From: Phyllobates terribilis
Lineage: Eukaryota
DNA length: 64,000 nucleotides
Assembly (NCBI RefSeq): GCF_046119375.1
Contig: NW_027362764.1
Coordinates: forward strand, 802,652,001-802,716,000
Reading direction: 5' to 3'
Of this stretch, positions 1 to 64,000 are shown one piece after another. Within the stretch, counting starts at the first letter, position 1. Every line of letters starts with the position of its first letter. Below the pieces are notes generated by a model. It saw nothing but the letters and a program-made list of their open reading frames with translations. It did not search any database and was not told where the DNA came from. The translations under genes were made by a program, and so were the position numbers.

Positions 1-99
1 GACAGTTATTTTGCCCTTACTGAAGCCCCCAAGTGGTCTCACTTTATCTCACTCACTTTGATACTACTTTCATGACCCCCGTAGAGTAGAGTATTATGC

Positions 100-905
100 C
101 CCTACAAAGTATGATGACCCAACACAGTATGATTGCCCCACAAATCTTGCACAAAATATGATGCCCCACAGCACCCCACACAGTAAGATAGTCACCACAG
201 CCTCCCATACAGTATGTTATCCACCACAGCCCCCACTATACAGTATTACAGGTACCACAGTCCCTCACACAGTATGATGTCCACCACAGGCCCTATATAA
301 AGTGTGATGTACACCACAGACCCCCATATATTATGATTAGCCCACAGCCCCTATATAGTATGATGTCCCCCATTACCATCCCATGCACTTTGATAATCAC
401 CACAGTTTCCAAAATAGTATAACGTACCCCATAGACCTCCACACAGTATAATGTCCACCACAGCCATCCTACACAGTAAGATGATCACCCACAGCCACCC
501 CACACAGTATGATAGATCCCCCATAGACTATGAAGATCCCCCATAACTCCAATACTGTATGACGGTCCTCCCACAGCCCCCTAAATAGTATGATGGTCCA
601 CCTCACAGCCCCCAATATAGTATGATGGTCTCTCCAAGAGTCCCCTATATAATATGATGGTCCCCCCAACACCCCTATATAGTACGATGTTCCACCCCAT
701 AGTTCATTGTATATTATGATGGTACACAGCATATCCTCCCATATAGTATGACGGTCCACCTCACAGTCTCACATATAGTATGATGGCCCCCCCCAACAGC
801 CCCCTATTTAGTATGATGGTCCCCCCAACAGTACACTATATAGTACGGTGGTCCAACTCACATAGCCCCATATAGTGTGATGGTACCCCAGAGCCCCCAA
901 ATATA
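100..905. repeat. Degenerate ~30-36 bp minisatellite (CCCCATATAGTATGATGGTCC-like); second copy ~61048-61853
   Basis: Recurrent CACAG/ATAGTATGATG..CCCC motifs. Resembles the reverse complement of the 31-bp array at 46.2-47.1 kb. Confidence 0.75.
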
Positions 906-1099
906 AAAAAAATCCCTATACTCACCTAATCCAGACTTCTCATCCTTCGCAGCATCTGTCTCCTCTTCTACCCATTCTCACAGTGGATGCTGGCGGCGCA
1001 ATGCAGTGACGTTATTGCACCGCTGACGTCCCCTGCTAGGTGCAGGCCTCCAGCAGGCCGCAGACAGAAGGGACACCCACAGCCTGCTGGCGTAAGTGA

Positions 1100-2180
1100 T
1101 GGGGCCAGCAACTTTGTGCTCCATCACAGCTGTTAACAGTATGAGTGATTTGAGGATTCCGATTCTGTTAACAACATAGCAGATAAGGCAGCCCACAACC
1201 AGACAGGCCCTTCTGGCATTTGCCAGAATTGCCAGATGGCCAGTCCGGCCCTGGGGAACGGCTAATGTTTTGGGACACGTGCTTGTGTAATGAGGGGACG
1301 GCACACCTGGAGAAATAGTGGTGGCTCGGGACCGAGAACCGAGGAACGGCCGCCGCCATCAGGTTGCGGAATGCTTCCGTCTCCACAAGCCTAAAAGGCA
1401 ACATTTCTAGTGCAAGCAGTTACAAAATGTGGGGGAATTTAGTAGTGAGGCCTGTTGGGCGTCGGCTGCGTTTTTGCGCTTGTGTTTCTAAGGACTGGGG
1501 TATGGACAACTGAACGCTGCGCTGGGACAAGGACATGGACGTGCTTCCTGATGCTGCTACTTGAGAGTGCGCAACGACAGGTGCAGGGCAGGAGGCATCT
1601 TCCCATGCACCATGGACAGGGGATTGGCTTGCATGCACAACAGCGGAAGAAGCAGTGGTGCCACCCGCAGACACTGTTCCTGGACCCTGGAGTTCGGCAA
1701 AGAAAGTCGGGTGCTTTGCTGCCATGTGCCTGATCATGCTGGTGGTGATCAGGCTGGTCGTCCCTGCTGATGCTGGCCTGGCAGATGGTGCAAATGGCCT
1801 TTTTGGGGTTATCGGCAGAGTCTTCAAAAAACAACCAGACTCGGAAAGCCCTAATAGTTGTACTGGCAACTTCCTTTGTGTTGGTGTTACGGGGAACAGT
1901 TGCCTGCCTTCTGTCTACGGCCACCACGCTGCTTCTTCCTGCCTGTTGGGGTGCTCTGCCTCCCTCCCCCTGTGTGCTGCTGTCGTCTCTCTGCATGTCC
2001 TCCTGCCAGGTTGGGTCAGTTACTATATCATCCACCACCTCGTCTTCCACTTCCGCACCCTGGTCCTCCTCCTGACTTTATGGCAATTGTGTCTCATCAT
2101 CGTCCACCTCTTGTGACACTTTCCCACCGTCGCCTTCATGTGACCTTGGCTGTTCAAATAATTGGGCATTGCTACATGCG
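1100..2180 (-). mobile_element. hAT transposase 5' fragment (zf-BED region), frameshifted; second copy ~62048-63128
   Basis: Minus ORFs give WLFFEDSADNPKKAICTIC (BED-like) and MLPFRLVETEAFRNLMAAAVPRFSVPS, homologous to MLSFRLVETDTFRNFMALAVPQYNVPS in the 1130-aa transposase. Confidence 0.85.
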
Positions 2181-2184
2181 ATCT

Positions 2185-2760
2185 CCTCCTCTGCTCTATT
2201 CTGCCTCGCTTGTCCTCCGCACCTGCTGTTTCGCTCTGCTTTGTTCTGCCTCGCTTGTCCTCTGCACCTGCGGTTTCGCTCTGCTTTGTTCTGCCTCGCT
2301 TGTCCTCTGCACCTGCGGTTTCGCTCTGCTCTGTTCTGCCTCGCTTGTCCTCCGCACCAGTGGTTTCACTCTGCCTCGCTTGTCCTCCGCACCTGCGGTT
2401 TCGCTTTGCCTCGCTTGTCCTCCACACCTGCGGTTTCGCTCTGCTTTGTTCTGCCTCGCTTGTCCACCATACCTGCACTTTCGCTCTGCTCTGTTCTGCC
2501 CTGCTTGTCCTCCGCACCTGCGGTTTCGCTCTGCTCTATTCTGCCCTGCTTGTCCTCCGCGCATGCGGTTTCGCTCTGCTCTGTTCTGCCCTGCTTGTCC
2601 TCCGCACCTGTCATTTCGCTCTGCTCTGCTTGTCTTCCTCACCTGCGGTTTTGCTCTGCTCTACTTGTCTTCCGTACCTGCTGTTTCGCTCTGCTCTGCT
2701 TGTCTTCCGCACCTGCGGTTTCGCTCTGCTCTGCTTGTCCTCCGCATCTGCGGTTTGTTC
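2185..2760 (+). repeat. 45-bp tandem repeat CTCTGCTCTGTTCTGCCTCGCTTGTCCTCCGCACCTGCGGTTTCG with shorter variants, probably LTR-internal
   Basis: About 13-14 direct copies visible. Repeated at ~63133-63708. Confidence 0.9.
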
Positions 2761-2804
2761 CTGTAACCCAGTCTGTACCGGTCCCTATCCAGCCTGCTTT
2801 CCTA

Positions 2805-2945
2805 CCTGCCAGTACCCGCCTGTCTGCATACCTGCCAGTACCCGCCTGTCTGCATACCAGCCGTGCCTGCCAGTACCCGCCTGTCTGCATAGCAGCCGTG
2901 CCTGCCAATACCTGCCTGTCTGCATACCAGCCGTGCCTGCCTATT
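2805..2945 (+). repeat. 35-bp tandem repeat CCTGCCAGTACCCGCCTGTCTGCATACCAGCCGTG
   Basis: About 4 copies, some partial. Confidence 0.85.
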
Positions 2946-2949
2946 CCTG

Positions 2950-3580
2950 CATTCTCCGGCTTTGGTCAACAGCTGTGACCAGGGTCTGACCTGGAGTAGC
3001 ACCTGGGCCACCTCCCGCGTCCCTCCTCAGACCACGGAGTCGATTAAGCCGCCGTGTGTTCTTGGTCGGATCTGGTGAGGCCCCTAGTCATGCCCCTCCA
3101 GGCACTCCACGTTTCGTGGCCCAGTGGGACCACTAACCACGCTCACGCCAGTCAGTCCGGGCGTGAGCATAACAGTTTGCTCAGGCCATGGTCCCCGTTG
3201 AGTCCCACGGCCCTTTGCTCTCAGAGACATTTGAATCATTGTCTGGCGAATACATGCACCAAGAATTTTTTTTTTTCCCAAGCTGAGGACCAGGCGATTT
3301 ACGCACCAGCCCAAATGGAGCTATCAGCACTCGCTCCTGCGGATCCACCACGGTACTATGGGTATCCAAAACAAAGCCGTGCGTTTGTGGAGCAATGCAT
3401 GCTGCATTTCAAATTCTATGCTCACTATTTTCCCACCAATCGGGTTAAAGTAGCATTTCTGATGTCCTACCTAGCGGGTGATGCCTTGAATTGGATCACC
3501 CCCCTATAGGAAGCACGGAATCCTATCGTCTCTGACCTGCAGGCCTTCCTGGTGGCCTTTCTAATGGTCTTCGATGACCC
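2950..3580 (+). mobile_element. Sushi/Mart-type gypsy LTR 3' end (..TAACA at ~3174) plus gag fragment, pseudogenised
   Basis: PPRYYGYPKQSRAFVEQCMLHF..RVKVAFLMSYLAGDALNWITPL* is a retrotransposon gag motif. Premature stop, truncated at ~3580. Confidence 0.8.
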
Positions 3581-3584
3581 TACA

Positions 3585-4870
3585 TTGCGTTTGGAGAGCC
3601 CCTCTGTGCCCAAACTTTGGAGCTCCCCCACAAGTGACCCCATTTTGGAAACTAGACCCCCCAAGGCACCTTTCTAGATGCATAGTGAGCACTTGGAACC
3701 CCCAGGTGCTTCACAAATTGATTCGTAATAATGAAAAAGTGAAAAAAAAAACACTTTTTCATTTTTATGAATCAATTTGTGAAGCACCTGGGGTTCCAAG
3801 TGCTCACTATGCATCTAGATAGGTGCCTTGGGGGGTCTAGTTTCCAAAATGGGGTCACTTGTGGGGGAGCTCCAATGTTTGGGCACACAGGGACTCTCCA
3901 AATGCAACATGATATCCGCTAACAATTTGAGCCGACAATTTGTTAGCGGATATCATGTTGCATTTGGAGAGTCCCTGTGTGCCCAAACATTGGAGCTCCC
4001 CCACAAGTGACCCCATTTTGGAAACTAGACCCCCCAAGGCACCTTTCTAGATGCATAGTGAGCACTTGGAACCCCAGGTGCTTCACAAATTGATTCATAA
4101 AAATGAAAAAGTGGTTTTATTTTCACTTTTTCATTTTTACGAATCAATTTGTGAAGCACCTGGGGGTTCCAAGTGCTTACTATGCATCTAGATAGGTGCC
4201 TTGGGGGGTCTAGTTTCCAAAATGGGGTCACTTGTGGGGGAGCTCCAAAGTTTGGGCACAGAGGGGCTCTCCAAATGCAATGTGGTGTCCGCTAACAATT
4301 TGAGCCGATTTTCCATTCAATTTGTTAGCGGATACCATGTTGCATTTAGAGAGTCCCTGTGTGCCCAAACATTGGAGCTCCCCCACAAGTGACCCCATTT
4401 TGGAAACTAGACCCCCCAAGGCACCTTTCTAGATGCATAGTGAGCACTTGGAACCCCAGGTGCTTCACAAATTGATTCATAAAAATGAAAAAGTGTTTTT
4501 TTTTTTCACTTTTTCATTTTTACGAATCAATTTGTGAAGCACCTGGGGGTTCCAAGTGCTTACTATGCATCTAGATAGGTGCCTTGGGGGGTCTAGTTTC
4601 CAAAATGGGGTCACTTGTGGGGGAGCTCCAATGTTTGGGCACACAGGGGCTCTCCAAACGCAACATGGCGTCCGCTAACAATTTGAGCCGATTTTCCATT
4701 CAATTTGTTAGCGGACACCATGTCGCGTTTGGAGAGCCCGTGATGTGCCTAAACAGTGGAGCTCCCCCACAAGTGTCCCCATTTTGGAAACTATACCCCT
4801 CAAGGATTTTATTAAGGTGTATAGTGAACATTTTGAACCCAGAGGTACGGCACAGAATTTGTTTACATTA
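3585..4870. repeat. Array of alternately inverted ~185-190 bp monomers (consecutive palindromes, period 373-383 bp)
   Basis: The same peptide MGGLVSKMGSLVGELQ appears on + at 3828, 4201, 4584 and on - ending at 3664, 4037, 4419. Symmetry centres lie near 3750, 3937, 4115, 4308, 4495, 4695. Confidence 0.92.
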
Positions 4871-4896
4871 GGTCATCATATTGAATAAGTTGTCAT

Positions 4897-5196
4897 TATT
4901 CTTGAGCGCAAGTGCTCGCTACTTGAGTTTGCATCGGGTACTCAGGTATGCACCATGTACAGCGTGTGCTTGAGTGACATGCTCGAGTCCCTGCTCCGCA
5001 TGTTTCACGGTTATTAGGCACCCAAAAAAAAACATGCGGGGATCGCTCGTGCATGGCAGGCAATCCCCGTAAAGTTTTTTGGCCGCGAAGCATATGGGGC
5101 AGAGACTCGAGCATGTCACTCAAATACCCACGATACTCAATGCATACCAGAGCACCCGATGCAAACTCAAGTAGCGAGCACTTGCTCTCAACACTA
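4897..5196. mobile_element. hAT-type MITE (~300 bp)
   Basis: Inverted arms TTGAGCGCAAGTGCTCGCTACTTGAGTTTGCATCGGGT / ACCCGATGCAAACTCAAGTAGCGAGCACTTGCTCTCAACACTA. Right end matches the TAGTGTTGAG terminus of the 11-kb hAT. Left end and TSD are degenerate. Confidence 0.75.
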
Positions 5197-5239
5197 GTCA
5201 CCATATCGTCATCTTTTTTTCTTACTTTTGAAAAAAATC

Positions 5240-5380
5240 CCAACCCCAGCCCTAGCCCTAGCACAACCCTAGCCCTAGCACAACCCTAGCCCTAGCACAA
5301 CCCTAGCCCCAGCACAACCCTAGCCCCAGCACAACCCTAGCCCCAAACCCAGCCCTAACCCTAGCCCAATCCTAACCCAA
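5240..5380 (+). repeat. CCCTAG/CCCTAA-like repeat (18-bp higher unit ACCCTAGCCCYAGCACA-A)
   Basis: Direct inspection. Telomere-like but mostly CCCTAG. Confidence 0.8.
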
Positions 5381-6852
5381 GAGTTTATTTTTGACGCCGT
5401 TCCTTGTGCGGTATAAGTGATTAGACGACTTTATTCTTCGGGTCGGTGTGATTACAGCAATGCCAGAATCATATGGGGTTTTTATGACTGACAGCTGTCA
5501 CACACTAAAAGACGCATTTTTTGTAAAATCTAGTTTTTGCATCGCCATATTTTGAGAGCTATAATTTTTCCAGATTTTGGCAGACAGTCATGTGACGGCT
5601 CGTTTTTTGCGGGATGACTTGACGTTGTTATTGGTGCCATTTTCAGGCACGTGACATTTTTTGATCGCTTTCTATTCCGATTTTTGGGAGGCAGAATAAA
5701 CAAAAACCAACAATTCAGGAATTGTTTTTTTTTTTTTTTTTTTATTCTGTTCCGCGTGTGGTAAAATTGATGAGGTAGCTTTATTCTTCGGGTCAGTACG
5801 TTTACAGCGGTACCACATTTGTATAATTTTTCTATGTTTTGGCGCTTATACACAATAAAAGCTATTTTATAGAAAAAAATATTTTTTAGCATCGCTTTAT
5901 TCTGAGAGCTGAAACTTTTTTATTTTTCGGCTGATGGAGCTGTATGGCGGCTTGTTTTTTGTGGGACGAGATGACGTTTTCAGCGGTATCATTTTTATTT
6001 ATATGCGTCTTTTTGATCGCGTGTTATTCCACTTTTTGTTTGGCGGTATGGTGATAAAGCATTGTTTTTTGCTGCGTTTTTTTTTTTTTACCGTGTTCAC
6101 TGAAGGGGTTAACTAGTGGGACAGTTTTATAGGTCAGGCTGTTCCGGACGCGGCGATACCAAATATGTGTACTTTTATTGTTTTTTTTTAATTTTTTTTA
6201 TAATAATATTTATTGATGGGTACATTATATTTTTATTTTTGGTGTATTATTTTTTTTATTTTTTTATAATATTTTTGCACATTTTTTTTTTTCCACTTTC
6301 AGACAGTTTGTACACCTTATTACTTTGTCCCACTCTGGGACTTTCACTTTTTTTTTTCTGATCGCCTGCATGGCATAGGAATGGAGCACCATCCCTATGC
6401 CATGCAGGCTGTCAGAAGTGCACAGTGTTAAGATTGCTTGGAGATGCACTGCGCATGTCCAAGCAATCTTCCTGCTCTCTGGTGACCCGGATGTTGTCAT
6501 GACGACATCGGGTCGTCATGGCAACACCCGGGAAGCAGCTGCAGTCTGCGCTGGAAGCCGGAAGAGGAGGTGAGTATCGCCGATCACCTCCCCTTGCCCC
6601 CGCAATGCCGCGATCGATTTCGATCGACTTCGATCGCAGCATAGCGGGGGTTAATGTGCTGGGAGCGGTGCAGGACCGCTCCCTGCACATAGTACTGGGT
6701 GTCAGCTGTGACAATCAGCTGACACCCGGCGGCGATCGCGCCCGCACAGCCTGTGTGCGCGCGCGATCGCCATGACGTACTAATACGGGTCTGGCTCTTA
6801 AGTCCCAGGGCACAGACGCGTATTAGTACGTCAAATGTTATTAAGGGGTTAA

Positions 6853-9438
6853 TGAGACAAATAGACGAAGTAGCAAAAAATTACGAGGTGATTATTATGG
6901 GGGACTTCAACTACCCCGATATAGACTGGGAAACCGAAAGCTGTAGATCTCAGAAAGGAAACAGGTTTCTGTCAATTATCAAAGACAATTATTTGTCACA
7001 ACTTGTGCAGGAACCAACTAGAGGGACGGCCCTTTTACACTTAATATTAACTAACAGGCCAGACAGAATAACTGAGGTGCAGGTCGGGGGGCACCTGGGA
7101 AATAGTGACCCCAACATTATACAATTCCACATGTGCTTCAGTAGGTGCCCAGCAAGGGAGTCACAAAAACACTGAACTTCAGCTAAGAGATGCCCTTCAC
7201 CTTATAGACTGGGATAGTATCTTCAGTAATAGGAGCACGGATAAAAAATGGGAAATTTTCAAAACAGTCCTACATAGTCACTGTAGAAGGTACATACCTT
7301 ATGGGAATAAAAGGGCTAGGAATAGGAGGAAGCCAATGTGGCTAAATAAGGAAGTCAAGAGGGCAATGAAAAACAAAAAAAGGGCTTTCGGTAAACTTAA
7401 ACAAGAAGGCAGCGAGGAAGCGCTAATATCTTATAGGGAAAAAAAACAAAATCTGTAAGAAACAAATAAGAATAGCAAAAGAGGAGACAGAGAGACTAAT
7501 TGCCAAGGAAAGTAAAACCAATCCCAAACTGTTCTTTAACTCTATAAACAGTAAAAGGATTAAAACTGATGGCGTTGGCCCATTGAAAAATAACCTGGGT
7601 AAAATCCTAGAGGGCGATGAGGGTAAAGCAAACCTACTCAATAGCTTCTTCTCCACTGTTTTCACAAAAGAAAACAATTTATCGGAGGAAATGCAGAGTG
7701 ATAAAGTAAACCCTCCGCTAAATATCACCCACCTAACCCAGGAGGAAGTTCAGAAACGCCTAAATAATATCAAAATAGACAAGTCACCAGGCCCAGATGA
7801 CATACACCCCCAGGTACTAAAAGAATTAAGTAATGTGATAGACAGACCGCTGTATCTTATATTCAAGCACTCTTTATGGACAGGGACTGTCCCACTAGAC
7901 TGGCGCCAAGCAAATGTGGTACCAATATTCAAAAAGGGGTCTAAAAGTGACCCTGGGAACTATAGAGCAGTCAGCTTAACGTCTATTGTGGGTAAATTGT
8001 TTGAAGGATTTCTTAGAGATGCTATTGTAGAATATCTTAATGATAATAACTGTCTAACTCCATATCAACATGGATTCATGAGGGATCGCTCCTGCCAAAC
8101 AAACCTGATGGCCTTCTACGAGGAGGTGAGCTCACAGCTGGACCGGGGAGAGTCAGTGGATGTTGTAGACCTTGACTTCTCCAAAGCGTTTGATACCGTG
8201 CCACACAAAAGGTTGGTATATAAAATGAGAATGCTTGGTCTGGGGGATAATGTGTGCAAGTGGGTAAATAGCTGGCTGAGTGATAGAAAGCAGAGGGTGG
8301 TTATCAATGGAGTAAGCTCAGGGGGTGTCAGGGTTACTAGCGGGGGGCCTCAAGGGTCTGTCTTGGGCCCTATATTATTTAATATATTTATTAATGATCT
8401 AGTGGAAGGGTTGCATAGTAAAATAGCAATATTTGCAGATGATACTAAACTTTGTAAAGTAGTTAATACAGATGAGGATAGGGCACAGCTACAGAAGGAT
8501 TTAGATAAATTGGGGAGTTGGGCCAAAAAATGGCAAATGCGGTTCAATGCCGATAAATGTAAGGTCATGCACATGGGAAAGAAAAACAGCAGTCACCCAT
8601 ACATATTAAATGGGAAACCGTTGGGGAAATCTGACATGGAGAAGGACCTGGGCGTCTTGGTTAATAGCAAATTAAATTGGAGTGCCCAGTGTCAGGCAGC
8701 AGCTGCGAAGGCAAATAGAGTCATGGTATGCATCAGAAGAGGAATAGGGGCATATGATGAGAACATTGTTCTTCCTCTGTATAAAGCGCTGGTAAGGCCG
8801 CACTTAGAATATTGTGCACAGTTCTGGGCTCCGGTGCTCAGGAAAGACATATTGGAGCTAGAGAGGGTACAAAGGAGGGCGACTAAGGTAATAAAGGGAA
8901 TGGAGGGACTAGAATACCCAGAGAGGTTGTCAAATTTAGGCCTATTTACATTGGAAAAGAGAAGGCTTAAGGGAGACCTCATAAACATGTATAATTACAT
9001 CAGGGGGCAGTACAGAGATCTCTCCCATGACCTGTTTATACCAAGGATGGTGACAAAGACGAGGGGGCACACTATGCGTCTGGAGGAAAGGAGGTTCCTG
9101 CACCAGCATAGAAGGGGATTCTTTACGGTCAGAGCCGTGAGACTCTGGAACTCTCTGGGAGAGGAAGTGGTGATGTCCAACTCACTTAATGATTTCAAGA
9201 GAGGCCTGGACACCTCTCTTGAGAACAATAAAATTACATCTTATGCTTAGTTAATTAATCCAGATTGGTGTCGGGAAGTGAATTTTTCCTCAATAATGTA
9301 AATTGGCCTATACCGCATGTTTTTTTTTTTGCCTTCCCCTGGATCAACGCTGCGGAATAGCTGCAGTGCACGAGAAATAGGCTGAACTGGATGGACGTTT
9401 GTCTTTTTTCGGCCTTATAAACTATGTAACTATGTAAC
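6853..9438 (+). mobile_element. CR1 LINE, 5'-truncated, with 3' (ACTATGTA)n tail
   Basis: Endonuclease remnant IIMGDFNYPDIDW..LILTNRPD, RT ORF, and tail AACTATGTAACTATGTAACT at ~9419-9438. Confidence 0.93.
7583..9250 (+). CDS. CR1 ORF2 reverse transcriptase portion (555 aa open; upstream EN part frameshifted)
   Basis: KSPGPDDIHP, DFSKAFDTVPH, PQGSVLGPILFNIFINDL, FADDTKL, RPHLEYC motifs. Confidence 0.9.
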   Translation: MKNNLGKILEGDEGKANLLNSFFSTVFTKENNLSEEMQSDKVNPPLNITHLTQEEVQKRLNNIKIDKSPGPDDIHPQVLKELSNVIDRPLYLIFKHSLWTGTVPLDWRQANVVPIFKKGSKSDPGNYRAVSLTSIVGKLFEGFLRDAIVEYLNDNNCLTPYQHGFMRDRSCQTNLMAFYEEVSSQLDRGESVDVVDLDFSKAFDTVPHKRLVYKMRMLGLGDNVCKWVNSWLSDRKQRVVINGVSSGGVRVTSGGPQGSVLGPILFNIFINDLVEGLHSKIAIFADDTKLCKVVNTDEDRAQLQKDLDKLGSWAKKWQMRFNADKCKVMHMGKKNSSHPYILNGKPLGKSDMEKDLGVLVNSKLNWSAQCQAAAAKANRVMVCIRRGIGAYDENIVLPLYKALVRPHLEYCAQFWAPVLRKDILELERVQRRATKVIKGMEGLEYPERLSNLGLFTLEKRRLKGDLINMYNYIRGQYRDLSHDLFIPRMVTKTRGHTMRLEERRFLHQHRRGFFTVRAVRLWNSLGEEVVMSNSLNDFKRGLDTSLENNKITSYA

Positions 9439-9449
9439 TTCGAAGCTAC

Positions 9450-10703
9450 TTTAATCTATCTGTATGATATAATTATTTATTCAGCCACGTTTGAAGATCA
9501 TCTCCGCCGACTGGAACGAGTACTATAACGACTTCAGAGGCATGAATTGAAAATCAAGCCTTGTAAGTGTCATCTCTTCAAACGAGAAATTGAATATTTG
9601 GGGAACACTGTATCCAGTGCGGGAGTGTATCCCACTGCTGAGAAAGTAGCTGCAGTGCAGAAGTGGCCCACACCGGTCAACTTAAGGGAGTTGAGAGCAT
9701 TTCTAGGACTCGCTAGATATTACCGCAGATTCATAAAAGATTTTGCTAAGATTGCGGCCCCGCTTAGTGAATTACTAAGGGGAATGGCTGGAGGAGCAAA
9801 GCGGCAACCTATTCCGTGGGGACCACGACAAGAAGAGGCGTTTCGAGCATTGAAAATGGCACTAAGGAATGCCCCAATACTGGCCTATGCTGATTTCTCA
9901 CAGCCTTTTGTATTGTACACTGATGAAAGTCTATATGGACTGGGAGCAATGTTGGCTCAAGTGCAAGAAGGAAAAGAGCTAGTGATCGCGTATGCCAATT
10001 GGTCACTTCGGGACGCTGAGAAGAATCCAGATAACTACAGTTCGTTCAAACTGGAGCTCCTGGCACTGGTATGGGCCTTGACTGAGAAATTTGCGGAGTT
10101 CTTGTCAGGTTCAGAAATATAAGTGCGGACGGACAATAATCCTTTGGCTCATTTGGAAAACGCAAAGTTGGGCGCATTGGAACAGCGGTGGGTTGCAAGG
10201 ATGTCTAAATATCAGTACAAAATCGCTTATCGGTCTAAGGCCCTAAACACAAAGGCAGATGCTCTGTCTTGGGTCACTCAGATGGGGCCGAAGAGAGATA
10301 TAGATGAACAGCTGGAAGGTGACGAGACTCTGGATTTTCGTCAATTCGCTGCAGCTATAATCGATGCTCAGAACTCCAAAGAAAAGGCAAGGCCCACTCA
10401 AATCCTGGGTCGGTGAAGAGAAAAGTGGATGCAGAGTTGGCAAAGCTTAGGGAATGGGTCGCTATAGGTCAGAGACCCGACCAGGAGGCTAGAGCTGCTT
10501 CACTCCCAACTACCGTACAAATATTAGGTCAGTGGGAAAGACTCTTTTTGAAGGATGGCTTGCTATGCCGGAAAATCCAGCTGCCTCAAGAGTTTGACGT
10601 GACCTGGCAGGTATTAGTCCCAGGAACACTAGTAACACAATTAGCCCAGGAGGCTCATGGAAGAGGTGCCCATTTCGGCGTGGAGAAGACCTTCCGGTGA
10701 TTA
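9450..10703 (+). mobile_element. Gypsy pol fragment (RT end, RNase H, integrase Zn-finger start), degenerate
   Basis: KIKPCKCHLFKREIEYLG, FLGLARYYRRFIKDFAKIAAPL, YSSFKLELLALVWA, RTDNNPL, HFGVEKT. In-frame stops present. Confidence 0.92.
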
Positions 10704-11848
10704 TGTGACGCCCAGCTGTGCTTGGTATCACAGATCCTAGAAGGGTGTATTGACGGATTCCTCCACAAGAGGCCCCCATAACCATTCACACATCTCCACC
10801 TTCCACCTCAGACCACCAGAGGGAGCCCGTTAGGCATAGATAAATAGGGAAGATGAAGCCAGACAGCAGTTAGTCTGGTCTAGACAGGAGTCGAAAGAGA
10901 GCAAACCTGTTGAGAGAGTTCCTGCAGTAAAGAAGCCTGAGAGAGGTCAGTCCGCAGTGGAGCACAGTCCAGACTCAGTTGTAGCTCAGAATGGTGAGCT
11001 TTAGGTGTGCCGGCGCCATAAGATCGGTGATGCGCGGCGAGCTGCCGTTAGTGTGAGTAGCCTAGTGAGGGCCCGAGTAGGCCGAAGGCAAGAGGAGAGT
11101 TAGTACATAGGGGGCAGAGGAGCTTAACTAGCTCACCCCGAAACAGTTACCGTACACCGGGTCCGAAGTTTTCCGGGATCTCTATGACCCAGTAAGATAT
11201 AACCGGAATCCCTGGGGAACTTCAAGTCCCAAGATCGCTAAAGTGCTGATACGTAACAGAGCCAGGAGACACATAGGCCCCGCAAGCTGAGGATTGTGTA
11301 CTCCAAGAAAAGGCCCTACCACAAGGTCAGCCAGCGCAGGACAGAGACAAAGTTAGGCCTAGCTCCAGGCAGGTCAGAAACTTACTACGCAGAAGCAAGA
11401 AACAGGAGGCCCAAAGTCCGCTCATTGGGGAGGATCCTGACATGCACCCTTCACCCTACAGTGCTCTGGGACGTGCTTGAATTTCCATCAGTAAAAGGTA
11501 CTGAAGTGACTATCGCGTCTGTCCCTGTTCTTGCTCTGACCCGGCTCGCTCTCGCCTGTCCTGCATTCCCCGTTATTCACTGCCTTGAGGCCTAGCTCCA
11601 CCTGTAGAGAGCTATACCATGAAGCTGCCTTATCATCGGCCTCAGTGGACTGAGCAGCGCTGGTGATCCTCACCAGAAGCCACAGGTGGAGTCACAAACT
11701 CTTTTATAAACTTAACAAATTATCCACCCTTTTTAAGGAGAGACTCCAGGGTACGGGCCCGGGAGCCGACCACCGCGACATCCCTGAAGGCCAGGTTAAA
11801 GACCCGGGTACCGAGTCATCCCCCATTCCCCTGGACGAGTCATCTCCA
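10704..11848 (+). mobile_element. Gypsy LTR, family A, copy 1 (3' end approximate)
   Basis: Begins TGTGACGCCC, is followed by a PBS, and is repeated 2083 bp downstream. Confidence 0.8.
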
Positions 11849-11850
11849 AC

Positions 11851-11868
11851 TGGCGTCACGAACAGGAT
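11851..11868 (+). promoter_or_regulatory. Primer binding site, probably tRNA-Ser(CGA)
   Basis: TGGCGTCACGAACAGGAT is complementary to the vertebrate tRNA-Ser(CGA) 3' end ATCCTGTTCGTGACGCCA as recalled (not searched). A second copy with one mismatch is at 13934-13951. Confidence 0.7.
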
Positions 11869-12231
11869 CACGTGGCCGCTGCAACGACGCCGTGTTTTGC
11901 CCGTTGCCACCAGGTACTGTGCGCCTTTATTCTGAACTGTGTATGTAAAGTTGTGGTGAAGGTTGCCGCCATTGTTGGGCCGTTGAGCGAGAAGAAGGGC
12001 GTAACCGCGGGAAAATTAGGGGCGTACCTGCAAAAGAGCGCGAAGCTTTGGACACGCCCCCCGCCTCAACGTCAAATCGGGAAGCGCCAGGTCCTGTTAG
12101 GAGCGTCGCGAAACGCGCTGACGTATGACGCAAGCGACGCAAGGTCCTGAAGACAACCGTCACCTTCGGAGCTGCGGCCTACCGGAAGAAAAACCAGAAG
12201 GTAGGCCACGGTTAACTAGGGGGGCGCTAAG

Positions 12232-12470
12232 ATGTCTGACGAGCAGCAGAACGCCGACCTGCCGGTCAACGTCCCTGAAGTTCAACCCGCGCTCGATGAT
12301 GAGCAGGCCGAAGCCGCCGCCCCACCAGCAGCGCCTGTAACACCTGTAATTCCTATGACTTTACTGTACATTCCTGGAGTAAAGTGGCTCCCCCAGTACA
12401 ACGGCAAACCAGATACCCTGTCCGGATTCAAACGGAAGATATGTGGTATCTTGGACATGTACTCCATGAC
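12232..12470 (+). pseudogene. Gypsy gag 5' fragment in an internally deleted element
   Basis: MSDEQQ..WLPQYNGKPDTLSGFKRKI follows the PBS/leader. The frame then runs into 3' sequence and a polypurine tract (AGGGGGGAA) at ~12778-12786. Confidence 0.6.
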
Positions 12471-12786
12471 AGGCAGGAGCAGCCGCCCCGTCAGCAGGAC
12501 CCATATCGCCTATCATACCCATGGCCCTGAATGTCCACAAGGTGGGGGAGGAGAGCAAACCCCCGCCATCTACGGCTGATGACCCGGCTGGGCCAGCCTA
12601 TCATGGACAGGTGCTTCCCCGGAAGGAGTACCATTATTGAACTGCTGAAAATGTTTTAAATGTTTTTGTTATGCAACGTTTAAGAAATGTGCCTCCCATA
12701 AAGGGAAGATTGTTCATGTTTCCTATTGTTATTGTTTTATAAAAATGTACTTCAGCCCGGGAGTGCTGAGTTTAACTAGGGGGGAA

Positions 12787-14279
12787 TGTGACGCCCAGCT
12801 GCGCTTGGTATCACAGATCCTAGAAGGGTGTATTGACGGATTCCTCCACAAGAGGCCCCCATAACCATTCACACATCTCCACCTTCCACCTCAGACCACC
12901 AGAGGGAGCCCGTTAGGGATAGATAAATAGGGAAGGTGGAGCCAGACAGCAGTTAGTTTGGTCTAGACTGGAGTCGACAGAGAGCAAACCTGTTGAGAGA
13001 GTTCCTGCAGTAAAGAAGCCTGAGAGAGGTCAGTCTGCAGTGGAGCACAGTCCAGACTCAGTTGTAGCTCAGAGTGGTGAGCTTTAGGTGTGCCGGCGCC
13101 ATAAGATAGGTGAAGCGTGGCGAGCTGCCGTTAGTGTAAGTAGCCTAGTGAGGGCCCGAGTAGGCCGAAGGCAAGAGGAGAGTTAGTACATAGGGGGCAG
13201 AGGAGCTTAACTAGCTCACCCCGAAGCAGTTACCGGACACCGGGTCCGAAGCTTACCGGGATCTCTATGACCCAGTAAGATATAACCGGAATCCCTGGGG
13301 AACTACAAGTCCCAGGATCACTAAAGAGCTGATACGTAACAGAGCCAGGAGACACTTAGGCCCCGCAAGCTGAGGAGCGTGTACTCCAAGAAAAGGCCCT
13401 ACCACAAGGTCAGCCAGCGCAGGACAGAGACAAAGTTAGGCCTAGCTCCAGGCAGGTCAGAAACTTACTACGCAGAAGCAAGAAACAGGAGGCCCAAAGC
13501 CCGCTCATTGGGGAGGATCCTGACATGCACCCTTCACCCTACAGTGCTCTGGGACGTGCCTGAATTTCCATCAGTAAAAGGTACTGAAGTGACTATCGCG
13601 TCTGTCCCTGTTCTTGCTCTGACCCGGCTCGGTCTCGCCTGTCCTGCATTCCCTGTTATTCACTGCCCTGAGGCCTAGCTCCACCTGTGGGGAGTTATAC
13701 CATCAAGCTGCCTTATCATCAGCCTCAGTGGACTGAGCAGCGCTGGTGATCCTCACCAGAAGCCACAGGTGGCGTCACAAACTCTTTTATAAACTTAACA
13801 AATTATCCACCCTTTTTAAGGAGAGACTCCAGGGTACGGGCCCGGGAGCCGACCACCGCGACATCCCTGAAGGCCAGGCTAAAGGCCCGGGTACCGAGTC
13901 ATCCCCCATTCCCCTGGACGAGTCATCTCCAACTGGCATCACGAACAGGATCACGTGCCCGCTGCAACGACGCCGTGTTTTGCCCGTTGCCACAGGGTAC
14001 TGTGCGCCTTTATTCTGAACTGTGTATGTAAAGTTGTGGTGAAGGTTGCCGCCATTGTTGGGCCGTTGAGCGAGAAGAAGGGCGTAACCGCGGGAAAATT
14101 AGAGGCGTACCTGCAAAAGAGCGCGAAGCTTCGGACACGCCCCCCGCCTCAACGTCAAATCGAGAAGCGCCAGATCCTGTAAGGAGCGTCGCGAAACGCG
14201 CTGACCTAGGACGCAAGCTATGCAAGGTCCTGAAGACAACCGTCACCTTCGGAGCTGCGGCCTACCGGAAGAAAAACCA
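12787..14279 (+). mobile_element. Gypsy LTR family A copy 2 (12787-~13931) followed by a second PBS and leader, truncated
   Basis: Near-identical to 10704-12196 at offset 2083. Starts with TG after the PPT. Confidence 0.85.
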
Positions 14280-17008
14280 TTTAGGTTGGTTGTGTACCTT
14301 TCCACCTGGAAAGTGTTCGGCAGCAGCCCACCTGGCTGCATCACGGACCCCGGGGTCTGTTGCATTCCATTTAAATAAAGTTGTCTGCAATCGCCCCCCT
14401 AACAGTATCTGAGCGCCAGGGTCTTGCCGAACATGGCCGACAATAAACAACTGCAGCGGTACATACAGCAACTGGAGGCCAGACTTAAATCTCTGGAACA
14501 AACTGCTCCGGTCGCTGATATTACTGCAGTAGCTACTCAGGCGGCTACTCTAGCAGCCAATATTATTAACTCAGCTGTGGTGAATTCTACAACCACTGCA
14601 AGTGCCCCATTACCCCATTTTGCTCTCCTGGAAAAATTTTCTGGAGATAGTAAACTTTGCAGGGGTTTTATTAACGTATGCTCCATTCATTTGGAGATAA
14701 TGGAGGCACGGTTCCCCTCCGAAAGAGCCAAAGTGGGTTATATCATTTCATTACTCTCACACAGGGTTCTGGAGTGGGCTACTCTTCTATGGGAGCGGAA
14801 CGACCCGATTGTAGTAAATGCGGGTCGATTCCTTAAGACTCTAAAAAGTGTTTTTCTGGGTCCTCAGGTCACGCATGATACGGCTCTTAAGCTTCTTGCG
14901 TTGGTCCAGGGTTCAGCCACCGCCAGCCACTATGCCGTCCAGTTCAGAACCCTAGCGGCTGAACTGGATTGGTCTGAGCGGTCGCTTATCCTGGTATTCT
15001 GGAGGGGTCTGGCTGGGCATATTAAAGATGCTTTATCTACTAGAGAAATCCCAACCTCTCTGGAGGAGTTAATATCTCTTGCTGACCGTATTGACTTGCG
15101 TCATGCGGAACACAAGTTAGAGCTGGAGGTTGCCAGACCTCAGTATCTGTTTGCACCATCCGCCTTTAGACCCATTTTCAAACCCAAGACACTCGACCCG
15201 GAGCCTAAGGCTACGGATGTACCCCGGTCTAAGTCTAGTTCCTCTCGTTCCCGTTCTGCACATATCTCGGAGCTCCCCGTAAATAAGGGTTCCAAGCAGT
15301 CGGTAAAACGAGTAGGTCTTACCACCGTTGGAGGAGGGGTATTAAATTCCGGGACTTCTTCCTCCAAATTATTACATAATGTGACTTTGTCCTTTGATAA
15401 AGCTGCAGTCACTGCCAAGGCGTGGGTGGATTCTGGTGCTGATGGCAATTTTTTATCATCTACGCTTGCCCAGAGGCATGCCATCCCTATTGAGTTACTC
15501 TCAAGACCAATGAACATTAGTATTGTCAATGGTTCACTCCTGGATGTAGAAATCACCCACCAGTCGATTCCTCTCACCATGTCATTTCCCCAGGGCCACC
15601 GGGAGGTTATTTCATTTCTTATTATTCCCGGTGGATTAGACGAGGTGTTATTGGGGCTCCCCTGGTTACGTTGTCATACTCCACACATTGACTGGAATAC
15701 GGGGAGAATATCTTCCTGGAGTGAGAATTGTGCATCTCAGTGTTTAGTCAAAGTCACCCGGAGGGTAGTCTCTGATCCTCCTATCATTGCGACATCCGGT
15801 ACAGATTCCTTGTCTGTTTCCAGGACCCGGGCCTTGTCAGATAATGTCGCAAAGAACTCTCAGGAAGAGAGGGTGGCTGCAGTGTCCTCCAACCCGGTTT
15901 GGTCAGGGAGGACGTTTGTTTCCCCTAATCTACAGAGTAAGGTGCTCTCCTGGGCTCATGCTCCTAAGACCAGAGCTTACCTGGGGGTCAAACGTACCAC
16001 TAAGTCCCTTCTACGGTCCTATTGGTGGCCCCAGTGGTGCCAGGAAGTCAAGGACTTTGTTCTCGCGTGTCCCGTCTGTGCGAGAGATAAATCTTTTCGC
16101 CAGAGACCGGCGGGTCCTTTCTCCCTGTCACCCATGAAGGATCCCACACATAGAGAACCAGTTGTCACTTCTTGCCATCCTGCTTCCCGTCCTAAAAGAG
16201 GGTACCCTGTACACCGGAGGGGTCACTGTTTCATGAATCCTCTCTGTGACCCGTTGGACCACATCACCAATGGCGCGTCGATGAGCAGGGCTTAGTCTTT
16301 AAAAGGCCCGCCCACAAACAAGGCGACGCGCTCAGATCATTTTTGCAAGTGTTGCTGTTGTGTGGACAAGTGTATTCCACGTGCTCCCTAGCTGCTCTCT
16401 CCGTGACCTGCCGATGCCAGAGTTCGCTCGGCTGATTATCACAGGTCACTCAGGCAGGCTTAGATTTGCTTAGGTAGGTAGCTACGTCTTGCAGCCTGGC
16501 TCAGCCAAAGGGGTCGCCTAACACCTCGAGCAGCCTGCAGACGCCCTGTCCACGGCTATCGCCTGTTAGCCACGTGGAGTAGTACCCTTCAGTCCGGTGG
16601 CACGCCGGCTGGAGGCTCGTGTACCCGTCGCGTAGTCACACACGCATCCTAGCGCCAATCCCTACAGCGTAGCGCCTGTATCGAAGACAGGGCTACTGCT
16701 TTTCCCCCGGTCGCACGTCTCCCTGCGGTTCTTGGCACTGAAACCCGCTCCGTGTGCATCAACACGGAGTGGTTCTTCAGTTAAGTAGGAGCTATCCAGG
16801 TCACTCTTCTCCCACGCAGTTAACGGAGATAGAGCGAACCGCTATACCCGTTCCTGTGTGCTGTAACACGGAAGGGTTTAACATTTAGGTTGGTTGTGTA
16901 CCTTTCCACCCGGAAAGTGTTCGGCAGCAGCCCACATGGCCGCATCGCGGACCCCGGGGTCGGTTGCGTTCCATTTAAATAAAGTTGTCTGCAACCGCCC
17001 CCCTAACA
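14280..17008 (+). mobile_element. Sushi-type gypsy non-autonomous element (5' LTR remnant 14280-14404; 3' LTR ~16208-17008)
   Basis: TTTAGGTTGGTTGTGTACC...CCCCCTAACA occurs at both ends. PPT-like AAAAGAGGG at ~16194-16202. Confidence 0.8.
14433..16295 (+). CDS. Gag-protease fused in frame to integrase N-terminal Zn-finger (RT/RNaseH/IN core deleted), ~620 aa
   Basis: EKFSGDSKLCRGFINVC..KVGYIISLL (gag), AWVDSGADGNF (aspartic protease), WAHAPK..YWWPQWCQEVKDFVLACPVCARDK (IN Zn-finger-like). Confidence 0.8.
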   Translation: MADNKQLQRYIQQLEARLKSLEQTAPVADITAVATQAATLAANIINSAVVNSTTTASAPLPHFALLEKFSGDSKLCRGFINVCSIHLEIMEARFPSERAKVGYIISLLSHRVLEWATLLWERNDPIVVNAGRFLKTLKSVFLGPQVTHDTALKLLALVQGSATASHYAVQFRTLAAELDWSERSLILVFWRGLAGHIKDALSTREIPTSLEELISLADRIDLRHAEHKLELEVARPQYLFAPSAFRPIFKPKTLDPEPKATDVPRSKSSSSRSRSAHISELPVNKGSKQSVKRVGLTTVGGGVLNSGTSSSKLLHNVTLSFDKAAVTAKAWVDSGADGNFLSSTLAQRHAIPIELLSRPMNISIVNGSLLDVEITHQSIPLTMSFPQGHREVISFLIIPGGLDEVLLGLPWLRCHTPHIDWNTGRISSWSENCASQCLVKVTRRVVSDPPIIATSGTDSLSVSRTRALSDNVAKNSQEERVAAVSSNPVWSGRTFVSPNLQSKVLSWAHAPKTRAYLGVKRTTKSLLRSYWWPQWCQEVKDFVLACPVCARDKSFRQRPAGPFSLSPMKDPTHREPVVTSCHPASRPKRGYPVHRRGHCFMNPLCDPLDHITNGASMSRA

Positions 17009-17009
17009 C

Positions 17010-18574
17010 TGATGATCGGATTATCTGACGATTGGAGCTTCATACAAAGGCTACGGGCATTGTTTGGTAATGACCGATCACTTCACCAAGTTTTCAGTGG
17101 TGATACCTACTAGGGATCAGACGGCAGAAACCGCAGCCAAGGCCATTTGTCAAGATTTCATTTGGATCTATGGGTGTCCGAAGCGGATACAGTCTGACAA
17201 AGGGGCCTGCTTCCAAGTGCGAGTCATGGATGAGTTATATCACATTTATGGGATCAACAGATCTCAAACAATGCCCTATTACCCCCAGGGAAATGGGGCA
17301 TGTGAGCGATTCAACCGAACCTTGTTGCAGATGTTACGGACATTGGAAGAGGACAAGAAAATTAAATGGCCCGAGTTCGTGTCCGAGTTGGTGTGGGTGT
17401 ATAATAATCGAGTTCATGCGACTACTGGTTACACACCCTATATGCTGCTGTTTGGAAGGAATGGACGAGAGATTACTGAGCTGGAGCTAGACTCAGAAGA
17501 TTCAGGTCCGTACAACAGTCCGAGTACCTGGATTCGAGAACACAGACGGCGGCTTCATACAGTGAGAAAACTGGTTGAGCAGAAATTTCAGGAAATAGAG
17601 GATACAGGGCGGCCCCCGATTTCAGTGAGCCCACTCCAACCAGGAGATCGTGTGTTAGTAAGGGCCAAACCGGTTGGGAGTATGCTAGACCATCATTGGG
17701 AAGCGGCACCATATCGAGTGGTGAAGCAGATCCATCCAAAGTATTCAGTCTACGAGGTTAGGCCTGAAGTGGGTGATGCCACGACATCTAGGGTGTTGCA
17801 CCGTAATATGCTACGACCCTGTTCGTCCGAAGCAGAGGACTGTAACAGAATTGAGCCTGCGGAAAAACTAACTGAAGTGCCACACATGGTGACCCTGGAA
17901 GACGAAGAAGGATGGGCTACAATGCAAATGAGCCCTTCAGTTCCGAGTGAGATACAAAATGGATCAGGAGGCGATTTACAATCTTCACTGCTTGATTTAT
18001 CAGATACCCCGGAATCACCTTTGCAGGAGGAACCCCGCAGAACCGAACGGGCTAATGCCGCTATCCCTCCTAACCGATATGCTCAACAGGAGTTTATCTG
18101 GTCTCAGATTCAACAGAAAACTGTGCTCACCTCTTGTCTGAACTTACGCTGCCTTGAAGGAGGCATCGATCTCGCAAAGAATCCACTCGCCCGGGGACTG
18201 GCGATCACAAAGGAGGGAGGAATGTAATAGAAGGAAAAAAGTCTTTCAGAGAATCAGTGCGAGATGTATGTAATAAGGAGAAAGAGCGCCATCTGGTGAG
18301 CATTTCAAGTTTGCACGCTGGACCTGGTCAGGTGACCTCCAGCAGAGGATTTCAAAATGTAACGGAGGAGCGCGCAGTGCCTGAGGTGATTTCGGCGCCA
18401 GACACAGAGAGAGACGTGACGCAGGCCGGACGCGCTGAAGGAACCAGCGAGAGAGACCGGGGTGAGAGACCCGTAAGGCAAGACGGGTGGCTGCCGGTGA
18501 ACGAGCGCGGGATTCAGCGAAGCGGTTCCTTGGGTGTCACTGCTAAGGAAGAGGACTGAGACTTGGATACGACA
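17010..18574 (+). mobile_element. Gypsy integrase core/C-terminus (ORF 17064-18227), PPT and start of 3' LTR (TG at 18223); probable continuation of 9450-10703
   Basis: VMTDHFTKF, RIQSDKG, YYPQGNGACERFNRTL (DDE), GDRVLV. AGGAGGGAGGAA precedes TGTAAT. The LTR is cut at TTAA 18575. Confidence 0.88.
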
Positions 18575-18578
18575 TTAA

Positions 18579-19665
18579 CCCGTTAAGGACCGAAGCATTT
18601 TCCATTTTTGCGTTTTCATTTTTTGCTCCCCTTGTTCCCAGAGTCATAGCGTTTTTATTTTTTGGTCAATATGGCCGTGTGAGGGCTTATTTTTTGCGGG
18701 ACGAGTTGTACTTTTCAACGCCATTACTAGTTTTACCATATCGTGTACGGAAAAAAAATTCCAAGCGCCGTGAAATTGCAAAAAAAGTGCAATACCACAG
18801 ATGTTTTTTTTTAGTTTTTTTACCACGTTCACTGAATGCTAAAACTGACCGGCCATCATTATTCTCCAGGTCATTACGAGTTCATAGACACCAAACATGT
18901 ACAGGTTCCTTTTTATTTAAGTGGTGAAAAAAAATTCCAAAGTTTGGTAAAAAAAAAAAATGGTGCCATTTTCCGAAACCCGTAGCGTCTCCATTTTTTG
19001 GGATCTGGGGCTGGTGAGGGCTTACTTTTTGCACACCAAGCTGAAGTTTTTATTGATGCTATTTTGGGGTAGATCCGATGTTTTGATCACCCGTTATTGC
19101 ATTTTATTGCAATGTTGCAGCGACCAAAAAACGTAATTCTGGCGTTTAGAATTTTTTTCTCGCTACGCTGTTTACCGATCGGATTAATTCTTTTTTTATA
19201 TTGATAGATCGGGCGATTCTGAACGCGGCAATACCAAGTATGTGTTTTTTTTATTATTATTTTATTTTGAATGGGGCGAAAGGGGGGTGATTTAAACTTT
19301 TATATTTTTTAAAACATTTTTTTTCACTTTTTGCTTGCTTCTATAGTCTCCATAGGAGACTAGAAGCAGCACTCACTTGATCGGCTCTGCTGTATACAGG
19401 GGACGAGCAGATCCCCCGCATGGAGAAGAAATGGTCCTGTGCTATGAGCGCCGACCACTAGGTTGCGCTCATATTGACCAGCTCATGACAACCACTGGTG
19501 TCTGCTGCAGACCCAGGGTTGTCATGACCACCCATCGGCGACCCGCGATCATGTGACGGGGTTGCCGATGGGCGGGGCTTAGTACCCGCTTCCCGGAAGC
19601 GCGAGTTAAATGCCGCTGTCGGAGATTGACAGCGGCATTTAAGATGTTAACAGCCGCGGGTGGAT
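18579..19665 (+). mobile_element. Non-autonomous piggyBac-like element, left end intact, right end not seen
   Basis: TTAA|CCCGTTAAGGAC terminus. T-rich internal motifs related to 5400-6300. Internal palindrome TAAATGCCGCTGTC..GACAGCGGCATTTA. Confidence 0.65.
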
Positions 19666-19669
19666 CGCG

Positions 19670-20670
19670 ATGGAGGGAGCAGGAAGGAGAGAGCAGGAAG
19701 GAGAGAGCAGGAAGGAGAGAGCAGGAAGGAGGGAGCAGGAAGGAGAGAGCAGGAAGGAGAGAGCAGGAAGGAGAGGAAGGAGGGAGCAGGAAGGAGGGAG
19801 CAGGAAGGAGAGAGCAGGAAGGAGAGAGCAGGGAGGAGAGAGCAGGGAGGAGAGAGCAGGGAGGAGAGAGCAGGAAGGAGAGAGCAGGAAGGAGAGAGCA
19901 GGAAGGAGAGAGGAGGAAGGAGAGAGGAGGAAGGAGGGAGCAGGAAGGAGGGAGCAGGAAGGAGGGAGCGGGAAGGAGAGAGCGGGAAGGAGAGAGCGGG
20001 AAGGAGGGAGCGGGAAGGAGAGAGCAGGAAGGAGGGAGCAGGAAGGAGAGAGGAGGAAGGAGGGAGCAGGAAGGAGGGAGCAGGAAGGAGAGAGGAGGAA
20101 GGAGGGAGCAGGAAGGAGAGAGCGGGATGGAGGGAGCAGGAAGGAGAGAGCAGGAAGGAGAGAGGAGGAAGGAGAGAGCAGGAAGGAGGGAGCACGAAGG
20201 AGAGAGCAGGAAGGAGGGAGCACGAAGGAGAGAGCAGGAAGGAGGGAGCAGGAAGGAGAGAGGAGGAAGGAGGGAGCAGGAAGGATAGAGGAGGAAGGAG
20301 AGAGCGGGAAGGAGGGAGCGGGAAGGAGAGAGCGGGAAGGAGAGAGCGGGATGGAGGGAGCAGGAAGGAGAGAGGAGGAAGGAGAGAGCAGGAAGGAGAG
20401 AGGAGGAAGGAGAGAGCAGGAAGGAGAGAGCACGAAGGATACAGCAGGAAGGAGGGAGCAGGAAGGAGAGAGCAGGAAGGAGAGAGGAGGAAGGAGAGAG
20501 GAGGAAGGAGGGAGCAGGAAGGAGAGAGCGGGAAGGAGGGAGCGGGAAGGAAAGAGCAGGGAGGAGAGAGCAGGGAGGAAGGAGAGAGCAGGGAGGAGGG
20601 AGCAGGGAGGAGAGGGCAGGAAGTAGAGGGCAGGATGGAGGGGGCAGGAAGGAGAGAGCAGGAAGGAGAG
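19670..20670 (+). repeat. Polypurine minisatellite (GGAAGGAGAGAGCA)n, 14-bp unit, ~1 kb
   Basis: About 70 variant units, almost no T on the + strand. Confidence 0.95.
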
Positions 20671-21249
20671 ATCAGGACGGTCTCCAGTGTCTGCTCACCC
20701 TCCATCCCCCACTGCAGCAGCCAGTAATCTGCAGGAGAAGCGACAACCTGAGCAGCAGCAGAGGCTGACGGACCCGAGCTGAGATCGCAGGATGGAGCGG
20801 ACGTCAATATATATTTACACTGGTCCTTTGTATCTCAGCTGCCGGTGATCGCTCTGAGAACAATGCGCCGATCTCTACATCACACACTTCCATGGTAGTT
20901 TCCGGGCTCATTGAACGTTCCCCAGGTGACGATTGTCCTGGTCAGAACAGATGTCCACGCTGCAGACGATCGCAGTTAGCAGAGCAGGTTGTTCTATACA
21001 CATTCCTGCTGCTCTGTACAGGGGAGAGGGGGCGGCGCAGAGTTCCGGGGTCTGCTGCAGTCTGCACTGATATCAGGGGACGTCATGTCGCAGAGCTCTG
21101 CGGGGGGAGGGGTCGCTCCATGTGGGATCTATAGAAACCAGTGCAGCCCGGAGTGTAGAGCGATGATGGGGAGATCTGTACAGCGCCGTGTACGAGACAT
21201 GGAGACTCAGGGAGCGGAAGTGTGTCATGTGGCCAGGTAGTCGGTCACT

Positions 21250-21801
<552 letters not shown>

Positions 21802-21830
21802 ATCTGCCCGGGCCCCGAGGACAACACAAA

Positions 21831-21872
21831 GGCTCTTTTCAGAGCCACCAAATCCTCCAAGACGAGCTGAGA
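21831..21872 (+). terminator. Histone 3' stem-loop and HDE
   Basis: GGCTCTTTTCAGAGCC 21831-21846, then purine-rich AAGACGAGCTGA. Confidence 0.95.
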
Positions 21873-23215
21873 ACTCTCATGATTAACCGCCATTCTGCTC
21901 CTCTGTCCGTATCCTCCGCGCAGTTACTATCTGTATAATTATAGGGGATCTAGTAGTGAGTGAACTATATTGTGAAAAATGCAATAAGCAGAGGAATAAC
22001 GTTACATCCATCACGTGATCAGTAATAGAAGCCGCACCTGTGTGACCAGAGCAGCGCGATGCGTTTTGTGCACTGCCGGGGTCTGGGGGAGAGAAGGCGC
22101 CGGAGGAAATGTCTACATAAGGAGGAGCGCGGGCACTGAGGGCTTCCATGGAGGAGGAGACTTGTGGTCGGGGATTGGTCGGTTCCTGTGGGCGGAGCTT
22201 TACTCCGATGTTTCCTTCTCATTCACTGATCAGTTGGTGGTTGTGAATTTCCCGCTCAGTCGCTGCTCGCGCTCCGGAGGATCATTACCGGTCACTGCTG
22301 AGAGCGGAGATCACTGACGTCATTACGGATCGGTCACCACGTCCCTCACCCGCGCTGGGTCCTAGTGCCGCCTGAGCCCATGGTTTGCCGGTTGTGGACG
22401 GATGGGCTGTTAACTCTTTCACTGCTCCGCTGCTTTCAGTTGTGCTCTCATCCGCTCTGATCGACCTTTCTGCACTGGATAATTACTATTTCCTCCCCAG
22501 ACCGGTGACGGCTGCTGCCGATCATTATACCCGGTTCTTATGGTAAGGATTTAGTTTCGGATCCGAATCTCACTTTGTTTTCTTGATGTCATTGATGAAG
22601 ATAGATCCTTCTCGTGCTCTACAGATCACATGACCGATGTAATTATCTTTGAGTTGTGTCTCATCTGCTCCGGGGATGGATCCGCCCGGGGCCCCGTTAC
22701 TTGCTGCTCCCCGCTCTGTAGTGACCGGTAATGGCCGCCCGTCCGGGCACCACGTGTAGCATGGACGAGGAGTGACTGCGGGGATGTGATCAGTGATGAT
22801 GATGATGATCGGCCGCTGCCACTTTCCTGAAGATTTAATGTTTTCGTTTTCTAATATTTTACTTTGGCAGCTGGAGACAGCGACAGAAATTGTACAATGA
22901 GCGGGAAATTCACAATCACCCGCTGATCTGAGCTCAGCGAATCAGAGGGGAGGAGCTAATAATGCAAATTCATTAAAAACCATATCAACCGGGAAGCGCG
23001 TCTTCTATTTGGAAGGATACGTTATTACATGGAGGTATACAGCAGTAAGTGGGGAATACTGCATTACATGGGGGTAAAGTGTTGTGGAATATGTTGGCTC
23101 TATATAAATACAAATTATTATTACACTGAAGTATATGGAGCTATACAGCATATACACCGGGTTTGCAGCACTCTATGGAGATATACGGCCAATGGGAACA
23201 AGACTTGTGGAGCCA

Positions 23216-23326
23216 CCAATGAGCTGCAGTGGGCGGTGCTTATTTCATTTTTGGTCACATGACTTTGTCAGCCATTAGAATAGCGATCTGACAGCGGGGC
23301 TCATTTGCATGGCTGGGCTATAAATA
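23216..23326 (+). promoter_or_regulatory. H2B promoter: CCAAT, octamer, TATA
   Basis: CCAAT 23216-23220, ATTTGCAT 23303-23310, TATAAATA 23319-23326 (classical H2B octamer-TATA arrangement). Confidence 0.9.
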
Positions 23327-23370
23327 CCGCCGCTCTGGAGGAGCAGGATCATTGTTCTTCTGACTTGTGA

Positions 23371-23772
<402 letters not shown>

Positions 23773-23805
23773 TCTGCTCCTCAGTGCTCTGCACCCGCAA
23801 CCAAA

Positions 23806-23845
23806 GGCTCTTCTAAGAGCCACCACCCCGTCACTTCAAGAGCTG
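23806..23845 (+). terminator. H2B stem-loop and HDE
   Basis: GGCTCTTCTAAGAGCC 23806-23821; AAGAGCTG 23838-23845. Confidence 0.93.
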
Positions 23846-24607
23846 CTCCTCACCTGCCTCCTGTAGCTCCATGTCCCGTCACTGCAAGAGCTGCTCCTCA
23901 CCTCCCTCCTGTAGCTCCATGTCCCGTCACTGCAAGAGCTGCTCCTCACCTGCCTCCTGTAGCTCCATGTCCCGTCACTGCAAGAGCTGCTCCTCACCTC
24001 CCTCCTGTAGCTCCATGTCCCGTCACTGCAAGAGCTGCTCCTCACCTGCCTCCTGTAGCTCCATGTCCCGTCACTACAAGAGCCGCTCCTCACCTTCCTC
24101 CTGTAGCTCCATGTCCCGTCACTACAAGAGCTGCTCCTCACCTGCCTCCTGCAGCTCCATGTTCAGTGACAAGAGCTGCTCCTCACCTGCCTCCTGTAGC
24201 TCCATGTCCAGTCACTACAAGAGCTGCTCCATGTCCCGTCACTACAAGAGCTACTCCTCACCAGCCTCCTGTAGCTCCATGTCCCGTCACTACAAGAGCT
24301 GCTCCTCACCAGCCTCCTGTAGCTCCATGTCCCGTCACTACAAGAGCTGCTCCTCACCTGCCTCCTGTAGCTCCATGTCCTGTCACTACAAGAGCCTCTC
24401 CTCACCTGCCTCCTGTAGCTCCATGTCCCGTCGCTACAAGAGCTGCTCCTCACCTGCCTCCTGTAGCTCCATGTCCCGTCACTACAAGAGCCGCTCCTCC
24501 CCTGCCTCCTGTAGCTCCATGTCCCGTCACTACAAGAGCTGCTCCTCACCTGCCTCCTGTAGCTCCATGTCCCGTCACTACAAGAGCTGCTCCTCACCTG
24601 CCTCCTG
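23826..24607 (+). repeat. 48-bp tandem array containing the H2B HDE (~17 units)
   Basis: Unit CCCGTCACTRCAAGAGCTGCTCCTCACCTGCCTCCTGTAGCTCCATGT. Confidence 0.95.
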
Positions 24608-25134
24608 GCGGGTACGATGTGGAGAAGAATAACAGCCGCCTGAAGTTGGCCGTCAGGTCTCTGGTCACCAAGGGCGCCCTGCTGCAGGTGAAGGGCAGCG
24701 GCGCCTCCGGCTCCTTCAAGCTGAACAAGAAGCAGGAGACTAAGGACAAACCGGCCAAGAAGAAGCCGGCGGCTGCGGCCAAACCCAAGAAACCCGCAGC
24801 CAAGAAAGCGGCCAAATCCCCAAAGAAGCTCAAGAAGGCTCCGACCGCAGCTAAGAAAAGCCCGAAAAAAGCCAAGAAGCCCGCAGCAGCCGCGGCCAAG
24901 AAAGCGGCCAAATCCCCAAAGAAGCTCAAGAAGGCTCCGACCGCGGCCAAGAAAAGCCCGAAAAAGGTCAAGAAGCCCGCAGCAGCCGCAGCCAAGAGCC
25001 CCAAGAAGCCGAAGGCCGCTCCGAAGCCCAAGAAGATGACGAAGAGCACGGCTAAGAAGGCGGCCAAACCCAAAGCTGCCAAGAGTCCAGCTAAGAAGGC
25101 GACTAAAGCCAAGAAGCCCGCGGCTAAGAAATAA
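24608..25134 (+). pseudogene. H1: Histone H1, 5'-truncated (no promoter, ATG, N-tail or first half of the globular domain)
   Basis: Starts at [42 protein letters not shown]. Intact K/A/P-rich tail and TAA. Joined directly to the 48-bp array. Confidence 0.9.
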
Positions 25135-25164
25135 GCCAAAGCCGTCCTGTTATTACACCACAAA

Positions 25165-25205
25165 GGCTCTTATCAGAGCCACTACCTTGTCCCTGCAGAG
25201 CTGTA
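25165..25205 (+). terminator. H1 stem-loop and HDE
   Basis: GGCTCTTATCAGAGCC 25165-25180; AGAGCTGTA from 25197. Confidence 0.95.
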
Positions 25206-25665
25206 TGATCAGTGCCACCACCTTGTTCCTGCAGAGCTGTATGATCAGTGTCATCACCTTCTCCCTGCAGAGCTGTATGATCATTGTCACCGCCTTCTCC
25301 CTGCAGAGCTGTATGATCAGTGCCACCACCTTCTCCCCGCAGAGCTGTATGATCAGTGCCACCACCTTGTCCCTGCAGAGCTGTATGATCAGTGTCACCG
25401 CCTTCTCCCTGCAGAGCTGTATGATCAGTGCCACCACCTTGTCCCTGCAGAGCTGTATGATCAGTGCCATCACCTTGTCCCTGCAGAGCTGTATGACCAG
25501 TGTCACCACCTTGTCCCCTCAGAGCTGTATGATCAGTGCCACCACCTTGTCTCCGCAGAGCTGTATGATCAGTGCCACCACCTTGTCTCCGCAGAGCTGT
25601 ATGATCAGTGTCACCACCTTGTCTCCGCAGAGCTGTATGATCAGTGCCACCACCTTGTCCCTGCT
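25181..25665 (+). repeat. 36-bp tandem array containing the H1 HDE (13 units)
   Basis: Unit CCTTGTCCCTGCAGAGCTGTATGATCAGTGCCACCA; AGAGCTGTA every 36 bp from 25197 to 25629. Confidence 0.95.
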
Positions 25666-25960
25666 GTACAGCGCTGTATCTGCTGTGCAATCTCATATAA
25701 TCGCCTTCCAGATAACAATGGAATCATTCACATTTGGAGAAATAACTAAACCGAATCAATTTCTAAAACAGAAATGAGACCGAAGAATCAGATCTGAGGA
25801 GCAAAGGCTGAAATAAAAGTCACTGAGCTTCTATCAGAAATGAGCAGTACAGTATTAAAAGATCTGATCTGTGAAGAAGCCAGAAGCAGCCGAAGCTTTC
25901 TCACAACCTGCTATTTACCCTGTGAGAGACCCGGGCTGTGAACAAGACACAGGAGCAGCC

Positions 25961-26054
25961 ACAGCTCTGATGTAGATGGGGTGGTGGCGGGAGCAGAAGC
26001 ACTGAGGAGCAGATCACTTGGCGCTGCTCATCCTCCACACAACCAAAGGCTCTT
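25961..26054 (-). pseudogene. Relic H2B 3' end lacking the hairpin
   Basis: Reverse complement of 25998-26025 is identical to H2B 23761-23788, followed by GCCACCACCCC and HDE AGAGCTGT. Confidence 0.8.
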
Positions 26055-26199
26055 AAACTAATAATTATCTAAATTTATTAGTAATGTAAAAAAAGTGGCA
26101 TTAAAACAAAATAGTAAAAAGTTAACAGCGAAGACTCAGGTGATTGTGGCATATAGTCCACACAAATTAGGAGGGGGGCAAATAAAGTGTGAACACAAA

Positions 26200-26201
<2 letters not shown>

Positions 26202-26249
<48 letters not shown>
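26202..26249. repeat. (TA)n microsatellite
   Basis: About 24 TA units. Confidence 0.98.
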
Positions 26250-26250
<1 letters not shown>

Positions 26251-26553
26251 TAGATGGTGGCCCGATTATAACGCATCGGGTATTCTAGAATATGTATGCA
26301 GCCGACCGGGCGCGACCAATCAGCGAACCGTGTTAGTGAGGACCGGGGAGCGGCGCTGCCTGTGCGGGTATTTCCGCTGCGAGCAGCCGGTCATCTCCCG
26401 GCTACATCGCCGCTGGCCTCCATGCGGCAGATGAGCCGCTAACGGCCGCCATCTTGTTCTGAAATCCTGCGTCGCTGATTGGCCGCGGCTGGACCAATCA
26501 GTGACGCGGGATTTCCTGGACAGACAGACGGGATAAGCCGATTATATAGTAGA
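26249..26553 (+). mobile_element. Short non-autonomous Helitron-like element (tentative)
   Basis: Starts ACTAGATGGTGGCCCG and ends GACAGACAGACG..ATTATATAGTAGAT, similar in layout to Lep1-like short Helitrons. No TSD seen. Confidence 0.45.
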
Positions 26554-26559
26554 TATATA

Positions 26560-28184
26560 CAGTACAGACCAAAAGTTTGGACACACCTTCTCATTTAAAG
26601 ATTTTTCTGTATTTTCATGACTTTGAAAATTGTACATTCGCACTGAAGGCATCAAAACTATGAATTACCACATGTGGAATTATATACTTAACAAAAAAGT
26701 GTGAAACAACTGAAAATATGTCTTATATTCTAGGTTCTTCACAGTAGCCACCTTTTGCTTTGATGACTGCTTTGTACACTCTTGGCATTCTCTTGATGAG
26801 CTTCAAGAGGTAGTCACCGGAAATGGTCTTCCAACAATCTTGAAGGAGTTTCCAGAGATGCTTAGCACTTGTTGGCCCTTTTGCCTTCACTCTGCGGTCC
26901 AGCTCATCCCAAACCATCTCGATTGGGTTCAGGTCTGGTGACTGTGGAGGCCAGGTCACCTGGCGTAGCACCCCATTACTCTCCTTCTTGGTCAAATAGC
27001 CCTTACACAGCCTGGAGGTGTGTTTGGGGTTATTGTCCTGTTGAAAAATAAATGATGGTCCAACTAAACGCAAACCGGATGGAATAGCATGCCGCTGCAA
27101 GATGCTGTGGTAGCCATGCTGGTTCAGTATGCCTTCAATTTTGAATAAATCCCCAACAGTGTAACCAGCAAAGCACCCCCACACCATCACACCTCCTCCT
27201 CCATGCTTCACGGTGGGAACCAGGCATGTAGAGTCCATCCGTTCACCTTTTCTGCGTCGCACAAAGACACGGTGGTTGGAACCAAAGATCTCAAATTTGG
27301 ACTCATCAGACCAAAGCACAGATTTCCACTGGTCTAATGTCCATTCCTTGTGTTCTTTAGCCCAAACAAGTCTCTTCTGCTTGTTGCCTGTCCTTAGCAG
27401 TGGTTTCCTAGCAGCTATTTTACCATGAAGGCCTGCTGCACAAAGTCTCCTCTTAACAGTTGTTGTAGAGATGTGTCTGCTGCTAGAACTCTGTGTGGCA
27501 TTGACCTGGTCTCTAATCTGAGCTGCTGTTAACCTGTGATTTCTGAGGCTGGTGACTCGGATAAACTTATCCTCAGAAGCAGAGGTGACTCTTGGTCTTC
27601 CTTTACTGGGGCGGTCCTCATGTGAGCCAGTTTCTTTGTAGCGCTTGATGGTTTTTGCAACTGCACTTGGGGACACATTCAAAGTTTGCCCAATTTTTCG
27701 GACTGACCGACCTTCATTTCTTAAAGTAATGATGGCCACTCTTTTTTCTTTACTTAACTGCTTTTTTCTTGCCATAATACAAATTCTAACAGTCTATTCA
27801 GTAGGACTATCAGCTGTGTATCCACCAGACTTCTGCACAACACAACTGATGGTCCCAACCCCATTTATAAAGCAAGAAATCCCACTTATTAAACCTGACA
27901 GGGCACACCTGTGAAGTGAAAACCATTTCCGGTGACTACCTCTTGAAGCTCATCAATGCCAAGAGTGTGCAAAGCAGTCATCAAAGCAAAAGGTGGCTAC
28001 TTTGAAGAACCTAGAATATAAGACATATTTTCAGTTGTTTCACACTTTTTTGTTAAGTATATAATTCCACATGTGTTAATTCATAGTTTTGATGCCTTCA
28101 GTGTGAATGTACAATTTTCAAAGTCATGAAAATACAGAAAAATCTTTAAATGAGAAGGTGTGTCCAAACTTTTGGTCTGTACTG
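26560..28184 (-). mobile_element. Full-length Tc1-like DD38E transposon (Intruder-type), TA TSD, ~265-bp TIRs
   Basis: TA|CAGTACAGACCAAAAGTTTGGACAC ... GTGTCCAAACTTTTGGTCTGTACTG|TA; 1625 bp. Confidence 0.95.
26723..27775 (-). CDS. Tc1-family transposase, intact, 350 aa, DD38E
   Basis: GRPR linker, WSDESKF, QQDNNPKH, SPDLNPIE. 38 residues counted between the second D and the E. Confidence 0.93.
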   Translation of the reverse strand: MARKKQLSKEKRVAIITLRNEGRSVRKIGQTLNVSPSAVAKTIKRYKETGSHEDRPSKGRPRVTSASEDKFIRVTSLRNHRLTAAQIRDQVNATQSSSSRHISTTTVKRRLCAAGLHGKIAARKPLLRTGNKQKRLVWAKEHKEWTLDQWKSVLWSDESKFEIFGSNHRVFVRRRKGERMDSTCLVPTVKHGGGGVMVWGCFAGYTVGDLFKIEGILNQHGYHSILQRHAIPSGLRLVGPSFIFQQDNNPKHTSRLCKGYLTKKESNGVLRQVTWPPQSPDLNPIEMVWDELDRRVKAKGPTSAKHLWKLLQDCWKTISGDYLLKLIKRMPRVYKAVIKAKGGYCEEPRI

Positions 28185-28529
28185 TATATAATCATCTTTA
28201 GTGTACATGGCAAAAGCACTGAGGTGTCCACGGGGGCTAAGCGCCAGAACTGGAACATCTAATGGATCACCATTTCTGGGGCAGCTCGTATTTTTAGGCT
28301 GGAAGGGGGCCAATATCCAGGGATCTTTTCAGCCTATTTATACCAGCTCACAGTGGTCTGCTTTACCTTTGTAGGTTAACAAAAATGAGGGGGGCCGCAT
28401 ATAATTTTTTTAGGTTCGCTCCCACTTTTTATAACCAGCAAAGGTTAAGCAGACAGTTGGGGGACTATATTATCAGTCTGGGAAGGTCCATGGTTATCTT
28501 CCCATTCCCATCCTAAAAATACCAGCCCC

Positions 28530-30945
28530 CAGCTGTCTGCTTGACCCAATCCCATCCCACCTCATGCCTAACCTTACTATAGTCTTCATCTCAACCCTAA
28601 TCCACCTCTTCAACCTGTCACTAACAACTGGTGTCTTCCCCTCATGCTTCAAACGTGCCTCAATCACACTTATCCTCAAAAAGCCCTCCCTTGACCCATC
28701 ATCTCTGACTAGCTATTGCCCCATATCACTTCTCCCATATGCTTCAAAACTACTGGAACAACTGGACCTGTCAACTGTCTACAACACAGTAGACCATGCC
28801 CGCTTAATAGAGACTTGGCCCTATCTTGGATCTTCTCATACCTAACAGACAGGACATTCAGTGTCTTCCAATCACATACCATAGGGCCCCTTCTCTTCTC
28901 CATCTACACCTTTGACCTGAGACACTCTTAGAGTCTCGCGGTTTTCAGTATCACCTCTATGCTGATGACACACAGATCTACCTCTCTGGACCTGATATCT
29001 CCTCCCTACTAACCAAAATCCCACAATGTCTGTCTGCTATTTTATCCTTCTTCTCTGTGAGATTTCTAAAACTTAACATGGATAAAACTGAATTCATCAC
29101 CTTTCCACCATCTCACTCAACCACCCCAACAGACCTATCCATCAACGACAATGGCTGCTCACTCTCCCCAGACCCATGAGATCGCTGCCTCGGGGTGACC
29201 CTGGACTCTGATCTCAAGTTCAAACCACATATCCAAGCCCTTTCCACTTCCTGCCGACTCCAACTCAAAAATATCTCCCGGATCCGCACATTCCTCAACC
29301 ACGAATCTGCAAAAACACTAGTGCACGCCCTCATCATCTCCCGCCTTGACTACTGCAACCTCCTGCTCTGTGGCCTCCCATCCAACACTCTTGCACCCCT
29401 CCAATCTATCCTAAACTCTGCTGCTCGACTAATCAACCTGTCCCCCCGCTATTCCCCGGCCCCTCCTCTCTGTCAATCTCTTCACTGACTCCCCATTGCC
29501 CAAAGTCTCCAGCTCAAAATCTTAACCACAGCATACAAAGCCATCCACAACCTGTCTCCTCCATACATCTGTGACTTAGTCTCCCGATACTTACCTGCAC
29601 GCAACCTCCGACCCTCACAAGATCTCCTTCTCTACTCCCCTCTAATCTCCTCCCACAATTACATACAAGATCTCTCCCGTGCATCCCCCCTCTACCCCAA
29701 CATATCAGACCCTCACCTACCGTGGAAACCTATAAAAGGAACCTGAAGACCCTCCTCTTCCGACAAGCCTACAACCTGCAGTAACCACCGCTCCACCATA
29801 CCGCTGCACGACCAGCTCTACCCTCACCTACTGTATCCTCACCCATCCCTTGTATATTGTGAGCCCTCGCGGGCAGGGTCCTCGCTCCACCATACCGCTG
29901 CACGACCAGCTCTACCCTCACCTACTGTATCCTCACCCATCCCTTGTAGACTGTGAGTCCTCGCGGGCAGGGTCCTCGCTCCACCATACCGCTGCACGAC
30001 CAGCTCTACCCTCACCTACTGTATCCTCACCCATCCCCTGTAGACTGTGAGTCCTCGCGGGCAGGGTCCTCGCTCCACCATACCGCTGCACGACCAGCTC
30101 TACCCTCACCTACTGTATCCTCACCCATCCCCTGTAGACTGTGAGTCCTCGCGGGCAGGGTCCTCGCTCCACCATACCGCTGCACGACCAGCTCAGCCCT
30201 CACCTACTGTATCCTCACCCATCCCTTGTAGACTGTGAGTCCTCGCGGGCAGGGTCCTCGCTCCACCATACCGCTGCACAACCAGCTCTACCCTCACCTA
30301 CTGTATCCTCACCCATCCCTTGTAGACTGTGAGTCCTCGCGGGCAGGGTCCTCGCTCCACCATACCGCTGCATGACCAGCTCTACCCTCACCTACTGTAT
30401 CCTCACCCATCCCCTGTAGACTGTGAGTCCTCGCGGGCAGGGTCCTCGCTCCACTACACCGCTGCACGACCAGCTCTACCCTCACCTACTGTATCCTCAC
30501 CCATCCCTTGTAGACTGTGAGTCCTCACGGGCAGGGTCCTCGCTCCACTACACCGCTGCACGACCAGCTCTACCCTCACCTACTGTATCCTCACCCATCC
30601 CTTGTAGACTGTGAGTCCTCACGGGCAGGGTCCTCTCTCCACCATACCGCTGCACGACCAGCTCTACCCTCACCTACTGTATCCTCACCCATCCCTTGTA
30701 GACTGTGAGTCCTCACGGGCAGGGTCCTCGCTCCACCATACCGCTGCACGACCAGCTGTACCCTCACCTACTGTATCCTCACCCATCCCCTGTAGACTGT
30801 GAGCCCTCGCGGGCAGGGTCCTCGCTCCTCCTGGACCAGTCGCTGACTCGTTTTTGTTCAAGATTATTGTAAATGTTTCTGCTATTTATACCCCCTTTTT
30901 TCACATGTAAAGCGCCATGGAATAAATGGCGCTATAATAATAAAA
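28530..30945 (+). mobile_element. L2-type LINE, 5'-truncated and degenerate, with expanded 3' UTR
   Basis: LFNLSLTTGVFPSCFKRA..LKKPSLDP, YADDTQIYL (TATGCTGATGACACACAGATCTAC), LIISRLDYCN; 3' end GTAAAGCGCCATGGAATAAATGGCGCTATAATAATAAA. Confidence 0.88.
29789..30828 (+). repeat. 94-bp tandem array (11 units) in the L2 3' UTR
   Basis: ORF copies recur every 94 bp. The unit includes the L2 3' motif TGTAGACTGTGAGYCCTCGCGGGCAGGG. Confidence 0.95.
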
Positions 30946-31904
30946 TAGTGATGTGTATCCCGACACCCCCATATAGTGCTGTATAGTGGAGAAGTTACTA
31001 CAGGCGAGGAGTCTTGTTGATGAGCGGCTGCTGCTTCTTATCCTGAAGGATTTTTTCTGTTCAACATACTTTTAAAAAAACAGAAATGTTACAATGAGCG
31101 GGAAATTCTAAATCACTAACTGCTCTGTGACCGACCAATCAGAGAGAAGGAGATGAAGGTGAAATCCGGTAACATACACGCCCTGATCCGCGTCATCAGT
31201 CTCCTCTCTGGTCCGCACAGCCGGGTGCTCATCTGTCCTCTGCTCGGTGACTGCAGGGGATGTTCCGCCCGGTAGGACGATCGGGTGTGTATTTATCCCC
31301 AGAGCAAACGTCAGGCTCCGGTCACTGAGGAATAAGGAAATCACCGATTATGGAGAACGGCGGCAAGAAATGGTTAACACTGGCGTCTCCTGTGGGCGGA
31401 GCCGTGACCTGATGCTCAATGATGATTGGCTGAACCCAGAATTTGAACTTCCCGTTCACTCCTCCTCGCTTTGTCCTCATCCATGTAACACGCGGCGTCA
31501 GTGCTGCGGATCTCGGGCGATCTGCTCGTGTATAGTGATCAGCGGCCGATCTCACTCCACACAGGGGAGATCAGACACCAATCTGTACAGGGTCTTATGT
31601 CTCCAGATCCAGAATTCTCCCCTGATCACAGCGCAGACCCTCACTGCACTTCATGCCTCATTCTGCAGCCAGTGATCCTGTCAGATCCTCAGCCCTCACA
31701 GCTGCGACATCGGTCACCGATCACTTACACATCCGCCGATCTGCTCATCACCGAGCACTCGCCCCTTCTCTCCCCGGTCAGTGATGTGACGGATCCCGGG
31801 AGCTCAGGGTGGGGGCTTCTGTTTCTCTGTCCTGCAGATATTTCCCCTCATTACCGCAATCATCAGAGCACAGGACACAACCCCCGGCCCCGCAGCAGGA
31901 ATCA

Positions 31905-31945
31905 CAGCTTCTCCACTGTACATGTGGGGGGCTCTGATAAGAGCC
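31905..31945 (-). terminator. H4 stem-loop and HDE
   Basis: Minus strand GGCTCTTATCAGAGCC (31930-31945), then GGAGAAGCTGTG. Confidence 0.93.
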
Positions 31946-31977
31946 TTTGGGGGGTGAGAATGGAGCGGAGAACACAA

Positions 31978-32292
<315 letters not shown>

Positions 32293-32338
32293 TCAAGAAA
32301 TCTTCCACCGACTGAGAGATCAGCGCTAAGTCCTCCAC

Positions 32339-32371
32339 TATATAGAGAGTGAACGGACCATAGAGAGAACC
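32339..32371 (-). promoter_or_regulatory. H4 promoter: TATA and H4 subtype element (HiNF-P-like)
   Basis: Minus strand GGTTCTCTCTATGGTCCG (32354-32371) resembles GGTTTTCAATCTGGTCCG; TATATA 32339-32344. Confidence 0.75.
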
Positions 32372-32691
32372 GTACAGTGATGACGCCTCTGTGGGGCGTG
32401 TCGCACTATAGGCTCCTCCCTCACTATCACTGATTGGCTGATCACACGTCTGTATTTCCCCTTCTTTCTTTCTACTCAGTTATGTGTGATGAGTTGTGTA
32501 GTGATAATAACACATCCGGGCCTTGTGTATGATATCCGGACGTAGAGACTAGAAGGCGGAAGTGACTATAACTCCTATCCGGCAGACAAAGCGGGATTCC
32601 TGTCCTGTTAGTTACCTGCATTGAGCCGTTCTCTGTAGTGACCACACGGGGGCGATATTACCACACATATTGACCGCACTGACTGACTCAT

Positions 32692-32705
32692 TGCCCCCTA
32701 GTGGC
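32692..32705 (-). promoter_or_regulatory. CTCF consensus site
   Basis: Minus strand GCCACTAGGGGGCA matches the core CCASYAGRKGGCR. Confidence 0.55.
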
Positions 32706-33689
32706 AGATCTTAGTGCAGACACATGTATCATTATTGGTCCTTGTCTTATTTATGAGCAGTAATAATAATTACTAGTGTTGAGCGATACCTTCCGATATC
32801 GGGAAATATCGGATCGGATTGGATCGGACCGATACCGAAAAAGTATCGGATATCGCCGATTCCGATACCGGAAACCAATGCAAGTCAATGGGACATAAAT
32901 ATCGGAATTAAAATAAACCCTTTCTTTCCTTGTAGGTTATTTCTACATGAAGGAAAACAACTAAGAATAATGTAGAATGTATTGGGGGAGGTGGGGGAGA
33001 CAATAAAGGCATAGAGGTTTAGCCCAATCAAATGGAATAGCAGGAATTAATATTTTTTTATTATGTTCTGAGTTACGGAAATATTAACTATGTTAAGTAT
33101 TTTTATATTTTGTCAGATATTTATGTTTCACTACTTCCATGCTCTTCACCTTCTTTTTTACTTCTCCCACACTTTCTCCTTCATCATCCTCAGCATCTTT
33201 TTCATCCACTTCTTCTTCACCTTCTTCTTCTTCACCTTCTTCGTATTATTCTTTTTTTTACATTCTTCATATTCTACTTCTTCATCTTCTTCTTCTTCAT
33301 CATATTCTTATTTGTGACAGGCATTCCTGTAGTTGTTATCTATAAAAGGTTGGACATTACACCTTTCGTTCTGCCCGTCACAAAAGATTTACAACAGGAT
33401 TTGTCCGCGTTCAGTTTGGCCTGCAGCAGCAGGTCTTTTCCAGGGGCACCACGAGGAGGAACGGACTCACCCCCATACACTGCTTAGTCATCTTCTGCTT
33501 ATAATTTAGATATTATCTTTTGCTCTGATTTTTAGTCTTATGCTTAATGTTCTTCCGCTTTTTGTTCTGCAGCTTCTTGTATTTCTGCTTCTTGGTTTTC
33601 TGTCTCTTGTTTTTCTGTATCTTGGTGCTTGTCTTCTCTTCTTTGTCTTCTTGGTCAACTTCTTCAGGGTCATCTTCTTGGTCTTCTTC

Positions 33690-33955
33690 GGGGTGGTCTT
33701 CAGGGTCGTCGTCTTCGGGGGTCCTCGTCTTCGGGGTCCTCGTCTTCTTCGGGTTGGTCTTCTGGGTCCTCGTCTTCGGGGTCCTCGTCTTCTTCGGGGT
33801 GGTCTTCAGGGTCCTCGTCTTCTTCGGGGTGGTCTTCAGGGTCCTCGTCTTCTTCGGGGTGGTCTTCAGGGTCCTCGTCTTCAGGGTCATTGTCTTCGGG
33901 GTCCTCGTCTTCTTAGGGTTGGTCTTCAGGGTCCTCGTCTTCAGGGTCCTCGTCA
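33690..33955. repeat. 9/27-bp GGGTCCTCGTCTTC-type repeat in the hAT 3' arm
   Basis: Unit CAGGGTCCTCGTCTTCTTCGGGGTGGTCTT-like, visible directly. Confidence 0.85.
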
Positions 33956-34039
33956 GGGAGATCCAGAGTGATTACCAAGAACCATTTCAAAAAGCTTGAA
34001 CTTGGAAATGTAGCAGAAGGTACAAGAAAGCTGAGGAAC

Positions 34040-35835
34040 TACCGAGGACCAGCTGACGGTACTGGAACCCGGATGGATAGCAGAAGGTACAAGAGCCAAT
34101 GGAACTACCGAGGACCAGCTGATGTTACTGGAACTCGGTTACTAAGCAGGAGGTACCTGTGCCAGAAAGCACTACCAAGGACCAGCAGACGTTGGTGGAA
34201 CTTGGATACCGAGAAGGAGGCACCTAATCCAAAGGCACTGCCGAGAACCAGCTGACGGTACTGGAACCCGGATGGGTAGCAGAAGGTACCCATGTAAAAA
34301 AAAAGTTCAAGGCCGCGAGCCGGCCGCAGTTACCAAAACCCACAGTCCTACAGAGGGTGCTTGTCCTATTGGCACTATGGAACCAGCCTTCATTGCCAGA
34401 TCCCGCAGCCCACATAGGAGTCACCTAAACTGCAGGCACCATAGAGTCGGCTAACCCGACCGCAACACGACAGGACAACGCATTGGAGGCAAAGTGACGT
34501 TGACACTACCCGGAAACAGCTGGCGTGCTGGAACCAGGCTGGGCAGGAGGGAGTACCCGTGCCAAAGACACTGCCGAGAACCAGCTGACGGTACTGGAAC
34601 CCGGATGGGTAGCAGAAGATACAAGAGCAAATGGAACTACCGAGGACCAGCTGACGGTACTGGAACCCGGATGGGTAGCAGAAGGTACAAGAGCCAATGG
34701 AACTACCGAGGACCAGCTGATGTTACTGGAACTCGGTTACTAAGCAGGAGGTACCTGTGCCAGAAAGCACTACCAAGGACCAGCAGACGTTGGTGGAACT
34801 TGGATACCGAGAAGGAGGCACCTAATCCAAAGGCACTGCCGAGAACCAGCTGACGGTACTGGAACCCGGATGGGTAGCAGAAGGTACCCATGTAAAAAAA
34901 AAGTTCAAGGCCGCGAGCCGGCCGCAGTTACCAAAACCCACAGTCCTACAGAGGGTGCTTGTCCTATTGGCACTATGGAACCAGCCTTCATTGCCAGATC
35001 CCGCAGCCCACATAGGAGTCACCTAAACTGCAGGCACCATAGAGTCGGCTAACCCGACCGCAACACGACAGGACAACGCATTGGAGGCAAAGTGACGTTG
35101 ACACTACCCGGAAACAGCTGGCGTGCTGGAACCAGGCTGGGCAGGAGGGAGTACCCGTGCCAAAGACACTGCCGAGAACCAGCTGACGGTACTGGAACCC
35201 GGATGGGTAGCAGAAGATACAAGAGCAAATGGAACTACCGAGGACCAGCTGACGGTACTGGAACCCGGATGGGTAGCAGAAGGTACAAGAGCCAATGGAA
35301 CTACCGAGGACCAGCTGATGTTACTGGAACTCGGTTACTAAGCAGGAGGTACCTGTGCCAGAAAGCACTACCAAGGACCAGCAGACGTTGGTGGAACTTG
35401 GATACCGAGAAGGAGGCACCTAATCCAAAGGCACTGCCGAGAACCAGCTGACGGTACTGGAACCCGGATGGGTAGCAGAAGGTACCCATGTAAAAAAAAA
35501 GTTCAAGGCCGCGAGCCGGCCGCAGTTACCAAAACCCACAGTCCTACAGAGGGTGCTTGTCCTATTGGCACTATGGAACCAGCCTTCATTGCCAGATCCC
35601 GCAGCCCACATAGGAGTCACCTAAACTGCAGGCACCATAGAGTCGGCTAACCCGACCGCAACACGACAGGACAACGCATTGGAGGCAAAGTGACGTTGAC
35701 ACTACCCGGAAACAGCTGGCGTGCTGGAACCAGGCTGGGCAGGAGGGAGTACCCGTGCCAAAGACACTGCCGAGAACCAGCTGACGGTACTGGAACCCGG
35801 ATGGGTAGCAGAAGGTACAAGAGCCAATGGAACTG
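34040..35835. repeat. 598-bp tandem repeat (~3 copies) built from ~60-bp subunits
   Basis: Identical ORFs at 34224, 34822, 35420 (period 598). Confidence 0.95.
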
Positions 35836-35849
35836 CCGAGAACCAGCTG

Positions 35850-38800
35850 GCGGTGCTGGAGCCCAGGGTAAATACTAAAAACAGAAGAGCCAGAGGTGTA
35901 TTTGGAGGAGGTTTTAAATCCGTACTACAGTGGATGTGGACAAAGCAGGAGAATTTGCCGGACACACAGCTGGGGATCAGCTGACGTTACTGAATCCCAA
36001 TAACACTGGAGCAAGCGTTGACTGTGCAGACGGCACTTCTGAGCAGCAACTAGCGGTATTGGAGCCCAGGGTAAATACTAAAAACGGAGGAGCCAGAGGT
36101 GTAATTGGAGCAAGTTTTAAATAAGTAGCACAGTGAATATGGACAGAGCAGGAGAAATTGCCGTGAACACAGCAGGGGAACAGCTGACGTTACCGAACCC
36201 CAATAACACCGCAGCAAGTGTTGACTGTGCAGACGGCACTTCTGAGCAGCAACTAGCGGTATTGGAGCCCAGGGTAAATACTAAAAACGGAGGAGCCAGA
36301 GGTGTAATTGGAGCAAGTTTTAAATAAGTAGCACAGTGAATATGGACAGAGCAGGAGAAATTGCCGTGAACACAGCAGGGGAACAGCTGACGTTACCGAA
36401 CCCCAATAACACCGCAGCAAGTGTTGACTGTGCAGACGGCACTTCCGAGCGCCAACTGGCGGTGCTGGAGCCCAGGGATAAGAATGAAAACAGAGGAGCC
36501 AGAGGTGTAATTCGAGCAACTTTAAAATCTGTAGTAGTGAGAATGTGGACAGAGCAGGAGACATTGCCGTCCGCACAGCAGGGGAACAGCTGACGTTACT
36601 GAACCCCAATAACACGGCAGCAAGTGTTGACTGTGCAGACAGCACTTCCGAGCGCCAACTGGCGGTGTTGGAGCCCAGGGTAAATACTAAAAACGGAGGA
36701 GCCAGAGGTGTAATTGGAGCAAGTTTTAAATAAGTAGCACAGTGAATATGGACAGAGCAGGAGAAATTGCCGTGAACACAGCAGGGGAACAGCTGACGTT
36801 ACTGAACCCCAATAACATGGTAGCAAGTGTTGACTGTGCAGACGGCACTTCCGAGCGCCAACTGGCGGTGCTGGAGCCCAGGGATAAGAATGAAAACAGA
36901 GGAGCCAGAGGTGTAATTCGAGCAACTTTAAAATCTGTAGTAGTGAGAATGTGGACAGAGCAGGAGAAATTGCCGTCCGCACAGCAGGGGAACAGCTGAC
37001 GTTACTGAACCCCAATAACACGGCAGCAAGTGTTGACTGTGCAGACACACTTCCGAGCGCCAACTGGCGGTGTTGGAGCCCAGGGTAAATACTAAAAACG
37101 GAGGAGCCAGAGGTGTAATTGGAGCAAGTTTTAAATAAGTAGCACAGTGAATATGGACAGAGCAGGAGAAATTGCCGTGAACACAGCAGGGGAACAGCTG
37201 ACGTTACTGAACCCCAATAACATGGTAGCAAGTGTTGACTGTGCAGACGGCACTTCCGAGCGCCAACTGGCGGTGCTGGAGCCCAGGGATAAGAATGAAA
37301 ACAGAGGAGCCAGAGGTGTAATTCGAGCAACTTTAAAATGTGTAGTACAGTGGATGTGGACAAAGCAGGAGAAATTGCCGTCCGCACAGCAGGAGAACAG
37401 CTGACGTTACTGAACCCCAATAACACGGCAGCAAGTGTTGACTGTGCAGACGGCACTTCCGAGCGCCAACTGGCGGTGCTGGAGCCCAGGGATAAGAATG
37501 AAAACAGAGGAGCCAGAGGTGTAATTCGAGCAACTTTAAAATGTGTAGTACAGTGGATGTGGACAAAGCAGGAGAAATTGCCGTCCGCACAGCAGGAGAA
37601 CAGCTGACGTTACTGAACCCCAATAACACGGCAGCAAGTGTTGACTGTGCAGACGGCACTTCCGTGCGCCAACTGGCGGTGTTGGAGCTCAGGGATAATA
37701 CTGAAAACAGAGGAGCCAGAGGTGTAATTGGAGCAACTTTAAAATCTGTAGTAGTGAGAATGTGGACAGAGCAGGAGAAATTGCCGTCCGCACAGCAGGG
37801 GAACAGCTGACGTTACTGAACCCCAATAACATGGTAGCAAGTGTTGACTGTGCAGACAGCACTTCCGAGCGCCAACTGGCGGTGCTGGAGCCCAGGGATA
37901 AGAATGAAAACAGAGGAGCCAGAGGAGTAATTGGAGCAACTTTAAAATGTGTAGTACAGTGGATGTGGACAAATCAGGAGAAATTGCCGTCCGCACAGCA
38001 GGAGAACAGCTGACGTTACTGAACCCCAATAACACGGCAGCAAGTGTTGACTGTGCAGACGGCACTTCCGAGCGCCAACTGGCGGTGCTGGAGCCCAGGG
38101 ATAAGAATGAAAACAGAGGAGCCAGAGGTGTAATTGGAGCAACTTTAAAATCTGTAGTAGTGAGAATGTGGACAGAGCAGGAGAAATTGCCGTCCGCACA
38201 GCAGGGGAACAGCTGACGTTACTGAACCCCAATAACATGGTAGCAAGTGTTGACTGTGCAGACAGCACTTCCGAGCGCCAACTGGCGGTGCTGGAGCCCA
38301 GGGATAAGAATGAAAACAGAGGAGCCAGAGGTGTAATTGGAGCAACTTTAAAATCTGTAGTAGTGAGAATGTGGACAGAGCAGGAGAAATTGCCGTCCGC
38401 ACAGCAGGGGAACAGCTGACGTTACTGAACCCCAATAACACGGCAGCAAGTGTTGACTGTGCAGACAGCACTTCCGAGCGCCAACTGGCGGTGTTAGAGC
38501 CCAGGGTAAATACTAAAAACGGAGGAGCCAGAGGTGTAATTGGAGCAAGTTTTAAATAAGTAGCACAGTGAATATGGACAGAGCAGGAGAAATTGCCGTG
38601 AACACAGCAGGGGAACAGCTGACGTTACTGAACCCCAATAACATGGTAGCAAGTGTTGACTGTGCAGACGGCACTTCCGAGCGCCAACTGGCGGTGCTGG
38701 AGCCCAGGGATAAGAATGAAAACAGAGGAGCCAGAGGTGTAATTCGAGCAACTTTAAAATGTGTAGTACAGTGGATGTGGACAAAGCAGGAGAAATTGCC

Positions 38801-39320
38801 GTCCGCACAGCAGGAGAACAGCTGACGTTACTGAACCCCAATAACACGGCAGCAAGTGTTGACTGTGCAGACGGCACTTCCGAGCGCCAACTGGCGGTGC
38901 TGGAGCCCAGGGATAAGAATGAAAACAGAGGAGCCAGAGGTGTAATTCGAGCAACTTTAAAATGTGTAGTAGTGAGAATGTGGACAGAGCAGGAGAAATT
39001 GCCGTCCGCACAGCAGGGGAACAGCTGACGTTACTGAACCCCAATAACATGGTAGCAAGTGTTGACTGTGCAGACAGCACTTCCGAGCGCCAACTGGCGG
39101 TGCTGGAGCCCAGGGATAAGAATGAAAACAGAGGAGCCAGAGGAGTAATTGGAGCAACTTTAAAATGTGTAGTACAGTGGATGTGGACAAATCAGGAGAA
39201 ATTGCCGTCCGCACAGCAGGAGAACAGCTGACGTTACTGAACCCCAATAACACGGCAGCAAGTGTTGACTGTGCAGACGGCACTTCCGAGCGCCAACTGG
39301 CGGTGTTGGAGCTCAGGGAT
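35850..39320. repeat. 203-bp tandem array (~17 units, 3 sequence variants)
   Basis: GGAGCCCAGGG recurs every 203 bp from ~35857 to ~39308. Confidence 0.95.
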
Positions 39321-39384
39321 TACAGTTCAGGTGGTAGAAACATGAACAGAACAGGAGACCTGGATACTGTTGCCAACCAATTAT

Positions 39385-42300
39385 TTATTCTGGAAGAGGA
39401 CTGGCAAATTCATGAGAGATCCAGGCCTTGTTCATTTTGAGAAAAGTAAGCCGGTCAACGTTATCGGAGGATAGTCGCATGCGACGGTCTGTTAGTACAC
39501 CACCTGCGGCACTAAAGACGCGTTCCGATAATACACTAGCAGCAGGGCAAGCTAGCACCTCCAGTGCATACTGACTAAGCTCTGGCCATGTATCCAGCTT
39601 ACAGACCCAAAACTTGAAGGGAGAAGAGCCGTCTGGGAGTACACTAAGAGGGCAAGACATGTAGTCTGTCACCATCTGACGGAAACGTTGCCTCCTGCTG
39701 ACTGGAGCTGTCTGTGATGGTGTAGACATTTGTGGCGGCGGGGACACAAAACTTTGCCACATTTCGGCCATACTGGTCTTGCCTTGTGCTGAGGTGCTGC
39801 TTCTGCTCCCTCTTTGTGCAGAGCTTCCTCCACTGCCTCGACGCACTGAGCTGCTTTGTAAAGCACTAGCAGCACTGCTCTCGGTTGGAATGGAGAACAT
39901 GATGGAATGCACCAGTGCGTCTTGGTACTCCCGCATTTTACGCTCCCGGTTCAATGGTGTTATGAGGCTTTGTAAGTTGTCCCGGTAGCGAGGATCTAGG
40001 AGGGTGGACACCCAATAATCAGCCGTGTTGAGAATGTGGGCGATGCGGCGGTCGTTTCTGAGGCACTGCAGCATGAAATCAACCATGTGCTGCAGACTGC
40101 CAACTGGCCAAGAAACGCTGTCCCCTGCTTGAGGCGTGATCTCTGCCTGCTCTGCATCACCCCACCCTCGCTCTAGATACTGACTACTAGAGCATTGTGT
40201 ACCTCCCTCCTCTGGACAGATGTCTTCCTCATCCATTGACTCCTCCTCATCCTCCTCACAAAGTGTCCCCTGCCTAGGCCTTTGTGAGGAACCACGTTGC
40301 GCAGACTGTAGAGAAGCAGATGGCATTTGTGACTCCTCATCCTCCACCTCTTCCAAAACCTCGTCCCTTAGTGCTTGCAGTGTTTTTTCAAGCAGGCAGA
40401 TAAGGGGGATAGTCATGCTGACTAGTGCATCATCTGCACTCGCCATCCGCGTGGAATAATCGAAGGCACGCAAAACGTGGCAAATGTCCTTCATAGAGGC
40501 CCACTCAGTGGTGGTGAAGTGTGAACGGCGCGCACTGCGACTTGTTTGCGCCTGCTGCAGCTGGTACTCCATTACTGCTGCCTGCTGCTCACACAACCTC
40601 TCCAACATATGTAACGTTGAATTCCACCTGGTGGGTAGGTCACATATGATGCGATGTTCCGGAAGACATAATCGGCGCTGCAGAGCTGCAATGTGTGATC
40701 TTGCATTGCTGGAACGCCGCAAGTGAGCGCACTCTATGCGGACCTTGTGAAGCAGTGCATCAAGATCCGGATAGTCCCTCAAAAAACTCTGCACGACCAA
40801 GTTGAGCACATGTGCCAGACATGGGATGTGAGTGAGGTTGCCTAGGCCCAGAGCTGCCACCAGATTTCGGCCATTGTCACACACTACCATGCCTGGCTGG
40901 AGATTCGCTGGCACAAACCACACGTCACTCTGCTGCTTGATGGCATTCCAGAGCTCCTGCGCTGTGTGGCTTCGATTCCCCAAAGAAATTAATTTTAATA
41001 CGGCCTGTTGACGTTTGGCCACGGCTGTGCTCATATCGGTCATCATAACAGGTAACCGTTCACGGGTCGATGTGGAGGTAGACCGTGACGGCTCCTGCAG
41101 CGCTGATTCAGAGGAACTGGAGTATGAGGAGGAGTCAATGTGTACAGACTGGATTCCTGCAATCCTTGGAGTTGGCAGAACACGTACAGCGCCACTCTCA
41201 AGATCTGTACCCGGCTCCACAACATTTACCCAATGGGCAGTGAGGGAAAGGTATCGTCCCTGTCCATGCTTACTGGTCCACGCATCAGTGGTCAGGTGGA
41301 CCTTGCTACTGACGGCGTTTTGTAGCGCATGTTTAATTTTTCCCTCCACATGATGTTGCAGGGCAGGGACGGCTTGCCTGCTGAAATAAAAGCGGCTGGG
41401 CACGTTGTATTGTGGGACTGCCAATGCCATAAAGTTACGGAATGTGTCAGTCTCCACCAGCCTGAATGATAGCATTTCAAGGGCCAGTAGTTTAGCAATG
41501 CCAGCATTCAGAGCCTGTGCTCGGGGGTGGTTTGCCGAGTATGGGCGCCTTTTCTCCCATGCCTGTGCTAACGATGGCTGTAGACTGGCCTGGGAGTGTG
41601 AGGATGACTGGGAAAGTGGTGCTGTGGGTGGAATTACACTGTGTCTCTGTACAACAGTGCCAGAGATTCTTCCATGGCGATCCTGTGAGGAAGCCGAACC
41701 AGCTGTGTGTGAGCTGGAGGAAGAGGCTACAACACGAGCTGAAGAGGTGGTAGGTGGCGCTGTAGGTTGGCCTAGGTCTTCAGTGTGTTTGTGTAACTCC
41801 ACCACGTGCTTGGTCCGCACATGTTTCCACATATTTGTGGTATTGAGGTTGCTGACACTTTTCCCTCTTTTCACCTTCTGATTACACAGCTTGCATTTGA
41901 CAAAGCAAATGTCATCTGCAACTGTGTCAAAAAAGGACCAGGCACTGCAAGTCTTGGGAGCGCCCGCTTTGGATTTTGGAAGAGCCATGCTCCTAATGGG
42001 TGCCGAAGTGGAGGCTACAGGCAACCAAGTCTGCCCCCTCCCTCTCCCTCCTTTTTGGGCCGTTCGGGGAATCTCTTCCTCAGAGCTGCTCCCACCACCT
42101 TCCTGTCCCTCACGCCATGATGGGTCAAGGACCTCATCATCTACACCACCCTCTTCAAACAACTGCTTCTCCTGGGTAGTCTCGACAGCACAGTACGCAC
42201 CAGAAAGTGGCACCTGAGTCTCATCATCAGATGCGTACTGAGGTGTGCTGCTGACCATAGGCACTGGCCCACCCGCCTCTTCAGATTCAGAGAGACAAAA

Positions 42301-42777
42301 CGGTTGCGCATCACTGCATACTACCTCTTCTTCAAATTCTCGAATTCTGCTTGGCTGGCCCCCTCTTTCCAAGCCAAGAGATTCAGAGAACAGAAGTAGA
42401 GATGGCTCCTGTCCAGGGCTCTCTGACTGCCTGGGCAATTTGGCAGGTGGTGAAGAGACAGATGGGTGCTCTTCAGTGCTCAGGACCTGAGAGGATCTGG
42501 AACTAATTGAAGTCGATGCGTTAGCTGCCATCCATCCGACAACGGCTTCAATTTGGTCCTCGCGCAGCAGTGGGGTACGGCTAGCTCCTACAAAGCTGCG
42601 CATAAAGGACTGTTCCCTGGTAAAACTGGGGGATGCTGAGTCACTGGTGCCCGCAGCAGGCACAGAATCCCCACGTCCTCTCCCTGCAGGCACAGAATCC
42701 TCACGTCCTCTCCCTGTAGAAACTCCACGCCCACGCCCACGACCACGACCACATGCCTTACTCCCTGCCTTCTTCAT
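39385..42777 (-). CDS. hAT transposase, intact, 1130 aa
   Basis: BED finger (WSFF..CKLC..WKHVRTKH), HLTTDAW, VCDNGRN, CLAHVLNL, TRWNST, SVLSERVFS (DDE, CxxH and dimerisation domain). Confidence 0.95.
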   Translation of the reverse strand: MKKAGSKACGRGRGRGRGVSTGRGREDSVPAGRGRGDSVPAAGTSDSASPSFTREQSFMRSFVGASRTPLLREDQIEAVVGWMAANASTSISSRSSQVLSTEEHPSVSSPPAKLPRQSESPGQEPSLLLFSESLGLERGGQPSRIREFEEEVVCSDAQPFCLSESEEAGGPVPMVSSTPQYASDDETQVPLSGAYCAVETTQEKQLFEEGGVDDEVLDPSWREGQEGGGSSSEEEIPRTAQKGGRGRGQTWLPVASTSAPIRSMALPKSKAGAPKTCSAWSFFDTVADDICFVKCKLCNQKVKRGKSVSNLNTTNMWKHVRTKHVVELHKHTEDLGQPTAPPTTSSARVVASSSSSHTAGSASSQDRHGRISGTVVQRHSVIPPTAPLSQSSSHSQASLQPSLAQAWEKRRPYSANHPRAQALNAGIAKLLALEMLSFRLVETDTFRNFMALAVPQYNVPSRFYFSRQAVPALQHHVEGKIKHALQNAVSSKVHLTTDAWTSKHGQGRYLSLTAHWVNVVEPGTDLESGAVRVLPTPRIAGIQSVHIDSSSYSSSSESALQEPSRSTSTSTRERLPVMMTDMSTAVAKRQQAVLKLISLGNRSHTAQELWNAIKQQSDVWFVPANLQPGMVVCDNGRNLVAALGLGNLTHIPCLAHVLNLVVQSFLRDYPDLDALLHKVRIECAHLRRSSNARSHIAALQRRLCLPEHRIICDLPTRWNSTLHMLERLCEQQAAVMEYQLQQAQTSRSARRSHFTTTEWASMKDICHVLRAFDYSTRMASADDALVSMTIPLICLLEKTLQALRDEVLEEVEDEESQMPSASLQSAQRGSSQRPRQGTLCEEDEEESMDEEDICPEEGGTQCSSSQYLERGWGDAEQAEITPQAGDSVSWPVGSLQHMVDFMLQCLRNDRRIAHILNTADYWVSTLLDPRYRDNLQSLITPLNRERKMREYQDALVHSIMFSIPTESSAASALQSSSVRRGSGGSSAQRGSRSSTSAQGKTSMAEMWQSFVSPPPQMSTPSQTAPVSRRQRFRQMVTDYMSCPLSVLPDGSSPFKFWVCKLDTWPELSQYALEVLACPAASVLSERVFSAAGGVLTDRRMRLSSDNVDRLTFLKMNKAWISHEFASPLPE

Positions 42778-43133
42778 CTTGGTAGACTGATAAAGATAGG
42801 CAGAAAAGTACTAAGGGCTTAGTGTGCTTATTCCTGAACAGCTGCTAACAGGTATAAGAAACACTAATTTTATAAAGTGTGGACTAGACTTTAATATGAG
42901 CTAATGTGGCCTACACAACTGTAAAGTGGAGTGTTTGGTGAACTTTATTTAGGTTTTTTTTGTCACAAAAAGACACTGGATGTGCCTAAAGATGTAATAA
43001 CGATAGTATCACAAACTTTTTGTAGCTATTACAATGTAGGAAGGTAACCTACAATGCAATAGATGAGGCTGCAAAAAATAGGCTAATACTAATCTGGCTG
43101 GGGCTGCAGGGCCCAATGCTGCAGAAAGGCTCC

Positions 43134-43665
43134 TCTATCTACTCCTATATAGTGTGTTTGGAATCAATTTAGCTGAATATGGATGGAACCACCACACTAA
43201 TAGGAGATATCAGGAAAAATTATGAATTGGCAATAAAGGACAATGTATGAGGCAGTGACACACACTGAGTGCACTACAACCAGACGGGGTTGAAGCACAC
43301 ACTACAGGGTGAGCTGCACTCACACACCAGACCTTGCAGACAGCGGTGAACAGTACAGATGCAGAGCACTGTGCACTAGTGCTGCAAGACGGAAAAAAAT
43401 TTCTCTATCTACTCCTATATAGTGTGTTTGGAACCAATTTAGCTGAATACAGATGGAACCACCACACTAATAGGAGATATCAGGAAAAATTATGAATTGG
43501 CAAAAAAGGACAATGTATGAGGCAGTGACACACACTGAGTGCACTACAACCAGACTTGGCTGAAGCACACACTACAGGGTGAGCTGCACTCACACACACA
43601 GACCTTGCAGATAGCGGTGAACAGCACAGGGAACTGTGCACTAGCACTGCAAGGCACAGTGATTT
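43134..43665. repeat. 270-bp direct duplication in the hAT 5' arm
   Basis: TCTATCTACTCCTATATAGTGTGTTTGG at 43134 and 43404. Confidence 0.85.
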
Positions 43666-43768
43666 AGAAAGTAGCTTGGGTAAAGCAGTATAGAGCAAAT
43701 AGGTAGCTAAAACTGTCCCTCAGAACAACAGCGTCCTATCCCTAACTGAATTCACAGCAGAGTGAGCT

Positions 43769-43823
43769 CAAAATGGCGGCGGTGGCTTTTATAGTGCATC
43801 ATGACATCATTTCAGCAGCCAAT
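43769..43823 (-). promoter_or_regulatory. Putative hAT transposase promoter
   Basis: Minus strand ATTGG (43819-43823), TATAAAA (43787-43793), YY1-like GCCGCCATTTTG (43769-43780). Splice acceptor TTTTCTGCCTATCTTTATCAG just upstream of the ATG. Confidence 0.65.
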
Positions 43824-44490
43824 CACAGCCATGCCATTAGTTAAGATGCCTACATGCCTAACAGGATGTGCCCACACTTCTTAGGATCCTCATTGGCTGA
43901 ATAAAATGAAAATGTCTCATTGCATTATGGGAACTTCCGATTCCGGTATACGATATTGCAATAGTATCGGAATTAAGTATCGGAATTCCGATACCGCGAA
44001 TATCGGCCGATACCCGATATTTCAGTATCGGAATGCTCAACACTAATAATTACACATCAGAACAAACAGTCGCACGATTCTGGTAAATCGTGAAAGAGCA
44101 GCAATATCAGCAGAGAAGGAATGATCTGAACTTACTCTGAAATTACACCTCATCCTTTAACCCCCTCCTGCAGTAGTTACATTTTTCCTTTTTCTATGTA
44201 TTTCATCACCTTCATCATCCAAGTGTTGTGATCAGCGGATCAGTAAGATTCCAGTTTAGCAGGAAATTTGATTTGTCTTTGTCCCTGGGAGGTCGTGACG
44301 ACAAGTCATGTGGGAAAAGTCCTGCAACAAAGGGCATCACCAGCCTCTCATGTGCAGCCCCTCCCCCGCAAGCCAGATCTTCCATCTGACTGGTAACTGA
44401 CTCTTAAGTTCTGCTTATATCTTTTGTACCACTACTGTTGTGTTTGCATCTCTGACCATTATGTATGACCCTTATGTATATAGTGTAATG

Positions 44491-44673
44491 CAGTGTTTCC
44501 CAAACTCCAGTCCTCACGGCCCCCACAGATCATGTTTTCAGGATCTCCTTAGTATTACACAGGTGAGAGAATTCCTGATGCCTTGATAGTATTTCCATCA
44601 CATGTGTAATACTAAGAAAATCCTGAAAACATGACCTGTGGGGGCCGGGAGGTCTGGAGTTTGGGAAACACTG
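44491..44673. mobile_element. hAT MITE, 183 bp, near-perfect palindrome
   Basis: TIR CAGTGTTTCCCAAAC; perfect 8-bp TSD GTGTAATG. Confidence 0.93.
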
Positions 44674-44934
44674 GTGTAATGTCTAGTGTGCCCATAAGGG
44701 GATTAAATATATAATTTAACCTTGAGCCGCTCTATTATCTCGATCCACGAACCCACATGTCTGTTGTTTGGCCTAATCCTCATGCTACCGTGGAGGGTTT
44801 CTGGCCCGATATAATTCCTGTTAACGGACCGGGGACTTATATCTAATAGAAACTGGTGGCAGCTCTACCAGGCCGACAAGGTTCTACTTCACTGGAGTTA
44901 GTGAAGGGGCCTCTCAGCCTTTCAGGGGTGTGAA

Positions 44935-45879
44935 CAGGGGCGGAATTAACCGCCCATGCAGCCCGTTCATTGAACGGGGGCCCCGAGGGAGAGGGGGCCC
45001 CTTCAGCCTCCGGCAGGGCCGCCATCAGGGCATGACTACCCTGACTCCAGTATGGGGCCCCTAAAGTCGGGGCCCCTTCGGAGCCCCATTAAGGCCCCCC
45101 TCTTGTGCGTCTCCTCATGGGGCCCCCGGCCCCATGTTGAGCGTTAAGCTCCGGGACATCTCAGCGCTGCTTTCCTCTGCGGCAGCACCTTCATGATTAC
45201 CCTGACTTCCGGTCATGTGACGGGGTGAGATGCATATGGGGGGGTGAGAGATGCACGGGGGGGTGAGATGCACATGGGGGGGTGTGAGATGCACGGGGGT
45301 GTGAGATGCACATGGGGGGTGAGAGATGCACATGGGCGGATGAGAGATGCACGGGGGGGGGATGAGAGATGCACATGGGCGGATGAGAGCTGCACGGGGG
45401 GGGATGAGAGATGCACAGGGGGGGATGAGAGCTGCACATGGGCGGATGAGAGCTGCACATGGGGGGATGAGAGATGCACGGGGGGGGGATGAGAGATGCA
45501 CATGGGGGGGTGAGAGATGCACATGGGAGGATGAGAGATGCACATGGGGGGGGATGAGAGGTGCACATGGGGGGGATGAGAGATGCACATGGGGGGGGTG
45601 AGAGATGCACATGGGGGGGGTGAGAGATGCACATGGGGGGATGAGAGATGCACATGGGCGGATGAGAGCTGCACATGGGCGGATGAGAGCTGCACATGGG
45701 GGGTGAGAGATGCACATGGGGGGGATGAGAGCTGCACATGGGGGGGATGAGAGATGCACATGGGGGGATGAGAGATGCACATGGGGGGGATGAGAGATGC
45801 ACATGCATTTTTTGCCCTATGAAGTGTGGGGGCAAAAATTTCTTGCACAGGGGCCCACTACAGTCTGTGTCCGCCCCTG
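44935..45879. mobile_element. hAT-type MITE containing a G-rich ~20-24 bp minisatellite (GATGAGAGATGCACATGGGGG)
   Basis: TIR CAGGGGCGGA/TCCGCCCCTG; TSD GGTGTGAA/GGTGTGAG (7/8). Minisatellite at ~45225-45805. Confidence 0.8.
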
Positions 45880-46179
45880 GGTGTGAGCGAGTGTGGTGCG
45901 ATGTCAATGACTGAGTGGGCCACGTGGTCTCACTCCTGGTGCCTTCCTGTATCCGTGTGGAAAGGGGGTGTCTGTATAGAATTGTACCAATCTGATCTTA
46001 CGCATCCTCGAGGGGGTGCGGAACGTCACATTGGTGCAAACGGCAGATTCATATCACATGTTCCATCTTACGTAACTGCGACGTCGGGTGGGTGGCGAGG
46101 TGTGGATCCTTCACAAGTGGTGGCAGCGGTGGGATTCTGCGGGATCTCTCTGCTGCCATTCTTCACAGGGTGCATTATA

Positions 46180-47060
46180 TTAAATGGAGGGCTATGGGGG
46201 TTGCATTATATTGTATGGAGGGCTATGGGGGGTGCATTATACTGTATGGAGGACTATGGGGAAGCATTATACTACATGGAGGACTATGGGGGGTGCATTA
46301 TACTGTATGGAGGACTATGGGGAGCGCATTATACTATATGGAGGACTATGAGGAGTGCATTATACTATATGGAGGGCTATGGGGAAGCATTATACTACAT
46401 GGAGGGCTATGGGGAGCGCATTATACTATATGGAGGGCTATGGGGAGCGCGTTATACTATATGGAGGACTATGGGGAGCGCATTATACTATATGGAGGGC
46501 TATGGGGAGCGCATTATACTATATGGAGGGCTATGGGGAGCGCGTTATACTATATGGAGGACTATGGGGAGTGCATTATACTATATGGAGGACTATGGGG
46601 AGCGCATTATACTATATGGAGGACTATGGGGAGCGCATTATACTATATGGAGGGCTATGGGGGGTGCATTATACTGTATGGAGGACTATGGGGAGCGCAT
46701 TATACTATATGGAGGACTATGGGGAGCGCATTATACTATATGGAGGGCTATGGGGGGTGCATTATACTGTATGGAGGACTATGGGGAGCGCATTATACTA
46801 CATGGAGGGCTATGGGGAGCGCATTATACTATATGGAGGGCTATGGGGAGTGCATTATACTATATGGAGGACTATGGGGAGCGCATTATACTATATGGAG
46901 GACTATGGGGAGCGCATTATACTATATGGAGGACTATGGGGAAGCATTATACTATATGGAGGACTATGGGGAGTGCATTGTATTGTACAGAGGACCATGG
47001 CAGTACATTATACTGTATGGGAGACCATGGGGTGTACATTATACTATATGCAAGGCTATA
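46180..47060 (+). repeat. 31-bp minisatellite GGGGAGCGCATTATACTATATGGAGGACTAT (~25 units; shorter at ~49670-49990)
   Basis: Direct inspection. The translation cycles through three frames every 93 bp. Confidence 0.93.
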
Positions 47061-47240
47061 TGGGGCCATTATACTGTATGCAAACAATTATACAGTGTGA
47101 CGGTCTGTCTGTGGTCTATTATTTTGTGTGGCTAGTGCGGGCCATTATACAGTGTTGGGTCATTATATTGTATGTAGGTCCATTCTACTGCATGGATGGT
47201 TGTAAGGGCTGTTGGGGGAGGGGGTACAGTAGGGTCATTA

Positions 47241-48383
47241 TGTGGCGCCCCTGAGGGTTCAGTCGCCACAGGGGTACTGCACCTCAGATAGAGGTGTGGT
47301 ATCTCCTCTTCCAGGTAAGGATGGATCATCACCCTGGACCCCACTTCACACTCAACGCTACACCACTCCTGTCCTGCAGGGGGCCTAAATGCACCAGGGT
47401 GCTGCCCCGTTCCGGGATAGAGGAGATGGGGGGGAACCAAAGATAGTGGGAACAAAGTAGTGGGTGAGGGTGGAGGAAACACTTACAGGAAGCACTTATA
47501 GAATCATATATAATATATGGCCATCTTAGTTCAAGGTCTTTTGATTGTGGTCTTCTGTCAGGGTCCAGCAAGGGTTTGTAGCTGGCTGAAGATTCACGGT
47601 CCTCGTTCTCAGGCCTTGAGACGAGGAGCGGGTCAGAGTTAACCACTGTCTCTGCCCGGTCAGGGTCCTGTTCTAAGAAGGCCTGGAGGGGAGCGGAGGA
47701 GATAGGCTCCACAGGCAAAAGGATCCCAGGGGGATACGGACGGAGCGGAGTCGCCACCTGTATTCTTCACTCTGGCCTAGCCAGAGGGATTCCTGCTACA
47801 AGAGGGGTGACCGGCCCCCGATATCTGACTGTGTACTTCACGTCACTGTTGGAAAAGCCCGGCGGCTTAGTGGATCCCAGGGAGGGACACAAGCGGGAGG
47901 AGAAGGAGAGGAACACACCAACGGGGTCTTTACACGTGCTCCTGATCTACCTGGGAAGTGCTAAACCCCCTTCCTGGTGGCCGCAGCGCGCCACGAGAAG
48001 CAGAGAGAAGCTTTGCAGCTGCTACTTCACTAAAGTGAGTAAAACCTGGATGACTTCATTTACCGTCTCCGCTTGGTTATTCCCGCGCGGCACTGCACCC
48101 ACCATCCCTCCACACAGTTCATCTAACACTGCCCTGAGGCCTACTCTGCCTGTGGGGAGTAGTACCAACCGAGCCAGAACATCAGACTCAGAGGACGGTG
48201 GCAGCGCTGGTGGCCTTCACCAGAAACCACAGGTGGCGTAGTCGATCAACCACTCATCCAAAAAGCCCATTTTTCATGTGGCAGCCCTGGGCACTGACCG
48301 GGTCACGGCCACGACGACATCCCACACCGCCACCCTACATTGGCCCGGCACCGAGTACCCCACCGCTCAGGGAGGGCATCACA
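47241..48383 (+). mobile_element. Gypsy solo LTR, family B (1143 bp)
   Basis: TGTGGCGCCC...GGGCATCACA with 4-bp TSD ATTA. Confidence 0.88.
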
Positions 48384-49047
48384 ATTATACTGTGCATGTG
48401 TAGGAATTCACCATGGGGGCATCATACAGTGTTTGGTGTATCTTACTTTATGGAGGCAATAAAAGAGGAATCTAGGACTTCAGCAGGAGGAAAATGTCTA
48501 TGTAAAGGCTGGAAAGTTGTGAGACTTTCCAGCCTTTATGCAATTATTGGGGGGACCCAATTAGAACTTCTGCTATGAGGCCCCATGATTACTATGTATG
48601 CCCCTGAGTGGAGGGTGTATGAACAGATGATATGAGGAGCCTAATTTGGAAGAAAGTTTTTGTGTGGGCAAAACAGGGATAGTTTGATAAGTGAGGTGAG
48701 GCGATAGGTTGGTCTAAAGAAATGCATTTTTAGGCCACGCTTAAAACTGTGGGTATTGAGGATTAATTGAATTGTCCTAGGTAGTGCATTCCAAAGAAGT
48801 GGTGAAGCATGAGAGAAAACTTGTAGACGGGAATGGGAGGTTCGGATTATTGAGGATGTTAGTCTTAGGTCATTGGCAGAACGGAGGGCGCGGGTAGGGT
48901 GGTAGAATGAGACGAGGGAGGAGATGTAGAGTGGTGCTGAAGCATGGACGCTTTGTGGGTGAGAGTGATATGTTTATATTGAACTCTGTATTGGATGGGT
49001 AACCAGTGCAATGACTGGCACAGGGAAGATGCATCGGTGTAGCGGTT

Positions 49048-51976
49048 GGATGGGGGGGTGAGAGATGCACGGGGGGGTGAGATGCACATGGGGGGTGAGA
49101 GATGCACGGGGGTGTGAGATGCACATGGGGGGTGAGAGATGCACGGGGGGGATGAGATGCACGGGGGATGAGAGCTGCACATGGGGGGGATGAGAGCTGC
49201 ACATGGGGGGATGAGAGATGCACATGGGCGGATGAGAGATGCACATGGGGGGGGATGAGAGATGCACATGGGGGGATGAGAGATGCACATGCATTTTTTG
49301 CCCTATGAAGTGTGGGGGCAAAAATTTCTTGCACAGGGGCCCACTACAGTCTGTGTCCGCCCCTGGGTGTGAGCGAGTGTGGTGCGATGTCAATGACTGA
49401 GTGGGCCATGTGGTCTCACTCCTGGTGCCTTCCTGTATCCGTGTGGAAAGGGGGTGTCTGTATAGAATTGTACCAATCTGATCTTACGCATCCTCGAGGG
49501 GGTGCGGAACGTCACGTTGGTGCAAACGGCAGATTCATATCACATGTTCCATCTTACGTAACTGCGACGTCGGGTGGGTGGCGAGGTGTGGATCCTTCAC
49601 AAGTGGTGGCAGCGGTGGGATTCTGCGGGATTTCTCTGCTGCCATTCTTCACAGGGTGCATTATATTAAATGGAGGGTTATGGGGGTTGCATTATATTGT
49701 ATGGAGGGCTATGGGGGGTGCATTATACTCTATGGAGGACTATGGGGAAGCATTATATTGTACGGAGAACCATGGGGGTGCATTATAGTGTATGGAGGAC
49801 TATGGGGAAGCATTATACTACATGGAGGACTATGGGGAGCGCATTATACTATATGGAGGACTATGGGGAAGCATTATACTACATGGAGGACTATGGGGAG
49901 TGCATTGTATTGTACAGAGGACCATGGCAGTACATTATACTGTATGGGAGACCATGGGGTGTACATTATACTATATGCAAGGCTATATGGGGCCATTATA
50001 CTGTATGCAAACAATTATACAGTGTGACGATCTGTCTGTGGTCTATTATTTTGTGTGGCTAGTGCGGGCCATTATACAGTGTTGGGTCATTATATTGTAT
50101 GTAGGTCCATTCTACTGCATGGATGGTTGTAAGGGCTGTTGGGGAGGGGGTACAGTAGGGTCATTATGTGGCGCCCCTGAGGGTTCAGTCGCCACAGGGG
50201 TACTGCACCTCAGATAGAGGTGTGGTATCTCCTCTTCCAGGTAAGGATGGATCATCACCCTGGACCCCACTTCACACTCAACACTACACCACTCCTGTCC
50301 TGCAGGGGGCCTAAATGCACCAGGGTGCTGCCCCGTTCCGGGATAGAGGAGATGGGGGGGAACCAAAGATAGTGGGAACAAAGTAGTGGGTGAGGGTGGA
50401 GGAAACACTTACAGGAAGCACTTATAGAATCATATATAATATATGGCCATCTTAGTTCAAGGTCTTTTGATTGTGGTCTTCTGTCAGGGTCCAGCAAGGG
50501 TTTGTAGCTGGCTGAAGATTCACGGTCCTCGTTCTCAGGCCTTGAGACGAGGAGCGGGTCAGAGTTAACCACTGTCTCTGCCCGGTCAGGGTCCTGTTCT
50601 AAGAAGGCCTGGAGGGGAGCGGAGGAGATAGGCTCCACAGGCCAAAGGATCCCAGGGGGATACGGACGGAGCGGAGTCGCCACCTGTATTCTTCACTCTG
50701 GCCTAGCCAGAGGGATTCCTGCTACAAAATGGGTGACCGGCCCCCGATATCTGACTGTGTACTTCACGTCACTGCTGGAAAAGCCCGGCGGCTTAGTGGA
50801 TCCCAGGGAGGGACACAAGCGGGAGGAGAAGGAGAGGAACACACCAACGGGGTCTTTACACGTGCTCCTGATCTACCTGGGAAGTGCTGAACCCCCTTCC
50901 TGGTGGCCGCAGCGCGCCACGAGAAGCAGAGAGAAGCTTTGCAGCTGCTACTTCACTAAAGTGAGTAAAACCTGGATGACTTCATTTACCGTCTCCGCTT
51001 GGTTATTCCCGCGCGGCACTGCACCCACCATCCCTCCACACAGTTCATCTAACACTGCCCTGAGGCCTACTCTGCCTGTGGGGAGTAGTACCAACCGAGC
51101 CAGAACATCAGACTCAGAGGACGGTGGCAGCGCTGGTGGCCTTCACCAGAAACCACAGGTGGCGTAGTCGATCAACCACTCATCCAAAAAGCCCATTTTT
51201 CATGTGACAGCCCTGGGCACTGACCGGGTCAAGGCCACGACGACATCCCACACCGCCACCCTACATTGGCCCGGCACCGAGTACCCCACCGCTCAGGGAG
51301 GGCATCACAATTATACTGTGCATGTGTAGGAATTCACCATGGGGGCATCATACAGTGTTTGGTGTATCTTACTTTATGGAGGCAATAAAAGAGGAATCTA
51401 GGACTTCAGCAGGAGGAAAATGTCTATGTAAAGGCTGGAAAGTTGTGAGACTTTCCAGCCTTTATGCAATTATTGGGGGGACCCAATTAGAACTTCTGCT
51501 ATGAGGCCCCATGATTACTATGTATGCCCCTGAGTGGAGGGTGTATGAACAGATGATATGAGGAGCCTAATTTGGAAGAAAGTTTTTGTGTGGGCAAAAC
51601 AGGGATAGTTTGATAAGTGAGGTGAGGCGATAGGTTGGTCTAAAGAAATGCATTTTTAGGCCAGGCTTAAAACTGTGGGTATTGAGGATTAATTGAATTG
51701 TCCTAGGTAGTGCATTCCAAAGAAGTGGTGAAGCATGAGAGAAAACTTGGAGATGGGAATGGGAGGTTCGGATTATTGAGGATGTTAGTCTTAGGTCATT
51801 GGCAGAACGGAGGGCGCGGGTAGGGTGGTAGAATGAGACGAGGGAGGAGATGTAGAGTGGTGCTGAAGCATGGACTCTTTGTGGGTGAGAGTGATATGTT
51901 TATATTGAACTCTGTATTGGATGGGTAACCAGTGCAATGACTGGCACAGGGAAGAGGCATCGGTGTAGCGGTTGGA
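49048..51976 (+). repeat. Local tandem duplication, copy 2 (shorter minisatellites)
   Basis: Same order of MITE end, 31-bp array, solo LTR and L2 fragment. Confidence 0.9.
50167..51309 (+). mobile_element. Duplicate of solo LTR B
   Basis: Same termini, TSD and flanks. Confidence 0.88.
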
Positions 51977-52242
51977 AAAGAATATGATCCTGGCTGCTGC
52001 ATTCAGGACGGATTGTAGAGGGGAGAGTTTAGTAAGAGGGAGACCGATTAGTAGAGAGTTGCGACTGTCCAGACGAGAATGAATAAGAGCGTCAGTAAGA
52101 GTTTTGCTGAGTCAAAAGTAAGAAAAGGTCGGATTCTGGAGATATTTTTGAGGTATAAGTGACATGAGCGATCGGATGTGAGGAGTGAAGGAAAGATCTG
52201 AATCAAAGTTGACCCCAAGGCAGCGGGCATGCTACTGGGGAG
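51535..52242 (-). mobile_element. L2 LINE fragment (partial copy also at ~48607-49047)
   Basis: Minus translation ..YLKNISRIRPFLTFDSAKLL.., ..SLHWLPIQYRVQYK... Interrupted at 52243 by a hAT end. Confidence 0.8.
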
Positions 52243-54324
52243 TAGTGATGGGCGAGCACTAAAATGTTCGGGTACTCGTTGCTTGGGTCGAGCACATTGG
52301 AATACTCGGGTGCTCGACCCGAGTAACAAGCCCAATGTTAGTCTAAACTCGAGCATTTTTCCGGCGGCTCCTCCCGGCGGTCTGCAGGGGGCCTAAAAAT
52401 TGCCCAAATCGATGGGAACAGTGCTCAAATGACATGGGAACAGCATGGGGAAGACCCCTGGAAGCATCTCTGACTCCCAGATCACTGCTGTTAACAACGT
52501 GGTCAGAGGTATTACGCCACTTTTACGGACTCACAATAAAACATACAAAAGCGAAACCAAAATGGATTTTCGTGGGAAATATGTTAAGGAACATCCTTTC
52601 CAGGGTAATGACTTGTATATAAGGCAAAATAAATAACCAAAAATACTCCTCCACAACTTGGGCTATGTTCACACGTAGCATTTTTGATGCGTTTTTGCAC
52701 TTTTGCATTGCCTTCAACCAAGACAAATGCATTCAACAGGAAATGTCATTTTAAGATTTTACAACCTTATCTGGCCATGTGGTGTGTGACACATGCATAC
52801 AGTGCTGAAAAGACATGGGAACAGCATGGGGAAGACCTCTGGAAGCATTTCTGACTCCCAGGTCACTGCCTAAAAGTGTGCCCATCATACGTGATCCTTG
52901 GCGCATGCGAAGATGCCTCCCGCCATGCACCTGTCATTGCAGACTTGCAACAATCACCGTCCACGTCCTTGTCCCAGTGGAGCGTTCAGTTGTCCCTACC
53001 CCATTCCTTGGAATGCAAGCGCAAGTATGCCGCCAGCCACCTACCCACAGGCTGCAATACTATACTGCCAAATTTTTGACAGCTGTTTGCACTTGAAATG
53101 TGGCCTTTTAGGCTCGTGGAGGTGGAAGCTTTTCACAACCTCATGCCGACGGCGTTCCAGGTATCCATACTCGGTCACCAGCCGCCACTATTTATCCTGG
53201 TATCGTCTCCGTGTTCCACAAGCACGGGTCCCACAACATTACCCGTGCCCTCCCCAGTGCTCTTACTGGGAAGGACCGCCTAACCACAAACACGTGGACA
53301 GGTGTATGTGGCCCAGGACGGTACAGAGCCAGTCCACAGCTTTTTTTGCTGAGACTTGTATTTCACTTCAGCCATATTCTTTAGCTCGGTGAAAGGACTG
53401 GCATAGAGGGAAACCGTATCTACTCTGGGTGTCATTTCTCCCAGGAAGTCCTCTAATGCAGCTTGTTGCAGAAGCAATGGCAGCCCGTCCAACATCAGCT
53501 TGCACTTGTCGGTGGTGCTTCGACACACAAACATCTTTCTTTGCGCCTTTAATTTCATGACTACAGTGTTGGGCAATGGACTGATCTGTAATGCAGTTTG
53601 AGAAATAACATGCATAAGCATGTCCAATCCAAATTAAAAAAGCAGCCATAAAGTGTCCGGAAACCTTCCCACATACTTTTCTTAGCCAGGGCTGCTTCTC
53701 GGTAGGGTTGGACGGACCCACTATAGAACCGGAGACTCCTCCGGTGGGCCCTGGCTTCTCCTTCAGGAGAGTTCATAGTGCCGAGGTGAGGCCATGATGA
53801 TGATAGAGGCCACCATCTGCTTAGTTTTCTGTTACTTGGAATGCAAGCGCAAGTATGCAGCCAGCCACCCACCCACCCACCCACAGGCTGCAACACTAAA
53901 CTGCCAGATTTCTGGGCAGCTGCTTGCACTTGAAATGTGGCCTTTAAGGCTTGTAGAGGCGGAAGCTGTCCACAACCTCATGGCGGCGGCCGGGGGTCCA
54001 TACTCGGTCCCCAGCCGTCAATATTTCTCTCGATGTTGTCTCCGCCTTCTACAAGCACGGGTCCCTGAACATTACCGCTGGTACTTTTCTGTGGGAATCT
54101 GCTTGCCTTCTGCCAGCCTGGAATATTTCCAGTAAACTATGGTTCAACGCCATGGTGTTAGCACTGCCCCCAGTACCAGTAGCGAAGCCATCCCCAATTT
54201 CCGTCTCAGGAATTTCATTTGGTAGACTCATTGGCTGCCCTAATACATTAGTTTCTCACAAAGGAGCTGAAGATAGAGTGGCAGTAGGTGCAAGTTTCTC
54301 CAGCCTGTTAGATATCAGAGGGTG

Positions 54325-54452
54325 AACGGCAGCACATTGGATCAGTGGTTAGCACTGAAGCCTTGCCGCGCTGGGATCCTGGGTTCAAATCCCAGGAAGG
54401 ACAACACCTGCAAGGATTTTGTATGTTCTCCCCGTTTTTGCTTGGGTTTCCA
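54325..54452 (+). mobile_element. tRNA-derived SINE 5' fragment (V-SINE-like)
   Basis: A-box-like TGGATCAGTGG and B-box GGTTCAAATCC, then TTTGTATGTTCTCCCCG..GGGTTTCC. Confidence 0.7.
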
Positions 54453-56146
54453 CCTCAGTAAAAAAGCAGCCATAGAGTGTCCGGGAACCTTTTCACACAC
54501 TTTTCTTAGCCAGGACTGCTTCTCGGCGGGGTTGAACGGTCCCACCAGAGAATCCTCTGGTGTGCCTTGGCTTCTACCTCAGGAGAGTTCATGATAGTGC
54601 TAACTTTGCAGCTGCTATGGGGCTCTTGAGCAGGAGAGAAAGGTTAGCCCTCAGAATCAAATCCTCTGGTGGGCACAATGTTTTTCAATCTGAAACAGCT
54701 TCTCAGTGGGAGTTGTATTTCACCACAGCCATATTCTTTAGCTCGGTGAAAGGACTGGCATAGAGGGAAACTGTATCTACCCCGGCTGTCATTTCTCCGT
54801 CACCAAGTTAAGCCCATTGTCAGAAATGACCATGCCTGGCTGTATGTTCAGCGGTGAGAGCCACAGATCAGGCTGCTGTGTTACAGCTTTCAACAACTCT
54901 GCAGCGCTGGGCGGTTTGTCACCTAAGCATTAAGCATGTTATCTTCAGCACAGCCTGTTGCTGCTTGGCCAAGGCAGTGCTGCAGTGCTGTCAGCTTGTG
55001 ACTGATGTGGTCATTTCGGAAATGGAGGAGGAGGTGCATGAGCTGAACAATGTGATTACATTGAGGTTACATTGGTGACTCTGTTTTTTATACTAAAGAA
55101 AGATACTACTTTTTTTTACGTTATTTTTTAAGACAAATGCATTCACCGGGAAATGTCATTTTAACATTTTACAACCTTATCTGGCAATGTGGTGTGTGAC
55201 ACATCATCAGACACTTCCTGTTTCATTTAAGATGGAGGGACTCTGAAAGTCATAAAGCCTATTTTTATAGGGCCATCAGGCGGCCCTTACTATTCTTAAA
55301 AGGCCAGCAGTCGGCCCTCGCTATTGTTAGAGAGCCATCAGCCGGCTATGCTTTGTTGTTCCCATTATTAATGAGTTGGTCTTCTATACTGTTATTGCAT
55401 ATGCAGTGACTGCAAGGGCTGCCAAAAATTCGGACGCAACCCAATACTCCTTTGAAGAGACATAGAGGAGGGTTTCAGTAAAAAAAATGTTCTCATTATA
55501 AAGCAACGGGTCTCCAATAGTGGTAATGCCCATGCTGTGACTGCAAGGGCTGCCAAAATTTGGGAAAAACTCCACTAAGAATTTAAAGACACAGAGCAGG
55601 GCCATAGTAACGACAAATTCCCATTAGAAAGGAGAGAGTCTGCTATACAGTTATAGGGTATGCAGTGAGTGCAACGGCTGACCAAATTTAGGAAAAACCC
55701 CACTAACAATTTAAAGGGTCTCCCATACTGTTGGCCTATGCAGTGAATGCAATGGCTGCCAAAAATTGGGAGGCACTCTAATGCCCCTTGGAAGAGAAGT
55801 AGAGGGCCTCATATAAAAATGTTCCCATTAGAAAGGAGCGGGCCTCCTATACTTGTAATACCCATGCACTAAGTGTATGGGCTGACAAACATTTACCCCT
55901 GGGGGGTATACATGAACATACTGTATAAATTTTTTTTTTATGGGCATCATAAACACCCTTTAAAAAAATTATTTGGGTGTTGCATCACGGACCACGGTCA
56001 CCCTGGTGATATGGTGGTGGAGTATGAGGAGAAGGAGGAGGACAAGAGAAAATAGCCAAAATCAGGAAGTGTATGTATACCCATGAGTGGGTGTAAAAAG
56101 GTGCATGGGAGAATACACCTCTAAAGAAAAGAAACTGGATTTGAGT

Positions 56147-58080
56147 TTATGTTACGCTGCTATCATTCGGTGGTGTTGAGAAGTCTGGCCCAATCCAGCC
56201 CTTGTTCATTTTTATAGGAGTCAGCCTGTCAGCATTTTCAGTTGACAGGCGGATGCGCTTATCAGTTATAATTCCACCAGCGGCACTAAAAACCCGCTCT
56301 GATAAAGCGCTGGCGGCAGGGCAGGCCAGGACCTCCAAGGCGTAGAGAGTCAGTTCATTCCACGTATCCAGCTTGGATACCCAATAATTATAAGGCACAG
56401 AGGAGTCACGGAGGACGTTGGTACGGTCGGCAAGGTACTCCCTCAGCATCTTCCCAAACTTTCCACTCCTTGTGAGAGTACCCCGCGCCTCAGGGTCTCT
56501 GCAATGGGAGGGTCTGAGAAAACTCTCCCAGAACTTTCACAGTGTTCCCCTGCCTCTGCTGGATTGAAGTTGTGTCTCTCTCGCCTGTACTCCTTGGTTG
56601 TCCAACGAAGTGTGACCTCTGCCACCAGCGTTTTCAGATGGAAATTTGTTTAATCGTTCCGCAACAAGGGCCTTCTGGTACAGCCACAGTTTTGTAGACC
56701 TGTCCGCCTCAGGAATAACAGATATAAAGTTCTCCTTGGGTCTAGAAGTGTCACCAACCAGTAATCACTGTCACCCAAAATTTTGAAAATGCGAGGGTCA
56801 TGGGAAAGGCAGCGTAACATAAACTCAGCCATGCGTGCCAGAATGCTAACAGGCAAGACTTCCATGTCTTCACCAAGAGGACGAGTGACCATGCTCTCCT
56901 CCTCTTCCTCCTCTCTGTCCTCAGGCCATCCACGGTGAACAGACGGTATGACAGTTGTGCAGGTAGTAACGTCTATAGTGCATGAAACTAGCTCCTGTTC
57001 TTCCTCCTCCTCCTGCTCTTCCTCATTGTCACCCAATCCAGGTTGGGATGGGATGAGGCTGGGCTGTATGTGATCACTCTGTATGGTTCCTTGCTCCATC
57101 TCATTGTGCTCCGCCTGCAATGCATCCTCTTTGATTGTGATCAGAGAGCTTTTCAGAAGACAGAGAAGCAGGATGGTGACGCTAATTATGGCGTCATCAC
57201 CGCTCACCATCTTGGTGGAGTTCTCAAAGTTTTGGAGGATGGTACATATGTCTGACATCCATGTCCACTCCTGAGGTCTTATGTGTGGAGTCTGAACTGA
57301 ATACAAACGGCCTTGCTGATGCTGGTACTCAACAACTGCCCTCTTCTGCTCACAAATCCTTCCCAACATCTGCAGTGTAGAGTTCCAACGCGTTGGGACA
57401 TCACACACCAGTCTGTTAGCCGGAAGCTGCAAACGCTGGTGAAACACGACAAGGGCGGCGGAAGCTGTAGGTGACTTTCTAAAATGGGCACACAGGCGGC
57501 GTACTTTAACAAGCAGATCCGGCAGCTCAGGGAAGGATTTGAGAAACCGCTGAACCACGAGGTTAAGCACATGGGCCAGGCATAGTACGTGTGTGAGCTC
57601 GCCTCGCCTCAGAGCCGCCACCAGGTTCCGGCCATTGTCACACACGACCATGCCTGGCTGTAGGTTCAGCAGTGTGAGGCACAGATCTGCCTGCTCTTTC
57701 ACAGCTGTCCACAACTCTTCAGCATTGTGCGGTTTGTCACCTAAGCATATTAGCTTCAGCACAGCCTGCTGCCGCTTGGCCGAGGCAGTGCTGCAGTGCT
57801 TCCAGCTTGTGATTGATGTGGTCATTTCAGAGATGGAGGCTGAAGAGGAGTAGGAGGCTAAGGAGGATGAGATGCAAGAGCTGTAGACTGTGGGGGAAAC
57901 CCTGATTGACCTAGGGCCCGCAATCCTTGGTGTCGGGAGGACGTGTTCCGTTCCAAGGTTCCACTGGGACCCGGCTTCCAGTATGTTAACCCAGTGTGCC
58001 ATCAGCGAGATGTACCGTCCCTGCCCACAAGCACTTGTCCACGTGTCCGTGGTTAGGTGGACTTTCCCGGTAACTGCTTT
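56147..58080 (-). pseudogene. hAT transposase C-terminal two-thirds, frameshifted
   Basis: 450-aa ORF with VVCDNGRNL, CLAHVLNL, PTRWNST and 100-aa ORF with ALSERVFSAAG. BED region absent. Confidence 0.9.
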
Positions 58081-58933
58081 GGTGAGGGCACTGCAGGGAC
58101 GGACTGGGACTGAAATTCAGCTCTGGCATTTGAACTCACACAGGCCCATGCTGTCCCCATCCCCAAGCACCAGATGGGGATAAATATCTAATATTACCCT
58201 GCCTGGAGGAAATCAAAATTTACTACAAGACCAATATTTCTAATAATGCCAGTTTTACCGCTATATAAGATTAAACAATTATAATATCAAAATAATAACA
58301 TTGCAATATTACAGGTAAATAACAACAAACCAGAACCAGATATTGTCAGCATATACAGTATTGATAATACCACTATACTGATTGCTAAAGGGGTTGAGGT
58401 TAAAGTTGGGCATTGGGAGCGGCATGTGACCACAAGTATGCGATTTTCACACCTCCAGCCACATTCCGTCTAATTGTACTCGGCTTTGCTAATTTCACTT
58501 ATATTAAGTGATGCGTGCACGTCTGACAGTCATATCGCATACTTGCAGTGACATGATTAGGAGCGTCACTACAGCAGGTGCGAGGGTTGCATTCGCTCAA
58601 GGAGCCTAGGGGGCCCCAAAAGTCCCTTTGGCTTATATGAAAACACCAATGCTATTAATACTTGCAGTAATTGGTGGCCCCATTAGAGCTTTTGCTTTGG
58701 GGCCCATTGCTGTTCAAATTACGCCACTGCACATGATCACCAACTCCCAGCGCCTGCACCAGAGAATCCCCTCAGCAAGCAAGCTCTGTGAAGATTCAGA
58801 GGTCTGCAATCACATAGATTCACTTATCTTCAAACTTAGACAACTACTTTTACCAAAAACACAGTACTAAGACTAATATTACTACCATATAATGTTAATA
58901 TCAGTTTTACACCAGTGCTCTGCAGACCATATA

Positions 58934-60386
58934 CAGTTGAAACCAGAAGTTTCCATACACTATATAAAAGTACACATCTGCATGTTTTTCTCAATATCTG
59001 ACATGAAATCAGAATAAACCTTTCCCGTTTTAGGTCAATTAGGATTTACCATCATTTTTAATATTTGCCAATTGCCAGTATAATGAGAGAGAATGTTTTA
59101 AGGCATTTTTATTAGTTACTGCAAAGTCAACAGCTTACATACACTAAGATTACTATGGACGGCCCATATGATGATGTTATGTGTTTGGAAGCTTCTGACA
59201 GTTTTTTGGCAACATCTGAGTTAATTAGAGACACACCTGTGGATGTATTTTAATGCACACCTGAAACACACTGCTTCTTTGTGTAGCATCATGGGAAAGT
59301 CTAAAGAAATCAGTCAAGATATCAGGAAGAGAATTGTGGACTGCACAAGTCTGGCTCATCCTTGGGTATAATTTCAAGAAACCTGAAGGTGCCTCGTTCA
59401 TCTGTACAAATAATTAAACGCAAGTATAAACAAGATGGGAATGTCCAGCCATCCTACCGCTCAGGAAGGGGACGGGTTCTCTGTCCCAGAGATGAACGTG
59501 CTTTGGTCCAACATGTGCATATCAAAGGACAAAAGCAAAAGACCTTGTGAAGATTATGGTGGAAGCTGGTAAGATTTTGTCAATATCCACAGTGAAACGA
59601 GTACTGTATCAACATGGGCTGAAAGGCCACTCTGCCAGGAAGAAGCCATTACTCCAAAAGAAACATAAAAAAGCCAGATTATTGTTTGAAAATGCACACA
59701 GGAACAAAGACCTTCATTTTTGGAGACATGTCCTGTGGTCTGATGAAAGTAAAATTAAACTTTTTGGGCATAATGACCATCGTTACGTTTGGTGGAAAAA
59801 GGGAGAAGCTTGGAAGCCTAAGAACACCATCCCAACTGTGAAACACAGGGGTGGCAGCATCATGTTGTAGGGTTGTTTTGCTGCAGGAGGGACTGGTGTA
59901 CTTCACAAAATAGATGGCATCATGAGGAAAGAAGATTATGTGGCAATACTGAAGCAACATCTCAAGACATCAGCCAGGAAATTAAAGGGGTTGTACACTA
60001 CTATTTAAAATACGCCAAAGCGTTTTTATGATGAAAAGCAGCTTCTTTATAATTAGCTCTCTCTGGTTTTTCTGCCTGTGAGCGGCGCTATTACTGGCTG
60101 CTCACAGGCAGCACGTGAACCTCCGCTGATGTTCTGTCTATTGAGGCGTCACTCAGCACGGGGGTCCCCGGTGGCTGCTGGGTTGTGGGCGGGGTTACCC
60201 CACCGCGTCACACCCAGCATCCACCGTGTGCTTTCCTAATGAATGGGGATTTGGCAAATATTAAAAATGATGGTAATCCTAATTATCCTAAAACGGGAAA
60301 GGTTTATTCTGATTTCATGTCAGATATTGAGAAAAACATTATATGTGGCTTTTTATATAGTGGATGGAAACTTCTGGTTTCAACTG
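58934..60386 (+). mobile_element. Sleeping-Beauty-like Tc1 element, decayed, with internal deletion
   Basis: TA|CAGTTGAAACCAGAAGTTT...AAACTTCTGGTTTCAACTG|TA. MGKSKEISQDIRKRIV at 59291, VLWSDESKIKLFG. Frameshifts and stops. Confidence 0.9.
59986..60250 (+). mobile_element. T2/Kolobok-like MITE fragment inside the Tc1
   Basis: TTAA|AGGGGTTGTACAC terminus interrupts the transposase. Right end not seen. Confidence 0.55.
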
Positions 60387-60948
60387 TATGTGTATATTGT
60401 GCAGGTTCTCAGCACTGACGTTCTCGCTGATTGTTGTCATTCATGTTCCCCTTTCCTTTGCATTCGGTCCAGAGCACCATGACCTCTTCTTCCATCCATA
60501 ACTCGTCCCTGTAAAATGTAACATACAGACATGTTCACTTTACTGATCTTCCAGGACCCTCCTCACATCCCCCCCCGATACACAAGCAACAACTTGTGCT
60601 GACTTACAATAATTCCCCTGTGCCTCTTTTAATAATGCTCCCCCTTGACCTCTTATAATAATGACCCTATACCTCCTTATAATAATAAAAATATCCTCTG
60701 TACTTTCTGATATTAATAATAATGACTCCTTGAATCCCCTAAAAATGCTAATGATCCCCCTATTGTGCCTCCTTATAATAATCGCCCTCAGTGCCTATTT
60801 ATTGTAATAAGGCTCATGAGCAGGGGAGTACATCGAAATAGCAGGCGCCCCGTAAAAAAAGTCATATCACGTCACAAACTTATAGTCAAAGAAGAGCATA
60901 TCTCCCAACTTTTTAAGAAACGGAGAAGGAAATGTATTGCAGCACTTG

Positions 60949-63900
60949 GACAGTTATTTTGCCCTTACTGAAGCCCCCAAGTGGTCTCACTTTATCTCAC
61001 TCACTTTGATACTACTTTCATGACCCCCGTAGAGTAGAGTATTATGCCCCTACAAAGTATGATGACCCAACACAGTATGATTGCCCCACAAATCTTGCAC
61101 AAAATATGATGCCCCACAGCACCCCACACAGTAAGATAGTCACCACAGCCTCCCATACAGTATGTTATCCACCACAGCCCCCACTATACAGTATTACAGG
61201 TACCACAGTCCCTCACACAGTATGATGTCCACCACAGGCCCTATATAAAGTGTGATGTACACCACAGACCCCCATATATTATGATTAGCCCACAGCCCCT
61301 ATATAGTATGATGTCCCCCATTACCATCCCATGCACTTTGATAATCACCACAGTTTCCAAAATAGTATAACGTACCCCATAGACCTCCACACAGTATAAT
61401 GTCCACCACAGCCATCCTACACAGTAAGATGATCACCCACAGCCACCCCACACAGTATGATAGATCCCCCATAGACTATGAAGATCCCCCATAACTCCAA
61501 TACTGTATGACGGTCCTCCCACAGCCCCCTAAATAGTATGATGGTCCACCTCACAGCCCCCAATATAGTATGATGGTCTCTCCAAGAGTCCCCTATATAA
61601 TATGATGGTCCCCCCAACACCCCTATATAGTACGATGTTCCACCCCATAGTTCATTGTATATTATGATGGTACACAGCATATCCTCCCATATAGTATGAC
61701 GGTCCACCTCACAGTCTCACATATAGTATGATGGCCCCCCCCAACAGCCCCCTATTTAGTATGATGGTCCCCCCAACAGTACACTATATAGTACGGTGGT
61801 CCAACTCACATAGCCCCATATAGTGTGATGGTACCCCAGAGCCCCCAAATATAAAAAAAATCCCTATACTCACCTAATCCAGACTTCTCATCCTTCGCAG
61901 CATCTGTCTCCTCTTCTACCCATTCTCACAGTGGATGCTGGCGGCGCAATGCAGTGACGTTATTGCACCGCTGACGTCCCCTGCTAGGTGCAGGCCTCCA
62001 GCAGGCCGCAGACAGAAGGGACACCCACAGCCTGCTGGCGTAAGTGATGGGGCCAGCAACTTTGTGCTCCATCACAGCTGTTAACAGTATGAGTGATTTG
62101 AGGATTCCGATTCTGTTAACAACATAGCAGATAAGGCAGCCCACAACCAGACAGGCCCTTCTGGCATTTGCCAGAATTGCCAGATGGCCAGTCCGGCCCT
62201 GGGGAACGGCTAATGTTTTGGGACACGTGCTTGTGTAATGAGGGGACGGCACACCTGGAGAAATAGTGGTGGCTCGGGACCGAGAACCGAGGAACGGCCG
62301 CCGCCATCAGGTTGCGGAATGCTTCCGTCTCCACAAGCCTAAAAGGCAACATTTCTAGTGCAAGCAGTTACAAAATGTGGGGGAATTTAGTAGTGAGGCC
62401 TGTTGGGCGTCGGCTGCGTTTTTGCGCTTGTGTTTCTAAGGACTGGGGTATGGACAACTGAACGCTGCGCTGGGACAAGGACATGGACGTGCTTCCTGAT
62501 GCTGCTACTTGAGAGTGCGCAACGACAGGTGCAGGGCAGGAGGCATCTTCCCATGCACCATGGACAGGGGATTGGCTTGCATGCACAACAGCGGAAGAAG
62601 CAGTGGTGCCACCCGCAGACACTGTTCCTGGACCCTGGAGTTCGGCAAAGAAAGTCGGGTGCTTTGCTGCCATGTGCCTGATCATGCTGGTGGTGATCAG
62701 GCTGGTCGTCCCTGCTGATGCTGGCCTGGCAGATGGTGCAAATGGCCTTTTTGGGGTTATCGGCAGAGTCTTCAAAAAACAACCAGACTCGGAAAGCCCT
62801 AATAGTTGTACTGGCAACTTCCTTTGTGTTGGTGTTACGGGGAACAGTTGCCTGCCTTCTGTCTACGGCCACCACGCTGCTTCTTCCTGCCTGTTGGGGT
62901 GCTCTGCCTCCCTCCCCCTGTGTGCTGCTGTCGTCTCTCTGCATGTCCTCCTGCCAGGTTGGGTCAGTTACTATATCATCCACCACCTCGTCTTCCACTT
63001 CCGCACCCTGGTCCTCCTCCTGACTTTATGGCAATTGTGTCTCATCATCGTCCACCTCTTGTGACACTTTCCCACCGTCGCCTTCATGTGACCTTGGCTG
63101 TTCAAATAATTGGGCATTGCTACATGCGATCTCCTCCTCTGCTCTATTCTGCCTCGCTTGTCCTCCGCACCTGCTGTTTCGCTCTGCTTTGTTCTGCCTC
63201 GCTTGTCCTCTGCACCTGCGGTTTCGCTCTGCTTTGTTCTGCCTCGCTTGTCCTCTGCACCTGCGGTTTCGCTCTGCTCTGTTCTGCCTCGCTTGTCCTC
63301 CGCACCAGTGGTTTCACTCTGCCTCGCTTGTCCTCCGCACCTGCGGTTTCGCTTTGCCTCGCTTGTCCTCCACACCTGCGGTTTCGCTCTGCTTTGTTCT
63401 GCCTCGCTTGTCCACCATACCTGCACTTTCGCTCTGCTCTGTTCTGCCCTGCTTGTCCTCCGCACCTGCGGTTTCGCTCTGCTCTATTCTGCCCTGCTTG
63501 TCCTCCGCGCATGCGGTTTCGCTCTGCTCTGTTCTGCCCTGCTTGTCCTCCGCACCTGTCATTTCGCTCTGCTCTGCTTGTCTTCCTCACCTGCGGTTTT
63601 GCTCTGCTCTACTTGTCTTCCGTACCTGCTGTTTCGCTCTGCTCTGCTTGTCTTCCGCACCTGCGGTTTCGCTCTGCTCTGCTTGTCCTCCGCATCTGCG
63701 GTTTGTTCCTGTAACCCAGTCTGTACCGGTCCCTATCCAGCCTGCTTTCCTACCTGCCAGTACCCGCCTGTCTGCATACCTGCCAGTACCCGCCTGTCTG
63801 CATACCAGCCGTGCCTGCCAGTACCCGCCTGTCTGCATAGCAGCCGTGCCTGCCAATACCTGCCTGTCTGCATACCAGCCGTGCCTGCCTATTCCTGCAT

Positions 63901-64000
63901 TCTCCGGCTTTGGTCAACAGCTGTGACCAGGGTCTGACCTGGAGTAGCACCTGGGCCACCTCCCGCGTCCCTCCTCAGACCACGGAGTCGATTAAGCCGC
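60949..64000 (+). repeat. Copy 2 (start of next 60,948-bp unit)
   Basis: Same sequence as 1-3052, including the minisatellite, hAT fragment, 45-bp and 35-bp repeats. Confidence 0.97.

What the first reader, a model, noticed from the sequence alone, without database searches (positions are those of the whole stretch)
23826..25665. U7-binding HDE independently amplified into tandem arrays after two histone genes
Seen: directly after the H2B hairpin a 48-bp unit carrying AAGAGCTG repeats about 17 times. Directly after the H1 hairpin an unrelated 36-bp unit carrying AGAGCTGTA repeats 13 times. In both, the first unit is the gene's own HDE, 16 nt past the stem. The H1 unit also keeps ATCAGTGCCACCACC, a copy of the hairpin 3' arm plus cleavage site without the 5' arm. 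Established: the HDE pairs with the U7 snRNA 5' end (..UACAGCUCUU..) to direct histone pre-mRNA cleavage, and amphibian oocyte histone loci show read-through transcription. Inference: two separate expansions anchored on the same functional element suggest fail-safe cleavage/termination arrays, U7 snRNP-concentrating or decoy RNA, or a mutational hotspot at histone 3' ends.
Basis: partly seen in the sequence, partly recalled or inferred. Interest (0 to 1): 0.8.

Follow-up and report, generated by a model that had tools for sequence, protein, structure and literature searches.

The report
Repeats grown from histone RNA-cutting signals
Behind a histone H2B gene and a broken histone H1 gene of a poison-type frog, the short signal that tells the cell where to cut histone RNA has twice been copied into a tandem repeat; the repeats are real, recur elsewhere and seem undescribed, but they look like drifting repeat DNA rather than working signals.

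Summary
A 48-bp unit runs 17 times (23827-24607), starting 5 nt after the H2B stem-loop. A 36-bp unit runs 13.7 times (25172-25664), starting in the loop of the H1 stem-loop. In each array the first unit is the gene's own histone downstream element (HDE), 16 nt past the stem.

- The H1 is a promoterless fragment, equivalent to residues 71-215, fused directly to the H2B array.
- 23% of the window is tandem repeat.
- No downstream unit has a stem-loop.

Array starts within 20 nt of 2 of 4 stem-loops are still non-random (P about 2e-4).

This scan has already met both repeat families on other DNA of this genome, with about 16 to 1,200 copies. Annotated proteins show traces of the H1 type in Ranitomeya imitator and of the H2B type in Anomaloglossus baeobatrachus.

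Evidence against working U7 sites:
- Each unit pairs with U7 over only 8-9 bp and lacks a stem-loop. Published assays show such substrates are barely cleaved or not at all.
- 4 of 17 H2B cores are mutated.
- HDE conservation is inconsistent: H1 P=0.014, H2B not significant, pooled P=0.13.

Best reading (0.65): neutral minisatellites born at a fragile histone 3' end. Transcription could not be tested.

The parts
23393..23772 (+). Histone H2B coding sequence. A run of 137 N (23493-23629) is masked by the operators and was left as is. An octamer and a TATA box lie upstream.
   Evidence: ORF and translation. H2B motifs LAHYNKR and EIQTAVR. Sequence read.
23806..23821 (+). H2B 3' stem-loop.
   Evidence: Pattern scan. 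Rfam RF00032 at 32.1 bits, E 1.6e-6.
23838..23845 (+). The H2B gene's own HDE core, AAGAGCTG, 16 nt past the stem. It lies in the first unit of the array.
23827..24607 (+). 48-bp minisatellite of 17 units. It includes one 45-bp unit, one 27-bp unit and a truncated last unit. The sense strand is C-rich (GC skew -0.43).
   Evidence: TRF. Units in register. Column statistics. Composition.
24596..24612 (+). Junction between the H2B array and the middle of the H1 coding sequence. The array ending CTGCCTCCTG resembles the H1 codons inferred for L-S-A-G. This suggests a microhomology-mediated deletion.
   Evidence: Sequence. H1 alignment starts at residue 71. The normal H1 residues LSAGG are seen in P0001 and P0008. 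The DNA of the intact parent was not seen, so this is an inference.
24610..25134 (+). 5'-truncated histone H1: the end of the globular domain plus the whole C-terminal tail and the stop codon. It has no promoter and no start codon. It carries an internal 96-bp duplication.
   Evidence: BLASTP 47/48 identity to residues 71-118 of P0002. Homologue list. TRF 96-bp x2.1.
25165..25180 (+). H1 3' stem-loop.
   Evidence: Rfam RF00032 at 31.9 bits, E 2.1e-6.
25197..25205 (+). The H1 gene's own HDE core, AGAGCTGTA, 16 nt past the stem.
25172..25690 (+). 36-bp minisatellite: 13.7 clean units to 25664, then one decayed unit. A unit runs from the stem-loop loop through the 3' arm, cleavage region and spacer to the HDE.
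   Evidence: TRF. Units in register. Distal decayed unit.
25935..26026 (-). Inverted fragment of another H2B 3' end: the last codons, the 3' UTR and a single HDE (AGAGCTG, 25968-25962). The stem-loop is precisely missing. It shows the unamplified state of an H2B flank.
   Evidence: Reverse complement compared with the H2B 3' end. Flank table.
26027..26054 (+). Histone-type 3' UTR ending in the 5' half of a stem-loop. It is broken in the loop and followed by AT-rich foreign sequence.
   Evidence: Half stem-loop hit at 26045. Sequence.
21831..21846 (+). H3 stem-loop, an internal control. It has a single HDE and no array.
   Evidence: Rfam 35 bits, above gathering. TRF shows no array there.
31930..31945 (-). 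H4 stem-loop, an internal control. It has a single HDE and no array directly after it.
   Evidence: TRF.

Best explanation
These are two minisatellites, each born by tandem duplication of the 3'-processing region of a replication-dependent histone gene in a dendrobatoid (poison-type) frog.

- The H2B family copies the 48 nt from 5 nt past the stem-loop to 27 nt beyond the HDE.
- The H1 family copies the 36 nt from the stem-loop loop to just past the HDE.

Every unit therefore carries one U7-complementary core. None carries a stem-loop.

Most likely history, with each step marked:
1. The founding duplications arose by replication slippage or microhomology-mediated repair. The site was structurally fragile: a palindromic stem-loop at the termination zone of genes transcribed during S phase (inferred).
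2. The arrays grew and shrank by unequal exchange. Subfamilies of units and decayed edge units show this.
3. They were carried along as the histone cluster multiplied. They now stand behind many H2B and H1 copies with very different copy numbers (from earlier notes of this scan, not re-tested here).
4. In this copy a later deletion fused the H2B array to the middle of H1.

I judge the downstream units to be selectively neutral DNA, not working cleavage or U7-binding sites.
For: - Arrays, unit registers and first-unit identity with the genes' own signals.
- Array starts lie next to stem-loops more often than chance allows, P about 2e-4, even though 22.8% of the window is tandem repeat.
- Four of six stem-loop sites in the window carry a structural change within about 6 nt. 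These are an array start in the loop, an array start 5 nt after the stem, a stem-loop broken in the loop and a stem-loop precisely deleted.
- No array unit matches the stem-loop model.
- H2B HDE cores are mutated in 4 of 17 units. Core columns vary as much as the rest (2/8 against 7/40), and the longest invariant block of that unit (17 nt) is not the HDE.
- U7 duplexes are weak, -14 to -15 kcal/mol. Published thresholds: 9 bp plus a stem-loop gave under 5% cleavage, and the substrate without the stem-loop was not cleaved (PMC7026596).
- The H1 here is a promoterless fragment.
- Both families recur in this genome with about 16 to 1,200 copies.
- There are traces in other genera. The R. imitator H1 model P0001 reads through into a stem-loop, an HDE and a second unit. 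The Anomaloglossus model P0004 contains a peptide that needs 1 nt change from 'HDE core + start of next H2B-type unit'; 20,000 random 24-mers need at least 5.
- Satellites derived from multigene families are known in frogs, for example PcP190 from 5S rDNA.
Against: - In the H1 array of this window the HDE core never varies: 0 of 9 columns against 12 of 27, one-sided P=0.014. The 13-nt invariant run has P about 0.02. This is what selection on the U7 site would give.
- Both families seem to be shared across dendrobatoid genera, so they are old or recurrent.
- The hotspot mechanism is inferred. A 6-bp stem is short for a fragile palindrome.
- Transcription, U7 binding and this species' own U7 sequence were not examined.
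- The cross-species evidence is read from protein models, not from DNA.
Confidence: 0.65

Rival explanations
1. The arrays work at the RNA level. Read-through transcripts expose many U7-complementary sites. These could give back-up cleavage and termination, hold U7 snRNP at the histone locus, or buffer U7.
For: - Every H1 unit keeps the cleavage region and the HDE at the native spacing.
- The H1 core is invariant in 13 units.
- Two different histone genes amplified the same functional element.
- Traces in other genera suggest persistence.
- Amphibian oocyte histone loci carry U7-rich bodies and show read-through into neighbouring satellite DNA (PMC12046345; PMC5615363).
- HDE-like motifs in human LTR12 repeats are reported to respond to U7 (bioRxiv 10.1101/2023.08.25.554787).
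Against: - Units have no stem-loop and only 8-9 contiguous bp with U7. That is far below the 15-16 bp needed for SLBP-independent cleavage.
- H2B cores decay. The pooled conservation test is not significant, P=0.13.
- The H1 array here follows a dead gene.
- Copy number ranges over two orders of magnitude between loci.
- U7 is scarce, about 500-fold below spliceosomal snRNPs. Highly expressed arrays would be costly.
- Earlier follow-ups on the long arrays reported no selection on the motif (not re-tested here).
Confidence: 0.13
2. Chance. In a genome this rich in minisatellites, two arrays merely happen to lie beside histone 3' ends, with no special mutational or functional link.
For: 22.8% of the window is tandem repeat, with 18 arrays of at least 200 bp in 61 kb. 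Many have unrelated units and several belong to transposable elements.
Against: - Both arrays start within 6 nt of a stem-loop, and each uses the gene's own signal as its first unit. P is about 2e-4 under uniform placement.
- Further breakpoints sit at stem-loops in the same window.
Confidence: 0.05
3. Assembly artefact. The arrays, their copy numbers, or the join between the H2B array and H1 were produced by mis-assembly of a repetitive cluster.
For: The window's first 3,052 bases recur without a single mismatch 60,948 bases later. That could be a false duplication. The array-H1 join could not be checked with reads.
Against: - Units carry ordered variant subfamilies and decayed edges, as real arrays do.
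- The same families stand in many other pieces of the genome.
- Protein models from two other assemblies show the same families.
- DNA runs of several studies hold words of the stretch.
- The join lies in a plausible microhomology.
Confidence: 0.04

Closest known systems
Satellite DNA derived from a multigene-family element, for example PcP190 from 5S rDNA in hyloid frogs (Vittorazzi et al. 2011, as cited in PMC12191414 and PMC12692304)
   Same: A piece of a tandemly repeated, highly expressed gene family was duplicated in tandem. It expanded to arrays of very different size and persists across related frogs.
   Different: - The source here is a 36-48 nt non-coding RNA-processing signal, not the gene body.
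- Arrays stay attached to the 3' end of the parent gene.
- Two genes of the cluster did this separately.
- I found no paper describing a histone-HDE-derived repeat.
Canonical histone 3'-processing signal (stem-loop plus HDE, read by SLBP and U7 snRNP)
   Same: The first unit of each array is such a signal. Its core lies 16 nt past the stem and is complementary to the U7 5' end.
   Different: Downstream units lack the 5' arm of the stem, so SLBP has no binding site. The pairing is short. Cleavage at these units is not expected from published assays and was not tested.
Newt histone clusters embedded in satellite 1, with read-through transcription on lampbrush loops (Diaz et al. 1981 and Gall et al. 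1981, as cited in PMC5615363)
   Same: Amphibian histone genes followed by tandem repeats. Failure to terminate there would put repeat RNA into nascent transcripts.
   Different: The newt satellite is not reported to derive from the processing signal. No transcription data exist for this locus.
HDE-like motifs in human HERV1/LTR12 repeats said to be repressed through U7 snRNA (bioRxiv 10.1101/2023.08.25.554787)
   Same: U7-complementary motifs multiplied within repetitive DNA outside functional histone 3' ends.
   Different: Those motifs are dispersed with a retroelement and are proposed to act on transcription through NF-Y. Here they are head-to-tail copies of a gene's own signal.

Membership tests
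Functional histone 3'-processing signal (stem-loop + HDE) | A 6-bp stem and 4-nt loop with conserved flanks, upstream of the element. | tested here: not met
   Met only for the first unit of each array (Rfam RF00032 at 32.1 and 31.9 bits). No other unit gives any hit at E up to 10. H1 units keep only the 3' arm.
Functional histone 3'-processing signal (stem-loop + HDE) | A purine-rich core complementary to the U7 snRNA 5' end, at a fixed distance from the cleavage site. | tested here: inconclusive
   There are 8 (H2B) or 9 (H1) contiguous complementary bases. Duplex energies are -14 to -15 kcal/mol, against a random mean of -7.8. The U7 sequence was the general vertebrate one, taken from memory and consistent with the CUCUUU core in PMC7026596. 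This frog's own U7 was not available.
Functional histone 3'-processing signal (stem-loop + HDE) | U7- and SLBP-dependent cleavage in vivo or in extract. | not testable with these tools
No run on record as RNA holds the stretch.
Minisatellite / satellite DNA | Head-to-tail units of 10-100 bp with high identity between units. | tested here: met
   TRF: 48 bp at 93-95% matches, and 36 bp at 92% matches with no indels.
Minisatellite / satellite DNA | Unit subfamilies, and edges more diverged than the centre, as unequal exchange produces. | tested here: met
   H2B units 2-5 carry CTGC and units 6-17 carry CTAC. The gene-proximal unit is unique in both arrays. A decayed unit ends the H1 array.
Minisatellite / satellite DNA | Copy number varies between loci. 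| not tested
   Known only from earlier notes of this scan: about 16, 20, 48, 320 and 1,200 H1-type copies, and 28, 29, 62 and 180 H2B-type copies.
Satellite derived from a multigene-family element (PcP190 type) | The unit is homologous to part of a functional member of the family. | tested here: met
   The first unit is the gene's own 3' flank, and later units differ from it at 2 positions. An unamplified H2B flank with one HDE lies at 25935-26026.
Satellite derived from a multigene-family element (PcP190 type) | Present in related species. | tested here: inconclusive
   Read only from protein models. The tail of R. imitator P0001 matches the stem-loop, HDE and second unit (pairwise E 7e-12). 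The junction peptide of Anomaloglossus P0004 fits two H2B-type units. DNA could not be fetched. The window's own species is not known to me.

The most novel reading that the evidence does not exclude
The HDE arrays are used. In oocytes, and perhaps in S-phase cells, polymerase reads through the histone 3' end. The nascent array RNA, with tens to more than a thousand U7-complementary sites, then tethers or nucleates the U7-rich histone locus body at these loci, or buffers free U7 snRNP. On this reading dendrobatoid frogs have turned a processing signal into a scaffold RNA.
Probability: 0.07. Interest if true: 0.8.

Novelty: new variant of a known kind. Interest (0 to 1): 0.42.

Why it matters
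If the neutral reading is right, this is a clean, datable example of how a satellite is born from a short functional RNA signal. It also suggests that histone 3' ends (a palindromic stem-loop, S-phase transcription, a termination zone) are prone to tandem duplication. That idea can be tested genome-wide.

For people who study histone mRNA processing, the arrays are a natural series of substrates, from one to more than 1,000 HDEs, with and without stem-loops. They bear on two questions: how much pairing U7 needs without SLBP, and whether extra sites titrate a scarce snRNP.

For annotators, these arrays and the fused gene fragments explain the chimeric H2B-H1 and read-through H1 gene models seen in several frog assemblies.

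Tried and rejected
- Reads. I therefore have no evidence on transcription, on 3' ends or on the array-H1 join.
- Other frogs' DNA. DNA around H1 genes of Phyllobates terribilis, Ranitomeya variabilis, R. imitator and Anomaloglossus could not be fetched because the files are too large.
- Two Logan contigs with H1 (L001, L002). They come from unknown AT-rich, non-frog-like genomes and show one HDE and no array. They are of no use beyond the trivial.
- Metagenome scans. Exact scans for the unit junctions of both arrays gave 0 matches.
- Protein searches with array reading frames. Two word-index searches found nothing. The all-library search found only unrelated proline-rich minisatellite ORFs.
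- Inverted repeats in the arrays. None were found.
- RNA folding of array pieces. HDE cores can pair with neighbouring units, but z-scores of -2.4 to +0.7 are unremarkable.
- A special relation between the two units. Rejected: other histone flanks of the window are just as similar to each other.
- Literature searches for HDE-derived repeats or poison-frog histone satellites. Nothing was found. Subscription journals are not covered.

Full report
**What is there.** The window holds a degenerate, transposon-invaded histone cluster.
- H3 lies on the plus strand (21391-21801, stem-loop 21831-21846).
- H2B lies on the plus strand (23393-23772, with 137 masked N that I left alone; stem-loop 23806-23821).
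- An H1 piece lies on the plus strand (24610-25134, stem-loop 25165-25180).
- H4 lies on the minus strand (32292-31978, stem-loop 31945-31930).
- I found no H2A.

Rfam's histone stem-loop model matches the three plus-strand stem-loops at 35, 32.1 and 31.9 bits (gathering score 34; E at most 2e-6).

**The arrays.** Tandem Repeats Finder gives a 48-bp array at 23827-24607 and a 36-bp array at 25172-25664.
- Put in register, the H2B array has 17 units, including one of 45 bp, one of 27 bp and a last unit cut short. Thirteen units have the exact core AAGAGCTG and four have a mutated core.
- The H1 array has 13 exact AGAGCTGTA cores spaced exactly 36 bp apart, a partial 14th unit, and a decayed further unit reaching about 25690.
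- In both arrays the first unit is the gene's own downstream element, 16 nt past the stem.
- The H1 unit begins in the stem-loop loop, so it repeats the 3' arm and the cleavage region but not the 5' arm.
- In both arrays the gene-proximal unit differs from all later units at two positions.

- The H1 is not a gene. Its translation aligns from residue 71 of a 215-aa Phyllobates terribilis H1 (47 of 48 identical), so the promoter and 70 codons are missing.
- The fragment abuts the last H2B unit directly. The join lies where the unit (CTGCCTCCTG) resembles the H1 codons expected for L-S-A-G. This points to a microhomology-mediated deletion. It is an inference, because I could not see an intact parent copy.
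- The window is 22.8% tandem repeat, with 18 arrays of at least 200 bp.
- No downstream unit scores as a stem-loop, even at E up to 10.

**Is the link to the processing signal more than chance?** Yes. With the window's own array density, the probability that two of four stem-loops have an array starting within 20 nt is about 2e-4.

The same window holds two more rearrangements exactly at stem-loops:
- an inverted H2B 3' fragment (25935-26026, minus strand), in which the 22-nt stem-loop is precisely missing while a single HDE follows;
- a histone-type 3' UTR broken in the stem-loop loop (26027-26054).

So four of six stem-loop sites carry a structural change within about 6 nt.

The two units are independent products, because their periods and boundaries differ. 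They share only the spacer (11 of 16 positions) and the core. That is no more than other histone flanks of this window share.

**Recurrence.** Earlier notes of this scan report both families on other DNA of the same genome.
- H1-type arrays have about 16, 20 and 48 copies, or fill blocks of 11.7 kb and 43.8 kb.
- H2B-type arrays have 28, 29 and about 62 copies, or fill an 8.7-kb block of the same 48-bp unit.
- The follow-ups on the three long blocks judged them neutral.

I could not re-test those claims.

**Independent traces in other assemblies.** I found these through annotated proteins.
- The Ranitomeya imitator H1 model P0001 reads through its stop codon. Its tail spells the stem-loop, then the HDE, then the unit junction, then a second unit in a shifted frame. 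That second unit ends in the same RRAV-stop as the window's units. The pairwise BLASTP E-value against the window's translation is 7e-12.
- The Anomaloglossus baeobatrachus model P0004 joins the H2B N-terminus to a 5'-truncated H1 through a short peptide. The peptide's eight residues QELPITTS need one nucleotide change from 'HDE core plus start of the next H2B-type unit'. In comparison, 20,000 random 24-mers of the window need at least five changes.
- These two species belong to Dendrobatidae and Aromobatidae.
- The window's own species is unknown to me. Its H1 is 92-95% identical to all of these H1 proteins.
- Runs labelled as other organisms hold 26-33% of the sampled words of the H2B stretch. 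The coding part alone would give about 16%. I could not lay those runs to confirm this.

**Do the units work?** Several lines argue that they do not.
- Pairing with the vertebrate U7 5' end is 8 or 9 contiguous bp. Predicted duplexes of -14 to -15 kcal/mol lie near the 1% tail of random 40-mers of the window. They are no stronger than the single HDEs of H3 and H4. The U7 sequence was taken from memory and is consistent with PMC7026596.
- That paper reports four relevant results: 15-16 bp duplexes are cleaved without SLBP; a 9-bp duplex with a normal stem-loop gives under 5% product; the same substrate without the stem-loop is not cleaved by endogenous U7; and U7 is about 500-fold rarer than spliceosomal snRNPs.
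- Conservation is inconsistent. In the H1 array the 9 core columns never vary, against 12 of 27 other columns (one-sided P=0.014; invariant run of 13, P about 0.02). In the H2B array the core varies as much as the rest (2 of 8 against 7 of 40), and the longest invariant block (17 nt) lies outside the HDE. The pooled test gives P=0.13.
- Array RNA can pair HDE cores with neighbouring units, but the folding z-scores are unremarkable.
- The H1 array in this window follows a dead gene.

**Verdict.** The arrays are real, non-random in position, recurrent and apparently undescribed. Literature searches found nothing on HDE-derived repeats.

The closest known kind is a satellite derived from a multigene family, such as PcP190 from 5S rDNA in frogs.

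The best-supported reading is neutral minisatellites born at a fragile histone 3' end and spread with the cluster (0.65). That they are repeats, and that the H2B cores decay, is shown. The fragile-site mechanism is inferred.

A function in U7 handling remains possible (about 0.13). The invariant H1 core, the old age of the families, and the known U7-rich bodies and read-through at amphibian histone loci all leave room for it.

Noticed in passing
window 1-3052 and 60949-64000: The two stretches are identical at all 3,052 positions at an offset of 60,948 bases. This is either a very young segmental tandem duplication of about 61 kb or a false duplication in the assembly.
   Followed up: partly
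window 25935-26054: An inverted H2B 3' fragment lacks exactly its stem-loop but keeps one HDE. Next to it, on the other strand, a histone 3' UTR is broken in the stem-loop loop. Together they look like a complex rearrangement centred on the palindrome.
   Followed up: partly
window 24166-25134: One open frame runs from the H2B array into the H1 fragment. Both array periods (48 and 36) are multiples of three, so several frames stay open through the arrays. I saw no sign that this frame is a gene.
   Followed up: partly
P0004, P0022, P0008, P0005 (proteins from other frog assemblies): Gene models in Anomaloglossus, Phyllobates and Ranitomeya are chimeras: an H2B start spliced to H1, an H1 fragment spliced to H3, and a frameshifted H1. 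This suggests that truncated and fused histone fragments are common in dendrobatoid clusters and mislead annotation.
   Followed up: partly
window 24794-24997: A 96-bp duplication (2.1 copies, 94% matches) inside the H1 C-terminal tail adds 32 residues. These are absent from the H1 proteins of related frogs.
   Followed up: no
window 35832-39320, 19672-20677, 29789-30828: Other large arrays are present: a 203-bp satellite x17, a 14-bp repeat x72 about 700 bp upstream of H3, and a 94-bp x11 array. The last appears to be the tail of a LINE-type element lying 1.1 kb downstream of H4.
   Followed up: no
window 26723-27775 (-), 39385-42777 (-), 7583-18227 (+): The cluster holds an intact-looking 350-aa Tc1/mariner-type transposase ORF, an 1,130-aa hAT-type ORF, and reverse-transcriptase and integrase ORFs of an LTR element. 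This histone cluster copy is heavily invaded by mobile elements.
   Followed up: no
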